From assembly GCA_050950785.1 (NCBI GenBank), contig JBMNIG010000021.1, positions 88,029-152,028 on the forward strand: a stretch of DNA of 64,000 nucleotides, given 5' to 3'. Both the position numbers and the translations under genes were made by a program. The DNA comes from Eubacteriales bacterium (lineage in GTDB: Bacteria; Bacillota; Clostridia; Oscillospirales; JAAYOS01). The notes below the pieces were generated by a model that was given only the letters and a program-made list of their open reading frames with translations, was not told the origin of the DNA and did not search any database. Positions 1-64,000 of this stretch are shown piece after piece (the stretch's first letter is position 1; the number at the start of each line of letters is the position of its first letter).

Positions 1-497
1 AGATCCTCCGACAATTCTTGCTTTTCTTCTTGGCTACGCCCCGGTGTGTCTAAAGCACCGGCTACATCTGATAAGCTTACTTCGGAGGAACCTGCTTCAG
101 ACTGCTCATCATGGTGACCATCTTCGTTCTTATCGTTCTTCTTTCCGAAACCCTTAAAAATCGAGATTTCTGACACAAATAAGTCTCCCTTAATGATTTC
201 TGTCAACTTCTCAATTACCTGTTTTGCGTAGTGATAGTAACCAACGAGCACAACAAGGTCAATACCTGTTTTTACTGATACCTGAACTCCATTGACCTCA
301 ACAGCAACAATGTTCGGGTTCAAATATCCGACCAGATAGGTCGCTGCAAAACAGACGGCTACAATTCCCGCCTTTGTAATCCCTCGCCTAAGCTTAATAT
401 GGCAAAATTCATTTTGAAAAATCGCACTCAGCGATCCGAGTACGATATTGACAGCAATCAAAATCATCAGTCCAAGACCCAAGCTGACAATTTCCAT
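1..497 (-). CDS. Small membrane protein, holin-like; 3' end runs off the window
   Basis: Minus-strand frame is open from the ATG at 495-497 (AAAGGAG about 10 nt upstream) to the window edge. Translation MEIVSLGLGLMILIAVNIVLGSLSAIFQNEF..KAGIVAVCFAATYLVGYL.. shows TM helices followed by a long acidic, charged tail, as in Firmicute phage holins. It is missing from the ORF track because it is open-ended. Confidence 0.4.
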   Translation of the reverse strand, partial: MEIVSLGLGLMILIAVNIVLGSLSAIFQNEFCHIKLRRGITKAGIVAVCFAATYLVGYLNPNIVAVEVNGVQVSVKTGIDLVVLVGYYHYAKQVIEKLTEIIKGDLFVSEISIFKGFGKKNDKNEDGHHDEQSEAGSSEVSLSDVAGALDTPGRSQEEKQELSED

Positions 498-749
498 CTC
501 CGGCACGCTCCTTTCGTCCGGCTAAGTTTTTCTGTCAAGTAACAATAATGGGTCTTTGTCTATTCACAGTGCTGTCCGCACACTGTTCGACAGAATATTA
601 AGGCCTACAGCAGTATATTCACCAACAGACTGTCGTGACAGAAAAAAACATCATAGATGCACCGCACCCGAAATAAAAATATTGTCAAATCCATTGTTCT
701 TTTGTGTGATGGCAGCATATTATGTAGTGATTCGAAAGGAGGTGCTCTA

Positions 750-1121
750 ATGCACAAATCCTGCCGGTTGCGGAATATCATAATCGCGTCCGTAGTAGCG
801 CTGATAGTTACAGCGTTAGGGCTCTTTGGGGCTCTGACAGACCTAAATGTAGTTTACCTTGTAGTACTTGGTATCTCCATATTGTCCCTTGCGCTGGTAG
901 CGTTTTATTCCATGCGTAGAGATCTTCTTCGCACCGATTTTAAGTGCCTTTTATATTCATCCTTTATTGCTATAGCTGCAAGCGTTCTTGGCATCATTAT
1001 AGACATATTGACCATCCTGGAGCTTCCGATTTTGTTTGTGGCAGTAGCCGCAGGAACGCTGGTTTTGATCGCAGTTTTTCAATTTATCAAGTTTATCTCA
1101 CGCCGTGGGGGTTGCTGCTGA
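750..1121 (+). CDS. Hypothetical multi-pass membrane protein
   Basis: Part of ORF 657..1121. AAGGAGG lies 7 nt before the ATG at 750. The product MHKSCRLRNIIIASVVALIVTALG.. is almost entirely hydrophobic helices. No family recognised. Confidence 0.5.
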   Translation: MHKSCRLRNIIIASVVALIVTALGLFGALTDLNVVYLVVLGISILSLALVAFYSMRRDLLRTDFKCLLYSSFIAIAASVLGIIIDILTILELPILFVAVAAGTLVLIAVFQFIKFISRRGGCC

Positions 1122-1234
1122 CCCCACGGCTTACATATTCTCGGCTGTATTGGGTCTCCTAACCGGTATTGACGCATTCCAAAATTAACTTTATAATTAT
1201 AGAGGACATGTGTACCAACGTTGGGAGGATATTG

Positions 1235-1624
1235 ATGAATTGGTTTAGAAACTTTATGTTTGGACGCAACGGTGTTGATCACCTTTCGACAGCTGCCATA
1301 ATATTGGGACTTTTCATATCTTTTGTTGCGTCCTTTTTCCGCAGTCCTCTTTTGCATTTCTTCCCGCTTATACCATATGGATATGGTTTTTTCCGGGTTC
1401 TGTCCCGCAATGTTTCTAAGCGGCAGGCAGAGAACCGGAAATTTCTTTCTTTGTGGTATTCCTCAAAGAACAAATTTAGCAAATGGAAAAACAGAAGTCT
1501 CGACAAAGCTCATAAGTACTTTACCTGTCCCTCATGCAAAGCATCGCTTCGCGTACCTAAGGGCAAAGGAAAAATAGTTATCACCTGCCCCCGATGCAAG
1601 CACGAGATTACCAGAAATACCTAA
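1235..1624 (+). CDS. Membrane protein with C-terminal zinc ribbon
   Basis: Part of ORF 1169..1624. GGGAGG at 1223-1228 precedes the ATG at 1235. One or two TM segments are followed by CPSC..x17..CPRC (TCPSCKASLRVPKGKGKIVITCPRCKHE). Confidence 0.55.
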   Translation: MNWFRNFMFGRNGVDHLSTAAIILGLFISFVASFFRSPLLHFFPLIPYGYGFFRVLSRNVSKRQAENRKFLSLWYSSKNKFSKWKNRSLDKAHKYFTCPSCKASLRVPKGKGKIVITCPRCKHEITRNT

Positions 1625-1648
1625 TATGTGTAGCGGGGGAGAATATAA

Positions 1649-2866
1649 ATGAAGTATGTTGTTATTTTAGGCGACGGGATGGCTGACCGGCCTTTAGATG
1701 AACTTGATGGGAAAACACCCTTAGAAGCGGCCAATATACCTGCTATGGATTTCCTTGCCAGGAACGGAGATGTGGGGCTGGTAAAAACTATTCCCGACGG
1801 AATGAGTCCCGGCTCCGATACTGCAAACCTGTCGGTCCTCGGCTACGACCCTTCCGTCTATTATACAGGCAGATCACCGCTCGAGGCGGTAAGTATGGGT
1901 GTGTCCTTGGGTCCTACAGATGTCGCAATGCGATGCAATCTTGTCACACTGTCCGACGGCTCAGATATTTCAGATACTGTAATGGTGGATTATTCAGCCG
2001 GAGAAATATCAACTGATGAGGCAAGACTCCTCATTAAAACATTGCGCGAATCCTTTCAAACAGAAAAAGTTGATCTGTTCCCCGGGGTAAGCTATCGACA
2101 TTGTCTTGTTCTACGCAATGCTAAAACCGGTAGCAAATGCATACCACCCCACGACATATCCGGCTGTCCTGTAAAGGTACACCTGCCAACCGGTCGATAT
2201 GGAACATTGCTCCTTGAAATGATGGAACGCTCGCGTCAAATCCTGCGCCATCATCCGGTAAATATCTCACGCATGGAAAAAGGGCTCAACCCGGCCAACG
2301 CCTGTTGGTTTTGGGGTGAGGGAACCTCCCCTTCTCTTCCCCTTTTTAGGGACAAGTTTGGGGTTGATGGCTCAGTCATATCAGCTGTAGACCTGGTTAA
2401 AGGAATCGGTATTTGCGCCGGAATGTCGGCACCGGAAATTCCGGGGGCTACCGGGAACATCAACACTAATTTCAGAGGCAAAGCTGATTTTGCCCTTGAA
2501 CAGTTGAACAATGGTGCTGATTTTGTCTTTGTTCATATCGAAGCACCTGATGAGTGCGGTCACCAGGGAAATGCGCGTGAAAAAACACGGGCTATTGAAC
2601 TTATAGATAGTGAGGTTTTGGAAAGAGTCCTTGACGGTCTGAACAAATCAGGCCATGATTACTCTATTTTACTACTGCCCGATCATCCCACTCCTGTGTC
2701 GCTTCGCACACATACGTCCGATGCGGTACCATTTGTTTTATATAGAAGCAAAACAAAGGGTACAAAGCCTGCAGAACGCTACACCGAAAACCTGGCAGGA
2801 AAAACCGGGCTCTATATACCGAAGGGACATAAACTTATGGAGCAACTGATACTTAATAAATTTTGA
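1649..2866 (+). CDS. apgM: Cofactor-independent phosphoglycerate mutase, archaeal ApgM type (metalloenzyme superfamily)
   Basis: 405-aa ORF. The N-terminus MKYVVILGDGMADRPLDELDGKTPLEAANIPAMDFLARNG and the motif HIEAPDECGHQG are typical of the ApgM family. Confidence 0.85.
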   Translation: MKYVVILGDGMADRPLDELDGKTPLEAANIPAMDFLARNGDVGLVKTIPDGMSPGSDTANLSVLGYDPSVYYTGRSPLEAVSMGVSLGPTDVAMRCNLVTLSDGSDISDTVMVDYSAGEISTDEARLLIKTLRESFQTEKVDLFPGVSYRHCLVLRNAKTGSKCIPPHDISGCPVKVHLPTGRYGTLLLEMMERSRQILRHHPVNISRMEKGLNPANACWFWGEGTSPSLPLFRDKFGVDGSVISAVDLVKGIGICAGMSAPEIPGATGNINTNFRGKADFALEQLNNGADFVFVHIEAPDECGHQGNAREKTRAIELIDSEVLERVLDGLNKSGHDYSILLLPDHPTPVSLRTHTSDAVPFVLYRSKTKGTKPAERYTENLAGKTGLYIPKGHKLMEQLILNKF

Positions 2867-2991
2867 TATTATTTAGAAATAGCTGGTTGCTATATTCCAC
2901 TAAAATAATGGTACTAAATAAACGATACACATAGGATATGATTGATTAAAGCTATTTTATCGTTTACCTTTGAAATATGGAGGATTTACAT

Positions 2992-3213
2992 ATGCTCTTC
3001 CGCAAAGATATTGAACCTATGTGCGCCTACTGTCATTACAGCAACAAACTTAGCAATGTTGAACTGTCCTGTAAATATAGAGGAGTCACTCGTGCAAGCG
3101 ATTCCTGCCGTCATTTTAAGTATGAGCCACTCAAGCGAGTTCCTCCAAAACCTGCTAGGCTTGTCACTCGTGGCTTAAGTGACGAAGATTTTAAACTTGA
3201 TGAAAATTTATAG
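2992..3213 (+). CDS. Small cysteine-rich conserved hypothetical protein
   Basis: Part of ORF 2977..3213. GGAGG lies 8 nt before the ATG at 2992. Cys pattern is CAYC..C..C. No family assigned. Confidence 0.45.
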   Translation: MLFRKDIEPMCAYCHYSNKLSNVELSCKYRGVTRASDSCRHFKYEPLKRVPPKPARLVTRGLSDEDFKLDENL

Positions 3214-3264
3214 GACGCAATTATACACAGACTAATTACACACATAGTTTAAGGAGAAGGGGAA

Positions 3265-4911
3265 ATGAACCAACACATAATTAGAAATCCGATCATAGGC
3301 GGCTTTTATCCCGACCCATCAATTTGCCGTGTAGGCAGTGACTTTTATTTGGTCACATCCAGCTTTGAACTGTATCCGGGCATTCCGATCTTTCACAGCA
3401 AGGATTTAGCAAATTGGGAGCAAATCGGGTATGTTATGACTAAATCCAACGGCTTCCACGTTGGAGCTACAACGTATACGGGCGGCGTAATGGCTCCGAC
3501 AATACGTTATCACAAAGGGACATATTATGTTATAAACACAAACTTCGCTGACAGAGGAAACTACATCGTAACCGCAACGGATCCTAAAGGACCTTGGTCG
3601 GAGCCTCATTGGCTCACAGACGTTCCCGGGATCGATGCATCTCTCTACTTTGACGATGACGATAAGGCTTATATTATAGGAACGGGAATGATAGATTCCC
3701 CGGAAAGCGGCAAGAAAGAGCGCGGGATTTATCTTTGTGAATTTGATATTGAGAATATGAAAACAGTTGGGGAGCCAAAAGCTATATGGAATAGTGCTTT
3801 GAGGAATGCAGCTTCACCGGAGGCTCCACATATATATAAGAGAAATGGGTGGTACTACTTGCTTATTGCCGAAGGTGGCACTGAGCATTATCACTCAGTA
3901 ACGATAGCCAGAAGCCGCGATATCTTTGGATGGTATGAAGGCAATCCGGCAAATCCTATTTTGACACACAGGCATTTGGGTTATTACCACCCAATCGACA
4001 ATGTGGGGCATGCTGATCTGGTAGAGCTTGAGGATGGTAGTTGGTATGCGGTATTGCTCGGCTCCAGAATCATCAGCGGTCAGCATAAAAACCTTGGTCG
4101 AGAAACCTATATTGTCCCTGTTACCTGGGAGCGTGACTGGCCCCTCTTTAGTCCCGGAAGTGGAAAAGTCGAATGGACGTATCCCGCTCCACGATCACTA
4201 CCTTGGAATGTGTATCCACCGGAAATTGGGTTTGACGACTTTGACAAAGAGACGCTTGAGCTGCCATGGAGCTTCTGGGGAACGCCATATCAAGATTTCT
4301 GGTCGTTACATGATAGCGTGCTGGAACTGAAACTATTGCCCAGACCACTCGTGCGCCCTATGAAGAGGATCACAGTTGGAAAATTACCTGAAAAAGTATA
4401 TGACGATAACGTAAGCCTTATTGGCAGGCGTCAGCGTCACACCAGCTATACAGTAATGGCTAAAATGAAGTTTGATCCGAAAACTGAACACGAAACTGCC
4501 GGGCTGGTTGTTATGCAGGCATGCAATCACATGTTTAGAATTGAACGCACTATATCAGAAGGCAAAAAGGTGATCCGTTTTGTGCTGGTTACCACCGAAG
4601 TCAACACTTATCCTCATATGCCAAATTTCTCAGCCAAAACAACAGAAACAGTGATGGCGGAAAGAGAATATGACAGTAACATCGTTGTAATCAAAATAAC
4701 TGCCGATCTGCAGGACCACAGTTTTTATTTTGGCCCTGACCAGGACAATTTGACATGTCTCTACGAAAACGCCGATGGCAGAGCAATAAATCCTGAGAAC
4801 ATTGGCGGAATGGTCGGAACTATAATTGGCATGTTCGCAAGCTCTAATGACACCGAAAGCAACAACTCTGTATGCTTTGACTGGTTTTTATATACCGGCA
4901 GTGATAATTAA
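3265..4911 (+). CDS. Glycoside hydrolase family 43 (beta-xylosidase / alpha-L-arabinofuranosidase type)
   Basis: 548-aa ORF. NPIIGGFYPDPSICRVGSDFYLVTSSFELYPGIPIFHSKDLANWEQIGYV is the canonical GH43 N-terminal propeller signature. A C-terminal beta-sandwich domain follows. RBS is AAGGAGAAGGGG. Confidence 0.85.
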   Translation: MNQHIIRNPIIGGFYPDPSICRVGSDFYLVTSSFELYPGIPIFHSKDLANWEQIGYVMTKSNGFHVGATTYTGGVMAPTIRYHKGTYYVINTNFADRGNYIVTATDPKGPWSEPHWLTDVPGIDASLYFDDDDKAYIIGTGMIDSPESGKKERGIYLCEFDIENMKTVGEPKAIWNSALRNAASPEAPHIYKRNGWYYLLIAEGGTEHYHSVTIARSRDIFGWYEGNPANPILTHRHLGYYHPIDNVGHADLVELEDGSWYAVLLGSRIISGQHKNLGRETYIVPVTWERDWPLFSPGSGKVEWTYPAPRSLPWNVYPPEIGFDDFDKETLELPWSFWGTPYQDFWSLHDSVLELKLLPRPLVRPMKRITVGKLPEKVYDDNVSLIGRRQRHTSYTVMAKMKFDPKTEHETAGLVVMQACNHMFRIERTISEGKKVIRFVLVTTEVNTYPHMPNFSAKTTETVMAEREYDSNIVVIKITADLQDHSFYFGPDQDNLTCLYENADGRAINPENIGGMVGTIIGMFASSNDTESNNSVCFDWFLYTGSDN

Positions 4912-4932
4912 TAAAATAAAGGAGATGTAACT

Positions 4933-5757
4933 ATGAGTAAGCTTCCTGTGGCGCTTCAAGTATATTCGGTCAGGGATGAGGCCGAAAGAGATTTTCGGGG
5001 CACAATGAAAAAAGTTAAGGAAATCGGTTACGATGGCGTTGAGCTGGCCGGCCTATATGGCTTGACTCCGTCAGAAATCAAATCTGTTCTAAATGAGCTC
5101 GATCTTATTCCGGTTTCCGCCCATGTTCCTTACGATGAACTGGTAGACGATACCGAAAAAGTTATCAGAGACTACAAGGAAATTGGATGCGAGTATATAG
5201 CTGTGCCATATATGACTGAGGATACGCGTCCTAACACTCCTAAATTCCCTGAGGTCATTGAGCAAATAACAAGGATCGGCCGCCTATGCAAAGACAATGG
5301 TATTACGCTGCTTTATCATAACCACGATTTTGAATTTGTGAAAATGCCGGACGGCAGCTACGGTCTCGACTATCTCTACGATCATGTACCGGCAGATTTG
5401 CTGCAAACTGAACTGGACACCTGCTGGGTCAAGGTAGCCGGTGAAGACCCCGTTGCTTACATTGAGAAATATTCGGGGCGCAGTCCGGTAGTTCACCTAA
5501 AAGACTTTTATATTGAAGGAAATCCAACAAAACTCTATGAACTCATCGGTATTGAATCGGAAGAAAAGCAGGAAGACAGTGGTTATTTCGAGTTCCGTCC
5601 AGTAGGGCACGGCATGCAGGATATGCCTTCGATTTTAGAAGCTGCGCTGAAGGCAGGTGCCAAGTGGGTTGTGGTTGAACAAGACGAGTCTGTTGGCCGT
5701 CCACGTTTAGAAGCAGTTGAGATGAGCCGCAAATATCTCCAATCCCTTGGTTGGTAG
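4933..5757 (+). CDS. Sugar phosphate isomerase/epimerase (xylose-isomerase-like TIM barrel)
   Basis: 274-aa ORF with RBS AAGGAG. The sequence is typical of the AP_endonuc_2 / TIM-barrel family (YDGVELAG.., HNHDFEF, TELDTCW). Confidence 0.8.
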   Translation: MSKLPVALQVYSVRDEAERDFRGTMKKVKEIGYDGVELAGLYGLTPSEIKSVLNELDLIPVSAHVPYDELVDDTEKVIRDYKEIGCEYIAVPYMTEDTRPNTPKFPEVIEQITRIGRLCKDNGITLLYHNHDFEFVKMPDGSYGLDYLYDHVPADLLQTELDTCWVKVAGEDPVAYIEKYSGRSPVVHLKDFYIEGNPTKLYELIGIESEEKQEDSGYFEFRPVGHGMQDMPSILEAALKAGAKWVVVEQDESVGRPRLEAVEMSRKYLQSLGW

Positions 5758-5796
5758 TCACTGATAAGGCTTGTGTATAATTTATTCAGGAAAACA

Positions 5797-5832
5797 AGCA
5801 GGTAGCGAAACCTAAAAAGGTCGCTACCTGCT
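5797..5832. terminator. Bidirectional intrinsic terminator hairpin between convergent genes
   Basis: 12-bp perfect stem AGCAGGTAGCGA / TCGCTACCTGCT. On the minus strand it is followed by TTGTTTTCC. Confidence 0.6.
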
Positions 5833-5884
5833 CGAATTTAATAATCGATTACTACTCTCAAATCATGCTTTAATTCTCGGAGCT

Positions 5885-6700
5885 CTAAAAAGGATTACCT
5901 GCGTAATCTTTGTCAAGTCCAAAGAATTTGAGCGCATGTTGGATTGTCAAATCCCAAAATCTCCATTCATGGTGATATCCGGGAATCTCTTCAAATTCAG
6001 CTTCAAGTCCGATCTCTTCTGCGTACTGCCTGAACTTTTTAAAGCTGTCGTATAGAAAATCCTCTGTGCCGCAGGCAAAGTACAGCCTGGGCAAATTACC
6101 CTTGCTGACTGAACGTGCAAGAATTTCCCAAGAATTTTCATAGGAGTTTATGTATGCATCCAATCCGCCGGCGTTCATAATCGACACTTTTGTACGCTGG
6201 GGTGCTGTCTCCATATCGATTTCCCGCAGGTTTCTTGGACATGAGGAAAGGATGGCTGCCGCTGCAAATTTATCCGGATGGTTGACGGCATATTTTATCG
6301 TTCCACCACCACCCATGGAAAGACCTGCAATGAAATTGTCTTCACGTTTGTCGGAGGCGGGGAACCAGTTATAAATCAGCGGCATAAGCTCTTCTGTCAG
6401 AAAGTCAAACATGGAATAACCTGTTCCAAAATTCGGCCAGTTCGAATAGTTGCTGTTCATTGCGCTTGGCATTACTACTATAAGATCTTTTTCGCAAGCG
6501 TACAGTTCAATGTTGGATTTTCGCACCCAGTCTGTGTGGTCACCGAAAGTACCGTGCAGGAGCCACAGCACCTTGTACTTCTGTCCACTACCGTAGAAAT
6601 CCTTCGGGTGCATATTCCTGGGTTTATCAGGAAGTATGATGCTAAATTCGTAGTTGTTCCCTAAATACTGACTTTCAAAGTTCATACGGACCAAAGACAT
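5885..6700 (-). CDS. Esterase family protein (alpha/beta hydrolase, putative xylan/feruloyl esterase type)
   Basis: 271-aa ORF with the nucleophile-elbow motif GLSMGG and the LWLLHG motif of the putative-esterase (esterase D-like) family. Confidence 0.75.
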   Translation of the reverse strand: MSLVRMNFESQYLGNNYEFSIILPDKPRNMHPKDFYGSGQKYKVLWLLHGTFGDHTDWVRKSNIELYACEKDLIVVMPSAMNSNYSNWPNFGTGYSMFDFLTEELMPLIYNWFPASDKREDNFIAGLSMGGGGTIKYAVNHPDKFAAAAILSSCPRNLREIDMETAPQRTKVSIMNAGGLDAYINSYENSWEILARSVSKGNLPRLYFACGTEDFLYDSFKKFRQYAEEIGLEAEFEEIPGYHHEWRFWDLTIQHALKFFGLDKDYAGNPF

Positions 6701-6920
6701 TTCTATATCCCCTCTCTTTAGTATATTAGTTGTCTTTTACATTAGTATATCACATGAGTGATAACTGTCAATAATTAGCATCTTAAGTTTTTATTAAGTT
6801 TAACTAAAGTTTGCAGCAAGAAAGAAAATGGGATCTTCTGAAAATCAACAACCATTATGTACTTTTAGGCATATTAGTTCCATTTCATACACCACAATTG
6901 TCATATGAGAGCTATCACAC

Positions 6921-6964
6921 CAAAAAAATACTCAGGTAGAAAGTTATATTTTCCACCTGAGTAT
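6921..6964 (-). terminator. Intrinsic terminator downstream of the GH78 gene
   Basis: Stem TACTCAGGT / ACCTGAGTA (6929-6937 / 6955-6963). On the minus strand it is followed by a U7 tract (A run at 6922-6928 on plus). Confidence 0.65.
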
Positions 6965-7023
6965 TCATTTTTGCTTATGAGTCTAACCCTATTTTCAATG
7001 ATTTACATAAATTCCATGTGAAG

Positions 7024-10000
7024 TTATTTTACTTGAGCTGCAAAGACATAAGCACCGCTCTGCGCCTCGATAACATAGCCATCATCCGCAGAATCAACTC
7101 TTACTGCAGACTCATCCCCTGATTGGATTACGCAAGAAGCTGCACTCCTGAGATATATAGTAGCAGAGGTGTTAGTCGGAATTGTTACAGTGTAGGTTAC
7201 TTTGTCGCCATCCCTTTGCCATGCACACTCAATACGGCCGTAGACAGAGTCATAATGACCCTTTGCAAAATCAAAGGATTCCATATATGGACGAAGGATG
7301 AAATGCTTGTATCCCGGATCATTTTCGTCCGGCATAATACCTAAAACGTATCCGTACATCCACGCTCCAACCGCACCCAGAGAGTAGTGATTGAATGAAT
7401 TCATATTGTTGTTGCCACCGAAACCGTTTTCTACGGTGTAAGAATTCCAGCGTTCCCAGATCGTCGTGGCTCCCTGGGTGATCGAATACAACCATGACGG
7501 ATAATTTGTCTGTCGGATAAGTCTGAATGCTGCTTGAGAATATCCCCCATCACAAAGTGCCGGGTTCAGAGGTCCGGTCCCAAGGAAACCGGTAGTTACG
7601 GTGTACCCTGTTTCCTCTGTTTTTCTCGCAAGATTTCTATACGCTCTTTGCTCATTTTCTTTATCAAAGATCCCGTAGAAAAGTGGCAATGCGTACGAGC
7701 ACTGTGTATCGTTGATTGTACCGTCGGCCCGTCTTGTCTTTCCGGTTTCCGGGTCAACAAAAGTTTCGTTCCAGTGAGAGCGTATCTCCTCGAAGAGTTT
7801 TCTGTATTCGGCGGCCTCGTCATCATAACCCAGGATAGCGGCAACTTGAGAGACGATCCTTACATCATAAGCAAAGATTGCATTCCAAATCAAATTGTTA
7901 TCGGTACTCATGTCGGTTGCAAGCCAATCTCCCAAAGGACCGACATTCAATAGTCCCGGCCAGCCACGGCTCTTGAGGTATTCAATATATGCCTTCATCG
8001 CATCATAGTTTTCTTCAAGAATATTGCGGTCACCGTATTGACGATATATTTCCCACGGTACAATGATACCGGCGCTTTCCCACGCAATTCCTCCAAATCC
8101 ACCGCCCACGGGGGCAATGTTTGGATACTGTCCTTTTTCGGTTTGGAGGTCGCGCATAGCCTGGATATAACGTCTAAAGAAACTTCTGACATCGGCATTG
8201 TATCCTGCTGTGCGGGCAAATACCTCCGCATCCCCTCCCCATCCCATACGTTCATTGCGCTGGGGACAGTCTGTAGGGATACTGATGAAATTCGCATACT
8301 GCGACCATGTGATGTTTTCAAACAGCTTATTTACTAGTGGGTCAGATGTTTCAAAGCTGCCTGTTAGCTCTCCAAGGGAACTGAGTACCACGCCCTCAAC
8401 ATCCGACAGTGCCGGTGGCTCAGATACGCCCGATACTTCAATATATCTGTATCCGTGAAACGTAAATCGCGGCATGTAAACTTCGCCATCCGGGTCTCCC
8501 CTAAATATATATTTGTCTATATTCATGGCGTCCCGAAGGTTCTCAGTCAATATCATCCCGTCAAGATCTCCGTATTCCGGAAGTTTGGGATATAGAACCT
8601 CCCCATATCGGAGCACAGCCATCGAACCGCGCTGTCCCTTTAACGTGATTTGCGGTACACCCGCCATGTTCTGTCCCATGTCGTATACATACACACCCGG
8701 TATCGGCTCCGTCATTGACTTTGCACGTATAGTCTTTACAACACGTACCGGTCTGCCTATCTGTCCAATAATGTCCGGTTCAGTATGATTAGGCGCCGGC
8801 CATCCCCTACCGGGAAAACCACCCGCAGAGGCTTCATCCGGCATAGCCACCGGCTCTATTTCAACAGGTGCAGTCCACATGCTATCATCATAGTCAGCGC
8901 AGCTAAAACGAGCAAACTCCTCGGCCTTTATCGCATTGTAGTGCTCACCATGAAAGAAGCTGGCATATGTTACAGGGCCCTCCCCGCTGTATTTCCAATT
9001 CTCAATATCCGTCGTATACACTTTCTGAGAACCATCACTGTAACTCAAAACCACCTTTGCCAGCAATGAAGGTCGGTCGCCCCAATAATTATAGTTCATA
9101 AGTGTAAAGGTCTGTGAATCGCTCCACCAACCTGATGCAAGATAGAACCCAACAGCATTTTCACCTGTTTTCATCATTTGAGTTATGTCGTAGGTTTGAT
9201 ATAACAGGTGTTTGTCATACTGGGTCGCACCGGGATTGAACCAGTCCTCTCCCAGCTTTTCACCATTTATATGACACTCATATATTCCTCTTGCCGTTAC
9301 ATATAGGCGTGCCGACTTAAGGTCGTCCTTTGCAGGAATTACTGTTCTCAACATTGGGATCGATGTATGACTTGGATCGATAAGGTATTTACACCCGCTC
9401 TCTCCACCTGCCAGCGGAGACGCAAAACGGCTGTCCTCATCATTGCGTTCCTCAAAAAGTACAGCTCTTGGCTCACGTATGTTTTGAACTGTCAGCCGCC
9501 TGACCTCAAGATTGCCCTGTGCAGGCACATTAAAACCGATATGTCCTAAAACAGGATAAGTAGGAACATCGTTTGACCCCACCGGATTGAGCTGCCGCGG
9601 CCTCTCAATGATCATTGGTGGTGCATCTTTTGGCGGAGTTTGGCCGCCTGGCATTCCACGCATTTTGAATTCCTGGAATATGACATCCACGCGCTTTCCA
9701 TCAACATATGTATATGCACCGTTGCCAACCACCTCTATGCGAATGGTGTGGGGTTGGTGCCTATTTTCTTTATCAATAACAGGTTTTCCGGTATCGACAT
9801 CAACTATATCAAGCTCTGCAAAGGGCTTATCGGCACTGTCTTCCGGGCAATAGCCAACTCTATATATCAACAGCTTTGCAGGATCGGTTGAGATGTCGAT
9901 CCTATATTCTATAAAATTTTCGCCCGAGATAAGATGGTCGTTTTTTGAACGATCAAGTAGTCGCGGATCATTTGCACCGAAGATTATGCCTGCACCTGTA

Positions 10001-10458
10001 CTGCCCTCTGGTATGCGGATTTCCGATTCAATGGCAAAAATACGCTGCACTTCCGCGCACAGGGAGTTTTTCGGTGGGCCTATCCATTTTGCGCCATCCC
10101 ATGCTGCAGCAGTCGGATCCATCAGTCCTGTTTCAAAATACGTTTGGGATTGGCAAGCAGGCGCTTCATTCGTAGGTGATGCTGAACATGTATCATCCCA
10201 TATTTGTAGTGTGCAAAAATAACGGGTACAAGGTTTAAGATCAACACCTCCATATGGTATTTCTATTGACCGGTCAGTCATAACGATACCGCTATCCCAG
10301 ACATCAAAACCATCCTGGGTCGATCCAACTATTATGCGATATGCGATTTGCTTGGCACCATATCTGTCAGATGATAACTTCCAGCCAAATCGAGGTTTTT
10401 CACGATCCAGACCTATTGGCTCTATCTCATGCTCAATAGTAAAATCAAAAATCCTCAT
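7024..10458 (-). CDS. Alpha-L-rhamnosidase, glycoside hydrolase family 78 (large multidomain form)
   Basis: 1144-aa ORF. The N-terminus RIFDFTIEHEIEPIGLDREKPRFGWKL and the central FHGYRYIEV / TDCPQRNERMGWGGD motifs are typical of the Bac_rhamnosid family. Confidence 0.85.
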   Translation of the reverse strand: MRIFDFTIEHEIEPIGLDREKPRFGWKLSSDRYGAKQIAYRIIVGSTQDGFDVWDSGIVMTDRSIEIPYGGVDLKPCTRYFCTLQIWDDTCSASPTNEAPACQSQTYFETGLMDPTAAAWDGAKWIGPPKNSLCAEVQRIFAIESEIRIPEGSTGAGIIFGANDPRLLDRSKNDHLISGENFIEYRIDISTDPAKLLIYRVGYCPEDSADKPFAELDIVDVDTGKPVIDKENRHQPHTIRIEVVGNGAYTYVDGKRVDVIFQEFKMRGMPGGQTPPKDAPPMIIERPRQLNPVGSNDVPTYPVLGHIGFNVPAQGNLEVRRLTVQNIREPRAVLFEERNDEDSRFASPLAGGESGCKYLIDPSHTSIPMLRTVIPAKDDLKSARLYVTARGIYECHINGEKLGEDWFNPGATQYDKHLLYQTYDITQMMKTGENAVGFYLASGWWSDSQTFTLMNYNYWGDRPSLLAKVVLSYSDGSQKVYTTDIENWKYSGEGPVTYASFFHGEHYNAIKAEEFARFSCADYDDSMWTAPVEIEPVAMPDEASAGGFPGRGWPAPNHTEPDIIGQIGRPVRVVKTIRAKSMTEPIPGVYVYDMGQNMAGVPQITLKGQRGSMAVLRYGEVLYPKLPEYGDLDGMILTENLRDAMNIDKYIFRGDPDGEVYMPRFTFHGYRYIEVSGVSEPPALSDVEGVVLSSLGELTGSFETSDPLVNKLFENITWSQYANFISIPTDCPQRNERMGWGGDAEVFARTAGYNADVRSFFRRYIQAMRDLQTEKGQYPNIAPVGGGFGGIAWESAGIIVPWEIYRQYGDRNILEENYDAMKAYIEYLKSRGWPGLLNVGPLGDWLATDMSTDNNLIWNAIFAYDVRIVSQVAAILGYDDEAAEYRKLFEEIRSHWNETFVDPETGKTRRADGTINDTQCSYALPLFYGIFDKENEQRAYRNLARKTEETGYTVTTGFLGTGPLNPALCDGGYSQAAFRLIRQTNYPSWLYSITQGATTIWERWNSYTVENGFGGNNNMNSFNHYSLGAVGAWMYGYVLGIMPDENDPGYKHFILRPYMESFDFAKGHYDSVYGRIECAWQRDGDKVTYTVTIPTNTSATIYLRSAASCVIQSGDESAVRVDSADDGYVIEAQSGAYVFAAQVK

Positions 10459-10751
10459 ATTTCCTCCTATAAAATGTAGTTTTATAGCTTTTTATATCAT
10501 TCTATACTATTTTAAGGACAAACACTATATCGATAACCAGAAACTTGATCGTGCTTTTACACGTTTTCCAAGGTTGATGCACTCACGCCGTTTAATGCAT
10601 TCGTTGTGAATCCAGCGTGATTCAGATGATCCATACATTTCAGCCACGACTTTAGTGATTCCAAGAAGCGATGGTTTTTTTATGGCGGTGATAAATTAGC
10701 TCTGCAGCTAAATCAACTACAGAGCTTATTATCACAAATAATGGCTCGTAT

Positions 10752-12026
10752 CTATTTAGTGCACTTTTCCAATGCTGCAGATAGATCTGCGATTATATCG
10801 TCGGGATCTTCCAGTCCAACAGAAAGTCTAATAGTACCTGGTTTCAGCCCGATACTTGCAAGTTGATCGTCAGACAACTGAGAATGAGTAGTAACAGAGG
10901 GGCAGTTCAAGATAGTACGTGAATCCCCAAGGTTTGCTACAATGGATATAAGCTCAAGGCTGTCGCAGAACTTGGCAGCAACCTCTCTTGACCCCTTTAT
11001 ATCAAAGCAATACACAGGACTCTGGCCATTTGGGAAGTACTTCTTAGCCACTTCATGATATGGAGAACTGGGCAATGCAGGATAGCTCACAGATTCTACC
11101 AAAGGGTGAGACTCTAAAAATCTGGCAACTGCTAGTCCGTTTTCGCAGTGGCGCTTCATGCGAAGTCCTAGTGTCTCAATACCCAAAAGGGTTACCCAAG
11201 CGTTAAATGGCGAAATAGAGGCTCCTATATCACGGAGGATATGTGTCCGAAGCTTGGTAATATACGCAGCATCGCCGCAGGCATCGGCGTAAACGATTCC
11301 ATGGTAGCTTAGATCCGGTTGATTGAAATCCGGGAAGCGTGGATTGTCCTTCCACCTAAATTTACCGCTATCCACTATAATTCCTCCAAGGACCGTTCCA
11401 TTGCCAGCCAAAAACTTTGTGGATGAATATACCACAATGTCAGCACCATGTTCAATTGGTCGGATCAAATATGGAGTGCCCTCGGTATTGTCAGCAATAA
11501 GAGGTATCCCATTTTCATGGGCAATGTCTGCAATCGCCTTTATATCGGGCACATCACCCAAAGGATTTCCCATTGTCTCTATAAAATAAGCACGTGTCCT
11601 GTCGTTTGTGGCACGTCTGAATGCTTCAGGATCATGCGCGTCAACAAAGTGTGTCTTTATTCCAAGCTGTCCAAGAGTCTTTGACAACAAGTTTACAGCA
11701 CCACCGTAAATCGATTGGGCTGAAACAATCTCATCTCCGTTACGGGCAATGTTTAGGATTGCCATTGTTATAGCGCTGTGGCCACTGGCTGCAGCCATTC
11801 CGCCAATACCCCCGTCAAGGGCCGCAACACGGCTCTCGAGAACATCGGTCGTAGGGTTTTGGATGCGGGTGTAAATATTGCCTCCCTCTTCCAATGCAAA
11901 AAGCCTTCGTGCATGTTCGATGCTGTCAAATGCATATGCAGATGTCATATAGATTGGAACTGCTCTTGAGTGTGTAGCCGGGTCGGGGCTGTACCCTGCA
12001 TGAATGGCTTTTGTGTCAAATTTCAT
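10752..12026 (-). CDS. metY: O-acetylhomoserine aminocarboxypropyltransferase / sulfhydrylase (PLP-dependent)
   Basis: ORF 10752..12140 trimmed to the Met at 12026 (MKFDTKAIHAGY..), which has AAAGGA about 8 nt upstream. The longer form overlaps the upstream gene. The PLP lysine context is SSTKFLAGNG. Confidence 0.85.
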   Translation of the reverse strand: MKFDTKAIHAGYSPDPATHSRAVPIYMTSAYAFDSIEHARRLFALEEGGNIYTRIQNPTTDVLESRVAALDGGIGGMAAASGHSAITMAILNIARNGDEIVSAQSIYGGAVNLLSKTLGQLGIKTHFVDAHDPEAFRRATNDRTRAYFIETMGNPLGDVPDIKAIADIAHENGIPLIADNTEGTPYLIRPIEHGADIVVYSSTKFLAGNGTVLGGIIVDSGKFRWKDNPRFPDFNQPDLSYHGIVYADACGDAAYITKLRTHILRDIGASISPFNAWVTLLGIETLGLRMKRHCENGLAVARFLESHPLVESVSYPALPSSPYHEVAKKYFPNGQSPVYCFDIKGSREVAAKFCDSLELISIVANLGDSRTILNCPSVTTHSQLSDDQLASIGLKPGTIRLSVGLEDPDDIIADLSAALEKCTK

Positions 12027-12057
12027 TTCCATCATCCTTTCGGTCTGAAATAGATTA

Positions 12058-13362
12058 TCATCCAACCCCAACCAGGCTGTAGTCAGGGTCATAAGGTTCG
12101 CCATCGTTAAGGTCATTGCCGTTGACCTGAATTTTGACATTGCGAATGTTCTCGTTGGCTTCTGTGATTGACATAACTATCGATTGAATTATCAGATCCC
12201 TGTCATATACTGTGTCGTTTGCAACAAATTCTTTTGAAAAATCGATTATACATGTATATCTATCAATGTCGATCCCCAAAAGCATGGTTCCTTTTGGAAT
12301 CATCGACATAAAACCGTAACCGTCGATACCTGCAATCATCTTCTCTACTACGAGCCGTTCTAGCTCAAAGCCGGTTATCGCTTCTATTCGCACAAGAAGT
12401 GACTCAAGATATTTCCCATCAGAGGACACTATATACAACTTCTCGGTAATGGACGGGTCATAATAAGCTCCTATAACGGTATCGTTGCGTCTCATTACCT
12501 CGTTTCCATAGATCCTCTCACCCTCAACCAGATACTGAACTCCGTTGATACCGTCTATTGCACACAGGGAATTAGTTATAGAATACAAGGTCTGTACTTC
12601 CGTCGCCCTGCTTTTATGGATCCCTTCCAAAAATTCTTTTGAAAAATTGACATAGCAGATATTATTGACAGTTTCAATTTTAAGAAGTTTTGTATCGGGA
12701 TGGATTATTCTTTTATAACCTTCTGCGCTACTGTCCTCATCTGGGCCTTTGATCAGCTCTTCAACTACATATCTGGCAATCGATTCATTTTCTCGTATAA
12801 TGATGTTCTTGTTTTCTTCAACTACATATTCGGAGTTCCCGTCACTATAGTACAGCAAAGCCTGAAGCTCAACGGGTTTTAGTGACAAGTCTCCGGCAAC
12901 TATGCTGTCGGCTGACAGCTTATCAACTGAAAGAGCCGGATGTGGTTTGCCGTCAACTGTGAGGCTTACCGCAGATACCCCGTCTATCCCACAGAGAGTA
13001 AGAACTGTGCATACATTTGCTGCTGCCAGATTAGCTCCAAACATCTCCCCATATTCTTCGGACAGATGAACCGTAACAACCTCATCAATATAATCGATCC
13101 CAATAAGCTCCACATCTTCAGGGAATGGACTTTGCAAACCATCGTCCTCCGGCTTGGATAACAGCATCTTTACGGCCGTCTCCACCTTGTCACTGTACTG
13201 ATTGACAGGATATTTTACTGCTGCAACTGCGCCATCAGAGATCGGGGCATATATGTCGCGAAGGTAATACACCTCAATAACTTCACCCTCATATACTCTC
13301 CTGTTACAACCAATGAGTAAAATGAGCAACAATACAAGTATTGAGGCCATTCGCCTTTTCAA
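12058..13362 (-). CDS. GerM-like (GerMN domain) lipoprotein
   Basis: 434-aa ORF with a lipoprotein signal peptide LLLILLIGC. It has repeated GerMN-like modules and sits downstream of a two-component pair, as is common in Clostridia. Confidence 0.65.
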   Translation of the reverse strand: MKRRMASILVLLLILLIGCNRRVYEGEVIEVYYLRDIYAPISDGAVAAVKYPVNQYSDKVETAVKMLLSKPEDDGLQSPFPEDVELIGIDYIDEVVTVHLSEEYGEMFGANLAAANVCTVLTLCGIDGVSAVSLTVDGKPHPALSVDKLSADSIVAGDLSLKPVELQALLYYSDGNSEYVVEENKNIIIRENESIARYVVEELIKGPDEDSSAEGYKRIIHPDTKLLKIETVNNICYVNFSKEFLEGIHKSRATEVQTLYSITNSLCAIDGINGVQYLVEGERIYGNEVMRRNDTVIGAYYDPSITEKLYIVSSDGKYLESLLVRIEAITGFELERLVVEKMIAGIDGYGFMSMIPKGTMLLGIDIDRYTCIIDFSKEFVANDTVYDRDLIIQSIVMSITEANENIRNVKIQVNGNDLNDGEPYDPDYSLVGVG

Positions 13363-13367
13363 GACAA

Positions 13368-14777
13368 TCAGTCCCCCTTCCCGGGAAAAACGTTTTTCGA
13401 ACTTGGGAATGTGATATTTATGCGTGTACCTTCGCCCAGAACACTTTCGGTTTCTATTGTACCGTTAAGGCGCATGACCGCATTCTGCACTATGGCAAGT
13501 CCAAGTCCGCTACCGCCTGCTTCCCTTGATCTGGCTTTGTCGACCCGATAAAATCTCTCATAGATCCTATCAAGATCCTCCTTTGAAATTCCAACGCCGG
13601 TATCGCTGATAATAAGATGGACCATGTCTTCCTTTTGAAACAGGAAGACCCGGACCTGTCCGTCCTTAACGTTATATTTTACCGCATTCTCCATAAGGTT
13701 GAACACGATCTGATAAATGTCGTCCTCGTTTGCATCGACAAAACATCCTTCACTCAGTTCCGGAATTATGCTGATATTCTCCGGTTCTGCCAAACGATTA
13801 AGCATATGAGTAGCATTTATAACAACCTTTTTAATGTCTACGGTCATCACTTCAGCCTGTATGTTGGAGTCAAGACGGGTAATGCTCAGTAGCTTTTCGG
13901 TCAGGCGTGAAAGTCGGTTTATCTCATCGCCTATATCCTCCACAAACTCTCTAACCATCTCGGGAGGCATATCTCTTGTCTGCGTTATTGAATCCGCAAG
14001 TACCTTGATTGAGGCAAGTGGGGTCTTTAACTCATGGGAGGCGTCTGAAACAAATTGGCGTCTCATATTTTCAACGCGCTCAAATCGTTCGGAAAGGGCG
14101 TTGAATTCCTTGGCGATTTCGGCAAGTTCGTCTCTGCCCTTGATCTTTGCCCTGTGCCCATATTCGCCCTCCCGGACCCTTCGTATCGCAGCAAGCAGCG
14201 TGCTGATCCGCCTTGTCAAAAATTTAGACATCAATAGACTCAGCGCCACGACAACAAGGCTGATAAAAAAAGCAATCGTCGAGAGGTTTGTCTGGATGTC
14301 GGAAAGAAGAGCTGCCAATTCCGTATCCGATTCATATAAATATACCACTCCGTTTACACGGCCACCGATAGTAATTGGAGAGGCTGCTTTACTTATGATC
14401 CTGTCTTTATCGTAAGTGGCGAAAAAAACATCGTTTCCCTCCATTGCAAGCCGGATCTCCTGGAGTAAAATCATCTTTCCACAAACGTTATCGGTGATTG
14501 TGTTATCATAAACAGCCATAAGGTTGTCGTCGGTGATTATGACCCGGTAACTGCCTCTGTCATCAAGTATGTTCATCATCTTCTCAACTGAATCCTGATG
14601 GATCGAGTCAAGGGTGGACAGCAAGCGGGAATACTGTGTAGCCTTGTCTTGCATAGTATCCTGCTTTGACCGGAATATAAAGTTTTGGCTGACCAGAATT
14701 GGATATATATTAAGCAAAATGAGCATACAAACGATGATGGCTATATAGGAAAGCGCCACCTTCAGTTGTATGCCCAT
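13368..14777 (-). CDS. Sensor histidine kinase (TM sensor, HAMP, HisKA, HATPase_c)
   Basis: 469-aa ORF with H-box FVSDASHELKTPL and G-boxes DTGVGI / GGSGLGLAIV. Two TM segments flank an extracytoplasmic domain. Confidence 0.85.
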   Translation of the reverse strand: MGIQLKVALSYIAIIVCMLILLNIYPILVSQNFIFRSKQDTMQDKATQYSRLLSTLDSIHQDSVEKMMNILDDRGSYRVIITDDNLMAVYDNTITDNVCGKMILLQEIRLAMEGNDVFFATYDKDRIISKAASPITIGGRVNGVVYLYESDTELAALLSDIQTNLSTIAFFISLVVVALSLLMSKFLTRRISTLLAAIRRVREGEYGHRAKIKGRDELAEIAKEFNALSERFERVENMRRQFVSDASHELKTPLASIKVLADSITQTRDMPPEMVREFVEDIGDEINRLSRLTEKLLSITRLDSNIQAEVMTVDIKKVVINATHMLNRLAEPENISIIPELSEGCFVDANEDDIYQIVFNLMENAVKYNVKDGQVRVFLFQKEDMVHLIISDTGVGISKEDLDRIYERFYRVDKARSREAGGSGLGLAIVQNAVMRLNGTIETESVLGEGTRINITFPSSKNVFPGKGD

Positions 14778-14796
14778 ATTTATGGAATATCTTGAA

Positions 14797-15480
14797 TTAC
14801 GCCCTGAAATAGTAGCCTACCCCCCATTTGGTCAGGATAAACTCAGGCTGCGCAGGGTTCTTCTCAAGCTTTTCGCGAAGCCTCCGAATATGCACATCAA
14901 CAGTACGTATATCCCCGGGATACTCATATCCCCAGACAATGTTCAAGAGATTTTCCCGACTGTAAACGCGTCCGGGATTGTTCATAAGCAGCTCAATGAG
15001 GTCATATTCCTTTGCAGTCAGATCTATCACACGCCCATCGATATAAGCATTGCGGCTATAGGTGTCGATTTCGATATGCCCGCGTACTATTCGTGGTTCG
15101 TCCTCCACCCTTTTGGTCTCGTTTGTAGCGCGGCGAAGGATCGCACGAATTCGAACCTTGAGTTCCATTATATTGAACGGCTTTGTAAGATAATCGTCGG
15201 CACCGTATTCAAATCCGATTATCTTGTCGGTATCCTCACTTTTGGCAGTCAGCATGATGATCGGCACATTCGAAAACTCACGAATACGCCTGCACGCCTC
15301 AAAACCATCCATCTTTGGCATCATCAGATCCAGGATTATAAGATCGATTCCGCCCCTTCGTGCTATTTCAACCCCTTGCTCCCCGTCATAGGCACACTCC
15401 ACTTCGTACCCGTCATTTTCTAAATTGAACTTTATTCCCTTAACAAGGGTCCTCTCGTCGTCAACTACTAAAATCTTCAT
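14797..15480 (-). CDS. OmpR/PhoB-family response regulator
   Basis: 227-aa ORF. The receiver domain reads MKILVVDDE..DLIILDLMMPKMDG. The C-terminal winged helix reads LTAKEYDLIELL..VWGY..RTVDVHIRRLREKL. Confidence 0.9.
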   Translation of the reverse strand: MKILVVDDERTLVKGIKFNLENDGYEVECAYDGEQGVEIARRGGIDLIILDLMMPKMDGFEACRRIREFSNVPIIMLTAKSEDTDKIIGFEYGADDYLTKPFNIMELKVRIRAILRRATNETKRVEDEPRIVRGHIEIDTYSRNAYIDGRVIDLTAKEYDLIELLMNNPGRVYSRENLLNIVWGYEYPGDIRTVDVHIRRLREKLEKNPAQPEFILTKWGVGYYFRA

Positions 15481-15507
15481 ATGACCCTCCCTCTTAAATG
15501 GACTTGA

Positions 15508-16032
15508 TTATTTTCTGGTAGTATCATATATATCTACATATATATACGGTTTTATCTTGTCATAGATGGATTCTCCAATACCGGAAACCTGCATGATGTC
15601 TGCGACGCTTCTAAAGGGTCCGTTTTCATCCCTATATTTGATAATGCTTTTTGCTCTAGTCTCACCTATTGAAGGCAAAAGGGTCAGTTGATCTACATCG
15701 CATGTATTTATATTTACAGAAATGTCCGTAAGTTCTGAATCGGTGGGTCTTGCTGAGTCAGCCTTTTTTATTATATCGGCAAATCCAACATCATTTGGAC
15801 CCTCAAGATCCTTTACATCTGAAATCGCATGTGAGCTGATAGTTTTGGGATCCTCTTCCTTTGAGCCATCATCCTTTAGACCTGCTTTGACTTTATGGCT
15901 GATATTGTCATACTCGGTCAATATCCTATATGTTCCCCCTGCTGTCCTTCTTCCAAGCAGAAATCCTGATGAAAACAATAAACAACAAACAGCTAAGAAC
16001 AGCATTGTGGAAATTATTCGTCGGTATCTCAT
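15508..16032 (-). CDS. comEA: ComEA-like helix-hairpin-helix DNA-binding protein
   Basis: 174-aa ORF with an N-terminal TM anchor. The C-terminal HhH motif is VNINTCDVDQLTLLPSIGETRAKSIIKYRDENGPFRSVADIMQVSGIGESIYDKI. Confidence 0.75.
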   Translation of the reverse strand: MRYRRIISTMLFLAVCCLLFSSGFLLGRRTAGGTYRILTEYDNISHKVKAGLKDDGSKEEDPKTISSHAISDVKDLEGPNDVGFADIIKKADSARPTDSELTDISVNINTCDVDQLTLLPSIGETRAKSIIKYRDENGPFRSVADIMQVSGIGESIYDKIKPYIYVDIYDTTRK

Positions 16033-16278
16033 ACTTCACCCCGTCCAAAATCGTTAATTTTTCGTCAACTTTCGTTTTCCCGGTTGCCCATTCGACACCG
16101 GTTTGTTATAATTGAATATGGACAGGATAATTTATTGATAATTATAACAGAAGTTGTATTCCCCGTCCATACATTATACATGTTATCACTAATAAAACTA
16201 ACACTACATAGCTCTGTTGGCAGAGCAGATATGATATAATATATTACTAAAGATGAAATGACTATCAGGGAGCAAACA

Positions 16279-17637
16279 ATGAAAAAAGTTACATACTCTA
16301 CAACCTCAACCCGTTCGATATATCGCTTATTTTGCTGCTTAATAGCCATACCTCTACTCTTATCTTTATGGCACCCGGGAGCAAAAGCCATTGATGTCAT
16401 AGAGGTCAACTCTGCCCGTGCTCTTTTGGTCGAGCCTGCGAGCGGAGAGGTGCTCTATGAGAAAAACGCTGATGAACACGCAAATCCGGCATCTTTGACA
16501 AAAATAATGACTGCTCTGCTCATACTTGAATATGGCAAGTTTGACGAGGTGGTCACCGTCTCTGCTTCCGCACTGGACGGACTCCATCCCGCCGGCTCTT
16601 CCTCCAATCTGAAAGTTGGAGAGGAAATCAGTCTTGAGAACCTGCTTTATTGCATCCTCATCGCATCGGGAAACGACGCGTGTAATGCTGCGGCAGAGCA
16701 TATAGCCGGAAGCATCCCAGCTTTTGTTGCCCTTATGAACAACCGCGCAAAAGAACTAAATTGTAAGGACACGCACTTTGCCAATGCACACGGTCTAACA
16801 CAAGACGACCACTATACGACGGCCCGTGATCTTTATAAAATAGTTCTTGAGGCCCTAAAGCATCCCCGTTTCCTTGAGATATGCAATACCGCAAGCATCA
16901 CGATTCCCGCTACAAACAAATCCGAAGAACGCTACTTTTACACTACGAACCATCTGATATCTCCCCTGAAGTTGCCGGACTACCTCTATCCATACGCAAA
17001 GGGCATAAAGACTGGATACACCTCAGCTGCAGGCAACTGCCTGATTTCCTGCGCAGAAAAGGATGACCTGTTTCTTGTATCGATAGTGATGGGCGCTGAG
17101 AAGGAAGAAGAAACCGGCAGGATCATGAGCTTTGTGGACACTAAGAATTTGTTTGAATGGGCGTTCTCTAACTTCTCATATCAAACCGTTATATCCTCAA
17201 GAGAGCCAATAACTGAAGTCAAAGTGCGACTGGCGCAAGATAGCGACTATGTAGTGCTCAACACTTCCAACTCAGTCGAAGCTTTGCTGCCAAACGACTT
17301 TGATCCGGCCGATGTTGTAAGGGAGATCGTTGTCTATGATGAAAATCAGATAACGGCTCCAATCACAAAAGGTCAGAAATTAGGCGAGATTTCTTTGACC
17401 TACAAGGGCAGAAGCTACGGCACATTGAATTTAGTGGCTTTGAACTCGGTTCAGCGGGACCAGGTCTTATATTACATGGATCAATTCCACACCTTCATGT
17501 CACAGACCTGGGTGCGGGCGGCGATAATTGGACTTGCAGCTCTTCTCGTTTTGTACATAATAATTGCTATTATTTATAACAGGCGCAGAAGAAGGATGAA
17601 TAGAAGATACTACAGGGGAAGCCGCAGACGTAGATAA
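16279..17637 (+). CDS. D-alanyl-D-alanine carboxypeptidase (peptidase S11, low-MW PBP)
   Basis: ORF 16258..17637 trimmed to the ATG at 16279 (GGGAG upstream). It has the SxxK motif ASLTKIMT, an SGN motif and a KTG motif (GIKTGYT), plus a C-terminal TM and Arg-rich tail. Confidence 0.85.
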   Translation: MKKVTYSTTSTRSIYRLFCCLIAIPLLLSLWHPGAKAIDVIEVNSARALLVEPASGEVLYEKNADEHANPASLTKIMTALLILEYGKFDEVVTVSASALDGLHPAGSSSNLKVGEEISLENLLYCILIASGNDACNAAAEHIAGSIPAFVALMNNRAKELNCKDTHFANAHGLTQDDHYTTARDLYKIVLEALKHPRFLEICNTASITIPATNKSEERYFYTTNHLISPLKLPDYLYPYAKGIKTGYTSAAGNCLISCAEKDDLFLVSIVMGAEKEEETGRIMSFVDTKNLFEWAFSNFSYQTVISSREPITEVKVRLAQDSDYVVLNTSNSVEALLPNDFDPADVVREIVVYDENQITAPITKGQKLGEISLTYKGRSYGTLNLVALNSVQRDQVLYYMDQFHTFMSQTWVRAAIIGLAALLVLYIIIAIIYNRRRRRMNRRYYRGSRRRR

Positions 17638-17673
17638 GATCCTCTAAAATATCGTAGCTGAGATAAAATTATA

Positions 17674-17699
17674 GCGGTTCGGATATAAATCCGAACCGC
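17674..17699. terminator. Bidirectional intrinsic terminator
   Basis: 11-bp perfect stem GCGGTTCGGAT / ATCCGAACCGC with a 4-nt loop. It is followed by a T-rich tract and lies between convergent genes. Confidence 0.65.
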
Positions 17700-17704
17700 C
17701 TAGT

Positions 17705-18334
17705 TTATTTTGTTCCGAATATCCGGTCTCCTGCATCTCCAAGCCCGGGAACGATGTATCCAAGTTCGTTCAGCTTCTCATCCATCGCCGCACAGTATAT
17801 GTGTACATCCGGGTGCTCATCATGAATATTTTTCACACCCTCGGGGGCAGCTATAATCGACATAAGCTTGATACTCCGATCAGTATAACCCTTAATGAAC
17901 TTGATTGCCGCAACAGCAGAGCCTCCGGTGGCGAGCATGGGATCAACGATTATCACCTCACGCTCCTTTATATCCGATGGCATTTTGCAATAGTACTCTA
18001 CCGGCTGCAAGGTTTCCGGATCCCTATAAAGACCAATATGCCCTACCTTTACAGAGGGTACAAGCTGGTAGATACCATCAACCATTCCAAGACCTGCACG
18101 AAGAATGGGAACTATCGCCAACTTCTTACCCGAGATCTGTTTGCAAATTGTTTTGGTAAGTGGCGTCTCGACCTCCACATCCTTAAGTGGAAGATCGCGT
18201 GTTGCTTCGTAGCACATAAGTGTTGCAATTTCTCCGACCAACTCACGAAACTGCTTTACTCCTGTGTGCTTGTCGCGCAAAATCGACAGCTTATGCTGAA
18301 TTAGAGGATGATCGAGTATTGTTAGATTTTCCAT
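17705..18334 (-). CDS. upp: Uracil phosphoribosyltransferase
   Basis: 209-aa [59 protein letters not shown] are diagnostic Upp motifs. Confidence 0.95.
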
Positions 18335-18395
18335 GTTAATGTTCCCTTCCTATATAGATTCCCAAGATTGAATATCTACAATAAACGGAGTTGGC

Positions 18396-19121
18396 TTACG
18401 GTGTTGAATTACTCTCCCGTTCTCGTTTCTCCCTCTCAAGCCTTTCTCTCTCGGCCTGAGGCAAACGAATATAGACGGGGTTTAGCGAAGAAAGATCTGT
18501 CCTTGACTGACCCGTGTAAGCCTCTCTTGCGGCTATAGCTACACCGAATGCCGACTGATTAATCAAATGAGGGGGCGCCAGAGTAATATCTGAACAGTCC
18601 TGTTTTAGACGCTCATATGCCGAGTGTGCACCGTCGCCAACCAAGACTATCTTGGTATCCGATTGGGCTAAAATATCAGCAAGCTCCTCAAGTGCGATGG
18701 TACGATCCTCACACAACCTTTTTAGTTCAACACCGTCGCTGTCAAATAACGCGTTATAATACTCCCCTCTACGCGCATCCATAACGCAACATATGACGGC
18801 TTGGGTATGTGATAAACCTCTTGCCATTGCTTCTAGCGTCGATACTCCTATACCGGGTTTTTGCGCCGCCCAGGCTATGCCCTTTGCTGCTGCGACTCCT
18901 ATCCTAAGACCTGTAAAGGAGCCGGGACCGCTGGCTGCAGCTATCAGATCGATATCATTGAGCGAAAGGTCGGCGTTGCGCAAAGCATCTCGAACCATTG
19001 GCATAAGAGTTCTTGAGTGGGTTAGACCAGTGTTCTGATATGCAAAAGATTCTAAAAAATCACCGTTGACAACTGCAACAGAAGACGCCTTTGCTGATGA
19101 TTCAATCGCTAGAATGCGCAT
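18396..19121 (-). CDS. tsaB: tRNA t6A37 biosynthesis protein TsaB (YeaZ)
   Basis: 241-aa ORF. MRILAIESS..GPGSFTGLRIGVAAAKG is the TsaB signature. It lies immediately downstream of tsaE. Confidence 0.85.
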   Translation of the reverse strand: MRILAIESSAKASSVAVVNGDFLESFAYQNTGLTHSRTLMPMVRDALRNADLSLNDIDLIAAASGPGSFTGLRIGVAAAKGIAWAAQKPGIGVSTLEAMARGLSHTQAVICCVMDARRGEYYNALFDSDGVELKRLCEDRTIALEELADILAQSDTKIVLVGDGAHSAYERLKQDCSDITLAPPHLINQSAFGVAIAAREAYTGQSRTDLSSLNPVYIRLPQAERERLEREKRERESNSTP

Positions 19122-19563
19122 TGCCCAAATTCTCCTCTATTCTGATAAGTCGCTCATCTCCAAGAGCTTTAAGTGTCACATGTATTGCATTTTCGGGAAG
19201 TGCATCAATGATGCGTTCACTCCACTCCACAACGCAGATGCCTCCACGCACAAGATAATCTTCCCATCCCAGCTCATAGAACTCCTCATCACCCCGGAGG
19301 CGATACATATCGAAATGAAAAACAGGTATGGGACCGTTATATTCATTTACGATTGAATATGTCGGGCTGGTCACACGTCCGTTAAAACCAGTCGCTCTTA
19401 CAAGACCACGAACAAAAGCTGTCTTTCCCGCTCCCATGTCACCAAATAGCGCGACCACCGAGCCCGGTTTCAACAGCTTACCCAATTTTTCTCCGACCTG
19501 CTCGGTCTCAACCTCACTATGAGTGTTTACTTCAATTACTATCATTGCCAAAACCGCTTTCAT
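19102..19563 (-). CDS. tsaE: tRNA t6A37 biosynthesis ATPase TsaE (YjeE)
   Basis: ORF 19102..19605 trimmed, because its first 14 codons overlap a near-consensus promoter. The Walker A context is LFGDMGAGKTAFVRG, followed by VTSPTYSIVNEY. The start is the ATG at 19563 or at 19545. Confidence 0.85.
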   Translation of the reverse strand: MKAVLAMIVIEVNTHSEVETEQVGEKLGKLLKPGSVVALFGDMGAGKTAFVRGLVRATGFNGRVTSPTYSIVNEYNGPIPVFHFDMYRLRGDEEFYELGWEDYLVRGGICVVEWSERIIDALPENAIHVTLKALGDERLIRIEENLGNAHSSD

Positions 19564-19576
19564 TTTGTTCCAAAGG

Positions 19577-19605
19577 ATTATATCATATCTTGGAAAACCG
19601 GTCAA
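19577..19605 (-). promoter_or_regulatory. Sigma-A type promoter of tsaE-tsaB
   Basis: On the minus strand: TTGACC (19600-19605), a 17-nt spacer, then TATAAT (19577-19582). The first in-frame ATG begins only 14 nt downstream of the -10 hexamer. Confidence 0.5.
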
Positions 19606-19615
19606 AAGTTTTTGA

Positions 19616-19630
19616 CGAAAAATTTAGAAA
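19616..19630. repeat. Target-site duplication, left copy (CGAAAAATTTAGAAA)
   Basis: Identical 15-mer occurs at 20949-20963. It directly abuts the IS terminal inverted repeat. Confidence 0.7.
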
Positions 19631-20948
19631 CGCAAATTGCAAGTTAAAGTGAAACACTTTTTCTCTGTCAAATGTTATCTAGATATCTTGTAGTTTTCAC
19701 TTGTTTCTGGCGGTTTGGGTCTGGGCGGAACGGGAAATGCTTTCGCTATGAACACTTTCTTAGTTCTTCTTTAACTACCTCGTTTGCGCATTTACCTTCT
19801 AAAACCTTACGTGGGTAATCATTAAGCCATTCTTGGATCTTTAATATTGCTTTTGTACTGTATTTCGCTATCGAACATCCCTTGGGGATAAATCGTCGTA
19901 TGTGTCCATTTATCTGTTCATTGGTACCTCTTTCCCATGAATGATATGGGTGACAGTAGTAAATTCGGGTGCGTGCTTTACTGCTTATGCAGGACCGTTC
20001 TAGCTTGCGCCAATCTAAAAACTCACTTCCATTATCAACTGTTATTGTTTTAAACATCTTTCGAAATCGCTTTGCACCTATCTTTTTCTCTAGTTGGTCA
20101 AGTCGTTTTAGCACTTCTTTTTGTGTTTGGCTACGCAACTTAAATATCAGTGTCTTTCTAGATAGCCTCTCAACCAGCACAAGCAAGCATGCCCTGCCTT
20201 TTCCTCGACCTGGTTCAACGCAATCCATTTCCCAGTGACCGAGCTCACTGCGGTCATTCGCCTCTTGTGGGCGCTCATCTATGCGTTTGGCGTCTACATC
20301 CCGTATTCTGCGGGTTACTCGGGTATACTTGCGTTTTGAACTCTTGCCTTTTCGAGGTAAGTCCTTTTTTGTTACATTGAGTAATAACTCACGGTCTATA
20401 TAATTATAGAGCGTTCGCTTAGATATGGGCGTTCTTTGATAGTCAGGGTCATCCTTAAGTTTCTCTATGGTCGCATAAGGAGAGAACTTGCCATTTATAA
20501 TACAGTTCTCAATTTTTTTCTGCTAACTCATAGTTCTTACCAATTTTTAGATGAGCCCCTTTTGCACTTGCCTTCTCATCATAGTCCTCTTGGGCTTTTA
20601 AGGCTGAATAGCTAACCACTTCACGCCATTGGCAATCCCTTAAGATTACCTTCCCACGCCTCAGCTCCCTACTTATTGTGGCTGGACTTACTCCCATTCG
20701 TTCTGCTATTTCCCGATGGCTAAGCCTTGATTTCTTAGGCAAGTAATTGTTCTTAGTTACTATCGCTTCTAACTCTTCACGCTCTTCCAATCTTAGGTGT
20801 TTACCTTTTATGCGAGTTCTGATACAATAGACTTGGCTCATGAAGCTTCTCCGTTTCTGTTTGTTGTAGGAACTAACATTATAACAGAGAAGCTCTCGTG
20901 GGTCTATTTATTTCTTTATTTGTGTTTCATTTAATTTTACAACTCGCC
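19631..20948 (-). mobile_element. IS30-family insertion sequence (about 1318 bp)
   Basis: Imperfect terminal inverted repeats: 19631-19657 matches the reverse complement of 20922-20948 at 19/27 positions, and both end in TGAAACAC. The element is flanked by a 15-bp direct repeat and encodes a DDE transposase with an N-terminal HTH. Confidence 0.8.
19746..20841 (-). CDS. IS30-family transposase in two frames joined at an A7 run (frameshifted or slippage-dependent)
   Basis: The N-terminal frame 20509..20841 (HTH: SHREIAERMGVSPATISRELRRG) stops just after GAAAAAAATTGA. The +1 frame is then open without a stop from about 20519 through 19746. It reads ..KKIENCIINGKFSPYATIEKL..ELGHWEMDCVEPGRGKG..ITVDNGSEF..HPYHSWERGTNEQINGHIRR, the DDE / IS30 signature. 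Confidence 0.8.
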
Positions 20949-20963
20949 CGAAAAATTTAGAAA
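20949..20963. repeat. Target-site duplication, right copy (CGAAAAATTTAGAAA)
   Basis: Identical to 19616-19630. Confidence 0.7.
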
Positions 20964-21131
20964 AGTTCAAAACTGTTCGGATTTTATTTTCTGAATAACG
21001 GATTTATAGTTATTACCTTCTTTACCGAAAAGGAATTTCAGTGTACAATAGAGTATAGATAAATAATATTCCGGTAAACAATTTACTGCTTTTAGATACA
21101 CGATCGTTGAAAGCCTGTATGGAGTCAACTC

Positions 21132-22268
21132 ATGAAATACTTTTGGAAAAGTGTCAAGCGTTTTATAAAGGAAGCCGACATGTTCTTGTTGTCGGTGTGC
21201 CTTATTTGCTCATTTTTTGGTCTGCTGCTCATCATCAGTGCAACATGGAGCTATTCCAACACCCTTAGATATATTATGGTGCAGGGCATAGGTATCTTAA
21301 TCGGTATAGTTCTTTTTGTGCTCTTCTCACTTATTGATATTTACGATCTTTCAGAATATTGGAAGTGGATCCTAGTCTTCAATATACTGTTTATTTCTTC
21401 AACGCTCATATTTGGCATTGAAGTCGGTGGCAACAAAAGTTGGCTGGAAATCCCCTTTGTCAAGATGCGAGTCCAACCTGCCGAGGTTGTAAAAATCACT
21501 TACATTTTGCTTCTTGCAAAGCAGATGTATGCTCAACGTGAGCACATAAGCTCAATTCGTTCTATGCTTCTTCTTGTCGGCCACCTCATGCTCTATGTCA
21601 GCCTTATTTGGGTCTCATCAGGCGATATGGGCATGACTATTGTCTATATTTTTATATTCATTTGCATGGCATTTGCCGCCGGTATCCGTCTATGGTGGTT
21701 CCTGATCGCCGGAGCGGCATGCGTGGCGGTTGTTCCAATGCTGTGGGAATCACTGGGCTATTACCAGAAAATGAGGATACTTGTAGTCCTGGATGACACC
21801 CTTGATCCCCTTGGATACGGTTATCAAGCCTCACGCAGCAAAATGGCAATCGGTTCGGGCAAACTTTTGGGACAAGGCCTTTTTAGCGGAAAACAGACAC
21901 AGTCGGGAAGCCTTCCCGCAAAGCACACCGATCTAATTTTTTCTGTTGCAGGCGAAGAGCTTGGAATGATTGGCTCAGTTGCTATCCTGCTTCTTTTGTG
22001 CGTGATAATCTTTCGCTGTCTATATATTGCAACTAAAGCACGCAATGGGATGGGAGCGCTTGTCTGTACAGGAGTTGCTGCAATGCTCATATTCCAGGTC
22101 TTTGAAAACATTGGTATGTGCGTAGGTCTGACTCCTATAATCGGCATTACCCTTCCCTTCTTCAGCTACGGAGGTTCTTCAGTGATGACTATGTTTGCCG
22201 CCATGGGACTTGTGTCCGGCGTCAAAATGCGGCCCATGCCGGGCTGGTTGAAATCAAGTAGCTCGTAA
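21132..22268 (+). CDS. rodA: FtsW/RodA/SpoVE (SEDS) family peptidoglycan polymerase
   Basis: 378-aa polytopic ORF. Motifs QPAEVVKI, GSGKLLGQG, LPAKHTDLIFSVAGEELG and LPFFSYGGSS are typical of SEDS proteins. Confidence 0.85.
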   Translation: MKYFWKSVKRFIKEADMFLLSVCLICSFFGLLLIISATWSYSNTLRYIMVQGIGILIGIVLFVLFSLIDIYDLSEYWKWILVFNILFISSTLIFGIEVGGNKSWLEIPFVKMRVQPAEVVKITYILLLAKQMYAQREHISSIRSMLLLVGHLMLYVSLIWVSSGDMGMTIVYIFIFICMAFAAGIRLWWFLIAGAACVAVVPMLWESLGYYQKMRILVVLDDTLDPLGYGYQASRSKMAIGSGKLLGQGLFSGKQTQSGSLPAKHTDLIFSVAGEELGMIGSVAILLLLCVIIFRCLYIATKARNGMGALVCTGVAAMLIFQVFENIGMCVGLTPIIGITLPFFSYGGSSVMTMFAAMGLVSGVKMRPMPGWLKSSSS

Positions 22269-22373
22269 AGAGCAGCGCTAACCGATCTGATCGTTCGGTG
22301 GCTGGATGGTCAAAATTGAATGATACCTGCAAGACCACAAATAGCAGGACATTAAAAGTAAAGTAGCTTTAGT

Positions 22374-22406
22374 GAAAATCGGATCGATTTCCGATTTTCT
22401 TTTTTA
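22374..22406 (+). terminator. Intrinsic terminator after rodA
   Basis: Stem GAAAATCGGA / TCCGATTTTC followed by a T7 tract. Confidence 0.7.
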
Positions 22407-22560
22407 TTTCAATGAATTGTGACCATAATAAGTTTGAGAAACTTTAAGACAGGTTCCCATAATTTATATATTTTTTATTTGGCAAGGAATATCGTGGGCA
22501 TTTCAGGCAAACAATAACCTCGACGGACTACGTGAACATGATTCCATGAGGAGGATCAAT

Positions 22561-23889
22561 ATGAAACATAGTAAAAAAATATTTGGTTGCAGGCCTAGCC
22601 GCATTATATCCGTCCTGCTTGCAACAATAATTATGTCAACCGCCGCCGGCGCCGTTTCAGTAACCGAGTTGGACCCCTATATAGCCACCTTCTCCAAAAC
22701 GAGTGAAGTAGGCAGGGATATATCATTCCGAAGTGTGGACTTTCTAAGTAATATAGTAGGCGATGGCGAATTGGAAGGCATCGTGCTGACATCACTACCC
22801 GATGAGTCAGAGGGGGCTCTATACTGCGGAACTCGTGCGCTATATGCGGGTGAGGCAGTAACGACAGAAAACCTTGATGAGCTTTATTTTAAGCCTGCCA
22901 GTAAGAATGAAACCACCACAAGTTTCAGTTTCATTCCGGTATTCAGCGACTCAAACGGGCAAATTACGACCGTCTCCATTGCTCAGGTCAGTGGAAAAAA
23001 TAGTCCACCGGTCGCAGAGGATGTAGAATTTGAAACAATAAAAAACATAGCTGTGACCTGTAGGTTTAAGATCTCAGATCCGGACGACGATAAGCTGGTC
23101 GTGCGTATTCAAAACCCGCCCAGTAAAGGTGATGTGGTCATATCGGAAGAGGATCCGAGCGTCTTCATTTACACTCCGTATCAGAACAAAACCGGTAACG
23201 ACAGCTTCACTTATGTAGCAGTTGACCCTGATGGGCTTATATCTAATACCGCTAAGGTCTCCATCCGTATAACGAAAAACGGAGCAAAGATGACCTATAC
23301 TGATATGGACGGAAATCCAGCTCATCTTGCAGCCATCAAACTGGCAGAAGAGGGCATACTCATCGGTGAGCGGATGGGAGACAACTATTTCTTTAATCCC
23401 AGCAAAGTGGTTTCCAGAGGTGAATTTGTCGCAATGGCACTGACCTGCCTAGGGATTGAGGTAACAACACCTGTTACAAAGACAGGCTTTGCCGACGATT
23501 CCGACACCCCCGCATGGGTCAAGCCGTACCTTTCAACTGCGTTAAAACAGGGCATAATCACCGGCGTCAGCACCTTAGACGGCCGTCGGGTGTTCCGTTC
23601 TGAAAACCCGTTAACAAGAGCCGAGGCACTCGTTGTTCTCAACAATGTGCTAAATCTTGACGAAGGTGAAAGAAGACCGGTGTTCGCGGATGATGAAGCT
23701 GTGCCTGCATGGGCTATGGAGGCAGCCTCAAAAGCAGTTGCAAACGAAATTATTCAAGTGCCCTCCGATGGAAATATCAGACCGTTGGATACTGTGACAA
23801 GGGCAGATGCAGCAGAGATGCTCTTTAGGGCAATAGAAGTTATGAAAAAAGAGCAGTCACGGGGTCTTTTAAGCAGGATTTTTGGATAG
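22561..23889 (+). CDS. Secreted cell-surface protein: cadherin/Ig-like repeat region plus C-terminal SLH domains
   Basis: ORF 22546..23889 trimmed to the ATG at 22561 (GAGGAGG 7 nt upstream). It has a signal peptide and the segment PPVAEDVEFETI..DPDDDKL..GNDSFTYVAVDPDG. The SLH-type repeats include DMDGNPAHLAAIKLAEEGILIG and FADDSDTPAWVKPYLSTALKQGIITG. Confidence 0.75.
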   Translation: MKHSKKIFGCRPSRIISVLLATIIMSTAAGAVSVTELDPYIATFSKTSEVGRDISFRSVDFLSNIVGDGELEGIVLTSLPDESEGALYCGTRALYAGEAVTTENLDELYFKPASKNETTTSFSFIPVFSDSNGQITTVSIAQVSGKNSPPVAEDVEFETIKNIAVTCRFKISDPDDDKLVVRIQNPPSKGDVVISEEDPSVFIYTPYQNKTGNDSFTYVAVDPDGLISNTAKVSIRITKNGAKMTYTDMDGNPAHLAAIKLAEEGILIGERMGDNYFFNPSKVVSRGEFVAMALTCLGIEVTTPVTKTGFADDSDTPAWVKPYLSTALKQGIITGVSTLDGRRVFRSENPLTRAEALVVLNNVLNLDEGERRPVFADDEAVPAWAMEAASKAVANEIIQVPSDGNIRPLDTVTRADAAEMLFRAIEVMKKEQSRGLLSRIFG

Positions 23890-23946
23890 CGCAAAATTTC
23901 CTACAGCTAACTTTATCTAGATTTACTGATGTATTGAATATGAGAA

Positions 23947-23990
23947 AAAGACGGCTTCTGGCTCCGCCAGTAGTCGTCTTTTGCTTGTTT
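23947..23990 (+). terminator. Intrinsic terminator after the SLH protein gene
   Basis: Stem AAAGACGGCT / AGTCGTCTTT with an inner CTGG/CCAG pairing, followed by a T-rich tract. Confidence 0.55.
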
Positions 23991-24026
23991 TTGATATTTG
24001 TGGATCGCTTTTTATTGTCACAGTAG

Positions 24027-25796
24027 TCACCGCACTCGCAGTTTATCTATAAGCGATCTATCGGGAGATACATAGGCCGTGAAATATGGATCATAGATAA
24101 CCATACCCGGTCTTGCTCCTGGTATCTTTTTTACGTTGCGAACTCTTGTGTAGTCCACCGCAACATTTGCACCATTCATTGCCTGTGAATACGCCGCAGC
24201 GATCATTGCAGCTTCGGTGTACGTTTGATCATCAGGCTCTCTTCCGTCGCACCGCAAAATAACATGAGATCCCGGTAGCTTCTGAACATGGAACCATATG
24301 TCATTTTTATGTGCCAGCTTGTGCGTCAGTAGGTCGTTTTGCAGATTATTTCTTCCACACAATATGGTAAATCCGCCTGTTGATCGAAATTCACGGGGTG
24401 ACCGCTGCTGATCTTTACCTTTCTTCCTTTTATCCCGTTGCTTGTATTGCCGAATATATCCTGTATGCTTTAGTTCTTCCCTGATTTCCTCTATATCTTG
24501 AGGATCTACTGCACGGTCGACCAAATCCAGCACACTTTCAAGGTATTTTGCTTCCTGCTCTCCAGACGCAATCTGCTCCTGTAACACTCTTTCAGCGTTC
24601 TTCATTCTATTGTAGTCCTTGTAGTATTTTGCGGCATTCTGCTGTATTGAGAGCTTAGGGTCAAGCCGTATCTCGATTTCTCCGCCCTCAGGGTCGTAAA
24701 AATTAAATACACGGACGCTCTTAGAGCCTTTTGGGGCAGTATTGAGGTTTGCCATTAGCAGGTCACCAAACTCACGAAGTTTATCCCGATCTTTAGCTGT
24801 CTGAAGCTCTCTCTTTTGAGCCTCCACTTTTCGTCTGACTCTGTCATAGACCGGTGATACAACTTTTTTTAGGATCTGTCTTTGTTGATGAAGTCGGGCC
24901 GCAGCTGACCTTTCTTCGTAGAAGGTCCCCACAAGCTGTGAAAAGCTGTCAAATCTTTCAACTCTGTATTTATTGCCATACTGGGTAATCGGTATGAATG
25001 TAAAATCATAAGGTGTTTCTTCGTCAAACAGCATATATGGTACCATTTTGCCAGTTTGAATAATGGTAAACAAATAAGAGATCTCTTCGGCAAAGCACTG
25101 TCTCACTTCACTTGTCATCTCGTAAAAAACCGGTGAGACATCACCTGTTGCTCTGAAAGCTATCTCCCTTGCCACTAAAGGCGATAACCCGAAGAAATTG
25201 TCGATCAGCCACTTGTCCGCTCTTGCGTCTATCGGCGCTGAACCCACGATCGATTGGATGATTTCAGCGGAAGTCTTTAGCGGATTTCTTTTATCCTGTG
25301 CAGGTGGATATTGGTAGAACATGCCGGGTAGCACCTGACGTCTACCTGTAATATCAGTATCAACACGGCGAAGACTGTCGATGATCCGCTCTTCGTCATC
25401 CAGCAATATCAGGTTTGACATTCGGCCGATCAGCTCGATCACTATCCTTTTGCGAGCCACATGACCCATTTCATCAGTCGTGTCGATCTCAAGGGCCAAT
25501 ATACGCTCCAAAGGGGGATGGTTTATTTGTCGAATGATCCCTCCCGTAAAGAGCTTTCGCATCAGCATGCAAAACATCGGAGGGGACTGGGGATTTTCTC
25601 TGGATACATCCCCGATGTGCACCCGTGCGTTATTCTGATTTGCCGAAATGAGTAGGCGAAGATTCTCTCCCATTCCCCTAATATGGAGTAGTATCTCATC
25701 CTTTTCAGGCTGATATATCTTGTCGATCCTTCCCCCTATGATCCTTTGTTCCAACTCCGATCGGAGAGCCGACAATACAACTGCGTCAAGTGGCAT
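24027..25796 (-). CDS. rqcH: Ribosome quality-control factor RqcH (NFACT / FbpA family)
   Basis: 589-aa ORF. The N-terminus MPLDAVVLSALRSELEQRIIGGRIDKIYQPEKDEILLHIR is the NFACT-N signature. A central coiled coil is followed by the C-terminal NFACT-R region (DIWFHVQKLPGSHVIL). Confidence 0.85.
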   Translation of the reverse strand: MPLDAVVLSALRSELEQRIIGGRIDKIYQPEKDEILLHIRGMGENLRLLISANQNNARVHIGDVSRENPQSPPMFCMLMRKLFTGGIIRQINHPPLERILALEIDTTDEMGHVARKRIVIELIGRMSNLILLDDEERIIDSLRRVDTDITGRRQVLPGMFYQYPPAQDKRNPLKTSAEIIQSIVGSAPIDARADKWLIDNFFGLSPLVAREIAFRATGDVSPVFYEMTSEVRQCFAEEISYLFTIIQTGKMVPYMLFDEETPYDFTFIPITQYGNKYRVERFDSFSQLVGTFYEERSAAARLHQQRQILKKVVSPVYDRVRRKVEAQKRELQTAKDRDKLREFGDLLMANLNTAPKGSKSVRVFNFYDPEGGEIEIRLDPKLSIQQNAAKYYKDYNRMKNAERVLQEQIASGEQEAKYLESVLDLVDRAVDPQDIEEIREELKHTGYIRQYKQRDKRKKGKDQQRSPREFRSTGGFTILCGRNNLQNDLLTHKLAHKNDIWFHVQKLPGSHVILRCDGREPDDQTYTEAAMIAAAYSQAMNGANVAVDYTRVRNVKKIPGARPGMVIYDPYFTAYVSPDRSLIDKLRVR

Positions 25797-25798
25797 TA

Positions 25799-26596
25799 CT
25801 ACACCCCAATATAACGCATAGGGTCAACCATGCGTTCAGATTTTTTGATCTCTATAGACTTAAAACGCTCACCAACAAGGCGAACGAGGACCGGACAAAT
25901 CACATCCTCTGTGGCAAAATGACCGGCGTCAATAAGGTTGATACCATACCACTGTGCCTCAAGCATCTGGCCGTGCTTTACATCAGAAGTCACAAATGTA
26001 TCACAACCGGCATCGACGACAAGGGGTATATCGCCCCCGCAGGAACCACCACCAACGGCAACCATCCGGACCGGTTTGCCGCTTGATAAATATTTAGCGC
26101 CGTTTCCGCCGAGTGCCTTTGCTACATGCTCCGCAAATATATCAATGGGCATTTCCTTGGGGATGCTACCCTTTCTGCACACTCCCCTATCTCCGGCGGA
26201 CGAAAGCGAAGTGTCAACTATGACGCTGATATCATTCAAACCTATACGCTCTGCCAAAGAGTCATTTACTCCTCCCTGAGCAACATCAAGGTTTGTGTGC
26301 ATACATATTGCAGCAATGCCCAGCTCGGCAAGTCTTAGAACTCGTGCACCAGTATAGTCGTCATCGGTTACACTATGGAGCCTGGAGTAGATAACCGGAT
26401 GGTGAGCTATTATTAGGTTAGCCCCCCACTCTGCACCCTCTTCGATCACCTCAGGCGTTATGTCAAGAGCCACCAGTACCTTATTTACCTCCTGGTCTCC
26501 GCTTCCAACCAAAAGTCCAGGATTGTCCCCTTCAATTTTAAGTTCCAGCGGGGCAAGCTCTTTAAGATATTGAAATACTTGTTTTACTTTTACCAT
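25799..26596 (-). CDS. Nif3-like dinuclear metal centre protein (YqfO/YbgI family)
   Basis: 265-aa ORF with the motifs LIIAHHPVIY and IDAGHFATE. It shows the conserved pairing with trmK upstream. Confidence 0.85.
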   Translation of the reverse strand: MVKVKQVFQYLKELAPLELKIEGDNPGLLVGSGDQEVNKVLVALDITPEVIEEGAEWGANLIIAHHPVIYSRLHSVTDDDYTGARVLRLAELGIAAICMHTNLDVAQGGVNDSLAERIGLNDISVIVDTSLSSAGDRGVCRKGSIPKEMPIDIFAEHVAKALGGNGAKYLSSGKPVRMVAVGGGSCGGDIPLVVDAGCDTFVTSDVKHGQMLEAQWYGINLIDAGHFATEDVICPVLVRLVGERFKSIEIKKSERMVDPMRYIGV

Positions 26597-26598
26597 AC

Positions 26599-27357
26599 CT
26601 ATACACCCCCGTTATTTTTATCCAAGCTATCTACCCTCTTTAGACAGCCCGCTATTAGGCTTTCTATATCACTAATAGCCCTTTGAATTATATGCCTATA
26701 TCCATCATCCGCACCGTTAAACTCCTTTTTCAATCGGAGCTTCTCTCGTACTAGATAATCACGGTACGGCTCCCCTTCAACGAGATACTTTCCTATCCTT
26801 GTATCCACAAAAGAAAAGCTTTCGGACTTACCTCCACCGGATGCATCTATACAAAGGTATATTTTTTCCTTCTCTCTTACAAGGTGTTCGCTGAAAATTT
26901 TATAGCAGTTTGAATATAAAAAGGATCGCAATTTATAAATACCCGACATCGGTTGCATCAGAAGGTGCACCTTTTTATCAATGATCCACTGAGCATTCTT
27001 CAAAATATTGATTATTGTCTCGCCGCCCATTCCGGCTATGACAACTGTGTCTATCCCGTCGGGAGCTTCTTCGCCCAAGCCGTCACATAGTCGATACTCG
27101 ATCCTGTCCTCCACACCAAAGTTCATTGCTGTTTCCTTGGCGCTATTGAGGGGTCCCTCTTTTATATCGGATGCGATTGCATAACGCACCTTTCCATCTA
27201 AGAGCAGTCGGACCGGCAATTTCCCGTGATCGGTTCCCACATCCCAGATAGCCGCCCCTTCTTGAACTAAGTCAGCAATCTTTTTGAGTCGAGGCGACAG
27301 GGCAGGTACACGACGTGTATTACTATACTCAGGCTGCTGAAACCTTGTTTTGTCCAT
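26599..27357 (-). CDS. trmK: tRNA (adenine22-N1)-methyltransferase TrmK-like SAM-dependent methyltransferase
   Basis: 252-aa ORF. It has the SAM motif DVGTDHGKLPV and IAGMGGETI. The trmK-nif3 gene order is typical of Firmicutes. Confidence 0.8.
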   Translation of the reverse strand: MDKTRFQQPEYSNTRRVPALSPRLKKIADLVQEGAAIWDVGTDHGKLPVRLLLDGKVRYAIASDIKEGPLNSAKETAMNFGVEDRIEYRLCDGLGEEAPDGIDTVVIAGMGGETIINILKNAQWIIDKKVHLLMQPMSGIYKLRSFLYSNCYKIFSEHLVREKEKIYLCIDASGGGKSESFSFVDTRIGKYLVEGEPYRDYLVREKLRLKKEFNGADDGYRHIIQRAISDIESLIAGCLKRVDSLDKNNGGV

Positions 27358-27473
27358 TGACCCTCCCGCATATATTACAATTGCAGATGATTAACTACAG
27401 ATAATAAATCACTTCAAAAAAACAGACCGGGGCAAGGGTCATCCCAAGCCCGCGGTCATCTTTTTCAGATAAA

Positions 27474-27689
27474 TCAGCCTTCGTAAGAAGAGGCTTCTTG
27501 CAAGGCATTGATGCGATCGAGTATCTCGTCAACGTCAACACCGTGAACCTGACAGGCCTGCTCCAGAGTCTCGGCTCTTGATGCAGGACAGCCAAGGCAG
27601 TGCATGCCAATTTCCATGAGAATCCTAGCTGCATCCGGGTTTATCCGAAGAATATCACTGATGATCGTATCCTTTGTAATAGCGGACAT
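27474..27689 (-). CDS. DUF1858 domain protein (hybrid-cluster-protein-associated redox disulfide domain)
   Basis: 71-aa ORF. ISDILRINPDAARILMEIGMHCLGCPASRAETLEQAC is the characteristic CxxC-containing DUF1858 sequence. Confidence 0.75.
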   Translation of the reverse strand: MSAITKDTIISDILRINPDAARILMEIGMHCLGCPASRAETLEQACQVHGVDVDEILDRINALQEASSYEG

Positions 27690-27911
27690 TATGCGGCCTC
27701 CTTTATCTTGAACTGTATTCTGCTAATCTATTTCACATAAAATCATAAAAGCAAGAATATCTATGCTCATTATATCCCAAAGAGGCATCCTTTTCAACAC
27801 CAAATTTATGTGTACTATTATATTGAAAATTGCAACAAAACTTCATTTCATTGATTAGTTTTTGTCAAATAAGCGTGCAAAAAGACAAACGCATAAGTCT
27901 GTGAAAAGGAA

Positions 27912-27939
27912 ACCGGAGCATCATAAAAGATGCTCCGGT
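27912..27939 (-). terminator. Intrinsic terminator after the zinc-ribbon gene
   Basis: 11-bp stem ACCGGAGCATC / GATGCTCCGGT. On the minus strand it is followed by TTTCCTTTTC. Confidence 0.6.
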
Positions 27940-27959
27940 AGGATTTCATATTTCAGAAA

Positions 27960-28238
27960 TCAGCCGTTTTCTCTAATCTTTGCAAAGCAATCGCTGCAGT
28001 AGACCGGTCTGTCGGTCTTGGGCTCGAAGGGTACACGAGCTTCGTTTCCGCAGGATGCGCAAACGGCTGTGAAATACTCTCTCGGACCTCTGGCGGCTGC
28101 TTTACGTGCATCGCGGCAGCTCTTGCACCGCTGGGGTTCATTCTGGAATCCGCGCTCAGCGTAGAACTCCTGCTCACCAGCGGTGAAAACGAACTCCTCC
28201 CCGCACTCTTTGCATACTAATGTTTTGTCTTCGTACAT
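27960..28238 (-). CDS. CxxC-x17-CxxC zinc-ribbon protein (two copies of the motif)
   Basis: 92-aa ORF. It reads CKECGEEFVFTAGEQEFYAERGFQNEPQRCKSC, then CASCGNEARVPFEPKTDRPVYCSDC. RBS is GTGAGG. Confidence 0.7.
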   Translation of the reverse strand: MYEDKTLVCKECGEEFVFTAGEQEFYAERGFQNEPQRCKSCRDARKAAARGPREYFTAVCASCGNEARVPFEPKTDRPVYCSDCFAKIRENG

Positions 28239-28416
28239 GGTCTAACCTCACTTTGACTTTAGTCTTTGCCCCTGGACGGACTCGCACCGACACCTCATTT
28301 TGCGCTCTGGGAATTAAGCTACATAGGGCACGTAAAACGATGCCGACCTGCGCAGTTGCGCAAAGCCAATTACACATTCTGTCGAATGGCATCGATTGTA
28401 ATTCATAGGTAAGTGC

Positions 28417-29049
28417 TCAATTACTGCTGTGCATTAGGTGGCGACTCAACTTTCTTCGTACTCGCCAAATCGCATTATCCACAGATTTTGTGGTCCTGCC
28501 TGTTAAGGAGGCTATTTCTCTTACTGTAAGCCCCTCCAAATACAGATCCAGAATCTTGGATTCAAGACTGCTCAGCAGACCTTTTAGCTCGTTAAAGAGT
28601 TCCTCGTACCTTTCCTTGCTCAAAATGAGTTCTTCGGGGTCAGAATCGGTCAATTGCAAGACTAAGTCTGAGGCGTGATAGCCGTCTTCGGAAAGGGAAT
28701 CTATTGATAGATAGGAATTGAGCGGCATGTGTTTTTTTCTGGTAGCCGCTTTCAAGCCTGAGAAAATACGGTTTTTTATACAGCTCTCAGCGAAGCTCTT
28801 AAATGGAACATTTCTCTTAGGTGAAAAATCTCTGATCGCGCTTAGAAGACCAAGTAAACCTTCCTGTATAATATCTTCAAAGGAGCCACCTGTGAGATAG
28901 TATGGACGGGCACATATGCGCACAAGTCCAAAATAGCGTGAAACAAGAATTTCTTCTGCTTCGCGAACACCACTCGATGCAAGAGAGCATAGCTCTTCAT
29001 CGGAGTACATCGAAAGATCGCTGTATTTCAAACTAAACATCACCTTCAA
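28417..29049 (-). CDS. sigH: Sporulation-initiation sigma factor SigH-like (sigma-70 family)
   Basis: 210-aa ORF. EDIIQEGLLGLLSAIRDFSPKRNVPFKSFAESCIKNRIFSGLKAATRKKHMPLNSYLSIDS matches the SigH-specific region 2-3 pattern (..KHxPLNSYxS..). The region 4 HTH is VREIASLTGRTTKSVDNAIWRVRRKL. Confidence 0.8.
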   Translation of the reverse strand: MKVMFSLKYSDLSMYSDEELCSLASSGVREAEEILVSRYFGLVRICARPYYLTGGSFEDIIQEGLLGLLSAIRDFSPKRNVPFKSFAESCIKNRIFSGLKAATRKKHMPLNSYLSIDSLSEDGYHASDLVLQLTDSDPEELILSKERYEELFNELKGLLSSLESKILDLYLEGLTVREIASLTGRTTKSVDNAIWRVRRKLSRHLMHSSN

Positions 29050-29105
29050 TTATACACAATCTAATTCGAAAGTCAAGCTTGTTACTGAAAACCGACAAAT
29101 TTTTT

Positions 29106-29777
29106 CTACTGATTTGGCGATTTTGCTGGGGTTTCAAAGCCCCTTATCGTCAATATGATACATTTAGCAGCCTCAGCACGGGTCATAGAACCTATTGGAT
29201 CAAACATATTTCCAGTCTTCCCTGATATGATCGATGCTTTTTGAAAGTGCGTGACAGCTTCACGACACTCTTCACGTATATATTCCCCGTCAATAAACGG
29301 TATCTCCTGTATGGTTTCGGGAAGCTGCTTGCCAATACTATGCTCGATCCTTGAGAGAATGAGAACAGCATCCTGTCGGGATATCTCCTTGTCGGGCATA
29401 AAACGATTGTCATCAACTCCGAATATCAAGCCTGAAGCATAAGCTGTTTTTATGTACGACTCAGACCAGTGATCGATAACATCATCGAATATCGTTGCAT
29501 TGTTCCCGCCATCGGTGTCCGGGTCAATATCTGGATCAGAAATCGAAAAGGCAATAACCACCATCTTTGTAAATTCAGCGCGAGTTACAGGCTTTGATGG
29601 CATAAAATAACCGTTGTCATACCCAACACAGATACCACGTTCAGTGCATTCATTAATATATTCCGATGCCCAATGCCCTTCGATGTCCTTTAGTTCGGGT
29701 AGTTTGATGGCTGACCCGCACAACATCGGCAAAAGCATTAGCATGATTAGAATGGTTATGCATTTTTTAAATGTCAT
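29106..29777 (-). CDS. SLH-domain cell-surface protein
   Basis: ORF 29106..29789 trimmed to the ATG at 29777 behind GGAGGAGG. It has a signal peptide and three SLH-like repeats, for example IEGHWASEYINECTERGICVGYDNGYFMPSKPVTRAEF. Confidence 0.7.
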   Translation of the reverse strand: MTFKKCITILIMLMLLPMLCGSAIKLPELKDIEGHWASEYINECTERGICVGYDNGYFMPSKPVTRAEFTKMVVIAFSISDPDIDPDTDGGNNATIFDDVIDHWSESYIKTAYASGLIFGVDDNRFMPDKEISRQDAVLILSRIEHSIGKQLPETIQEIPFIDGEYIREECREAVTHFQKASIISGKTGNMFDPIGSMTRAEAAKCIILTIRGFETPAKSPNQ

Positions 29778-30058
29778 ATCCTCCTCCAAGTCCAGTCTCT
29801 ATGAATACCTGTAAAAATCAAGCAAAATCAATTGTCATGTCAATCGTCCGCATTAACTTAGACCATATGTATTATTTAGATTTTACCACAGAATGGTGTT
29901 AATGCAAGAACATACTCGAACATTTTTATTACAATCAAGTAACAAATACAATTAGGATTTCGTTGTATTTTTGCCATTATCGTGGTAAAATAACTGCATC
30001 AGTCTGAAAATATGAATATACGACATCAGCGTGTGATCTGCGAAAGGGGTTTTATATA

Positions 30059-30385
30059 ATGAGCATTGATTTGATTCAACTCAACAGTAGCAATTTCGAG
30101 CAAGAGGTACTAAAAAGCGACATTCCGGTATTTGTCGACTTCTGGGCAGAATGGTGTGGCCCATGCAAAATGCTTGCCCCAATATTCGAGCAACTAGCAG
30201 AAACATATAAGGGACGAATCAAATTTTGCAAGCTCGATATAGACGCAGAAGGTGCATTAGCCCTAAATTACAAGGTCATGAGTATTCCAACACTCATTTT
30301 GTTCAAAGACGGTCAACCGGCCGGTAAGATGATCGGTCTGCGCCCGGCGCAAGAGATCTCCGATTGGCTTGACCAGATGGTTTAA
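30059..30385 (+). CDS. trxA: Thioredoxin
   Basis: 108-aa ORF with the WCGPC active site and the canonical thioredoxin fold sequence. Confidence 0.95.
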   Translation: MSIDLIQLNSSNFEQEVLKSDIPVFVDFWAEWCGPCKMLAPIFEQLAETYKGRIKFCKLDIDAEGALALNYKVMSIPTLILFKDGQPAGKMIGLRPAQEISDWLDQMV

Positions 30386-30416
30386 GACGGTTCAACAGTA
30401 GAAGCGAGGTGTAAAA

Positions 30417-31373
30417 ATGTCCGACAAAAGTAGTCGTTTCCGGAACGCCCTTGTTGGATTTCGCCGCAGTGACGTGCTTAGCTATCTAGAGCAGAGGGCT
30501 CATGAGCACAACGAGCAGCGAAATGAATTGGCGCGCAAGCTGGAAGGTTCGCAAAAACAGCTAAAAGAAGTTCAGGAAAGGCTGGCTCAGGCAGAGAAAG
30601 AGCTACAAGCAGTCAAAGCTGAAGCTGAGACCAAAAGCTCAGAGTTTAACAAGCTCAACTCAGAGCTGGCTGAGCTTCGTGCAACCAATGAAGAGCTTAG
30701 GGCGAAAAATACCATTGTGGAGCAGGAACTAAGCGATATCAAAGCAGAACGTGACAGTCTTGCCGCCGATTTAGAAACTATAAAAGCTCATAAAGAAGAG
30801 ATCGACCAAGCCAAGCTGCATGTGGCCGAAATTGAATTGGAGGCCTATTCACGCGCCAAAAAGATCGAAAGCAACGCCATAGAAAACGCAAATTTGGCTC
30901 GCGAGACATTGTCTGATTTGATCCTTGATGTAAAAAATCGCTTTGATAAAACCAGGGACAATGCAGCCCAGACCTTCCACCGAATGACTCTTGAGCTCGA
31001 CCGCCTAAAGGAAGTTCTCACTCATTTGCCGGAAAGCTTTGATTCAATCAGCAGTGAAATAGAGTCATTGAGATTTGGCAATGAGAAGAAGAACACTGTC
31101 CCGGAAGCAAACAATGAGGAAGAAGGCCCTGGAACTGAAATCCCTCCTTCCCTTAATGAAAATAATTTGCCCGACAATTTAGAGTACAACTCCATTGTCT
31201 ACCCTGTTGAAGATGAATATGATGACAGCTCCTATATAACCGATAGCTACACCTTTCCCGATGACGACGAGGATAGATCCCCTGAAAACAATCTTGACGA
31301 AGAGGGCCTGTCCGAGCGTAAACAGGATACCAATGAACTACTATTTTTTCGCCCCCAAAAAACAGACGAATAA
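30417..31373 (+). CDS. DivIVA-like coiled-coil protein
   Basis: 318-aa ORF with RBS GAGGTG. The N-terminus FRNALVGFRRSDVLSYLEQ resembles the DivIVA N-domain. A long heptad-rich coiled coil and an acidic tail follow. Confidence 0.55.
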   Translation: MSDKSSRFRNALVGFRRSDVLSYLEQRAHEHNEQRNELARKLEGSQKQLKEVQERLAQAEKELQAVKAEAETKSSEFNKLNSELAELRATNEELRAKNTIVEQELSDIKAERDSLAADLETIKAHKEEIDQAKLHVAEIELEAYSRAKKIESNAIENANLARETLSDLILDVKNRFDKTRDNAAQTFHRMTLELDRLKEVLTHLPESFDSISSEIESLRFGNEKKNTVPEANNEEEGPGTEIPPSLNENNLPDNLEYNSIVYPVEDEYDDSSYITDSYTFPDDDEDRSPENNLDEEGLSERKQDTNELLFFRPQKTDE

Positions 31374-31693
31374 ATCAACACCGAACTTGCAAAAAGTAAT
31401 TTTGGCAGCTATAACTGCGACAGTAACAGCGGTGACTGCACTCCTGGCTCTCAAGCCGATGAACTCCAGAAAACAGAAAATCTCAACCAACAGAAATAAG
31501 AAATAAATATGATGCGTCTACATACCTAGCGTCGAGGACAGCAGTGGACACATTGCATGCGGGAAATCCAGTGTTACTTATCGGAAAGTATTTACAGCGT
31601 AACGTAAGTTCATCGCAAAAGTCTGTGTTGTGCATACCAAAAGATCGGTAATCAGCATCTATCAAATTTCATACTATTAAAATTAAATTTATA

Positions 31694-31728
31694 AAAGCTG
31701 TTCGACAAAACGTTGAACAGCTTTTTTT
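31694..31728. terminator. Bidirectional intrinsic terminator
   Basis: Stem AAAGCTGTTC / GAACAGCTTT followed by a T7 tract on the plus strand. It lies between convergent genes. Confidence 0.7.
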
Positions 31729-31794
31729 CGGTTTTCAACTGAACATTTGAGATTACAAAATGGATAAGCATTTTTGAATAGTTGAACATTCGAT

Positions 31795-33108
31795 TTATTG
31801 GTTTTCTTTAATACCACACATCTCAAACAGTTTAAGCATACCGTTTATAACGATCTCATCACAATGTCCGGGCTTTATTCTGCCGAAGTATGTGAAGGGT
31901 CGCTTATGGGCGTTGGTATTGTTGATGATGTAGCCTGCAGATCTACAAACATTAGTTACTACAACAGTATTCTCGAAGGGTGATTTATCTTTACAAAGTA
32001 CGCCTAACTCATTATATGGCATACCTCCTATCCCAAACAGTGCAACATCTCCGAGCAGAAGCAGTCGCAACTTCAATTCTACCGGGTTGTCGGGATCGTC
32101 CTCCATCTCGATCAGTTTCTTTTCCGGGTAGCTACCATCATCGGCCAGTGGCACCATGTTCTCAAGCAACAACCTGTTGTAGTGCATATCAGCGCCCTCA
32201 GGCGGTTTCTGTGCAGGCAAGTGCACAGCAGATCCCTTCGATACGATTTGAAACGGTCCATCGGAACACACGATTTTATTTATAACTTTTATAGCATCGA
32301 TTGCGTGAAGCTGTCCGTGTATCGTGGCCCATCTATATGCAGTACCGGGGGGTAAAAAAGTTAACGTTGCGTAACCCTTGTCATCAAATGCGCGCATACA
32401 AACTATATGAGTGCCTTGATTGCCTGCTGCTCCGCACGTCCAGATAGCAACAGCGCCGTTGCCAAATCGCCGTTCTATGTACTCTGTGGCCACCCCGGGT
32501 ATGTCACTGCATATTTTTTGCCGACCATCTTCATCCTCAGCGAGATACGTTGTGGCGGGTATTACGGCGTAATTGAGTATGGCACATATGAGGTTGCCAT
32601 CAAGATCCTCGAACTTCAGTACAGCAAGTGTCTTGTCGCTAAAGCCCTCATAATTTGGTGCCTGGATCCAGTACCCGTCTTCCTGCTGAAAATCCCGGTT
32701 GACATTTACGTAGCTTTTTCCTGTCCCGTAGCCAAATTTTGCAGGTCGCAAATTGTCCAGCGCTTGTTTTGCGGATGTAAGACAGCGTTTACGTACAAAA
32801 TGCATGAACTCGCTTTCTTCGCTTACAAAGGGACAGGCATGAGTGTGGGTAGCAGAAAGAAATATTGACTCCGGGGAAATCCCGGTTTCCTTTGAAAGCA
32901 ATCTGATAGTTTCTTTCTCATCGGGAACTCCAACCAAATCAAATGACATGATAAGGACTCTGTTGTCACCATTGTCTATCACAAGGGATCGGCAAAACAG
33001 ATCGGAATGTACTCCTGTGATATGGTATCCTAGCCACATCGGAAAGGGAAACATATCAGGCGGAGGGGTGATGCAGGTCTTCCCTACTCCAACTAACAGG
33101 TTCGCCAT
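31795..33108 (-). CDS. Conserved hypothetical hydrolase, neutral/alkaline ceramidase N-terminal-like
   Basis: ORF 31795..33114 trimmed to the ATG at 33108 (AGGAG 7 nt upstream). The N-terminus LLVGVGKTCITPPPDM..GVHSDLFCRSLVIDNGDNRVLIMSFDLVG resembles the ceramidase-like family. Assignment is tentative. Confidence 0.45.
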   Translation of the reverse strand: MANLLVGVGKTCITPPPDMFPFPMWLGYHITGVHSDLFCRSLVIDNGDNRVLIMSFDLVGVPDEKETIRLLSKETGISPESIFLSATHTHACPFVSEESEFMHFVRKRCLTSAKQALDNLRPAKFGYGTGKSYVNVNRDFQQEDGYWIQAPNYEGFSDKTLAVLKFEDLDGNLICAILNYAVIPATTYLAEDEDGRQKICSDIPGVATEYIERRFGNGAVAIWTCGAAGNQGTHIVCMRAFDDKGYATLTFLPPGTAYRWATIHGQLHAIDAIKVINKIVCSDGPFQIVSKGSAVHLPAQKPPEGADMHYNRLLLENMVPLADDGSYPEKKLIEMEDDPDNPVELKLRLLLLGDVALFGIGGMPYNELGVLCKDKSPFENTVVVTNVCRSAGYIINNTNAHKRPFTYFGRIKPGHCDEIVINGMLKLFEMCGIKENQ

Positions 33109-33348
33109 TTGCAATCTCCTTTTTTCATATTTTATTTGTTTTTGATATTATCATAAAAAGCAAAATATTACAATTGATTCTTGCTTGATGTGCATATTTT
33201 TGCATATGTTTTTGTTGAGCTTAAGGCAATAATGTATAAATAAATAGATAAATCCCACCTTTTGACGCCTGAGATAAAATAGTGATATGCTTGTTTCAGA
33301 AAAGTAATGATGATATAATCTTTTCAAAATAAAACAGGAGTTGAAAAG

Positions 33349-34545
33349 TTGAAGAGAAAGAATGTGATCCCCAGTATCATAGCTCTGTCATTGCTTCTGA
33401 TGAGCGGGCAGGCCTTAAACCCCGGTCTCGCCAGCCTTATGACAGAGTATGGAGTCAGCGAATCAACTGTAGTACTACTTGCTACCATTCCACCACTTGC
33501 AGTTATTCCTGGTACTTTTATAGGTTCTTTTATATTGCGCCACTTTTCAAAAAAGATCGTAGGTATCGCTGCTTCGATACTTATTGCTGTCTCAGGTGCT
33601 CTACCAGTATTCATAAGCAATTTCACAGTTGTACTTGTCACCAGAGTGTTTGTAGGTATAGGTCTTGGATTCATTAACTGCCTTGCACCTAGCCTTCCCT
33701 CCGACTATTACCCGCCGGGAGATTCGCGCGAAAAGGCTAACGGGATCCATGGTGCGTTTGCGGGAGGGGGAGGTCTCATTTTCTCTTCGCTTGCTGGTTG
33801 GCTGTGCTCAATACAAGTAAAGGCTATTTATCTGGTTTATCTAATCTGTCTTATACCCGCTGCTATTGTGTTTCTGACACTTCCCGATGATCCGCCAACT
33901 GCATATATATCCTCTGAAAATAAGGCAAAATCAAATGCCAATGGAAAAAATGGCAAGGGCAAAGCCTTTGATTCGAGGATCCTGCCCTATGCTGTGAAGA
34001 TATTTATCTTCCTTCTATTTGCAATTTCCATGTCGATGAATATTTCTCAGCTTGTGGAAGGCTACGGCATAGGGACTGTTGCCGACGCAGGCATTATTAC
34101 CGCAGTATTTTCTATAGGCGGCTTTATAGTAGGATTTACTTTTTCCCAACTAATGAAGGCTCTGAAGGAGTTTACTCTTTCAATTGGAACAGTGTTGGCC
34201 GCCATAGGCATTTTGCTTGTTGTTTTGACCCGCTCGATACCTATTTACTGCATGGCCTCTGTAATAAGCGGAGTAGGTTTTAATATCTTTATAACAGCAT
34301 GCGTTTCAGACATAGGAAACAAGTTCAGTCCCGAGGCTAGGACTGTATCATTTGCAATCGTTATGTCGGCAAACCATTTTGCACAGTTCATGTCGCCAAT
34401 AATACTAGATCCCCTCAGTAACCTTTTTGGCGGTGGTACGGTCATAAAACTGTTGATAGCGTCACTTATGCTTTTTGCCTTTTCGGCCTTTTTGTTTTTA
34501 TCCGCTTTCCTGAAAAACAATGATGCTCCACAAAAAGCTCGATGA
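33349..34545 (+). CDS. MFS transporter
   Basis: 398-aa ORF with a TTG start behind AGGAG. About 12 TM segments are separated by a central Lys-rich loop. Confidence 0.8.
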   Translation: MKRKNVIPSIIALSLLLMSGQALNPGLASLMTEYGVSESTVVLLATIPPLAVIPGTFIGSFILRHFSKKIVGIAASILIAVSGALPVFISNFTVVLVTRVFVGIGLGFINCLAPSLPSDYYPPGDSREKANGIHGAFAGGGGLIFSSLAGWLCSIQVKAIYLVYLICLIPAAIVFLTLPDDPPTAYISSENKAKSNANGKNGKGKAFDSRILPYAVKIFIFLLFAISMSMNISQLVEGYGIGTVADAGIITAVFSIGGFIVGFTFSQLMKALKEFTLSIGTVLAAIGILLVVLTRSIPIYCMASVISGVGFNIFITACVSDIGNKFSPEARTVSFAIVMSANHFAQFMSPIILDPLSNLFGGGTVIKLLIASLMLFAFSAFLFLSAFLKNNDAPQKAR

Positions 34546-34628
34546 TACACAAAAGTGTTCCAACTATGTACTGGCTTTGTATGGATGAGGGAGCTTGTTT
34601 GAGCCAAAGTTGATAGTTTGAATAGAAA

Positions 34629-34672
34629 ACACGCTGTATCCAAACCGACACAGTCGGCAAAATACAGCGTGT
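34629..34672 (+). terminator. Intrinsic terminator after the MFS gene
   Basis: Outer stem ACACGCTGTAT / ATACAGCGTGT with an inner CCGAC/GTCGG pairing, followed by CAATTTATTTTT. Confidence 0.6.
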
Positions 34673-34843
34673 CAATTTATTTTTACCTGTCAATGTAGAA
34701 GCCATTGAGAGGCGGTGAAGTATATAAATGAAAGCAGGTTGCAGACAAGTGCACCACCTGTATAAACGAGTTTCGAAGAAACTAATAAATTCTGTGACAA
34801 AGAAGCTATGGCAAATAAGAAAAGGATATCGAGTGTTGTAGCA

Positions 34844-37800
34844 CTACGACAGAAGCTCGAGAAGATCCTCTTTTGTCATGTCGATCAATGAAGCACCGGA
34901 GCTTTGCTCACTAATGATCGCATCCGCCAACTCCTTCTTAGACTGTTGCAGCTGCAAGATCTTTTCTTCAATACTGTCCTTAACTACCAGCTTGTAAACC
35001 TGCACATTCCGTTTTTGGCCTATGCGATGGGCCCGATCCGTTGCCTGATTCTGGGCGGCAACATTCCACCAGGGATCGTAATGTATGACCACGTCTGCAC
35101 CGATCAGATTCAAACCTGTGCCGCCTGCCTTAAGCGATATTAGGAACACTTGCGTTGCATCCCGGTTAAATCTCTCGACCATCTGAGCTCGATGCTCCTT
35201 TGAGGTGTCACCTTTCAATACATAGTAACTGAATCCTTCGCTGCTTAGTCTCTCCTCGATCTTTGTAAGCATTGATGTAAACTGCGAAAATAGAAGAACC
35301 TTATGTCCGCCTTCGGTGGATTCACGAATAAGCTCTAGGCATGTCTCCAACTTAGCACTCGATCCATCATAGTCCACATAGCAAAGACCCGGATCGCAAC
35401 ATATCTGTCTTAGCTTTGTAAGCATTGCGAGTATGTGGAAACGCTGTCGGGCGATGGCATCATCCCCCTGCTCCAATATCTGATTTCTGAGCAACATAGC
35501 GTTTGCAAGATATAATTTCCTCTGATCCCCCTCCATGGAAGCCTGAACAAGTGACTCCGATTTAGAAGGCAATTCGGATAGAACCTCGCCCTTTAGTCTG
35601 CGCAGTATAAACGGTCCTGTCATCTTTTTCAACAACTCGATGGCATAAGTATCACGATTTTTGACGATGGGAATCTCAAAGCGTTTTTTGAACTTATGAT
35701 AACTATATAGATAGCCGGGCATCAAGTAGTCAAAAATACTCCAAAGTTCACTTAACCTGTTCTCGATCGGAGTTCCGGTAAGTGCTAACCTGTGGTCGCT
35801 TTTAATAGCTTTGACCGATTTAGCATTTTGTGTGCTGTGATTTTTTATATATTGGGCCTCATCAATGATTTCATAGAGAAACTCCCTGCCCTCGTAGTGT
35901 TCAATATCCCGCTTAAGCATATCATATGACGTGATCAAGACGTCATAATGGTCCGCATCATCTATGATTTCTTTTCGCTCCGCATTATCCCCAATAACTG
36001 TAGCTACTTTTAGAGAGGGGGCAAAGCGCTGTATTTCACTCTCCCAGTTTAGAGCGAGAGAAGCTGGTGTCACCACAAGAGAGGGCCTGTTTATCTTTTC
36101 TTCCTTTACCGAAAGAAACAGGGCTATGACCTGCAGAGTCTTTCCAAGACCCATATCATCAGCTAAAATACCGCCAAGATTATACTTGGCAAGGGTCTTC
36201 AACCACCGATATCCCGTCTTTTGATAATTTCTCAAAATGCCCGCAAGGCTTTCGGGTACAGCAAGATCGCTGTCCTCAACTGATTTTATGTTTCTTACCA
36301 GATCCTTGAAAAAAGTATCTCTGTTGACACGTATTTCATCGTTATCACGAAGAACTCTATCGAGATATAGAGCTCTATACCGCGGCACAACTGCTTTTCC
36401 GCTTTGTAGCTGCTTATCAGTCAACTCAAGGCCGTCGGCCAACTGCGCCAATGCGTTAAGTGCATTATCCTCCAGTCTGAGATACCTGCCGTCGGACAGC
36501 CTGTAATATTTTCGATTTTCCCTGTATGCGTTTAGCGCACTTAGCAGTTCTTCAGCCGGAAACTCACCGGGCTCTATATCCAGTTCCAACAAATCGGAAA
36601 CAATGCGAACTCCTATAGAAACCTGCGGTGCTGTTGCGATACCGATCCGTTGTAAACGATCACTGACATGAACCGTCGCAACCTCCATCAGAGAAGGAAT
36701 TCCCTCGGAAATAAAGCGGTATATTTCTTCATCATCTGCTTCCAGCAAAAGTACTTGCCTGTTTGTGTCATATAGATGGATGTACTTGCTGATTATCACG
36801 CGAACAACCATTTCACTGCGAAGATCACGGCGCGCAATATCGGGAGACTTTCCGGCAAAATGCAGTGCATAGTAGTCGAATGCTTTATCACCATAGCGAT
36901 AGAGCATTGTGGCGGTTATGACGTTGTTTTCGGGCGCATCAATAAATATCTCGGTTTCAAGGGGCAGAGGCATAAATTCATCCAGGGTGCTGATATCTCC
37001 TGAAAAACGAAAACAGTTTTTGATCGCAGGATACACATTGGCACAAAATCTCGAAAGATCCTGTTTGGCAATACGCATTCTGAATGAACACTTCTCCATT
37101 GCTTTTAGGAAATCACGTGCTCTATCAGACAAATCCTGGTCACACCGGTATATAAAATCACCCAGCTGAATGTATATATGCTCCTCACCCGAAGCAAGTC
37201 CGAATTTCTCAGCTTCAAAAAGTATCGTTCCATCGCCCTGATCCTCAACACTGATATTGAGCTCAGGATTTTCAGCTATGACTGTTGCAAGTCTTTCCAT
37301 TTCAGAACCAAGTGAGGCTGTGATCTTCTCTCCGATGTACATTGACAGAAGCCTATCAAGAGCGTAGGGGGACAGCCTCAGGTGACGCTTGTCCATATGT
37401 GATTCACGCCAGTTCGAGCTGCCAAGGGTACGTGCAAGCAGGCGGACTTCATCACATTTTTCCATGATAAACTGCATCAGTTGCTTTGATTTGTCGTTAA
37501 AGCTGTCAATGCTGTGAATAAACTCTAACTGCTTCCCATATGAGACCTTATTTAATGATTTGACATTCTCAACCAGTTCAAATACATTTCGCACGACATA
37601 CTGCCGACTTATACCTATAGTAAACTCAACAAGTGTTACATCATCTTTACTTTGCCTGACAATAGGAGTCAAAGTCACCTTCTCCACATCAGAAAAGCTC
37701 TGTCCTACGACCTCGGCATTTTCACGCATGGCGTATTTGTTCATCATAAGGCGTGCCACACCATCGGTTGAAGGTCTTTTGACAACAAGCCCACCTTTAT

Positions 37801-38191
37801 TGTGGATATTGCTTGCTCTCTTTTGAGTGCTTCCCGCACCCTGAAGTATATCGAAATCCCTATCACTGGGCTTGGATTTACTCTGTAAGGAAGACGCATA
37901 CTTGCCTTGATACTGTTGGATCAAAACAGCAACGATATGCTTACATGCGCCTGACCTTTTACTATACGCAGGACATGAGCAGTGGGCCGATCTAAAATCC
38001 TCCTGCTCATCAAGTCGGACAGAAACATTATAAAGGTTTTTACCCTGTACTACGGCCGATATCTCTTTTCCATCCTCTGTGTGATTGGACTCGTATTTTT
38101 TGATATTCTGATCATAGTAATATCGAAGTCCTTTATGATACGTCCTCTGATCCGATGCGGCGAGGAGTATTTTTTCCATTGTAAGTGCCAT
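34844..38191 (-). CDS. SNF2-family helicase with N-terminal SWIM zinc finger
   Basis: 1115-aa ORF. It has the SWIM motif CSCPAYSKRSGACKHIVAVL, SNF2_N motifs (ILADDMGLGKTLQ, DEAQYIKN, LTGTPIEN) and helicase C motifs (LISLKAGGTGLNL, DPWWNVAAQNQATDRAHRIGQ). Confidence 0.9.
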   Translation of the reverse strand: MALTMEKILLAASDQRTYHKGLRYYYDQNIKKYESNHTEDGKEISAVVQGKNLYNVSVRLDEQEDFRSAHCSCPAYSKRSGACKHIVAVLIQQYQGKYASSLQSKSKPSDRDFDILQGAGSTQKRASNIHNKGGLVVKRPSTDGVARLMMNKYAMRENAEVVGQSFSDVEKVTLTPIVRQSKDDVTLVEFTIGISRQYVVRNVFELVENVKSLNKVSYGKQLEFIHSIDSFNDKSKQLMQFIMEKCDEVRLLARTLGSSNWRESHMDKRHLRLSPYALDRLLSMYIGEKITASLGSEMERLATVIAENPELNISVEDQGDGTILFEAEKFGLASGEEHIYIQLGDFIYRCDQDLSDRARDFLKAMEKCSFRMRIAKQDLSRFCANVYPAIKNCFRFSGDISTLDEFMPLPLETEIFIDAPENNVITATMLYRYGDKAFDYYALHFAGKSPDIARRDLRSEMVVRVIISKYIHLYDTNRQVLLLEADDEEIYRFISEGIPSLMEVATVHVSDRLQRIGIATAPQVSIGVRIVSDLLELDIEPGEFPAEELLSALNAYRENRKYYRLSDGRYLRLEDNALNALAQLADGLELTDKQLQSGKAVVPRYRALYLDRVLRDNDEIRVNRDTFFKDLVRNIKSVEDSDLAVPESLAGILRNYQKTGYRWLKTLAKYNLGGILADDMGLGKTLQVIALFLSVKEEKINRPSLVVTPASLALNWESEIQRFAPSLKVATVIGDNAERKEIIDDADHYDVLITSYDMLKRDIEHYEGREFLYEIIDEAQYIKNHSTQNAKSVKAIKSDHRLALTGTPIENRLSELWSIFDYLMPGYLYSYHKFKKRFEIPIVKNRDTYAIELLKKMTGPFILRRLKGEVLSELPSKSESLVQASMEGDQRKLYLANAMLLRNQILEQGDDAIARQRFHILAMLTKLRQICCDPGLCYVDYDGSSAKLETCLELIRESTEGGHKVLLFSQFTSMLTKIEERLSSEGFSYYVLKGDTSKEHRAQMVERFNRDATQVFLISLKAGGTGLNLIGADVVIHYDPWWNVAAQNQATDRAHRIGQKRNVQVYKLVVKDSIEEKILQLQQSKKELADAIISEQSSGASLIDMTKEDLLELLS

Positions 38192-38296
38192 AGATATTAC
38201 TCCTGAATCTATTCCTAATTAAAAACTATTTTTTTATAGCAATATAGCATTCTATCATTATACTATGAACCTCATAAGATGTAAAGTGCCGCCCTA

Positions 38297-38995
38297 TCAA
38301 TGCATTTGCTCCTTTTCAAACTCTTTACGTAGCTTTTCAAGGGCTTTTTTCTCAATTCTTGATACATATGAGCGGGATATGTTACATCTAGAAGCAATCT
38401 CTCTTTGTGTCATAGGCGCTTGGTTGTTTAGTCCGTAGCGCAGTATAACAATTTCTTTTTCCCGGTCATCTAAACATCTGTTTATGTATTTCATAAGCGT
38501 CTCACTCATTTCCTCCCTGTTGAGACGGTCAAGTATCTCTTCACCATCATCGCTAAGGGTGTCACCCAGTACAAGTACATTGCCGTCACCGTCGCTCTCA
38601 AGTGCTTCCGACATGAGCAGCTCACCGGACGACTTTTTCTGACTTCTGAAGTACATCAAAACCTCATTTTCGATGCACCTGCCCGCGTAAGTGGCAAGCC
38701 TTATATTCTTGCTGCTGTCAAAAGTATTTACTGCTTTGATAAGTCCGATCGTGCCAATAGAAATAAGATCCTCCTGTTCCTTGGCTGCCGTATAGTATTT
38801 TTTTATTACATGTGCAACTAACCTCAAATTCCGCTCAATTAGGATGTCCCTTGCCTTCTTGTCTCCCTCGGCTGCAAGCTTGATATATTTCTCCTCCTCT
38901 TCTTCGCTTAACGGACGAGGGAATGAGCCACCTCCGGACACCCGGAGCATCATATGTAAACCATGGAGTAAAAGATAAACTGTCAACGGCAGCAT
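38297..38995 (-). CDS. sigK: Sporulation sigma factor pro-SigK, uninterrupted
   Basis: 232-aa ORF. SFPRPLSEEEEEKYIKLAAEGDKKARDILIERNLRLVAHVIKKY and ISRSYVSRIEKKAL match the B. subtilis SigK pattern (AFPQPLS..HNLRLVAHIVKKF, ISRSYVSRIEKRAL) rather than SigE. A hydrophobic pro-sequence is present. Confidence 0.85.
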   Translation of the reverse strand: MLPLTVYLLLHGLHMMLRVSGGGSFPRPLSEEEEEKYIKLAAEGDKKARDILIERNLRLVAHVIKKYYTAAKEQEDLISIGTIGLIKAVNTFDSSKNIRLATYAGRCIENEVLMYFRSQKKSSGELLMSEALESDGDGNVLVLGDTLSDDGEEILDRLNREEMSETLMKYINRCLDDREKEIVILRYGLNNQAPMTQREIASRCNISRSYVSRIEKKALEKLRKEFEKEQMH

Positions 38996-39061
38996 TGCAA
39001 AACCCCCTATTAAAATCTATATGTGACAATACCTTTTTTAGTCTTATTGATTTCCATAAAG

Positions 39062-39301
39062 CACTCCCCTGGCTACCACGCCTTAATTGCCCGTTTAATG
39101 CCTTACAAAGAGCTCTAGCCAAACATACTGACAGCACCTGTGGCAGATGGTGTAGCGATGAGCGATAGTCTGCCAGCCAAAGTTTTATTTGCACTGTCTT
39201 AGGATGGGGTGATGGCACCCCTAACTTTGGATAGCTACGGATACAGGCAACGGACTTCCGACTACCACCAAAGAATCCCCTGGCTTTAGTCATTGGGAGC
39301 G
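39062..39301. ncRNA. Candidate structured RNA of unknown class (minus strand weakly favoured)
   Basis: Non-coding gap with nested perfect helices: 39141-39147/39169-39175 (7 bp), 39177-39184/39223-39230 (8 bp) and 39206-39211/39216-39221 (6 bp, tetraloop). A closing helix 39062-39068/39295-39301 gives 7 pairs only if read on the minus strand, where one G-U pair forms in place of the C-A mismatch on plus. Confidence 0.3.
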
Positions 39302-39449
39302 TCAAACGCATCAATTCCGCTTTACCATATTATGCAGAAATGCCGTAAGTTGTGATAAAAAAGTAATTATATTCTAAATCAAGGCTTGACTTAAACCTAA
39401 CTCTAGCATATATACTAAGACTAATAATACATATCATGGAGGCGGGGAA

Positions 39450-40595
39450 ATGATTTATCGCGAAATAGGCAGGACGGGGAAAAAGGCAGGCATAATTGGG
39501 CTTGGTTGCGAACATCTGGATGGCAAGCCGTATGAACAGGTGAAAGAAACTATACATACTGCGCTAGATCATGGGATAAACCACTTTGATGTGTTCATGC
39601 CCGGCAAAGAAATACGCGAAAACATCGCAAAGGCATTGGGTAGCAAGCGAAAAGATGTATATATCCAGGGACATATTGGCTCCACAGACGTAAATCAGCA
39701 GTATGATATCAGCCGCGATATGAAAACCGTGCGAAAATACTTTGAAGACTGCCTTCGCATATTTGGTGGTTATATCGATTTTGGAATGCTGTTTTTCATT
39801 GACTCCGAGGAGGAATTTGACAAAGTATTTAACGGAGGACTTGCTGACTATGCCCTGCAGCTTAAGCAAAACGGCGACATAGGTCACATTGGTTTTAGCT
39901 CGCACAGACCACAGATTGCAAGAAAAGTCGTTGAAACCGGCATTGTAGAAGCAATGTTATTTAGCATCAACTTGGCTTTTGACTTGACTCCGGTGGAGCA
40001 GTACGCCCTTGATGGATTAGGCAAAGGATTTGATGCTAGTAGTTTTCACGGACTTGACCCCGAGCGTGCCGCTTTGTACACACTCTGCGAAAAGGAAGGC
40101 GTCGGGATCAGCGTCATGAAGACACTGGGCGCAGGCAAGCTCATCTCCAAGGAGCATACACCATTTTCAAAACCTATGACTGTCAATCAGTGTATTCACT
40201 ATGCCCTCAGCCGTCCTGCTGTGTTCAGTGCCCTTCTCGGTTGCCAGACCGGCAATGAAGTTCTTGACGCGCTTAAGTATCTTGATGCCAGCGAAGAAGA
40301 AAAGGACTATACCCAGTTCATCGGCGAACTTCAGAACGACTTTAGCGAGCGCTGTGTCTATTGTAGTCACTGTCAGCCTTGCCCTGAAGAAATCGATATT
40401 GCCACAGTAAACAAATATTTGGACATCGCTATGCTTGATGTGGGTAATATCAGCCCCTCTATCCGATCACATTATGAAAGCCTTGGGCGCCACGGTAGCG
40501 ACTGCATTTCCTGTGGTCACTGCGAAAGCCGCTGTCCCTTTGATGTGCCAATCATAGAAAATATGCAAAAGGCAGCACAGCTTTTTGGAGTATAG
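39450..40595 (+). CDS. Aldo/keto reductase with C-terminal 4Fe-4S ferredoxin domain
   Basis: 381-aa ORF with RBS GGAGG. The AKR N-terminus is YREIGRTGKKAGIIGLGCEHL. The C-terminal Cys clusters are CVYCSHCQPCPEE and CISCGHCESRCP. Confidence 0.85.
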   Translation: MIYREIGRTGKKAGIIGLGCEHLDGKPYEQVKETIHTALDHGINHFDVFMPGKEIRENIAKALGSKRKDVYIQGHIGSTDVNQQYDISRDMKTVRKYFEDCLRIFGGYIDFGMLFFIDSEEEFDKVFNGGLADYALQLKQNGDIGHIGFSSHRPQIARKVVETGIVEAMLFSINLAFDLTPVEQYALDGLGKGFDASSFHGLDPERAALYTLCEKEGVGISVMKTLGAGKLISKEHTPFSKPMTVNQCIHYALSRPAVFSALLGCQTGNEVLDALKYLDASEEEKDYTQFIGELQNDFSERCVYCSHCQPCPEEIDIATVNKYLDIAMLDVGNISPSIRSHYESLGRHGSDCISCGHCESRCPFDVPIIENMQKAAQLFGV

Positions 40596-40627
40596 TTGTT
40601 TTATGATCTAGTCTACACAACAAAACT

Positions 40628-40653
40628 GCGCCGAACCTTGATTGGTTCGGCGC
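40628..40653. terminator. Bidirectional intrinsic terminator
   Basis: 10-bp perfect GC-rich stem GCGCCGAACC / GGTTCGGCGC with a 6-nt loop. T-rich sequence follows on the minus strand. Confidence 0.65.
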
Positions 40654-40803
40654 GTAATAATTTACTTTATAAGTATATTTACTTTTATATGGATCCTTTG
40701 CCGCTTTCCCAAATTCTACGATATTTCCCACGACTTGCTGTTGTGAAAGCGGTAATTCTCTATGTTGGCAATGATCACAAAGTGCGCGTGCAAGTTTGCG
40801 ACT

Positions 40804-42333
40804 TTATAATACTGCCAGCTCTTTATACCTGTCTTTTAATGAAGTATATAAACTTTGATAAAGTTTGTGGTACTCTGCATATTTGACCGTGTTTTCAGAG
40901 ATTGGATCTTGTTGAGGATTCGACTTTACCATAACTTCACATGCGGTCTTGACATCAGGATATATTCCGGTACCGACTGCAGCCAAGATCGCAACACCCA
41001 GAGCCGGGCCTTCCTTTGATTTGACAGTACGTACAGGACAACCGTACACATCGGCCATCATTTGGCGCCAGAGAGGACTAGTTCCACCGCCACCACAGGC
41101 ATACATCTCGCTAAATTCAACGCCCATCTCCCGCAATATGTCGTAGCAGTCTTTAAGTGAGTATGTAACGCCCTCCATGACTGCCCGAATCATGTCTTTT
41201 GCGAGTGTGGATGGCAGAAAGCCCAAAGAAAACACCTCTGCAATCGGGGTCAAGGTGCGGGGTCCGCTCTCCCATCAAATACGGAAGATATATGATGCGA
41301 TTTGCACCAACCGGAACCTCAGCCGCTTTCTCATCCATGACTACAAAGGGATCAACCCCGCGCTTCTCAGCCTCTACTCTTTCGATACTACAGAAGTTGT
41401 TGCGGAACCACTGAAGTGAAAGACCTGCTCCCTGTGTTACACCCATTACATGCCATGCACCCGGAACAGCGCAGCAGAAAGTGTGGACTCGCCCTTCTTT
41501 GTCTATCGATATGTTTATCAGTATGCGCATAGACAACGCCACTAGTTCCTATAGTCGTAAACGCACTTCCATCGGTGACAACACCAGTGCCTACTGCAGC
41601 TGCTGCGTTATCCCCTGCGCCTCCGACAACAGGTGGTAGAGACAGCAAGGCCGGTAGCTTTAGCAGCTTCTTCTGTAACATAACCTGTTATTTCAACCGA
41701 CTCATACACCTTCCCCAGCATTGCCGGATCAATTTCCAGAGCCTGCAGCACTTCGTCAGACCAACAGCGGTTTGGTACATCTAACAACTGCATTCCGCTT
41801 GCGTCTGAAACTTCCGTTGCATACTCGCCGGTCAGACGGAACCTCAAATAGTCCTTGGGAAGCAGGATATGCCTACATTTTGCGTAGACTTCAGGCTCAT
41901 TGTTACGAACCCAAAGTATTTTCGAGGCAGTAAATCCTGTAAGAGCCGGATTGGCAGTTATTTCGATCAGCCGTTCCTTGCCCACACGGCGATGGATCTC
42001 ATCACACTCGGCCGCTGTCCGCTGGTCACACCAAATAATGCTACGCCGCAGCGGTCCTTTTCGACTCGTCTAGCATTACCAGACCATGCATCTGTCCTGA
42101 AATGCCAATGCCAGCTATATCTGCAGGACCGATACCCGAATCGGTGATGACAGCTCGAATCGTCTCGAATGCAGCATTTATCCAATCCTCTGGATCCTGC
42201 TCGGCCCATCCGTTATGGTGGCTGATACATTGGGGTATTCCACAGTAGAGGACGAAATGGGCGCACCTGCCGAATCGAACAAAACCGTCTTAGTTCCGCT
42301 TGTACCCAGATCAATTCCAAGCAAATACTTCAT
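40804..42333 (-). pseudogene. xylB: Xylulokinase, disrupted by at least 6 single-nt indels
   Basis: Five overlapping ORF fragments in different frames tile a complete FGGY kinase. It runs from MKYLLGIDLGTSGTKTVLFD (start 42333) through ..HNGWAEQDPEDW.., ..RRSIIWCDQRTAAECDEI.., ..GGAGDNAAAAVGTG.. and ..LPYLMGERTPHLDP.. to ..YACGGGGTSPLWRQMMADV... Frame switches fall near 42231, 42218, 42058-42061, 41630-41650, 41500-41515 and 41197-41200. Confidence 0.85.
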
Positions 42334-42338
42334 TTCGT

Positions 42339-43660
42339 TCACCTAAACAAGACGGAGTTGACAATGCTTTCCAGATACTCAATGCGGCCTGAGCCGGGGG
42401 TATCGGGCTTTCCGAGCTTCTCAGCATATTCTGCCAGCTCTTCAAGTGTCGCCTCTCCGGATACGATTTTCGCACCTATTCCACTGTTATAGCTTGAGTA
42501 CCTGTCAGCAATGAACCTGATCGATCCGCCCATCTTCTATTATTGCAGCAGCTTTAATAAGTCCAAGGGCAAAGCTATCCATTCCAAGGATATATCCGTA
42601 GAACATGTCCTCAACAGTATTTGACGAGCGGCGGTTTTTTTTGCGGTCAAAGTTCAGTCCTCCGCGGAGTCCTCCCGCCTTTAGGACCTCGTACATGCAC
42701 ATTGTGGTCTCATATACATCAAATGGGAATTCGTCTGTGTCCCCAACCTAAAAGGAGATCCCCCTGATTGGCAACGATGCTTCCAAGCATATCGTTGATC
42801 GCTGCTGTTCTCAACTCATGCTGGAATGTGTGACCTGCTAGTGTTGCGTGGTTTGCTTCAATGTTGATTTTGAAAATCTTTGTCAAGGCCGTATTGACGA
42901 AGGAAAACCGATTGCTGTGGCAGTATCAAAGTCATACTGATGCTTCATTGGCTCCTTCGGCTTTGGCTCTATCAAAAAGTCCCCTTCAAATCCGATGCTG
43001 CGACCATAATCAACAGCCATCTTCATCAGCCGGGCGATATTGTCAAGCTCAAGTTTCATATCTGTGTTAAGAAGTGTTTCATAGCCTTCACGACCACCCC
43101 AGAACACATATCCGCGCCCACCTAATTTGACTGTGATATCAAGCGCCTTCTTTATTTGTGCAGCAGCAAAGCAGAACACATCCGCCGAGTTTGAAGTACC
43201 CGCTCCGTTCATGAATCTCGGGTTGCTAAACAGATTTGCGGTACCCCAAAGGCATTTCTTACCGGTCTGCTTCATCTTCTCAAGGATATGATCACTGATT
43301 TCGTCTAGACGCGCATTTGTTTCGGCGATGGTGTCTGCCTCGGGAACAAGATCCACATCGTGGAAGCAAAAATACTCAACGGCCGAGTTTATCCATAAAC
43401 TCAAAACCTGCATCCACTTTTGCCTTTGCATGTTCCATTGTGTCCGGTTTTGCTCCAAAGGACTTATCGGCTGTGTCTCTGCCGAACATGTCGGTTCCGG
43501 CGGCGCCAAGATTGTGCCACCACGCCATTGCAAATGGTAGATGCTCGCGCATAGGCTTGCCCATGATCACTCGATCCGGATCGTAATACTTGAATGCCAA
43601 TGGATTTTTGCTGTCCGGACCTTCGTATTTGATTTTTGGTATCGAATCAAAATAGCTCAT
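42339..43660 (-). pseudogene. xylA: Xylose isomerase, disrupted by at least 5 single-nt indels
   Basis: The fragments tile a full class-II XylA: [27 protein letters not shown].., ..[11 protein letters not shown].., ..[21 protein letters not shown].., ..[18 protein letters not shown].., ..[18 protein letters not shown].., ..LGWDTDEFP.., ..FIADRYSSY... Frame switches fall near 43381-43384, 42905, 42868, 42741-42744 and 42515-42518. Confidence 0.9.
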
Positions 43661-43697
43661 TACTTAATCCTCCCTGATATTGTGTTGGTATATAAAA

Positions 43698-44204
43698 TCA
43701 AGGCCTAATGGCCGTATTCTCAAAATCACATGCGGTCTCAAGAATTTTTACCAATGCTTCAAGCCCGGATCTGTCATCCTCATCAAAGCGATTGAATTGT
43801 GGACTGTCAATATCGAGTACACCGATCACCTTGCCATCATTTCGAATAGGAACTACGATTCTGAATTTGATGCACTATCACATGCTATATGACCCGGAAA
43901 TTTATGAACATCTTCAACTAACTGGGTCCTATTCTCAGCCACCGCTGTCCGCAAACGCCTTTACCCACCGCAATACGAATGCAGGCTGTTTTTCCTTGGA
44001 AAGGGCATAGCACAAGCTCGCCGTTGTGCATCAAATAGAACCCACCCAATTTATATCGCGAAGTGCATTAAACAGGAGAGCTGAAGCATTGCTCAAATTC
44101 GAAAGATAGAATGTTTCACCATCCGTCAATGCTTTTAATTGTTGCGCCAGCAGGTCATATAGTTCCTTTTTGTTTTCGGGGTACGTTGTCTGATGTAATT
44201 CCAT
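43698..44204 (-). pseudogene. GAF-domain protein (free methionine-R-sulfoxide reductase / YebR-like), 3 single-nt deletions
   Basis: Hand translation from the ATG at 44204 gives [55 protein letters not shown]. The reading continues only after frame changes: [31 protein letters not shown], then [30 protein letters not shown], then IVVPIRNDGKVIGVLDIDSPQFNRFDEDD... Switches fall near 44038-44041, 43947-43950 and 43858-43862. The layout parallels E. coli YebR. Confidence 0.75.
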
Positions 44205-44326
44205 ACTGTTATCTCTTTAGCACTACCAGATAATTAGCTGTGCGTATAATTTATACGGTTATCGATCGTTTTGTATACGATATTCTCAACTTCCAGTTGG
44301 CTTCTATATGTTATAGGGAATCTCGG

Positions 44327-45371
44327 TCAAATGACCTTCAGTGATTTCAACCAGACTTTCACGAATCTTGATCTCGTTCCCAATATGAAACGTTCGGTTT
44401 CAGGCTCTGATCCACTGATATAATAGTCAAATGCTTTTTTTACCGCTTGATAACCTTGAGCCACCGGTTGCTGGCAAATCGTCGCCTTTATTATCCCACG
44501 TTCCACCATTTCCACCGTGGTTGGTATATCGTCAAATGATACTATGGTCATTTTCTCCTGACAGCCGTGTCGAAGCACCGCCCTGCAAACACCATACACT
44601 CCACCCGCTACTATAAAAATAGCATCCATCTCCGGGTGATTTTGCAGCATTTTGCTGGTTTCTTCATAGGCACAGATATCGTCATCATTGGTTTCAATAA
44701 TTCTAGCATCTTCAAGTCCGGGTACCTTGCTTTCATCACAGAGTGAAACCCCGCAATTCGCTGACTGTGGCCTAGCATCTTGTACGACCCCATAGCAACA
44801 CCGAAGTTTGCTTTGCCCCCTGTCCAGCAAAGCCATCATACCGCATGCAATCCCTCCGCTTTTCTTGTAGTCGCTACCTACATAACATAATCTGGAGCTG
44901 TTTTCAATATCGGTATTAAGAGCAATGGTAGGTATACCCTTTTGTTTGAGTGAGTCGATTTTTTCTGCAATCCTAATATCATTTATCGGAACCAATAACA
45001 GCATGCTTATTCGATCCTCAAACTCTTCTATGCACTTGAGCTGCTGGACAGGATCAAACCCTCTCATTGTCTTGATTTCAATTCTGACTCCAAAATCTCG
45101 AAGCTCATTTTCCGCATTGCGTATACCTATGATCACATCGTCAAAAAAAGCGTTTCCTTCGGATGGCAGCAACACACCAAAAAGGGGTGATTTCTTTCTA
45201 ACCGCAAGTGCTTTGCCGGCCAGATTCGGAGAATACCCTAGCTGCTGCGCCACCTTCCGTACCCGCTTCTCGGTATCCGCGATGGACATTTCCACGATTG
45301 TTGAGCACTCTATCTACCGTCCCACGGGAAACACCGCTTACCTCGGCAATCTTTTTTATCGTAACAGACAT
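44327..45371 (-). pseudogene. LacI-family transcriptional regulator, at least 3 frameshifts
   Basis: The HTH MSVTIKKIAEVSGVSRGTVDRVLNNRGNV starts at 45371 in a different frame from the 322-aa ORF body (SIADTEKRVRKVAQQLGYSPN..). An internal stretch of about 35 codons makes sense only in the frame of ORF 44611..44793 (GSYKMLGHSQRIAGFHSVMKARYPDLK). The C-terminal residues may also be out of frame. Confidence 0.75.
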
Positions 45372-45765
45372 CGGATCCTCCCACGGTTGTCTATATCATT
45401 ACAATGTGCTCGTGCACTATAGCTTGATTCATGGCTTATAATATCAAAATTGAGCCTTATTGTCAATTTTAAATGCATGAGTTCAGTAAGTTATCATAAT
45501 TAGATATTCCGAATTATATATTGATGATAAAAACTATCAATATTCGGATATTTGGACACAACGTTTTATTGACATTTAATGCTTATGATGGTATTGTAAA
45601 CTAAACAATTTTACTTATTTATATGCAGGATTCGTACAAGCTTATTATGAAGCTTGTGACCTTTTATTCGTCACTCACCATATACGAAGATTGATTATTA
45701 GTGCACGTGCACACACAAGAGTTTGTCTAGACAGTACACCATCTTTGAACAAGGGGGATAATGAC

Positions 45766-47841
45766 ATGAAATGCACAAAAGAGTATCGCTTGTCCTTTAC
45801 AGACAAAGCAAAAGAGCTCATTTCACAGATGAGCCTTGAAGAAAAAGTTCATTTGATGAGCGGTTGGATGAAGCCCGGAGATATTGGCGGAATAATGTCG
45901 GGAAGTGATCCTGCCATCCATTACAACCATATTCCATATGGAGCAGGCGGAAATGACAGGCTTGGAATTCCACCCGTTCTCTTCTGTGACGGTCCGCGTG
46001 GAGTGGTTTGCGGCACAGGCAAGAGTACATGTTTCCCTGTAACGATGCTGCGCGGAGCTACATTTGATACTGAGCTTGAAGAGAAAGTTGGCAGAGCTAT
46101 CGGACGTGAAATCAGAGCTTATGGCGGCAATTTCTTCGGTGGCGTCTGCATAAACCTGCCCATCAATCCGGGATGGGGCCGCAGCCAGGAAACTTACGGC
46201 GAGGACAGTTTTGCGATCGGACAGATGGGAGCATCCCTTACACGGGGCGTGCAGGAGGAAAATGTCATAGCTTGCGTCAAACACTATGCCTTCAACTCTA
46301 TGGAGATCAGTCGTTTTAAGTGCAGTGTTGATTGCGACAGACGCACAGAACGCGAAGTTTATCTCCCTCACTTTAAGGACTGTGTCGATGCCGGTGCCGC
46401 CAGCATAATGAGCGCGTACAATCTCTATAAGGGTACTCATTGCGGTCACAGCGACTACTTACTTAGAAAAGTCCTTAAAGAGGAGTGGGACTTTGACGGT
46501 TTCGTTATAAGTGACTTCATTTATGGAGTCAAGGATACCGTAGAGGGTGCAAATGGCGGCATGGACATAGAAATGTGCTGGACTTATCATTTTGGTGATA
46601 AACTTGTCGAAGCTGTAAAGGAAGGTCTAGTGCCTGAAGAGAGAATTGATGAAGCAGCATTGCGGATAGTCCGTACGATCCTTGCTTTCGAAGAAGCTTA
46701 TTCGTCAAGCGGCAAAAACTACAGCGAAGAAATAATTGGCTGTAAAGACCATATAAATCTTGCACTGGAAGCTGCACGCAAGGGTATAACCCTTCTCAAA
46801 AACGACGAAGTCCTCCCACTGGATAAAACGAAAACAAAGAAGATAGCGGTTATAGGAAAGCTTGCAGATAAAGCCAATATCGGTGATCATGGGTCAAGTC
46901 GTGTTTATCCTGCATATGTAGTTACTCCATTGGAAGGCTTACGTAAAATTGCGCCTGAAGTGAAAATCGTCTATTGTGACGGCAGCGACATTGAAGCTGC
47001 AAAGGTGGAAGCACGAAATGCGGATGCTGCAATTTTTGTCCTTGGATACCAGCACTCTGACGAAGGTGAATATGTCAGCCCACAAGGTCGTGAGAGTTAT
47101 ACCGGAGGAATGGGCGGGGACCGCAAAGATAGTCTCGGATTGCATGCTGAAGATATCAATCTCATTTATGAAATTGCACCTGAAAACAAGAACTCTGTAG
47201 TTGTTCTTATAGGCGGAAACATGATCATGATGACTGAGTGGATAGATAAGGTAAGCTCCGTGCTCATGGCTTACTATCCCGGCCAGGAGGGCGGCACAGC
47301 AATTGCCGAGATATTGTTTGGCAATGTCAATCCATCCGGCAAAATCCCATTTGTCATTCCGTATGAGGAAAGTGATCTGCCACAAGTAAACTGGGATACT
47401 ACAAACCAGTGGTATGACTATTATCACGGATACACAAGGCTTGAAAAGGAAGGCAAAAAACCTCTGCATCCTTACGGATTTGGTATGTCATATACTACTT
47501 TTGAGTATTTGGATCCTGTCTTCAGCGTGAAAGATGATAAGGTCGTGGCAAAGTGTACCGTAAAGAACACCGGCAAACTTGCAGGCGACGAGGTAGTGCA
47601 GCTCTATATTGGATTTAAGAATTCAGCCGTAGACCGCCCCGTCAAGTTGCTGCGAGGATTTAAACGCATTAGTTTGACACCGGGAGAAAGTGTACAAGTC
47701 GAGATAGGATGTCCAGTCGAAAAACTGAAATGGTATGACCCCAAAACTGCGGCTTTTGAACTTGAACATATGTCTTATGAGGTTTATATAGGCTCATCAT
47801 CTTCTGACAGCGACCTGCTTGCCGGATCCATCACTCTGTAA
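45766..47841 (+). CDS. Glycoside hydrolase family 3 (beta-glucosidase / beta-xylosidase)
   Basis: ORF 45691..47841 trimmed to the ATG at 45766 (GGGGGA upstream). It has the GH3 motifs KHYAFNSME and GFVISDF (nucleophile Asp context). C-terminal GH3_C and fibronectin-like domains are present. Confidence 0.9.
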   Translation: MKCTKEYRLSFTDKAKELISQMSLEEKVHLMSGWMKPGDIGGIMSGSDPAIHYNHIPYGAGGNDRLGIPPVLFCDGPRGVVCGTGKSTCFPVTMLRGATFDTELEEKVGRAIGREIRAYGGNFFGGVCINLPINPGWGRSQETYGEDSFAIGQMGASLTRGVQEENVIACVKHYAFNSMEISRFKCSVDCDRRTEREVYLPHFKDCVDAGAASIMSAYNLYKGTHCGHSDYLLRKVLKEEWDFDGFVISDFIYGVKDTVEGANGGMDIEMCWTYHFGDKLVEAVKEGLVPEERIDEAALRIVRTILAFEEAYSSSGKNYSEEIIGCKDHINLALEAARKGITLLKNDEVLPLDKTKTKKIAVIGKLADKANIGDHGSSRVYPAYVVTPLEGLRKIAPEVKIVYCDGSDIEAAKVEARNADAAIFVLGYQHSDEGEYVSPQGRESYTGGMGGDRKDSLGLHAEDINLIYEIAPENKNSVVVLIGGNMIMMTEWIDKVSSVLMAYYPGQEGGTAIAEILFGNVNPSGKIPFVIPYEESDLPQVNWDTTNQWYDYYHGYTRLEKEGKKPLHPYGFGMSYTTFEYLDPVFSVKDDKVVAKCTVKNTGKLAGDEVVQLYIGFKNSAVDRPVKLLRGFKRISLTPGESVQVEIGCPVEKLKWYDPKTAAFELEHMSYEVYIGSSSSDSDLLAGSITL

Positions 47842-47971
47842 AGTATTCTGCAAATACCTTGTCTGGACAAAAAGCTGAACAAGAATACAGGTACCATGTC
47901 CAGTTTTGAAAATCAAGTTGTTTGCGGACAAGGGAAAGGTACCATGTACATCTTCATAACAAAGTCGTTTA

Positions 47972-48009
47972 AAAGATAAATCAGGGCATCAAGCCCTGAT
48001 TTATCTTTT
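47972..48009. terminator. Bidirectional intrinsic terminator
   Basis: 16-bp perfect stem AAAGATAAATCAGGGC / GCCCTGATTTATCTTT with a 5-nt loop, between convergent genes. Confidence 0.7.
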
Positions 48010-48069
48010 CGTCAAAGTGATACGACTCCGGATATCAACGGACAAGGAACCTGCCCCCCTGTCCGCGAG

Positions 48070-48885
48070 TTAGATGTCAAGAATATGTCCGTCTGTCGAT
48101 ATGACAACTACTTGCCAAGGTAGCATTTTGCCACTCATTATAATGGCTTGCTGCACAGCTCTCTCAAGACCACCGCAACACGGCACTTCCATTCTGGCAA
48201 CTGTAACGCTTCTGATGTTGTTGTGCCTTATGATCTCACTCAGCTTCTCTGCGTAATCCCCCTCGTCCAGCTTAGGACAGCCTATGAGAGTAATTTTATT
48301 CTTCATAAACTCACTATGGAAATTTGCATAGGCATAGGCGGTGCAGTCTGCTGCTATAAGTAGCTTGGCTCCGTCAAAATACGGTGCTTTGACAGGCACA
48401 AGCTTTATTTGGACCGGCCACTGGCGCAGCTGAGATTCCTGCGGTGCATTGTTGGATGTCTCCAGAGAAGTATTAACCACATTTCTTCCCCTCTCAAATA
48501 CACGTGCACTTGATCCGGGACAGCCACATGGCAGCGGTGCTTTGCCGCCATCATTGTCATTGTCGTCCTTCGCATGCCCGGCACCTTGCTTGTGTGCGGG
48601 TGTGTCTTCACCTGATTTCACGCCCTTCTGTTCGTCAAGCCTCTGTTTGTTTTTCAAGACTTCTGCTTCATTGAACGGAAGAGCTTCTCTCACTTCAAAG
48701 GAAATTGCACCCGTTGGACAAGTAGGTAGGCAATCTCCTAGTCCGTCGCAGTAATCATCACGCAGTAGCTTTGCCTTTCCGTTTACCATACCTATGGCAC
48801 CTTCGTGGCAGGCATCTACACAAATGCCGCACCCGTTGCAAAGGTCTTCATCAATTTTTATTATTTTTCTAATCACAGGTCTCAC
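48070..48885 (-). CDS. 4Fe-4S dicluster domain protein
   Basis: 271-aa ORF. The N-terminal ferredoxin motifs are CNGCGICVDAC and CDGLGDCLPTCP. It also has a central CGCPGS motif and a conserved C-terminal domain with PCCGG. It is divergent from a Crp/Fnr regulator. Confidence 0.75.
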   Translation of the reverse strand: MRPVIRKIIKIDEDLCNGCGICVDACHEGAIGMVNGKAKLLRDDYCDGLGDCLPTCPTGAISFEVREALPFNEAEVLKNKQRLDEQKGVKSGEDTPAHKQGAGHAKDDNDNDGGKAPLPCGCPGSSARVFERGRNVVNTSLETSNNAPQESQLRQWPVQIKLVPVKAPYFDGAKLLIAADCTAYAYANFHSEFMKNKITLIGCPKLDEGDYAEKLSEIIRHNNIRSVTVARMEVPCCGGLERAVQQAIIMSGKMLPWQVVVISTDGHILDI

Positions 48886-49106
48886 CTCAAAAACTTTTTC
48901 ATTTGTTTGCTGATTTAATTATAATGAACAAACAAAGAAATGTTTGTTGCAATTGCAACGTAATTGTGCTAATATGAATAATATTTATTGTCCCGACAGC
49001 GGAACAACTTGTTAGCAACCTTTGAGTATACAATAATCCATATCTTGATTACAGATTTATTCGTATCTAAAGCATTAAGTAAAATTTTAGAAACGTGGTT
49101 GATAAA

Positions 49107-49925
49107 ATGAGCCAAAAAGATTATAATACGCACAATTATCATAACTCTGAAAATCTATATGATATATCTAACTCTACTATGAGTAAGCCTACTAAGTCTA
49201 TTGATACAGATTCTCATACACAGCCTGAGAGTGTACAACTCAGGCAGTTGATAAACTCGATAGACCATGCCGATATTGCGCTTTTTGACGGGATCGACAG
49301 CAGAAGTTTCAAATCACTTCTCCCCTGTCTAAATGCGGTAATTCGTAGCTATCTAAGGAATGAAGTCGTGTTGATGGCAGGCAGTCGCGCCGAGTGGATA
49401 GGTATTGTCCTTAAAGGGTCTGTGATGATTGTTAGAGAAGATATGTTTGGCAATAGAATAATCGTTGGAAACGCGGAGAAAAATGACATGTTTGCCGAGG
49501 TATACGCCTGTGCTTCTCCTAAGGATATCCCTATTTCAGTGGTTGCTACCGAAGATACCTCGATTCTGTGGATACATTTTCATAAAATTGCATCCACCTG
49601 TTCTTCGTCCTGCGCGTTTCATACAAAGCTGATTGAAAACATGATGAAAATCCTTGCTAATAAGAATATGTTACTAAACCGCAAAATCGATCACCTGTCA
49701 AAGAAGACTATTCGCGCAAAGTTGATGGCTTTTTTGATAGACCAGGCCGAGACCCACAAAAGTCTCACTTTCAATATTCCCTTCAGCAGAAACGAGCTAG
49801 CCGATTATCTGTGCATCGACCGGAGTGCCTTGTCCAGAGAGCTTGGTAAGATGCGCGATGAAGGGCTTTTGGATATGCATCGCAATTCATTTAAGATATT
49901 AAATCGCGAAAGCTTTCTAATGTAA
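49107..49925 (+). CDS. Crp/Fnr-family transcriptional regulator; start codon uncertain
   Basis: The cNMP-binding-like domain starts at about LFDGIDSRSFKSLL. The C-terminal HTH is SRNELADYLCIDRSALSRELGKMRDEG. No clear SD precedes any candidate start (GTG 49095, ATG 49107). Confidence 0.7.
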   Translation: MSQKDYNTHNYHNSENLYDISNSTMSKPTKSIDTDSHTQPESVQLRQLINSIDHADIALFDGIDSRSFKSLLPCLNAVIRSYLRNEVVLMAGSRAEWIGIVLKGSVMIVREDMFGNRIIVGNAEKNDMFAEVYACASPKDIPISVVATEDTSILWIHFHKIASTCSSSCAFHTKLIENMMKILANKNMLLNRKIDHLSKKTIRAKLMAFLIDQAETHKSLTFNIPFSRNELADYLCIDRSALSRELGKMRDEGLLDMHRNSFKILNRESFLM

Positions 49926-49947
49926 ATAATCACTTGAGGTGAAATAT

Positions 49948-50844
49948 ATGCATATTCTTGAGGTTAAAAATTTATCCAAGGGCTTTGGAAAAACACAAGT
50001 AATCAAAAATATTTCATTTACCGTCGAAGAGGGCGAAATCGTCGGATTCGTCGGCCCTAACGGTGCAGGTAAAACCACTACTCTAAAGCTTATTACAGAT
50101 TTGATACGTCCCGATGAGGGAGAAATCATCATCAATGGATACCCTCTTAAGAGACAGCGTGAGGCTGCTCTCGGAAGCCTTGCAGGTATCATCGAAAACC
50201 CTGGATTATATGTAAACCTGACGGGTTATGACAATCTATCCTTTATTGCCAAACTTCGGGGGATATCAAAGGAAAAACTTCAGCGTGCAATAGATATTAC
50301 TGGACTTGGGGATAATATACACCGCCAGGTGCGCAAATACTCACTTGGAATGAAACAGCGCCTTGCGCTCGGTATGTGCCTTATTACCGAGCCGAAGCTG
50401 CTCATCCTCGACGAACCTACAAATGGTCTTGATCCCACAGGAACCATGGAGTTGCGTGAGCTCATGTTAAGAATGGTTAATGAAGAGGGTGTATCGATAC
50501 TGTTTTCCTCCCATATGCTAGGTGAGGTCGAGAAAATTGCAGACAGGGTGCTTTACATAAAAGAAGGGGTCCTTTTAGACAAAACGGTACCGGTTTTTGA
50601 TTCCTACTTCACAATTGCTCTAAACGATCCTTCTGCCGCCGCTGCGCAGCTTGAAAGTGTTGACGGCGTTCTTTCTGCAAAGGTAGAAGGAAAGGATAGA
50701 CTGTCAGTTCATCTTCGCGAAGGCGCACTTTCCGAAGTTCTGAAAGTCCTTACAGAGAAGAACATACCAATACACGACATCACAAAACAGCAAGACGATC
50801 TTGAGATGATTTATAACAGGATCTTCAGGAGTGTCGAGTCATGA
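49948..50844 (+). CDS. ABC transporter ATP-binding protein (ABC-2 subfamily)
   Basis: ORF 49939..50844 trimmed to the ATG at 49948 behind GAGGTG. It has Walker A GPNGAGKTT, signature YSLGMKQR and Walker B LLILDEPTNGLD. Confidence 0.9.
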   Translation: MHILEVKNLSKGFGKTQVIKNISFTVEEGEIVGFVGPNGAGKTTTLKLITDLIRPDEGEIIINGYPLKRQREAALGSLAGIIENPGLYVNLTGYDNLSFIAKLRGISKEKLQRAIDITGLGDNIHRQVRKYSLGMKQRLALGMCLITEPKLLILDEPTNGLDPTGTMELRELMLRMVNEEGVSILFSSHMLGEVEKIADRVLYIKEGVLLDKTVPVFDSYFTIALNDPSAAAAQLESVDGVLSAKVEGKDRLSVHLREGALSEVLKVLTEKNIPIHDITKQQDDLEMIYNRIFRSVES

Positions 50845-52025
50845 GAAAGCTTATTCTTTTTGAGTTGAAAAAGCAGTTCACCTCTGTCAAAAACCTGGTT
50901 GTATGGTTGCTCTTACTTGTTACACTGCTTACATACGGATCTATTAATATGGCAAGAGATTTAAGTTACAGAAAAATGCGCCTTAGCTACGATGGCAGCG
51001 CATGGGATGCATCAATTCAGTTGAATCTGCTCCTTCAAACATATCCTAAAAATCCTCCGGAAAGCATTCAAAAGGCCATGGACCTGTGGCGCAGGGACGC
51101 AGTCTATTCTGCCCAGCAGCGCGTCTTTGCCTCATGGGTAGGTGAGGATCGCTGGCGGGATGTGGTTTTGGCTAACATCAACCGCAATGAGAATATACTA
51201 CAAGGCCTCCAGGAAGGGATCATATCCGGAAAGTCAAAGGCAGAGGGCGGAGTTTCTGAATCCGACTTGATCAATAACATCAATTACAACAAATATTTCT
51301 ATGAAAATGACATAAAGCCACTACGTAATGTCTATCAGATGACCGGTATCAATTTTTTGTATCGCGTCCTTTCAGAACTGATGCCATATCTTGCTGCAGT
51401 TGTGATCTTGCTGTTGTGCAGCGATTGTTTTGCCTCCGAGGTAGACTGGGGCAGCTATAAATTCCTTCTACTTCAGCCCTATCCCCGTAGAAAGTTTTTC
51501 ACCGCCAAGGTATTGTCCAGCCTGCTGCTCGCATTGATCGTAATGGGTAGCTCCCTTACGATCGTGTACGCAATTATGTCCGCACTGAACGGAACCGGGA
51601 GTGCAAATTACCCTATCGCCTTTGATCCTAATGCATTTTCCTCATTCGCAGTAACACCCCAGAGCGAAATATTGGTTTATTTAGGCGCCGGTAAGTTCCT
51701 TCTCTACGCCTTTATACTCTTCCTGCTTTATCTCGTGTTCCTTACTGCGTTTGCATGTCTTGCATCGGTTCTGTCTCAGGAAAGCCTCAACGCTATGACT
51801 GTATCAATAAGCATAATTTTTGCGGCTGCGGTTTTACAATCTCCCATTAGTCGGATGCCACAACTCTCACTTTTCTGGCCATTTTCATACGGAAATGCGG
51901 TTACAGTGATGACCGGGAGCGCTGCCGGTTCAATGCTTGCGGGCTTTATAGTGTTTGCCTGTGTCAGCGTGTTGTTGGTGCTGATAAGCCGCATCATCTT
52001 TAACAAAAAAGACATCATCTGCTAA
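50841..52025 (+). CDS. ABC-2 type transporter permease (paralogue 1)
   Basis: 394-aa ORF whose start overlaps the ATPase stop (ATGA). It has an N-terminal TM, a large extracytoplasmic domain and then 5 TM segments. It shares GSYKFLLLQP and the C-terminal ..KKDIIC with the next gene. Confidence 0.7.
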   Translation: MRKLILFELKKQFTSVKNLVVWLLLLVTLLTYGSINMARDLSYRKMRLSYDGSAWDASIQLNLLLQTYPKNPPESIQKAMDLWRRDAVYSAQQRVFASWVGEDRWRDVVLANINRNENILQGLQEGIISGKSKAEGGVSESDLINNINYNKYFYENDIKPLRNVYQMTGINFLYRVLSELMPYLAAVVILLLCSDCFASEVDWGSYKFLLLQPYPRRKFFTAKVLSSLLLALIVMGSSLTIVYAIMSALNGTGSANYPIAFDPNAFSSFAVTPQSEILVYLGAGKFLLYAFILFLLYLVFLTAFACLASVLSQESLNAMTVSISIIFAAAVLQSPISRMPQLSLFWPFSYGNAVTVMTGSAAGSMLAGFIVFACVSVLLVLISRIIFNKKDIIC

Positions 52026-52039
52026 ATCGGGAGGTCAAC

Positions 52040-53446
52040 ATGGGTCAGTTAATCCTGTTTGAAGTAAAGAAAGCAATAAAGAGTAGAAAAAACCGGATCG
52101 TCCTGGTCATATACTTCATACTTATTGCATCTATGATATTTACCAAAATTGACGAGGGATCGGCTAAGAGGACTGAAACCATCAATAACTGCCTGTTCCT
52201 GCAGGACTACTACAATCTTGACTCCGCAACCTACGGAAACCGGGCAGACCTATATGATTCACCTCTATTCAGGATCTATGCCGACAACGCCGCTGTTCGG
52301 GCTGAATATTATGGGCGTAAGGCGAACGCTTTGCTAAACCGCGACGTGTACGCAGAGCTCGAAGCTGATATTTCGCACTATACCAATGAGCTGACCTTTT
52401 ATACTAAGGATGTCGAGGAAATAGTTGAACGCGGGGAGCTCCTCAAAGGTCTTCCCTCTCGATATATGGACTATCCGTACCGTCTCCTTTCTTCAACAGA
52501 CGCAAGAAAGAATATTGTTGAATATTATCAGCTGCAGCTCGACTTTTTGACTTCACTGCGGGATAATGGGATCACGCCCATGTCCCATTATGATATGACG
52601 GGATTTGCATTTCTCTATACAGCATTCAATGAGCTGTTACCTCCAATCGCGCTTCTAATTGCTCTGTTGGTACTTTCCGACATAGTTTCAGGTGAATCGG
52701 ACTCGGGAAGCTTTAAGTTTCTCCTTCTTCAACCGATGTCAAGAGGTAGAGTGATAATAGCAAAGGCTGCCTCGGCCTTCATAATCATACTTATGTGGTT
52801 GCTTATTCCACTGCTTGTCACATTCCTGATAGTAGGACTTATCAACGGATTTGGAGATCCGGCATACCCTGTTCTCTATCTTAATGATTCCTTTTCGTCC
52901 ATATTCGCACCTGCAGCAGCTCCCAACTATGACAGTTCCTATCTTAGCAGGGACTTCTATAGATTTGTAAGTTGGGAGAGGGATATGGCCTTTTCCGGAT
53001 TGGAATACAGGCATGGCAATTTCTATTTAGGATACAGCAAATACGCTTCAAAAAACGGCAACTTTATATTTTTTGCACTGCCTAACGCAGAGTTGAACTT
53101 GGTGCCAATCGGTATTTTTATTTTGATGTGCCTTGTTCCTATAGCTCTGTATACTATATTTGCTGCAACGCTAGCCGTATTTGTCTCTACTTTGGCTCGG
53201 AAGGGCATTATCTCGATAGTATTAGGGACCTTATTAGGCATATTTTTCACAATATACACCGTATATCCTGAAAGTTTTAGCTTAGTCACAGCACTGCTTC
53301 CGCTTACATACAAAAACCCGGTGGCACTATTGTCGGGGTTAGGCGGCGCCACCGTACTATTTGGTATATTTGTGCTTGCCTTCTTCTCCTTACTGCTGTT
53401 GATCATAAGCGGTGTTATCTTTAAGAAGCGGGATATCATATGCTAA
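52040..53446 (+). CDS. ABC-2 type transporter permease (paralogue 2)
   Basis: 468-aa ORF with RBS GGGAGG. It has the same architecture as the preceding gene (GSFKFLLLQP, C-terminal ..KRDIIC). Confidence 0.7.
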   Translation: MGQLILFEVKKAIKSRKNRIVLVIYFILIASMIFTKIDEGSAKRTETINNCLFLQDYYNLDSATYGNRADLYDSPLFRIYADNAAVRAEYYGRKANALLNRDVYAELEADISHYTNELTFYTKDVEEIVERGELLKGLPSRYMDYPYRLLSSTDARKNIVEYYQLQLDFLTSLRDNGITPMSHYDMTGFAFLYTAFNELLPPIALLIALLVLSDIVSGESDSGSFKFLLLQPMSRGRVIIAKAASAFIIILMWLLIPLLVTFLIVGLINGFGDPAYPVLYLNDSFSSIFAPAAAPNYDSSYLSRDFYRFVSWERDMAFSGLEYRHGNFYLGYSKYASKNGNFIFFALPNAELNLVPIGIFILMCLVPIALYTIFAATLAVFVSTLARKGIISIVLGTLLGIFFTIYTVYPESFSLVTALLPLTYKNPVALLSGLGGATVLFGIFVLAFFSLLLLIISGVIFKKRDIIC

Positions 53447-53536
53447 GAGCGAAACCTTCAATGACAGACTCCCCCTATAGTGAATTTGCATAATGTATTA
53501 TCGTGCTAAAGCATTAAATTTCTATATTATTTATAA

Positions 53537-53566
53537 TTGACAGCGGATTACTTACTGTGATAGAAT
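53537..53566 (+). promoter_or_regulatory. Possible sigma-A promoter of the ilv-leu leader
   Basis: TTGACA (53537-53542), an 18-nt spacer, then TAGAAT (53561-53566). It lies upstream of the first Stem I module. Confidence 0.35.
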
Positions 53567-53606
53567 TACGCCCAATATCATCTAAATACATCCATTAAGC
53601 TTAAAT

Positions 53607-54027
53607 GCGTTGATCGGGACGAGTAAAAGCGGTCTACATTTCAGAGAGTCGCCGGGTGGTGCAAGGCGATATGTGTCCGTTTTGAAAATCACCCGTGAGC
53701 TGTTGACCGAAAGCAGAATATTCCAAATACGTTGAACGGGCTAAGTAGTTCCGTAGGATATCAGAGAACCGCCGGATGGTGCGAGGCGGCTATCCGAAAG
53801 AATGAACCTCACCCGGGAGTAGTTGGCTGAAAGATGAAAATTTTACTGGTCGAGTAGGTCATACCGGATACCCACCGTTATAGGGGTCGCGCGTTAAAAC
53901 GGCTTTGCCGGGAGATGCGTTTGAGGTGGTCGAAATAATTGTACCCATATGTACAATAAATCGGCAACAAGAGTGGTACCGCAGAGGATAAAACCTTTGT
54001 CTCTTGAATGAGGCAAAGGTTTTTTTG
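53607..54027 (+). promoter_or_regulatory. T-box leader with two tandem Stem I modules and one antiterminator/terminator
   Basis: Module 1 (53607-53700): AGAGAG at 53643-53648, distal loop GGUGCAA, specifier AUC at 53688-53690 followed by A. Module 2 (53730-53822): AGAGA at 53763-53767, GGUGCGA, specifier CUC at 53808-53810 followed by A. Downstream parts: F-box CCGUUA 53875-53880, Stem III hairpin 53938-53955 and T-box sequence AAGAGUGGUACCGCAG 53969-53984. The terminator stem is 53991-54003/54010-54022 with a U7 tract. Confidence 0.85.
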
Positions 54028-54069
54028 TTTAATACATAGCCATTAAATATTTTTCAGGAGGTTCTATAC

Positions 54070-55740
54070 ATGTTGCTGACAGGTGCGGAGATATTGATCG
54101 AAACCCTTATCGAACAAGGTGTCGACACAATTTTCGGATACCCCGGAGGGGCTGTCCTCAATATTTATGACGTGCTATACGACAAAAGCAAGCAAATCAA
54201 CCATATTCTCACTGCACATGAACAGGGAGCTGCACATGCAGCAGACGGTTATGCGCGGGCAACCGGAAAAACCGGAGTTGTAATAGCCACTTCCGGTCCC
54301 GGCGCCACCAACTTAGTAACAGGAATCGCTACAGCTTATATGGATTCGGTACCAATGATTGCAATCACGGGGAATGTCTCCACCGAGCTTATTGGGAGGG
54401 ACAGCTTCCAAGAAGTCTTTATCACGGGAATAACCATGCCCATAACAAAACACAACTTTTTTGTGACCGAAGTTGAAGAACTTGCAGATACAGTAAGGAA
54501 AGCGTTTCAAATTGCTAACAAAGGCAGACCAGGACCGGTTCTAATCGATATTCCAAAGGATGTCACCGCTCAAAAATGCGAGTTCACACCGAGAGCCAAG
54601 CTTAAAGTTGAATGCCCCAATCAGTTCGAGGAAGAAAGCGTTGAACTTGCAGCAAAGCACATAAATCAAAGCCAAAAACCACTTATCTATATCGGCGGCG
54701 GTGTAATATCTTCAGGAGCATCATCCCTTGTACGGGAATTGGCCGAGAAATCCAATATACCGGTCTGTTGTTCCATGATGGGATTGGGCGCTATGCCCTT
54801 TGATCATCCCAACAACCTAGGTATGATCGGTATGCACGGAAAGGTAGCGGCATCATTGGCTGCAAAATCTTGCGATCTGCTCATCGCCATAGGTGCCCGT
54901 TTTTCCGATCGTGTGGCAACCAAAGCAGGTAGTTTTGCACCGGATTCCTTCTGCATCCATATCGACATCGACCCTGCCGAAATCGGAAAAAACAGAGCGG
55001 TCGATCTCGATATCGTTGGCAACACATTTGACATTCTTTCGAAATTGACTCCCTTGGTGGAAAACACTCAGAGAGGGGCTTGGTTTGATACAGTCAATGA
55101 TTGGAAAAGCAAATTTGACAACATTCCAAGAAGTAACGATAGCAGTAATAATGTGCGGCCGTGGACTTTACTTGAGGAAATATCAAAGCGAGTTGGCGGA
55201 AACGAAATAATCGTAACAGACGTCGGGCAACACCAGATGTGGACAGCACAATACTACCCCTTTTCCTCTCCCAGAAGTCTGCTGACCTCCGGCGGACTAG
55301 GAACGATGGGCTATGGTCTTGGTGCGGCGATCGGAGCAAAAGTCGCACAGCCGGATAAACGAGTAATTTTGTTTATCGGCGACGGGGGTTTCCATATGAA
55401 TATGAACGAGCTGTGTACTCTCGTCAGCTACGACTTACCGATAACAGTGTTTGTTATGAACAATTCAGTTTTGGGAATGGTCCGCCAGTGGCAGTCTTAT
55501 TTCTACGACAATCGATATTCATGTACGACCCTCAATAGAAAGACCGATTATGTAAAGCTGGCCGAAGCATTTGGGGCCAAGGGCTTTCGCATAACATCCA
55601 ACGCCGATATGACCCAAGTCCTTGACCAGGTGTTTTCATACAACGGGCCCTGCGTAGTTGACTGCGTGATCGACCGGGACGAAAAGGTCGTCCCAATGAT
55701 CCCGTCAGGTAAGACGGTTGACGATATCATTATTGAGTGA
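54070..55740 (+). CDS. ilvB: Acetolactate synthase, large (catalytic) subunit
   Basis: 556-aa ORF with RBS AGGAGG. Its ThDP-enzyme motifs are GYPGGAVLNIYD, GPGATNLVTGIA and GGLGTMGYGLGAAIGAK..GDGGFHMN. Confidence 0.95.
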   Translation: MLLTGAEILIETLIEQGVDTIFGYPGGAVLNIYDVLYDKSKQINHILTAHEQGAAHAADGYARATGKTGVVIATSGPGATNLVTGIATAYMDSVPMIAITGNVSTELIGRDSFQEVFITGITMPITKHNFFVTEVEELADTVRKAFQIANKGRPGPVLIDIPKDVTAQKCEFTPRAKLKVECPNQFEEESVELAAKHINQSQKPLIYIGGGVISSGASSLVRELAEKSNIPVCCSMMGLGAMPFDHPNNLGMIGMHGKVAASLAAKSCDLLIAIGARFSDRVATKAGSFAPDSFCIHIDIDPAEIGKNRAVDLDIVGNTFDILSKLTPLVENTQRGAWFDTVNDWKSKFDNIPRSNDSSNNVRPWTLLEEISKRVGGNEIIVTDVGQHQMWTAQYYPFSSPRSLLTSGGLGTMGYGLGAAIGAKVAQPDKRVILFIGDGGFHMNMNELCTLVSYDLPITVFVMNNSVLGMVRQWQSYFYDNRYSCTTLNRKTDYVKLAEAFGAKGFRITSNADMTQVLDQVFSYNGPCVVDCVIDRDEKVVPMIPSGKTVDDIIIE

Positions 55741-55775
55741 GCTACTCATTTTCATTAATTTCAGGAGGTGTTTAG

Positions 55776-56291
55776 ATGCTAGAACAATTCGTCCTGTCCG
55801 TAATAGTTGACAATCATGCGGGTGTACTTGCAAGAGTATCAAGCCTTTTTAGTAGGCGAAATTTCAATATTGATTCACTTACTGTTAGTGCTACTGATTT
55901 CCCGGAAATTTCACGCATTACCATAGTTGTCAAAGGGGATGCCTACACTTTGGACCAAATCACAAAGCAGCTATTGAAGCTCCAAGAGGTCAAAAAAGTG
56001 GAACGCCTTTTCCCGGAAAACTCTCTATTTCGTGAGTTGCTATTGCTCAAAATCAACGCCCCGGTCGAATCCCGCTCACCGATAAAAGATGCCGTAGAAA
56101 TCTACAGAGCCAAGATCCTTGACATGTCACCCGTTACGATGATCATTGAGCTTACCGGTCAACAGAGCAAGATTGACGCATTTCTTGAGATCATGGAACC
56201 ATTCGGTATCGTTGAGATGTGCCGAACCGGAATTACGGCCATGGAAAGAGGCATGTCAACAATTTATGATCCCAGCACTATTACCGACTGA
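55776..56291 (+). CDS. ilvN: Acetolactate synthase, small (regulatory) subunit
   Basis: 171-aa ORF. The ACT domain reads LSVIVDNHAGVLARVSSLFSRRNFNIDSLTV. It lies directly after ilvB. Confidence 0.9.
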   Translation: MLEQFVLSVIVDNHAGVLARVSSLFSRRNFNIDSLTVSATDFPEISRITIVVKGDAYTLDQITKQLLKLQEVKKVERLFPENSLFRELLLLKINAPVESRSPIKDAVEIYRAKILDMSPVTMIIELTGQQSKIDAFLEIMEPFGIVEMCRTGITAMERGMSTIYDPSTITD

Positions 56292-56451
56292 ATCAGACCG
56301 AGTTAATTTGTTTGAAACCGAGTGACGAATGAAAATTCAATAGAAAAAGTCACCTCATTAAAGGCGAAATATCAAAACTTTCAAACCTAAGACCTTAATA
56401 CAAGAACGCAAAACTTTTATTAAATCAACTAACGAAAGGAAAGACGGACAC

Positions 56452-57444
56452 ATGAAGATGTATTACGACAGTGACTGCAACAGCACATTACTAAACGGCA
56501 AGACGGTTGCCGTAATCGGTTATGGCAGCCAAGGCCATGCGCACGCGCAAAACTTGAAGGACAGTGGCGTAAACACGATCGTAGGTCTGAAAGCATCATC
56601 CTCAAGAGTAGAGGTTGCTCGCAAGGACGGATTTGACGTTTATGAGACATCCGAGGCAGCAGCTCGCGCAGATATCATCATGGTGCTTGTTCCCGACCAA
56701 GTCCAGCCCGAGGTCTATCAAGAGAGTATTCGTCCACACCTAACAGAAGGAAAGGTCTTGATGTTTGCACATGGGTTTGCAATACATTTCGACCAGATCG
56801 TGCCACCGACAAATGTTGACGTGATAATGGTGGCTCCAAAAGGACCCGGCCACACCGTCCGCTCCCAATACCAAGAAGGTAGGGGCGTACCATCACTCAT
56901 CGCGGTCCACCAGGATGCTTCCGGCAAAGCAAAGGAGTACGCACTCGCTTATGCTTCCGCAATCGGAGCGGGTAAGGCGGGTATCCTCGAAACGACTTTC
57001 CGTGAGGAAACGGAGACAGACCTCTTTGGAGAGCAGGCAGTCCTTTGCGGTGGTGTTACCGAACTTATGAAAGCTGGCTTTGATACTCTGGTTGAAGCAG
57101 GTTACTCTCCAGAAATGGCATACTTCGAATGCGTCCATGAAATGAAGCTGATCGTAGATCTGATAAACAGCGGCGGATTTTCGTTTATGCGCTATTCCGT
57201 CAGCGACACTGCCGAATACGGTGATTACGTGAGCGGACGCAGAGTTATCACGGAAGAGACCAGAAAGGAAATGAAAAAAATCCTGCATGACGTACAAAGC
57301 GGCAAGTTTGCCTCCCAATGGTTGGTTGAAAACAGATCCGCAGGTCGTGCTAACTTCCTTGCCATGCGGCGAATGGAAGCGACTCATCCCGTTGAGACCG
57401 TTGGAGCAAAGCTTCGTGGCATGATGAGCTGGCTCAAAAAGTAG
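56452..57444 (+). CDS. ilvC: Ketol-acid reductoisomerase (class I)
   Basis: 330-aa ORF with the motifs [30 protein letters not shown] and [12 protein letters not shown]. Confidence 0.95.
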
Positions 57445-57458
57445 CAGGGTGTAGTGAT

Positions 57459-59156
57459 ATGGAACAAAAAATGAAGCATCGGAGCAAGTATGTAACGGTC
57501 GGTGACCAATCAGCTCCACATCGTTCGCTTTTTTACGCGCTGGGTTATACGGAAGAGGAACTGTCCAGACCGCTGGTGGGAGTATGTTCTGCATATAGTG
57601 AAATAGTGCCCGGGCATGCCCATCTTGACAAAATAGCTCAGGCCGTAAAGTCCGGCGTTCAAATGGCAGGCGGAACGCCAATCGTGTTTCCATCAATCGG
57701 AGTCTGCGACGGAATTGCTATGGGTCACGAAGGAATGAAGTATTCTCTAGCCTCAAGGGAGCTCATTGCCGATTCCATCGAGAGCATGGTAATGGCCCAC
57801 TGCTTTGATGCACTTGTGTTGATCCCGAATTGTGACAAAATCGTTCCGGGTATGTTGATGGCCGCTGCAAGACTGAACATTCCGGCAATCGTTGTCAGCG
57901 GAGGGCCTATGCTTGCCGGTAGGGTCGACGGAAATAGCTGTAGCTTGTCCTCTCTTTTTGAGGCCGTGGGCGCCCTCAAAGCAGGCCTGATAGATGACGA
58001 AAAGCTTTCGGAAATTGAACAAAACGCCTGCCCAGGCTGTGGTTCATGCTCGGGCATGTTTACCGCAAATAGTATGAACTGCCTTAGTGAAGCGATAGGT
58101 ATGGCCCTTCCGGGCAACGGTACTATTCCCGCCGTCAGCTCCGCACGCTTGCAGTTTGCCAAAAAATCTGGAATGGCGGTCATGGAACTGCTAAGGAAGG
58201 GCATTCGTCCGCTGGATATCCTGACGGAAGCGGCTTTTGCAAATGCTCTCGCAGTCGACATGGCCCTAGGCTGTTCGTCAAATAGTGTACTGCACTTACT
58301 TGCCATTGCAAACGAATGCGGTATCGAACTGAATCTGGACATTATCAACAGCATCAGCTCAAAAACTCCAAATCTCTGCAGGCTTAGTCCGGCAGGAGAT
58401 GACCACATTGAAGATCTGTACTACGCAGGTGGAGTACAGGTGGTCATGAATGAGCTAGCATCTAAATCTTTGATCGATACAACACTTCTTACGGTGACCG
58501 GCAAAACGGTGGGCGAAAACATTTCCAAGTCCCACAATATGAATGAATCTGTAATAAGGCCCATCCACCGACCCCATAGCCCTACGGGGGGCATCGCAAT
58601 ACTCCGTGGGAACCTGGCTCCCGACGGGGCAGTAGTCAAACGCTCCGCAGTTGCGGAAGAAATGTTGGTTTCCGAAGGCACTGCAAGAGTCTTTGACGGT
58701 GAACAGCAAGCAATCGATGCCATATATGGAAACCGGATAAAACCCGGCGATATTGTTGTAATACGATATGAGGGCCCGAAAGGCGGGCCGGGCATGCGTG
58801 AAATGCTTAATCCTACTTCTGCTCTTGTCGGCATGGGACTTGATAAGAGTGTGGCCCTGATAACCGACGGCCGCTTCTCCGGTGCCACCAGAGGTGCCGC
58901 CATTGGTCATGTTTCACCCGAGGCCGCCCAAGGAGGTCCCATAGCGCTGATAGAAGAGGGCGACAGGATCAAAATCGACATTATAAAAGGGACGATAGAT
59001 ATCCTTTTGCCGGAAGAAGTCCTCATACAGCGAAAATCTGCTTGGATGATACCAAAGAAGCCACCGCTCAAGGGTTGGCTTGAGCGTTACAGCAGGCTTG
59101 TGCATTCGGCAAGCACAGGCGCAGTATTAAACATCAATAAACCAGTCAATAAATGA
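57459..59156 (+). CDS. ilvD: Dihydroxy-acid dehydratase
   Basis: 565-aa ORF with the motifs [45 protein letters not shown] and TDGRFSG. Confidence 0.95.
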
Positions 59157-59163
59157 GGTGCCT

Positions 59164-60675
59164 ATGAAAAATCACATTAAGATTTTTGATACTACGCTAA
59201 GAGACGGGGAGCAATCACCCGGCTGTAGCATGAACCTGCAAGAAAAACTCGAGATTGCAAAGCAGTTGGAGAAATTGAAGGTGGATGTTATTGAAGCCGG
59301 TTTTCCAATCGCTTCGCCCGGAGACCTTGAGGCGGTAATAGCTATTTCAAAGGAAATCAAAGACTCGGCGGTTTGCGGCCTTGCACGCGCCCTCCCCAAA
59401 GATATAGACGCGGCATATGAAGGCATAAAAAATGCCGTGGCACCTAGAATCCACACCTTTATCGCCACGTCTCCAGTGCATATGCAGTATAAGCTGAGAA
59501 TGACTCCCGAGCAAGTTATAGAAAATGCGGCGACAATGGTAGCCTATGCAAAAAAATATGTTTCGGACGTTGAGTTTTCGGCAGAAGACGCATGCCGCAG
59601 CGAACCGGAGTTTCTCGTAAAAGTTATTCAAGCAGCCATCGACAGCGGAGCTACGGTAATCAACATACCTGATACGGTTGGCTACATTACCCCAACCGAA
59701 ATCTATAATCTTATAACCTATATCAAGAACAATACACGCGGTATAGAAAAGGTAGAACTGTCCGTGCACTGTCACAACGATCTGGGCATGGCTGTAGCCA
59801 ACTCTCTTTCAGCGGTCAGAGCCGGAGCTACGCAAGTAGAATGCACAATAAACGGTATTGGAGAACGTGCAGGCAACGCTTCGCTTGAAGAAGTTGTGAT
59901 GGCTATAGCCACAAGAGGTACTTTCCTTAATGCAAAAACAGGCATAAATACACAGCAAATCTATAAGGCCAGTCGCCTGCTTTCGTCAATAACAGGCATA
60001 CAGATGCCACCTAATAAAGCCATTGTCGGCTCAAATGCATTTGCTCATGAGTCGGGTATCCATCAGCATGGCGTGCTAGCAGAACGCACTACTTACGAAA
60101 TCATGACTCCCGAGTCTGTCGGCATCCCAAAAAACCTCATGGTACTTGGAAAGCACTCGGGAAGGCACGCCTTCAAAACCCGCCTTCATGAACTTGGTTA
60201 TGAGCTGTCACAAGAAGAGTTAGATCAGGCCTTTAAGATGTTTAAAAATTTGGCCGACAAAAAGAAGGTCATTACAGACCGCGACATTGAAGCCATCGTT
60301 GGCGGACATTCGGTATCCGTGAAGTCCGGGTATTACCAGCTTGACAATTTTGTCATAAACAGCAGTAACACCATATCCTCTACCGCCCTCATTTCTCTTT
60401 TTGCCGGAGAAGAGAAAATCGAAAATGTGGCTCGCGGTTTCGGACCGATCGATTCCGCATTCAACGCAATAAATCTTATCGTTGGCAAAGAGTTTAAATT
60501 GGTAGACTACTCACTACGTTCCGTAACAGAGGGCAAGGACGCCCTGGGCGAGGCCATAGTGAAACTTAGGAATGGCGGAAACATCGTCACCGGCCGGGGA
60601 GTATCCACCGACATAATCGAAGCAAGCATCAAAGCATATATCAACGGGGTCAATAAGCTCCTTGCAAACGCTTAG
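59164..60675 (+). CDS. leuA: 2-isopropylmalate synthase
   Basis: ORF 59158..60675; the likely start is the ATG at 59164 behind GAGGTG. It has the motifs [28 protein letters not shown] and [10 protein letters not shown], plus a C-terminal LeuA dimerisation/regulatory domain. Confidence 0.9.
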
Positions 60676-60696
60676 ACTCCCGGGAAGGAGCATTTC

Positions 60697-62295
60697 ATGA
60701 CAAGAAAAGCTTATATCCTCGATTCCACACTGCGCGACGGGGCACAAGGAGAAAACATCTCTTTTTCCATCGAAGATAAAATAAACATAGTGAAGGCACT
60801 GGATAGGTTGGGCATCAGCTTTATAGAAGCAGGCAATCCCGGATCAAATCCAAAGGATATTGAATTTTTCAAGAGAATGAAAAAAGTCCAATTGGAAAAC
60901 TCGGTGCTGGTCGCCTTTGGTAGTACCCGCCGCAAAAATATGCGAGCCGATGAAGATATTGCGCTTGCTTCCCTTCTATCTACCGAAACACCCACCACCG
61001 TTATCTTTGGAAAGAGCTGGGACCTTCATGTAACCGATGTTCTCTGCACTACGTTGGATGAAAATTTGCGCATGATCGAGGATACTGTCCGTTATCTAAG
61101 GGAAAACGGTAGAGAGGTAATCTACGATGCCGAGCACTTCTTTGACGGGTACAAGGCAAATCCCGACTATGCCCTGCAAACACTAAAAGCGGCATGCAAG
61201 GGTGGCGCGAAGTGCATCGTCCTCTGCGATACAAACGGGGGCTGTTTCCCCGGTGAAATAAAGGAGATCACGGCTGTAGTTGCAAAGCTGATAGATGTGG
61301 AAATCGGTATACATTGTCACAATGACACGGGATGTGCCGTAGCAAACTCCATTGCAGCGGTTGAGTCTGGCGCAAGCCATGTTCAAGGAACTTTCTTAGG
61401 ATTCGGAGAGCGCTGCGGAAATGCCAATCTAAGCACGATCATTCCAAATCTTCAGCTAAAGCTGGGTTTTTCCTGTATTCCGGATTCAAACATATCCCAA
61501 TTGACCTCTACCGCCCGTTACGTAGCCGAGGTTTCAAATATCCCCATCGTCGGATATGAACCGTATGTGGGATATAGCGCGTTTGCTCATAAGGCGGGCA
61601 TGCATGCGGATGGAGTATCCAAGGTTTCTCATTCCTTTGAGCACATAGACCCGTCCATCGTTGGAAACGATCGACGGTTCCTTGTCTCGGAAATGGCAGG
61701 CAGAACCACACTTATTCATAAGCTCAACAATATTTGCCCCGATCTTACCAAGGATTCACCCCAAACTAAGGAAATCATTGAGATCCTTAAAAAACTCGAA
61801 TATGAGGGATATCAATTTGATGCCGCCGAAACCAGCTTTGAGCTTGTGATCCGCAGGCAGCTTAAGCAATACAAACCATTTTTTGAACTGGTACACTTCA
61901 ATATAATCGGTCAAAAGCCGGTCGTTGAAGGGTATAGCTCATCGGCAATCATAAAAATCCGGGTCGGCGACAAAGAAGAAATCACGGCAGCGGAAGGCGA
62001 CGGTCCTGTACACGCACTGGACAGCGCCCTCAGAAAAGCACTATATGTTTTCTACCCGGAGCTTCGCAAGTCCAGGCTCTCCGACTACAAGGTCCGAGTT
62101 TTGGATCCACAAGCCGCAACAGCTGCAAAGGTACGAGTCTTGATAGAGTCAACAGACAGTGAAGATGTGTGGTCCACGGTGGGAGTCTCCACGGACATCA
62201 TCGAGGCCAGTTGGATCGCTCTCGTGGATTCGATCGAATATAAACTATTGAAAGAGAGTCAAAAAACCAAAAAACTTGCTACAGGAGGTAACTGA
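60697..62295 (+). CDS. cimA: Citramalate synthase (LeuA-related, CimA type)
   Basis: 532-aa ORF with [72 protein letters not shown] and [10 protein letters not shown] match the LeuA-related (citramalate synthase) subfamily pattern, not bona fide LeuA. It is the second HMGL-like paralogue in the same operon. Confidence 0.7.
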
Positions 62296-62296
62296 T

Positions 62297-63556
62297 ATGG
62301 GCATGACGATGACTCAAAAAATTCTTGCAGCACATGCCGGTCTGGAATCGGTATCTTCCGGACAACTTATTGAAGCATCAGTTGATTTGGTACTGGCAAA
62401 CGATGTCACAGCTCCGGTTGCAATTGTGGAGCTTGAAAAAGCAGGTCTGGAAACAGTATTTGACAAAGATAAAGTTGCACTGGTAATGGACCATTTCACT
62501 CCAAACAAGGACATAAAATCTGCAGAACAGTGTAAGCTTGTCCGTCAGTTTGCATACGGGAAAAATATCACACATTATTATGATGTGGGTGAGATGGGAA
62601 TCGAGCACGCTTTGCTGCCCGAGAAAGGGCTTGTGGCTCCCGGCGAGCTTATCATCGGGGCAGATTCACACACCTGTACGTACGGGGCGTTGGGGGCATT
62701 TTCCACCGGAATGGGCAGCACCGATATAGCATACGGCATAGCCACCGGACGTACATGGTTCAAAGTCCCGTCTGCCCTAAAATTTGTACTAAAGGGCAAG
62801 CCCCGGGGCTGGGTTTCGGGCAAAGATATAATCCTCCATATTATCGGCCTTATAGGTGTTGACGGAGCGCTATACAAATCAATGGAGTTTATGGGTGATG
62901 GTATTGCTCATCTCTCTATTGATGATCGCTTTACCATTGCAAACATGGCAATAGAAGCCGGTGCGAAAAATGGCATATTCCCAGTGGATGATGTCACGTT
63001 GGAATATGTCAACAGCCGTGTTGACAGGCCTTTTACCGAGTACACTGCCGACCCGGACGCAGAATACGAAGCGGTATATGAAATCGATCTTGGTACACTT
63101 GAGCCGACAGTTGCCTTCCCCCACCTCCCCGAAAATACATATGAGGTAAAGACGGCTCCCCATGTGGAAATCGATCAGGTAGTGATCGGATCCTGTACAA
63201 ATGGCAGGCTTAGCGATCTAAGGATAGCCGCACAGGTGATGAAGGGCAAGAAGGTCAAAAAAGGCTTGCGCGTTATCGTTATCCCCGCAACACAGCAGAT
63301 TTGGCTTGAAGCCATGAAAGAGGGTCTTTTCGATATATTCGTCAATGCTGGTGCGGTTGTCAGCACACCAACATGCGGTCCCTGCTTAGGAGGACATATG
63401 GGGATACTTGCTAAAGGAGAGCGCGCAGTAGCTACCACAAATCGCAACTTTGTCGGAAGAATGGGGCACCCCGAGTCCGAAGTATATTTGGCTAGTCCCG
63501 CTGTTGCTGCAGCGTCTGCAATAGCCGGTTATATAACAACTCCGGACTTACTTTAA
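62297..63556 (+). CDS. leuC: 3-isopropylmalate dehydratase large subunit
   Basis: ORF 62276..63556 trimmed to the ATG at 62297 (GGAGG 8 nt upstream). It has the aconitase-family motifs [20 protein letters not shown] and [10 protein letters not shown]. Confidence 0.95.
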
Positions 63557-63615
63557 TACTTATCGATCTCGTATTAGCAAATCAGTATTTTATTGTATTC
63601 AAACTGGAGGGCGCT

Positions 63616-64000
63616 ATGATAGTTACAGGTAAGGTTTTTAAGTACGGCGACAACATTGATACCGATGTGATCATCCCGGCACGATATCTAAACACAACAG
63701 AACATGCTGAACTGGCGTCCCATTGTATGGAGGACATTGACAAGGAGTTCACAAAAAATGTCGTAGCAGGGGATATCATGGTAGGCGGTAGAAACTTTGG
63801 GTGCGGTTCATCACGGGAGCATGCCCCCATTGCCATAAAGGCAAGTGGTATTTCCTGTGTGATCGCAAAGAGTTTTGCCCGTATTTTTTATCGCAATGCC
63901 CTTAATACCGGGCTTGCAATACTTGAGTGTGAAGAAGCGGCAGAAAAAATCGAAAGCGGCGACCGGGTTGAAATCAACTTCAACTCCGGAATGATCAAAA
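63616..64000 (+). CDS. leuD: 3-isopropylmalate dehydratase small subunit; 3' end runs off the window
   Basis: The frame is open from the ATG at 63616 (GGAGG upstream) to the window end. [43 protein letters not shown] is the LeuD signature. Confidence 0.9.

What the first reader, a model, noticed from the sequence alone, without database searches (positions are those of the whole stretch)
40804..45371. Four consecutive genes carry at least 17 single-nucleotide indels while 59 kb of flanking coding sequence is clean
Seen in sequence by hand translation: xylB has at least 6 indels, xylA at least 5, the GAF/fRMsr-like gene 3 and the LacI-type regulator at least 3. Each gene can be read end to end as a normal-length, well-conserved protein only by switching frame at 1-nt insertions or deletions. 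Most of these sit in or next to short homopolymers. Examples: CCCAATG where CCCATG is expected, AAAAGAC where AAAGAC is expected, TGGGGAC where TGGGAC is expected, GGGTTCT where GGGTTTCT is expected. I saw no large deletions. The premature stops I saw are all explained by frame shifts rather than by substitutions. Neighbouring large genes (GH78 1144 aa, SNF2 1115 aa, GH3 716 aa, AKR 381 aa) are intact right up to the block edges at about 40.6 and 45.4 kb. That is about one indel per 270 bp, confined to a 4.6-kb co-directional unit. Inference: there are two readings. One is a local sequencing or consensus artefact, such as a low-coverage or long-read-only patch. The other is a genuine, recently inactivated xylose-utilisation locus decaying by slippage. 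An indel-only pattern favours an artefact, but its sharp restriction to one functional unit is odd for random error.
Basis: partly seen in the sequence, partly recalled or inferred. Interest (0 to 1): 0.6.

Follow-up and report, generated by a model that had tools for sequence, protein, structure and literature searches.

The report
Assembly-error patch across a xylose operon
The many one-base frameshifts in the xylose-utilisation genes are almost certainly consensus errors in this metagenome-assembled genome: independent assemblies of the same organism have all four genes intact, and the same genome has at least three more such noisy patches.

Summary
xylB, xylA, a GAF-domain gene and a LacI-type regulator on the minus strand are each broken by 1-nt indels. 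A 99.75%-identical contig from another metagenome (L009) gives the exact count: 23 indel events (24 letters), all between 41197 and 45554, and none in the other 14.8 kb aligned. The biology is not real. L009 and contigs from four further studies all carry the intact version and agree at every indel site shown for them. No public run holds the window's version. The patch does not follow the operon. The last 393 nt of xylB are clean, and 3 events lie in non-coding spacers, two of them beyond LacI. Of 56 inserted letters in two patches, 52 duplicate a neighbouring base, mostly in runs of 1-3. Insertions outnumber deletions 56 to 8, which is a run-length miscounting pattern and not slippage or pseudogene decay. 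The same genome has three more patches with about 40-50 indels each, all at contig ends (C25, C10, C11). The C25 patch breaks sbcCD, oadB and feoB. The best explanation is a low-depth, unpolished, long-read-type consensus. Interest is low, but the genome's gene calls and pseudogene counts need caution.

The parts
41197..45554 (.). Noisy consensus patch of 4358 nt. It holds 23 one-base indel events (24 letters: 18 extra, 6 missing) and 15 of the 24 substitutions seen against conspecific contig L009. The signs come in blocks: 13 events that are all extra (41197-43381), 6 all missing (43858-44700), 4 all extra (44824-45554).
   Evidence: The same sites are seen in Logan contigs of runs from four different studies.
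40804..42333 (-). xylB (xylulokinase), broken by 6 spurious extra bases. The 3' 393 nt (40804-41196) are clean. The intact conspecific copy is 507 aa.
   Evidence: The intact L009 protein hits TIGR01312 XylB at 571 bits against a cut-off of 380.
42339..43660 (-). xylA (xylose isomerase), broken by 8 extra letters in 7 events. The intact conspecific copy is 437 aa.
   Evidence: The intact L009 protein hits TIGR02630 at 699 bits against a cut-off of 533.
43698..44204 (-). GAF-domain protein gene (169 aa when intact), broken by 3 missing bases.
   Evidence: (Pfam GAF, GAF_2). It is intact and in the same position in same-genus relative G002.
44304..45371 (-). LacI-family regulator gene (355 aa when intact), with 2 missing and 2 extra bases.
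45372..45765 (.). LacI-GH3 intergenic spacer. It carries two of the spurious extra bases (45529, 45554), which shows that the patch ignores gene boundaries.

Best explanation
The indels are errors in the deposited consensus of this metagenome-assembled genome, not mutations. The organism is an uncultured Clostridiales/Bacillota bacterium from anaerobic digesters. Its genome here is 2.54 Mb in 29 contigs. It has an ordinary, intact lacI-GAF-xylA-xylB locus. Window 41197-45554 is a stretch whose consensus has only about Q21-22 accuracy (roughly 0.6-0.9% differences), embedded in sequence that matches independent assemblies at about 99.95%. What is shown: the differences are specific to this assembly; they are run-length miscounts; they ignore gene boundaries; and equivalent patches exist at three contig ends in the same genome. 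What is inferred: the patches are places where the assembler's consensus rested on one or very few single-molecule (long) reads, or on a long-read bridge between short-read contigs, and polishing did not reach them. The patch is also richer in substitutions than its flanks. Short-read assemblies of other samples break inside or next to it, and part of xylA is shared at high depth with other community members. This offers a possible reason (inference) why coverage or polishing failed just here. The sequencing platform cannot be determined from the sequence.
For: (1): JGI contig L009 has the same gene order with intact XylB (507 aa), XylA (437), GAF (169) and LacI (355). One search confirms XylB and XylA above the curated cut-offs. 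(2): L009 is 99.75% identical over 19.1 kb, and all 24 indel letters fall in 41197-45554. (3): Logan contigs from four different studies (anaerobic digester, bioreactor, biogas fermenter, 'metagenome') agree with each other against the window at nearly every indel site the tool listed (all four at most, three of four at 42056, 42641 and 45529). (4): the best public runs hold at most 0.79 and 0.73 of the window's 31-mers across the patch. For the 6-kb query, 0.79 is about what is expected if every run lacks the window-specific differences, so no indexed run carries the frameshifted version. (5): 52 of 56 inserted letters duplicate a neighbouring base, against 44% expected by chance, mostly in true runs of 1-3. 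All 8 deletions shorten runs of 2-3. Insertions outnumber deletions 56 to 8. All are 1 nt, apart from one 2-nt event. (6): 3 of 23 events are in spacers, which make up 7% of the patch. The 3' end of xylB is clean. (7) Other patches were found with a frame-switch HMM and then verified. C25:115015-123305 has 40 indels (38 extra) against two JGI contigs, and sbcC, sbcD, oadB, feoB and other genes that are intact in L022 lie within it. The C10 3' end has about 50 and the C11 3' end about 49. All three run to a contig end. HMM events are about 1.8 times enriched in the terminal 8 kb of contigs. (8): same-genus relative G002 keeps the intact locus. (9) The literature describes exactly this class of artefact. 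[quoted passage not shown] PMC9262707 reports that short-read polishing has been needed to remove homopolymer indels. Both are quoted from their abstracts.
Against: I could not see the reads from which this genome was assembled, so the platform and local depth are inferred. Most miscounts are in very short runs (1-3) and are insertions, whereas the best-known nanopore error is deletion in long homopolymers, so the exact error process is unclear. Five of the 9 substitutions unique to the window are synonymous, more than random error predicts. Part of the patch's divergence is therefore probably real strain variation, which means the underlying molecule may come from a slightly different strain. 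Logan contigs 'show presence, not absence', so a rare frameshifted strain cannot be formally excluded.
Confidence: 0.93

Rival explanations
1. Genuine recent pseudogenisation: the strain behind this genome lost xylose utilisation, and the four genes are decaying through slippage indels.
For: The indels are in the deposited sequence. The patch covers roughly one co-directional sugar-utilisation unit. Substitutions are also enriched in the patch (15 of 24; a count of 16 of 24 over 41197-45606 gave p = 7e-6), and some are synonymous, as in real divergence.
Against: Indel events outnumber substitutions by about 1.5 to 1. Every event is 1 nt except one 2-nt event, and insertions outnumber deletions 3 to 1. 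Established knowledge of bacterial pseudogenes is that they accumulate more substitutions than indels, with a deletion bias and variable sizes. Most sites are runs of 1-3 bases, where slippage is rare. The edges do not match the gene edges and spacers are hit. Three more patches at contig ends break unrelated genes. No public run from about 19 studies carries the alleles, while five independent assemblies have intact genes.
Confidence: 0.04
2. An artefact of another kind: a chimeric or merged consensus of co-existing strains or of several assemblies (for example bin refinement, contig merging or mis-polishing), rather than low-depth long-read consensus.
For: The population is microdiverse here. 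Short-read contigs break at 42926-42952 and 45424-45657, and alternative 112-nt bubble contigs exist. Part of xylA is shared at up to 154x depth with other organisms. Some window-unique substitutions look like real strain SNPs. The indel signs come in blocks (+13/-6/+4; runs test p = 2e-4), as if different sources were stitched together.
Against: Merging error-free short-read haplotypes should give substitutions and multi-nt differences, not dozens of single-base duplications that no haplotype in any run carries. Noisy contig ends are more typical of single-read overhangs in long-read assemblies. That last point rests on my own knowledge.
Confidence: 0.1
3. Real localised hypermutation, such as tracts of error-prone repair synthesis, in the source strain.
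For: Indels and substitutions are clustered in tracts of 3-11 kb.
Against: Three of the four tracts end exactly at assembly contig ends, which is a property of the assembly and not of a chromosome. The spectrum is dominated by +1 duplications of a neighbouring base. There is no support in any independent data set.
Confidence: 0.01

Closest known systems
Indel or frameshift errors in long-read or hybrid (meta)genome assemblies that were incompletely polished
   Same: One-base run-length miscounts split conserved genes into several ORFs. They are clustered where depth or polishing is poor, including contig ends. They are absent from short-read assemblies of the same organism. This is the problem described in 10.1101/2021.08.23.457338 and PMC9262707 (abstracts).
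   Different: The miscounts are mostly insertions in very short runs (1-3 nt), not deletions in long homopolymers. The rest of the genome is of short-read-like accuracy, so the noise comes in patches and not across the whole genome. The platform is unknown.
Bacterial pseudogene decay in a dispensable catabolic operon
   Same: Several adjacent genes of one pathway are interrupted while the neighbours are intact.
   Different: The indel spectrum, the mismatch with gene boundaries, the presence of similar patches at contig ends and the lack of support in independent data all argue against it.
Canonical Firmicutes-type xylAB locus with a LacI-family regulator
   Same: The true locus, as in L009 and in relative G002, encodes xylose isomerase, xylulokinase and a LacI-type regulator. 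It sits next to GH3 and GH78 glycosidase genes.
   Different: A small GAF-domain gene lies between the regulator and xylA. This arrangement is conserved within the genus. Nothing else is unusual.

Membership tests
Assembly or consensus artefact (unpolished long-read-type patch) | The differences are absent from independent assemblies or reads of the same organism | tested here: met
   L009 and Logan contigs from four studies lack the indels: all 24 letters are absent from L009, and nearly every site listed is absent from the four runs. No run holds the window's version.
Assembly or consensus artefact (unpolished long-read-type patch) | The error spectrum is dominated by single-base run-length miscounts | tested here: met
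   Of 56 inserted letters, 52 duplicate a neighbour, against 44% by chance. All 8 deletions shorten a run. Every event is 1 nt except one 2-nt event.
Assembly or consensus artefact (unpolished long-read-type patch) | The distribution is independent of gene boundaries and function, and recurs elsewhere in the assembly, especially at contig ends | tested here: met
   Spacers are hit and the 3' end of xylB is spared. Three further patches at the 3' ends of contigs C25, C10 and C11 were verified.
Assembly or consensus artefact (unpolished long-read-type patch) | Low depth, or long-read-only support, in the assembly's own reads over the patch | not testable with these tools
   The source reads of this genome could not be identified or laid. 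All runs served were Logan contigs from other or unknown samples.
Genuine pseudogene cluster | The inactivating mutations are reproducible in independent sequence data of the strain or population | tested here: not met
   None of the 33 runs listed, from about 19 studies, carries them. The four runs laid and the JGI contig L009 all show intact frames.
Genuine pseudogene cluster | The mutational spectrum is typical of neutral decay: substitutions at least as common as indels, a deletion bias, variable indel sizes, some nonsense changes | tested here: not met
   There are 23 indel events against 15 substitutions. Extra letters outnumber missing ones 18 to 6. No nonsense substitution was found.
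XylA / XylB (identity of the underlying genes) | Full-length match above the curated NCBIfam equivalog cut-off | tested here: met
   The intact conspecific proteins score 699 bits on TIGR02630 (cut-off 533) and 571 bits on TIGR01312 (cut-off 380).

The most novel reading that the evidence does not exclude
The source strain really carries tracts of 3-11 kb of dense +1 and -1 mutations, some form of localised error-prone synthesis or hypermutation. One tract would have inactivated its xylose operon, while the wider population keeps intact alleles.
Probability: 0.02. Interest if true: 0.7.

Novelty: not a real feature. Interest (0 to 1): 0.07.

Why it matters
This matters only as a quality warning. 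The genome is a species representative in a public taxonomy. Its noisy patches would be read as pseudogenes, or as a missing pathway: no xylose use, no SbcCD, no FeoB, no OadB. They also lower completeness estimates, split proteins in databases and create spurious 'frameshift' findings in scans such as this one. Other windows of the same genome have already produced such notes. The organism itself should be scored as having an intact xylAB locus.

Tried and rejected
(1) tblastn with the relative's proteins merged several frames into low-identity segments and undercounted frame changes. I replaced it with a DNA alignment to a conspecific contig. (2) Programmed frameshifting or phase variation was rejected. 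There are 23 sites without long repeat tracts or slippery motifs, 3 of them non-coding, and none is present in other samples. (3) An alternative genetic code was rejected because the problem is frame shifts, not in-frame stops. (4) The frame-switch HMM I wrote is crude. It found only 5-7 of the 23-50 true events per patch, and it gives about 1 false event per 10 kb: the events it called at 13408, 14814 and 19122 have no indel in the runs. I used it only to nominate patches, which were then verified independently. (5) I looked for the genome's own record name through genome contigs. Its record is withheld, and only relatives were returned (Clostridiales MAGs AS21ysBPME_78 and AS20ysBPTH_165). 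(6) No runs of N and no composition break mark the patch.
Full report
THE OBSERVATION

The minus strand between 40804 and 45371 has no long ORF, only overlapping fragments in all three frames. tblastn with the intact proteins of a same-genus relative showed that the fragments are pieces of four genes in the same order as in that relative. The relative is G002, at 81% DNA identity, and the genes are xylB, xylA, a GAF-domain gene and a LacI-type regulator.

For an exact count I looked up the neighbouring intact aldo-keto reductase (39450-40592) in public assemblies. This returned L009, a JGI metagenome contig with identical gene order. In L009 all four genes are intact: 507, 437, 169 and 355 aa. 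XylB and XylA in L009 score above the NCBIfam equivalog cut-offs.

L009 aligns to window 31487-50607 at 99.75% identity. All 24 indel letters (23 events) fall between 41197 and 45554, and none falls in the remaining 14.8 kb.

Counts per gene:
- xylB: 6 extra letters.
- xylA: 8 extra letters in 7 events.
- GAF: 3 missing letters.
- LacI: 2 missing and 2 extra.
- Spacers: 3 events, at 44214, 45529 and 45554.

There is no large deletion and no nonsense substitution.

The flanks were checked against contigs of four runs from four different studies. Window 45555-64000 has no indel at all. Windows 1-20000 and 20001-32000 have only three sites where at least 3 of 4 runs disagree with the window. These are 642, 10493 (2 nt) and 20513, which lies inside an IS element.

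IS IT REAL BIOLOGY?

Five independent lines say no.

(a) Independent data. Logan contigs from an anaerobic-digester study, a bioreactor study, a biogas-fermenter study and a further metagenome study agree with each other and with L009 against the window at nearly every indel site listed: all four at most sites, three of four at 42056, 42641 and 45529. The best public holders reach only 0.79 of the 31-mers over 40000-46000 and 0.73 over 42190-42920. For the 6-kb query, 0.79 is about the share expected if every run lacks the roughly 40 window-specific differences. No indexed run carries the frameshifted version.

(b) Spectrum (using this patch and the C25 patch).
- 52 of 56 inserted letters duplicate an adjacent base, against 44% expected by chance.
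- Most lie in true runs of only 1-3 bases.
- All 8 deletions shorten a 2-3 run.
- Insertions outnumber deletions 56 to 8.
- All events are 1 nt except one 2-nt event.

From established knowledge, replication slippage concentrates in long homopolymers, and bacterial pseudogenes show a deletion bias, variable indel sizes and more substitutions than indels. Here there are 23 indel events against 15 substitutions.

(c) Geometry. The patch is a physical tract, not a functional unit. It starts 393 nt inside xylB and ends 183 nt beyond the LacI start codon. It hits spacers at least in proportion to their length: 3 of 23 events, in 7% of the tract.

(d) Recurrence. A six-frame coding HMM that counts unterminated same-strand frame switches ranked this patch first in the genome and nominated others. 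Three were checked and all were confirmed.
- C25:115015-123305 has 40 indels (38 extra) against two JGI contigs from different samples. Within it lie sbcC, sbcD, oadB, an Fe-dependent-repressor/acetyltransferase gene, feoB and feoA, all of which are intact in L022.
- The last ~3.3 kb of C10 carry about 50 indels.
- The last ~11 kb of C11 carry about 49.

All three patches run to a contig end, which is a property of an assembly and not of a chromosome. HMM events are about 1.8 times enriched in the terminal 8 kb of contigs overall. Earlier first-stage notes on other windows of this genome also list clustered 1-nt frameshifts, in greA/TrmH/dprA and in CNNM/GldG/IS6. I did not test those.

(e) Relatives keep the locus intact.

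MOST LIKELY MECHANISM (INFERENCE)

The patch differs from the population consensus at roughly 0.6-0.9% of positions, while the flanks differ at about 0.05%. Accuracy of about Q21-22 in tracts of 3-11 kb, sited at contig ends and at one internal position, is what I would expect in two situations. One is a consensus that rests on one or a few single-molecule reads, either overhangs at contig ends or a thin bridge internally. The other is long-read gap filling in a hybrid assembly that short-read polishing did not reach.

The indel signs come in blocks: 13 extra, then 6 missing, then 4 extra (runs test p = 2e-4). This fits a stitch of a few individual reads, each with its own bias.

There is also a possible reason for the location. 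Short-read assemblies of other samples break at 42926-42952 and around 45424-45657, and alternative bubble contigs exist there. Part of xylA is shared at up to 154x depth with other community members. The patch is richer in substitutions than its flanks, and 5 of the 9 substitutions unique to the window are synonymous, so some are probably true strain SNPs. A strain-variable locus that cross-maps to other organisms is where graph-based assembly and read-mapping polishers fail. I could not identify the platform. The insertion bias in very short runs is not the textbook nanopore pattern.

COMPARISON WITH WHAT IS KNOWN

This is the well-described problem of indel-induced frameshifts in long-read or hybrid (meta)genome assemblies (10.1101/2021.08.23.457338 and PMC9262707, abstracts seen). 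The underlying locus is an ordinary lacI-GAF-xylA-xylB cluster of an uncultured digester Clostridiales bacterium. Its relatives include MAGs AS21ysBPME_78 and AS20ysBPTH_165.

VERDICT

The feature is an assembly artefact (confidence about 0.93). A real decay or hypermutation reading keeps about 5% in total. Interest is low. The practical value is a warning that this species-representative genome contains several kilobase-scale noisy patches that mimic pseudogenes.

Noticed in passing
window 19630-20950; also L020:13480-14819 (= G000:C11 about 89480-90818): An IS30-like element (HTH_38 plus rve integrase core) is present at about 10 times the depth of the surrounding genome in all four runs. 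The copy in the window has one consensus extra base at 20513, where two of its ORF fragments meet. The C11 copy is skipped by the contigs of runs X1 and X5, so that insertion is polymorphic in the population.
   Followed up: partly
G000:C10:126000-142347 (L021): This contig end lies at 20-67x depth in runs where the rest of the genome is at about 7-13x (compared). It may be a multicopy or mobile element or a mis-binned contig. It also carries the densest indel patch, about 50 in 3.3 kb.
   Followed up: no
window 41197-45554: The sign of the indels comes in blocks: 13 events all extra, then 6 all missing, then 4 all extra (runs test p = 2e-4). I read this as a stitch of a few individual reads, but that is not proven.
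   Followed up: partly
window 41346-45170: Nine substitutions are unique to the window against L009 and all four runs. Five of them are synonymous third-position changes, more than random error predicts. The patch may derive from a slightly different strain haplotype.
   Followed up: partly
window 642 and 10493: These are isolated consensus indels outside the patch: 1 nt at 642 and 2 nt at 10493. Each is seen in 3 of 4 runs, with the fourth run agreeing with the window. They may be real polymorphisms or single errors.
   Followed up: no
window 10459-10893 and 21581-23727: Run X1 alone shows dense clusters of substitutions here. This looks like a strain-specific recombined or divergent segment in that sample.
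   Followed up: no
G000: both ends of C1, C5 5' end, C14 3' end, C24:36-43 kb, C27:31-36 kb, C23:4-9 kb: The frame-switch HMM nominated these as further candidate noisy patches. None was verified against independent contigs.
   Followed up: no
window 43698-44204; L002:818-1327: A 169-aa GAF-domain protein gene sits between the LacI-type regulator and xylA, both here and in the same-genus relative. The arrangement is conserved but its role in the locus is unknown.
   Followed up: no

Follow-up and report, generated by a model that had tools for sequence, protein, structure and literature searches.

The window, a stretch of 64,000 nucleotides from a Eubacteriales bacterium, harbours an ilv-leu operon composed of ilvB, ilvN, ilvC, ilvD, leuA, cimA and leuC, and the 623-nt intergenic region in front of it contains a T-box leader (Table 1). 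The operon matches the specifiers of the leader, as ilvBNCD-leuA-cimA-leuC serves both isoleucine (Ile) and leucine (Leu). The presence of cimA gives a physiological logic for sensing Ile together with Leu. The window itself contains no tRNA genes.

Table 1. Features of the leader and its operon, in window positions
Feature	Position	Strand	Details
Predicted promoter	53537..53566	+	-35 TTGACA (53537-42), 18-nt spacer, extended -10 TGnTAGAAT (53558-66); 11/12 matches, TG present
Module 1, complete Stem I	53607..53700	+	K-turn GA motif, AGUA/GAA S-turn specifier loop; Rfam 78.2 bits; model R1 142.7 bits
Module 1 AG bulge AGAGA	53643-47	+	
Module 1 distal loop GGUGCAA	53658-64	+	
Specifier AUC (Ile; expected partner tRNA-Ile, anticodon GAU)	53688..53690	+	followed by A53691; consensus-position alignment
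Upstream copy of Stem II 5' strand, GUUGACCGAAAG	53702..53713	+	UGACC (53704-08) plus GAA half of S-turn; without a 3' partner of its own
Linker motif CAGAAUA	53714..53720	+	86% conserved in 7 lineages
Module 2, complete Stem I	53729..53820	+	within full Rfam match; model R1 135.8 bits
Module 2 AGAGA	53763-67	+	
Module 2 distal loop GGUGCGA	53778-84	+	
Specifier CUC (Leu; expected partner tRNA-Leu, anticodon GAG)	53808..53810	+	followed by A53811
Stem II	53822..53864	+	Rfam alignment, RNAalifold, pair counts (97.1% paired)
Stem II downstream 5' strand	UGGCU 53824-28 plus GAAAG	+	apical part variable
Stem II single 3' strand	GAGUA 53852-56 plus GGUCA 53857-61	+	
Stem IIA/B pseudoknot region	53865..53886	+	F-box CCGUUA 53875-80; Rfam alignment; 90.5% conserved
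Additional conserved hairpin, located after Stem IIA/B and before Stem III	53889..53920	+	33-nt insertion relative to Rfam model; RNAalifold
Stem III	53926..53968	+	inner hairpin UUGUAC..GUACAA 53939-56
Antiterminator	53969..54005	+	A1 AGAG/CUCU; bulge UGGUACC (UGGU 53974-77); A2 GCAGA/UUUGU; 93.8% conserved
Intrinsic terminator	53990..54026	+	14-bp stem plus U run; overlaps 3' half of antiterminator
Operon ilvB, ilvN, ilvC, ilvD, leuA, cimA, leuC	54070..63556	+	NCBIfam equivalog matches; runs beyond window end

A search against Rfam returned a full-length match to the T-box family (RF00230) at 53723-54007 (96.8 bits, E 5e-20) and, directly upstream of it, a separate match limited to Stem I at 53601-53735 (model positions 1-131, 78.2 bits, E 1.2e-17), neither of which is plausible by chance. 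Indeed, 53601-53703 and 53723-53821 each align to model positions 1-104, so that Stem I is found twice. All the other elements are present once, namely the Stem II S-turn, the Stem IIA/B pseudoknot with its F-box and Stem III (53822-53968), and the antiterminator with its UGGN bulge, mutually exclusive with the terminator (53969-54005 vs 53990-54026), with predicted folding energies of -12.1 kcal/mol for the antiterminator and -19.0 kcal/mol for the terminator. In particular, one T-box sequence was detected in the 670 nt scanned (53401-54070) and one intrinsic terminator in the intergenic region, a second terminator-like site being located inside ilvB. The 28-nt gap between the two Stem I helices (53701-53728) contains no T-box sequence, GC hairpin or U run. 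Thus, Stem I, the antiterminator and terminator, Stems II, IIA/B and III and a matching gene location place the leader in RF00230, and at the sequence level its architecture is that of a tandem-aptamer, single-platform riboswitch.

The first-pass annotation had described two Stem I modules, one for Ile-AUC and one for Leu-CUC, in front of a single antiterminator and terminator upstream of ilv-leu, and Rfam, a purpose-built Stem I covariance model and the gene annotation agree with that description. The motifs it had listed are located where it had placed them: TGATCGGGACGAGTA at 53611, AGAGAG at 53643, GGTGCAA at 53658 and GAAAATCA at 53684 in module 1; AGAGAA at 53763, GGTGCGA at 53778 and GAACCTCA at 53804 in module 2; the F-box CCGTTA at 53875-53880; the T-box sequence AAGAGTGGTACCGCAG at 53969-53984; and the terminator, with a stem at 53990-54023 followed by the U run. 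Scans of the leader also bore out that no T-box sequence or terminator separates the modules. The hairpin of Stem III, TTGTAC..GTACAA, exists as well, but its coordinates had to be shifted by one base, to 53939-53956. The extra hairpin that precedes Stem III shows one compensatory pair among the relatives (A2 columns 319/346). Single-sequence minimum free energy folds were messy, as they are unreliable for T-boxes, and were uninformative for Stem I.

The sole good promoter precedes module 1, with a predicted transcription start around 30 nt upstream of the module, and comparable -35 and -10 elements are recognisable at the equivalent position in the six relatives L203, L204, L206, L208, L209 and L210. 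A transcription start downstream of module 1, which had been raised as a potential objection, is therefore not what the sequence predicts. An internal promoter before module 2 was also considered, as CAGAAT in the linker resembles a -10 element, but no -35 element lies at the right spacing and the promoter scan was negative. No covarying partner of the CAGAAUA linker motif was found in the seven lineages.

Conservation was evaluated in a clade of seven lineages that includes the window (IlvB identity 66-100%), each with two adjacent Stem I matches. Both modules are kept in 6/6 of the other lineages fetched, whose IlvB is 66-85% identical, which answers the question of whether module 1 is present in relatives. 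More distant relatives carry a single module, and no double Stem I was found upstream of ilvB in 80 GTDB ilvB loci, the closest representative having 58% IlvB identity; a crude motif screen of these loci (AGAGA..TGGTG plus the T-box sequence) was replaced by the covariance models R1 and R2. The absence of a T-box sequence and terminator between the modules extends to all seven lineages, thus excluding a complete tandem of the thrZ type. Once the codons are placed by alignment to the family consensus GAA-n-NNN-R, both AUC and CUC are invariant (7/7), while a neighbouring base in each specifier loop varies: the base before AUC is A or U, and the base after CUC is A in the window and C in the six relatives. 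As the codons are fixed and their neighbours variable, there is no second conserved codon frame. CUC-C and GUC-C are also found in single-module ilvB T-boxes (L036, L012, L004, L005).

The helices of both modules point in the same direction. In module 1, 97.3% of cells are paired across the seven lineages, as compared with 33-48% in slid controls, and compensatory changes occur at 10/21 pairs, a number reached by 0/500 shuffles. In module 2, 98.4% of cells are paired, with compensatory changes at 3/18 pairs. Covariation in the aligned leaders, which had been proposed as a test, is thus seen in both. Conservation amounts to 83% for module 2 and 77% for module 1, against 36-49% for unconstrained segments of the leader. 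Collectively, these data indicate that both modules are real, are both transcribed from one predicted promoter and are both maintained by selection, and that module 1 is not a decaying copy.

The modules can be aligned head to tail as two units of around 122 nt (53601-53722 and 53723-53845), with the specifier codons 120 nt apart in two separate Stem I modules. Identity between the modules is 56-68% (around 66% for Stem I of the two units), and the similarity continues past Stem I into GTTGACCGAAAG and GTTGGCTGAAAG, which align over the approximately 20 nt that the first-pass annotation had pointed out. This extension is the 5' strand of Stem II. The annotation had also proposed a tandem duplication with later divergence of the specifier, which is consistent with the degree of identity and with the one-base difference between AUC and CUC; the data are compatible with an ancient tandem duplication and a subsequent change of one base in the specifier.

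The duplicated Stem II 5' strand is probably what allows two modules to be served by one platform. Indeed, either copy is able to pair with the one 3' strand of Stem II, and they are 80% (upstream) and 93% (downstream) conserved, against the 36-49% of unconstrained segments. UGACC of the upstream copy pairs with GGUCA (53857-61) in 85.7% of cells, compared with 9-40% in slid controls. When a second clade (see below) is included, the upstream copy pairs with the 3' strand in 9/9 sequences, with a strength always at least equal to that of the downstream copy; the duplex energies are -7.6 vs -4.4 kcal/mol in the window and -6.9 vs -4.6 kcal/mol in L084. When the fold is constrained to one or the other Stem II register, the energy difference within the window clade is small (-0.3 to +2.7 kcal/mol). 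Double-sided covariation was found in neither register within this clade, as the Stem II 3' strand is invariant there, and the upstream copy could owe its complementarity to descent from the duplication and not to selection. In addition, the upstream copy is altered in L209 and L210 (UGCCGAAC and GGCCAAAAA), the outermost pair is lost in L208, L209 and L210, and no convincing drawing of the helix above the S-turn was obtained for the upstream register. The Stem II S-turn is required for strong anticodon binding, according to two articles (PMC7583486; PMC10482949).

Other partners for the upstream copy were considered and set aside. The module 1 'Stem II' forced by the Rfam alignment, in which UUGAC pairs with GUUGA of the module 2 K-turn, breaks without compensation in L206, L208 and L210 (GAUGA). 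A local mini-hairpin around the copy (CUGU/GCAG) shows one compensatory change but is weak, as it has A-A mismatches in 3/7 lineages and overlaps the closing pair of Stem I. Pairing of RCCR (53706-09) with the UGGU bulge, suggested by RNAalifold as a possible mimic of the NCCA end, is not conserved in the second clade.

A similar layout is also present in Erysipelotrichaceae. In L084 and L214, a UUC (Phe) and a UAC (Tyr) module share one platform upstream of a gene for a PF04392 substrate-binding protein, which in L214 is followed by a permease and then by an ABC ATPase. L215, a relative of the two with 70% identity, has the Tyr module only. The Phe/Tyr layout is an independent case that evolved separately from the Ile/Leu leader of Clostridia. 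In both clades, which together comprise nine sequences, the two specifiers differ by a single base (AUC/CUC and UUC/UAC) and the duplicated unit consists of Stem I plus the Stem II 5' strand, ending inside Stem II. A metagenome scan for two Stem I distal motifs around 120 nt apart gave at least 120 matches, and L084 was the only real T-box among the matches listed, the remaining 119 of these being chance matches or repeats; the same pattern, relaxed, gave 49 matches in viral contigs, none of them real.

The leader can be compared with several known systems. B. subtilis thrZ is a complete tandem T-box. With the canonical single T-box (RF00230), the leader shares Stem I with its K-turn, specifier loop and double T-loop platform, the Stem II S-turn, the IIA/B F-box, Stem III, an antiterminator with a UGGN bulge that overlaps the terminator, and an amino-acid biosynthesis operon downstream; it differs in that a second complete Stem I (AUC) and an orphan Stem II 5' strand are added 5' of the canonical unit. 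The CUC codon of module 2 is also used by the ilv-leu leader of B. subtilis (Marta et al. 1996, cited in PMC2494555), and the first-pass description of a single CUC specifier in that leader is consistent with this source as quoted. Pairs of T-boxes occur on ilvB/leu operons of Bacillota and are enriched on branched-chain amino acid operons (Morales and Merino 2025, PMC12452182). In complete tandem T-boxes such as these, each unit has its own terminator and antiterminator, and a requirement for two uncharged tRNAs is described, with an AND-like or sharpening effect; the literature covered describes complete units, as the first-pass annotation had stated. More than one tRNA-decoding element per leader is common to these systems and the window leader, whereas the latter has a single platform and lacks a terminator between its modules.

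The NT-box of Clostridium acetobutylicum is closer in function, as one platform reads two different tRNAs to balance two amino-acid pathways (Saad et al. 2013 PNAS, as summarised in PMC4052509), and two tRNAs may likewise be read here. However, in the NT-box of that summary the two codons overlap within the specifier loop of its only Stem I, a two-codon arrangement that the window leader lacks, having two separate complete Stem I modules. Two sensor domains in front of one platform are also found in tandem-aptamer riboswitches, such as the glycine riboswitch and the guanine/PRPP IMPLY gate (Sherlock et al. 2022, PMC9481103); these sense small molecules, and the glycine aptamers bind the same ligand cooperatively, whereas the window leader has tRNA-decoding modules. 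According to the same 2022 review, no natural OR gate has been observed among tandem riboswitches. 'Partially tandem T-boxes' have been mentioned, with a mode of action acknowledged to be unknown (Zhang 2020, PMC7583486). The window leader resembles them in the partial duplication of T-box parts. The 'duplicated terminator-antiterminator' T-boxes of Vitreschak et al. 2008 reportedly duplicate the terminator and antiterminator and not Stem I, which would make them the inverse of the present case, where Stem I is duplicated. In the searchable full-text literature, we found no account of a leader in which one antiterminator is shared by two Stem I modules, two key surveys being beyond reach.

Taking all this into account, our preferred reading, to which we assign a probability of about one half, is that the ilv-leu leader is one T-box acting by transcription attenuation, with two tRNA-decoding modules arranged in series, AUC for tRNA-Ile and CUC for tRNA-Leu, that would share the platform. 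Each module would bring its own Stem II 5' strand, and the two copies would compete for the single 3' strand. With the upstream copy paired, module 1, Stem II and the platform would form a canonical T-box for tRNA-Ile, module 2 being looped out of Stem II; with the downstream copy paired, a canonical T-box for tRNA-Leu would result. A bound uncharged tRNA of either kind would then set its NCCA end on the shared UGGU bulge, thereby stabilising the antiterminator and allowing read-through. tRNA-Ile and tRNA-Leu both normally carry the A73 discriminator, which the variable U of the bulge would fit. The output would be an OR-like or additive response to starvation for Ile or Leu, which would suit an operon whose IlvBNCD, CimA and LeuCD convert pyruvate to isoleucine through citramalate and, together with LeuA, produce leucine. 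The logic might be less simple than OR if a charged tRNA simultaneously present on the other module interferes. More tentatively, and at somewhat less than even odds, the shared Stem II 3' strand may define a natural two-input OR or additive gate that evolved at least twice (Ile plus Leu on ilv-leu of Clostridia, Phe plus Tyr on an ABC transporter of Erysipelotrichaceae), each time through duplication of Stem I and half of Stem II and one specifier base change.

Other readings assign unequal roles to the modules. We consider it unlikely, though worth serious attention, that the leader acts in a hierarchical or AND-like way, with only the tRNA on module 2 (Leu) touching the antiterminator while module 1 and tRNA-Ile modulate folding. 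The upstream Stem II copy pairs with the 3' strand more strongly than the canonical copy and could thus act as an anti-Stem-II element, trapping the 3' strand and disabling the Leu T-box unless tRNA-Ile sequesters or reorients it; in another version, module 1 would be a local, tRNA-Ile-dependent folding aid. That a single bulge accommodates only one NCCA end, and that module 2 and the platform alone make a complete Rfam T-box, speak for such schemes. On the other hand, module 1 keeps every tRNA-binding motif and an invariant codon, beyond the needs of a simple competitor strand, complete tandem T-boxes, reported to be common on branched-chain amino acid operons, already supply AND logic, and under such logic the cell would starve for Ile whenever Leu is plentiful. 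The opposite hierarchy, in which module 1 (Ile) is the principal canonical sensor with the stronger Stem II pairing and module 2 a lineage-specific insertion in Stem II whose signalling is lost or weak, appears improbable to us. The better Watson-Crick pairing of the upstream register and the C, instead of the usual purine, after CUC in 6/7 lineages would agree with it, but module 2 is the more conserved module (83% vs 77%), CUC is invariant, single-module ilvB T-boxes have CUC-C and GUC-C as well, and conservation of the downstream copy of the Stem II 5' strand reaches 93%.

The idea that module 1 is a non-functional, decaying duplicate of an ordinary Leu T-box draws on its score, which alone is below the Rfam gathering threshold (78.2 vs 93) because it is without a platform. 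The occurrence of the module in 7/7 lineages down to 66% IlvB identity, where unconstrained segments are 36-49% identical, the ten compensatory pairs with an invariant AUC, and the independent origin of the two-module architecture in another clade make this very improbable. Prior expectation, given that the tandem T-boxes of ilv operons usually consist of complete units, is all that speaks for two ordinary complete T-boxes with an overlooked first terminator, or for an assembly artefact. The 28-nt gap, with neither T-box sequence nor GC hairpin nor U run, speaks against the former, the copies have diverged, and the layout recurs in independent JGI, ENA, NCBI and Logan assemblies, so that either explanation is hardly credible.

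The T-box is the textbook example in which one RNA reads one tRNA, and tandem T-boxes are taken to give a sharper response or to need two signals. Should two tRNAs address one antiterminator, as in the reading preferred here, the leader would be a candidate for OR-type logic, unseen in nature according to the 2022 survey (PMC9481103), and a natural test, for structural biology, of the extent to which Stem I, Stem II and the discriminator tolerate uncoupling. The extra Stem I also holds a warning for annotation: as it scores below the Rfam gathering level (78 vs 93 bits), standard pipelines would take such a leader for a simple Leu T-box, which could lead to a wrong regulon assignment. All in all, with two tRNA-reading arms and one terminator switch, in a layout that is kept and recurring, the operon may be induced when either amino acid runs short; if so, the Ile and Leu pathway, with its shared IlvBNCD and LeuCD and with CimA, would be switched on by either shortage without a protein regulator.

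The leader of ilvB carries two Stem I tRNA-decoding arms, module 1 (Ile-AUC) and module 2 (Leu-CUC), in front of one platform (Stem II 3' strand, Stem IIA/B, Stem III and antiterminator/terminator), as the first-pass annotation had claimed and as is confirmed by the Rfam matches and by a single T-box sequence, terminator and promoter. Indeed, the sole Rfam RNA above the gathering threshold in the 64-kb window is a full-length T-box (53723-54007, 96.8 bits, E 5e-20), and restricting the search to 53480-53735 yields a second T-box match (53601-53735, 78.2 bits, E 1.2e-17) that spans model positions 1-131 only, covering Stem I and where Stem II begins. The sequence and structure features that define RF00230 are all present, those of Stem I twice and those of the platform once. 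The promoter is located about 40 nt 5' of module 1, and the motif coordinates read earlier proved correct except for the Stem III hairpin, which was off by one base.

Features of the ilvB leader and operon in the window, with the Stem II 5' copies of the second dual leader (L084)
Feature	Position	Details
Strong promoter, single	53537-66	TTGACA, 18 nt, TGnTAGAAT; 11/12 matches
Module 1 specifier, AUC-A	53688-91	aligned to family consensus GAA-n-codon-purine-CC
Module 2 specifier, CUC-A	53808-11	aligned to family consensus GAA-n-codon-purine-CC
Stem II 5' copies, window		upstream GUUGACCGAAAG; downstream GUUGGCUGAAAG
Stem II 5' copies, L084		upstream AAUAUCUGAAA; downstream AAUAUUUGAA
T-box sequence, single	53969-84
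Intrinsic terminator, only one in intergenic region	53990-54026	-19.0 kcal/mol, versus -12.1 kcal/mol for the antiterminator (7-nt bulge, UGGUACC)
Genes 3' of the leader, in order		ilvB, ilvN, ilvC, ilvD, leuA, cimA, leuC
cimA (citramalate synthase)	60697-62295	TIGR00977, 720 bits; between leuA and leuC

The leader occupies a 623-nt intergenic gap between the end of an ABC-2-type membrane protein gene (53446) and the start of ilvB (54070), and no ORF of at least 60 aa is found in this gap on either strand. Two such membrane protein genes (PF12679, 50841-53446) stand directly 5' of the leader in the window and at locus L001; neither has an NCBIfam match, and the proximal one is also present in the two 84-85% relatives (L203 and L204). 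Stem IIA/B and Stem III are separated by an extra conserved hairpin, GCGCGUU..GAUGCGU (53889-53920), which represents a 33-nt insertion relative to Rfam and has one compensatory pair among relatives. Downstream, cimA implies a threonine-independent isoleucine route that also uses LeuCD, and no ilvA is visible in the portion of the operon within the window. This sharing of LeuCD provides a rationale for joint control by isoleucine and leucine.

The window IlvB protein is found unchanged on several metagenome contigs, and the nearest GTDB species representative has an IlvB identity of only 58%. Closer relatives recovered by protein search (85, 84, 72, 72, 69 and 66% identity) were compared at the contig level with R1, a Stem I covariance model for which both window modules served as input. 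Each of these relatives (L203, L204/205, L206/207, L208, L209 and L210) carries a pair of adjacent Stem I copies, and those that come next (L211 and L212, 61%; L213) have one copy each. Across the seven distinct dual leaders, window included, the two codons stay fixed as AUC and CUC, and the base preceding each of them changes. Every leader has a readable TTGACA box with an extended -10-like element 5' of module 1 (7/7), and no more than one recognisable T-box sequence and one terminator. In their alignment, 97.3% of module 1 cells are paired, compared with 33-48% for slid partners, 10 of its 21 pairs carry compensatory double changes, and none of 500 shuffles reaches any measure; module 2 has 98.4% of cells paired and three compensatory pairs. 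Since unconstrained leader segments are only 36-49% identical, the conservation of the modules is due to selection rather than to recently shared ancestry, and the 56-68% identity between the two modules of one leader indicates that the duplication is old.

These data contradict the view that module 1 is a relic. The first-pass annotation had considered a decaying duplicate; a promoter lies 5' of module 1, the module is present with its partner in all closer relatives, and its AUC is invariant and its helices carry compensatory changes. An overlooked terminator between two complete T-boxes is likewise excluded, as is an artefact of assembly: the gap between the Stem I helices is 28 nt long and featureless, and the dual layout recurs across independent assemblies. 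A weaker alternative is that module 2 is now a passive insertion. The position after CUC (53811), normally a conserved purine, is A in the window and C in all six relatives; however, module 2 is the more conserved module and its CUC is invariant, which argues against a passive role. CUC-C or GUC-C is found in single-module ilvB T-boxes as well (L036, L012, L004 and L005), so this group, judging from these sequences, seems to tolerate a C after the specifier.

Across 80 GTDB ilvB loci (at most 58% identity), the broader Stem I model R2 detects no double Stem I and a single one in about 12. The single-module leaders from these loci (L003-L082) together with L211-L213 have Val (GUC/GUA, 9), Leu (CUC/CUG, 4) or Ile (AUC, 2) specifiers, a spread that shows frequent specificity switching on this operon in related Clostridia, and the dual form combines two specificities that are each used singly in related lineages. 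Metagenome contigs were also scanned for pairs of Stem I distal motifs spaced by about 120 nt. Among the matches listed, which were mostly due to chance, one is a genuine T-box (L084). Among the sequences covered, the dual form appears rare but recurrent.

In L084, a full T-box (2739-2969, 126.9 bits) is directly preceded by a Stem-I-only Rfam match (2629-2750, 53.8 bits, E 1.5e-11); the modules score 56.8 and 68.3 bits with R2, and in the alignment their specifiers fall on UUC (Phe) and UAC (Tyr). Downstream lies the gene for a PF04392 substrate-binding protein whose named relatives are annotated as Erysipelotrichaceae; a stop codon breaks its lipoprotein signal peptide, probably through a frameshift in the assembly. 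The dual layout is shared by L214, a relative with 83% protein identity, where the terminator is normal (CGUCC..GGACG then U6, within 1140-1201) and the next genes encode a permease and an ABC ATPase; L215, at 70%, has the Tyr module only. In the corresponding L084 region (2937-3020) no terminator follows the T-box sequence, and the antiterminator 3' strand UCCUU could pair with the Shine-Dalgarno GAGGAAG, making a translational platform possible. The paired codons differ by one base in each clade (AUC/CUC; UUC/UAC). As the second case concerns another gene and amino-acid pair, sequence comparison indicates that the dual architecture arose at least twice.

The absence of a platform between the modules distinguishes this leader from thrZ-type tandem T-boxes. 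The abstract of Vitreschak 2008 reportedly describes duplicated terminator-antiterminator elements, which would be the inverse of a duplicated Stem I. The two-codon NT-box of Saad 2013 also differs, having overlapping codons in one loop (summarised in PMC4052509), whereas here the codons sit in separate Stem I modules. The tandem T-boxes described in the literature examined are complete units (including PMC12452182), and, according to a 2022 survey, no natural OR gate had been observed (PMC9481103). The glycine and guanine/PRPP tandem aptamers share the layout of two sensors and one platform. The dual-Stem-I leader may be new as a T-box form, and its bare existence may already have been noted in the Vitreschak 2008 and Gutierrez-Preciado 2009 surveys.

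In both clades the duplicated unit comprises Stem I and the Stem II 5' strand, including the GAA half of the S-turn, while the Stem II 3' strand is single (GAGUA-GGUCA in the window, AGUA-GGAUAUU in L084). The orphan upstream 5' copy is conserved at 80%, and its pairing with the lone 3' strand is possible in 9/9 sequences and never weaker than that of the downstream copy (-7.6 versus -4.4 kcal/mol in the window, -6.9 versus -4.6 in L084); its core pairs are formed in 85.7% of cells compared with 9-40% in slid controls. When folds are constrained to one or the other register, defined by which 5' copy pairs, the energy difference is small: -0.3 to +2.7 kcal/mol for the window clade and 4.5 kcal/mol for L084. 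Neither register shows double-sided covariation within the window clade because the 3' strand is invariant there, no convincing helix above the S-turn could be drawn for the upstream register, and the upstream complementarity could be inherited from the duplication. RNAalifold also pairs RCCR (53706-53709), within the upstream 5' copy, with the T-box bulge UGGU (53974-53977), a pairing kept in 7/7 sequences via one-sided changes; RCCR, absent in L084 and L214, might act as a cis mimic of the tRNA NCCA end. The inter-module linker contains CAGAAUA (53714-53720), 86% conserved across seven lineages and not present in the Erysipelotrichaceae dual leaders, for which no pairing partner is detectable; it resembles the -10 element of the leader promoter (TAGAAT) but lacks a suitably spaced -35.

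The Stem II S-turn is described as clamping the codon-anticodon duplex and being required for tight tRNA binding (PMC7583486; PMC10482949), and it is therefore proposed that either 5' copy may complete Stem II. The outcome would be a canonical T-box that reads either tRNA-Ile or tRNA-Leu, in both cases built around one common IIA/B, Stem III and antiterminator, and the bound, uncharged tRNA would dock on the single UGGU bulge. Bacterial tRNA-Ile, tRNA-Leu, tRNA-Phe and tRNA-Tyr generally have A73, a match for the U of UGGU in the two clades; no tRNA genes are found in the window. The serious rival is hierarchical or AND-like control, in which tRNA-Leu alone would contact the antiterminator while folding would be gated by module 1 and its stronger Stem II strand. 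Under the proposed exchange of Stem II strands, the response is predicted to be OR-like or additive. Because the operon includes cimA, LeuCD and IlvBNCD serve isoleucine synthesis from pyruvate in addition to leucine synthesis, and a shortage of either amino acid would thus call for the whole operon, which fits such a response.
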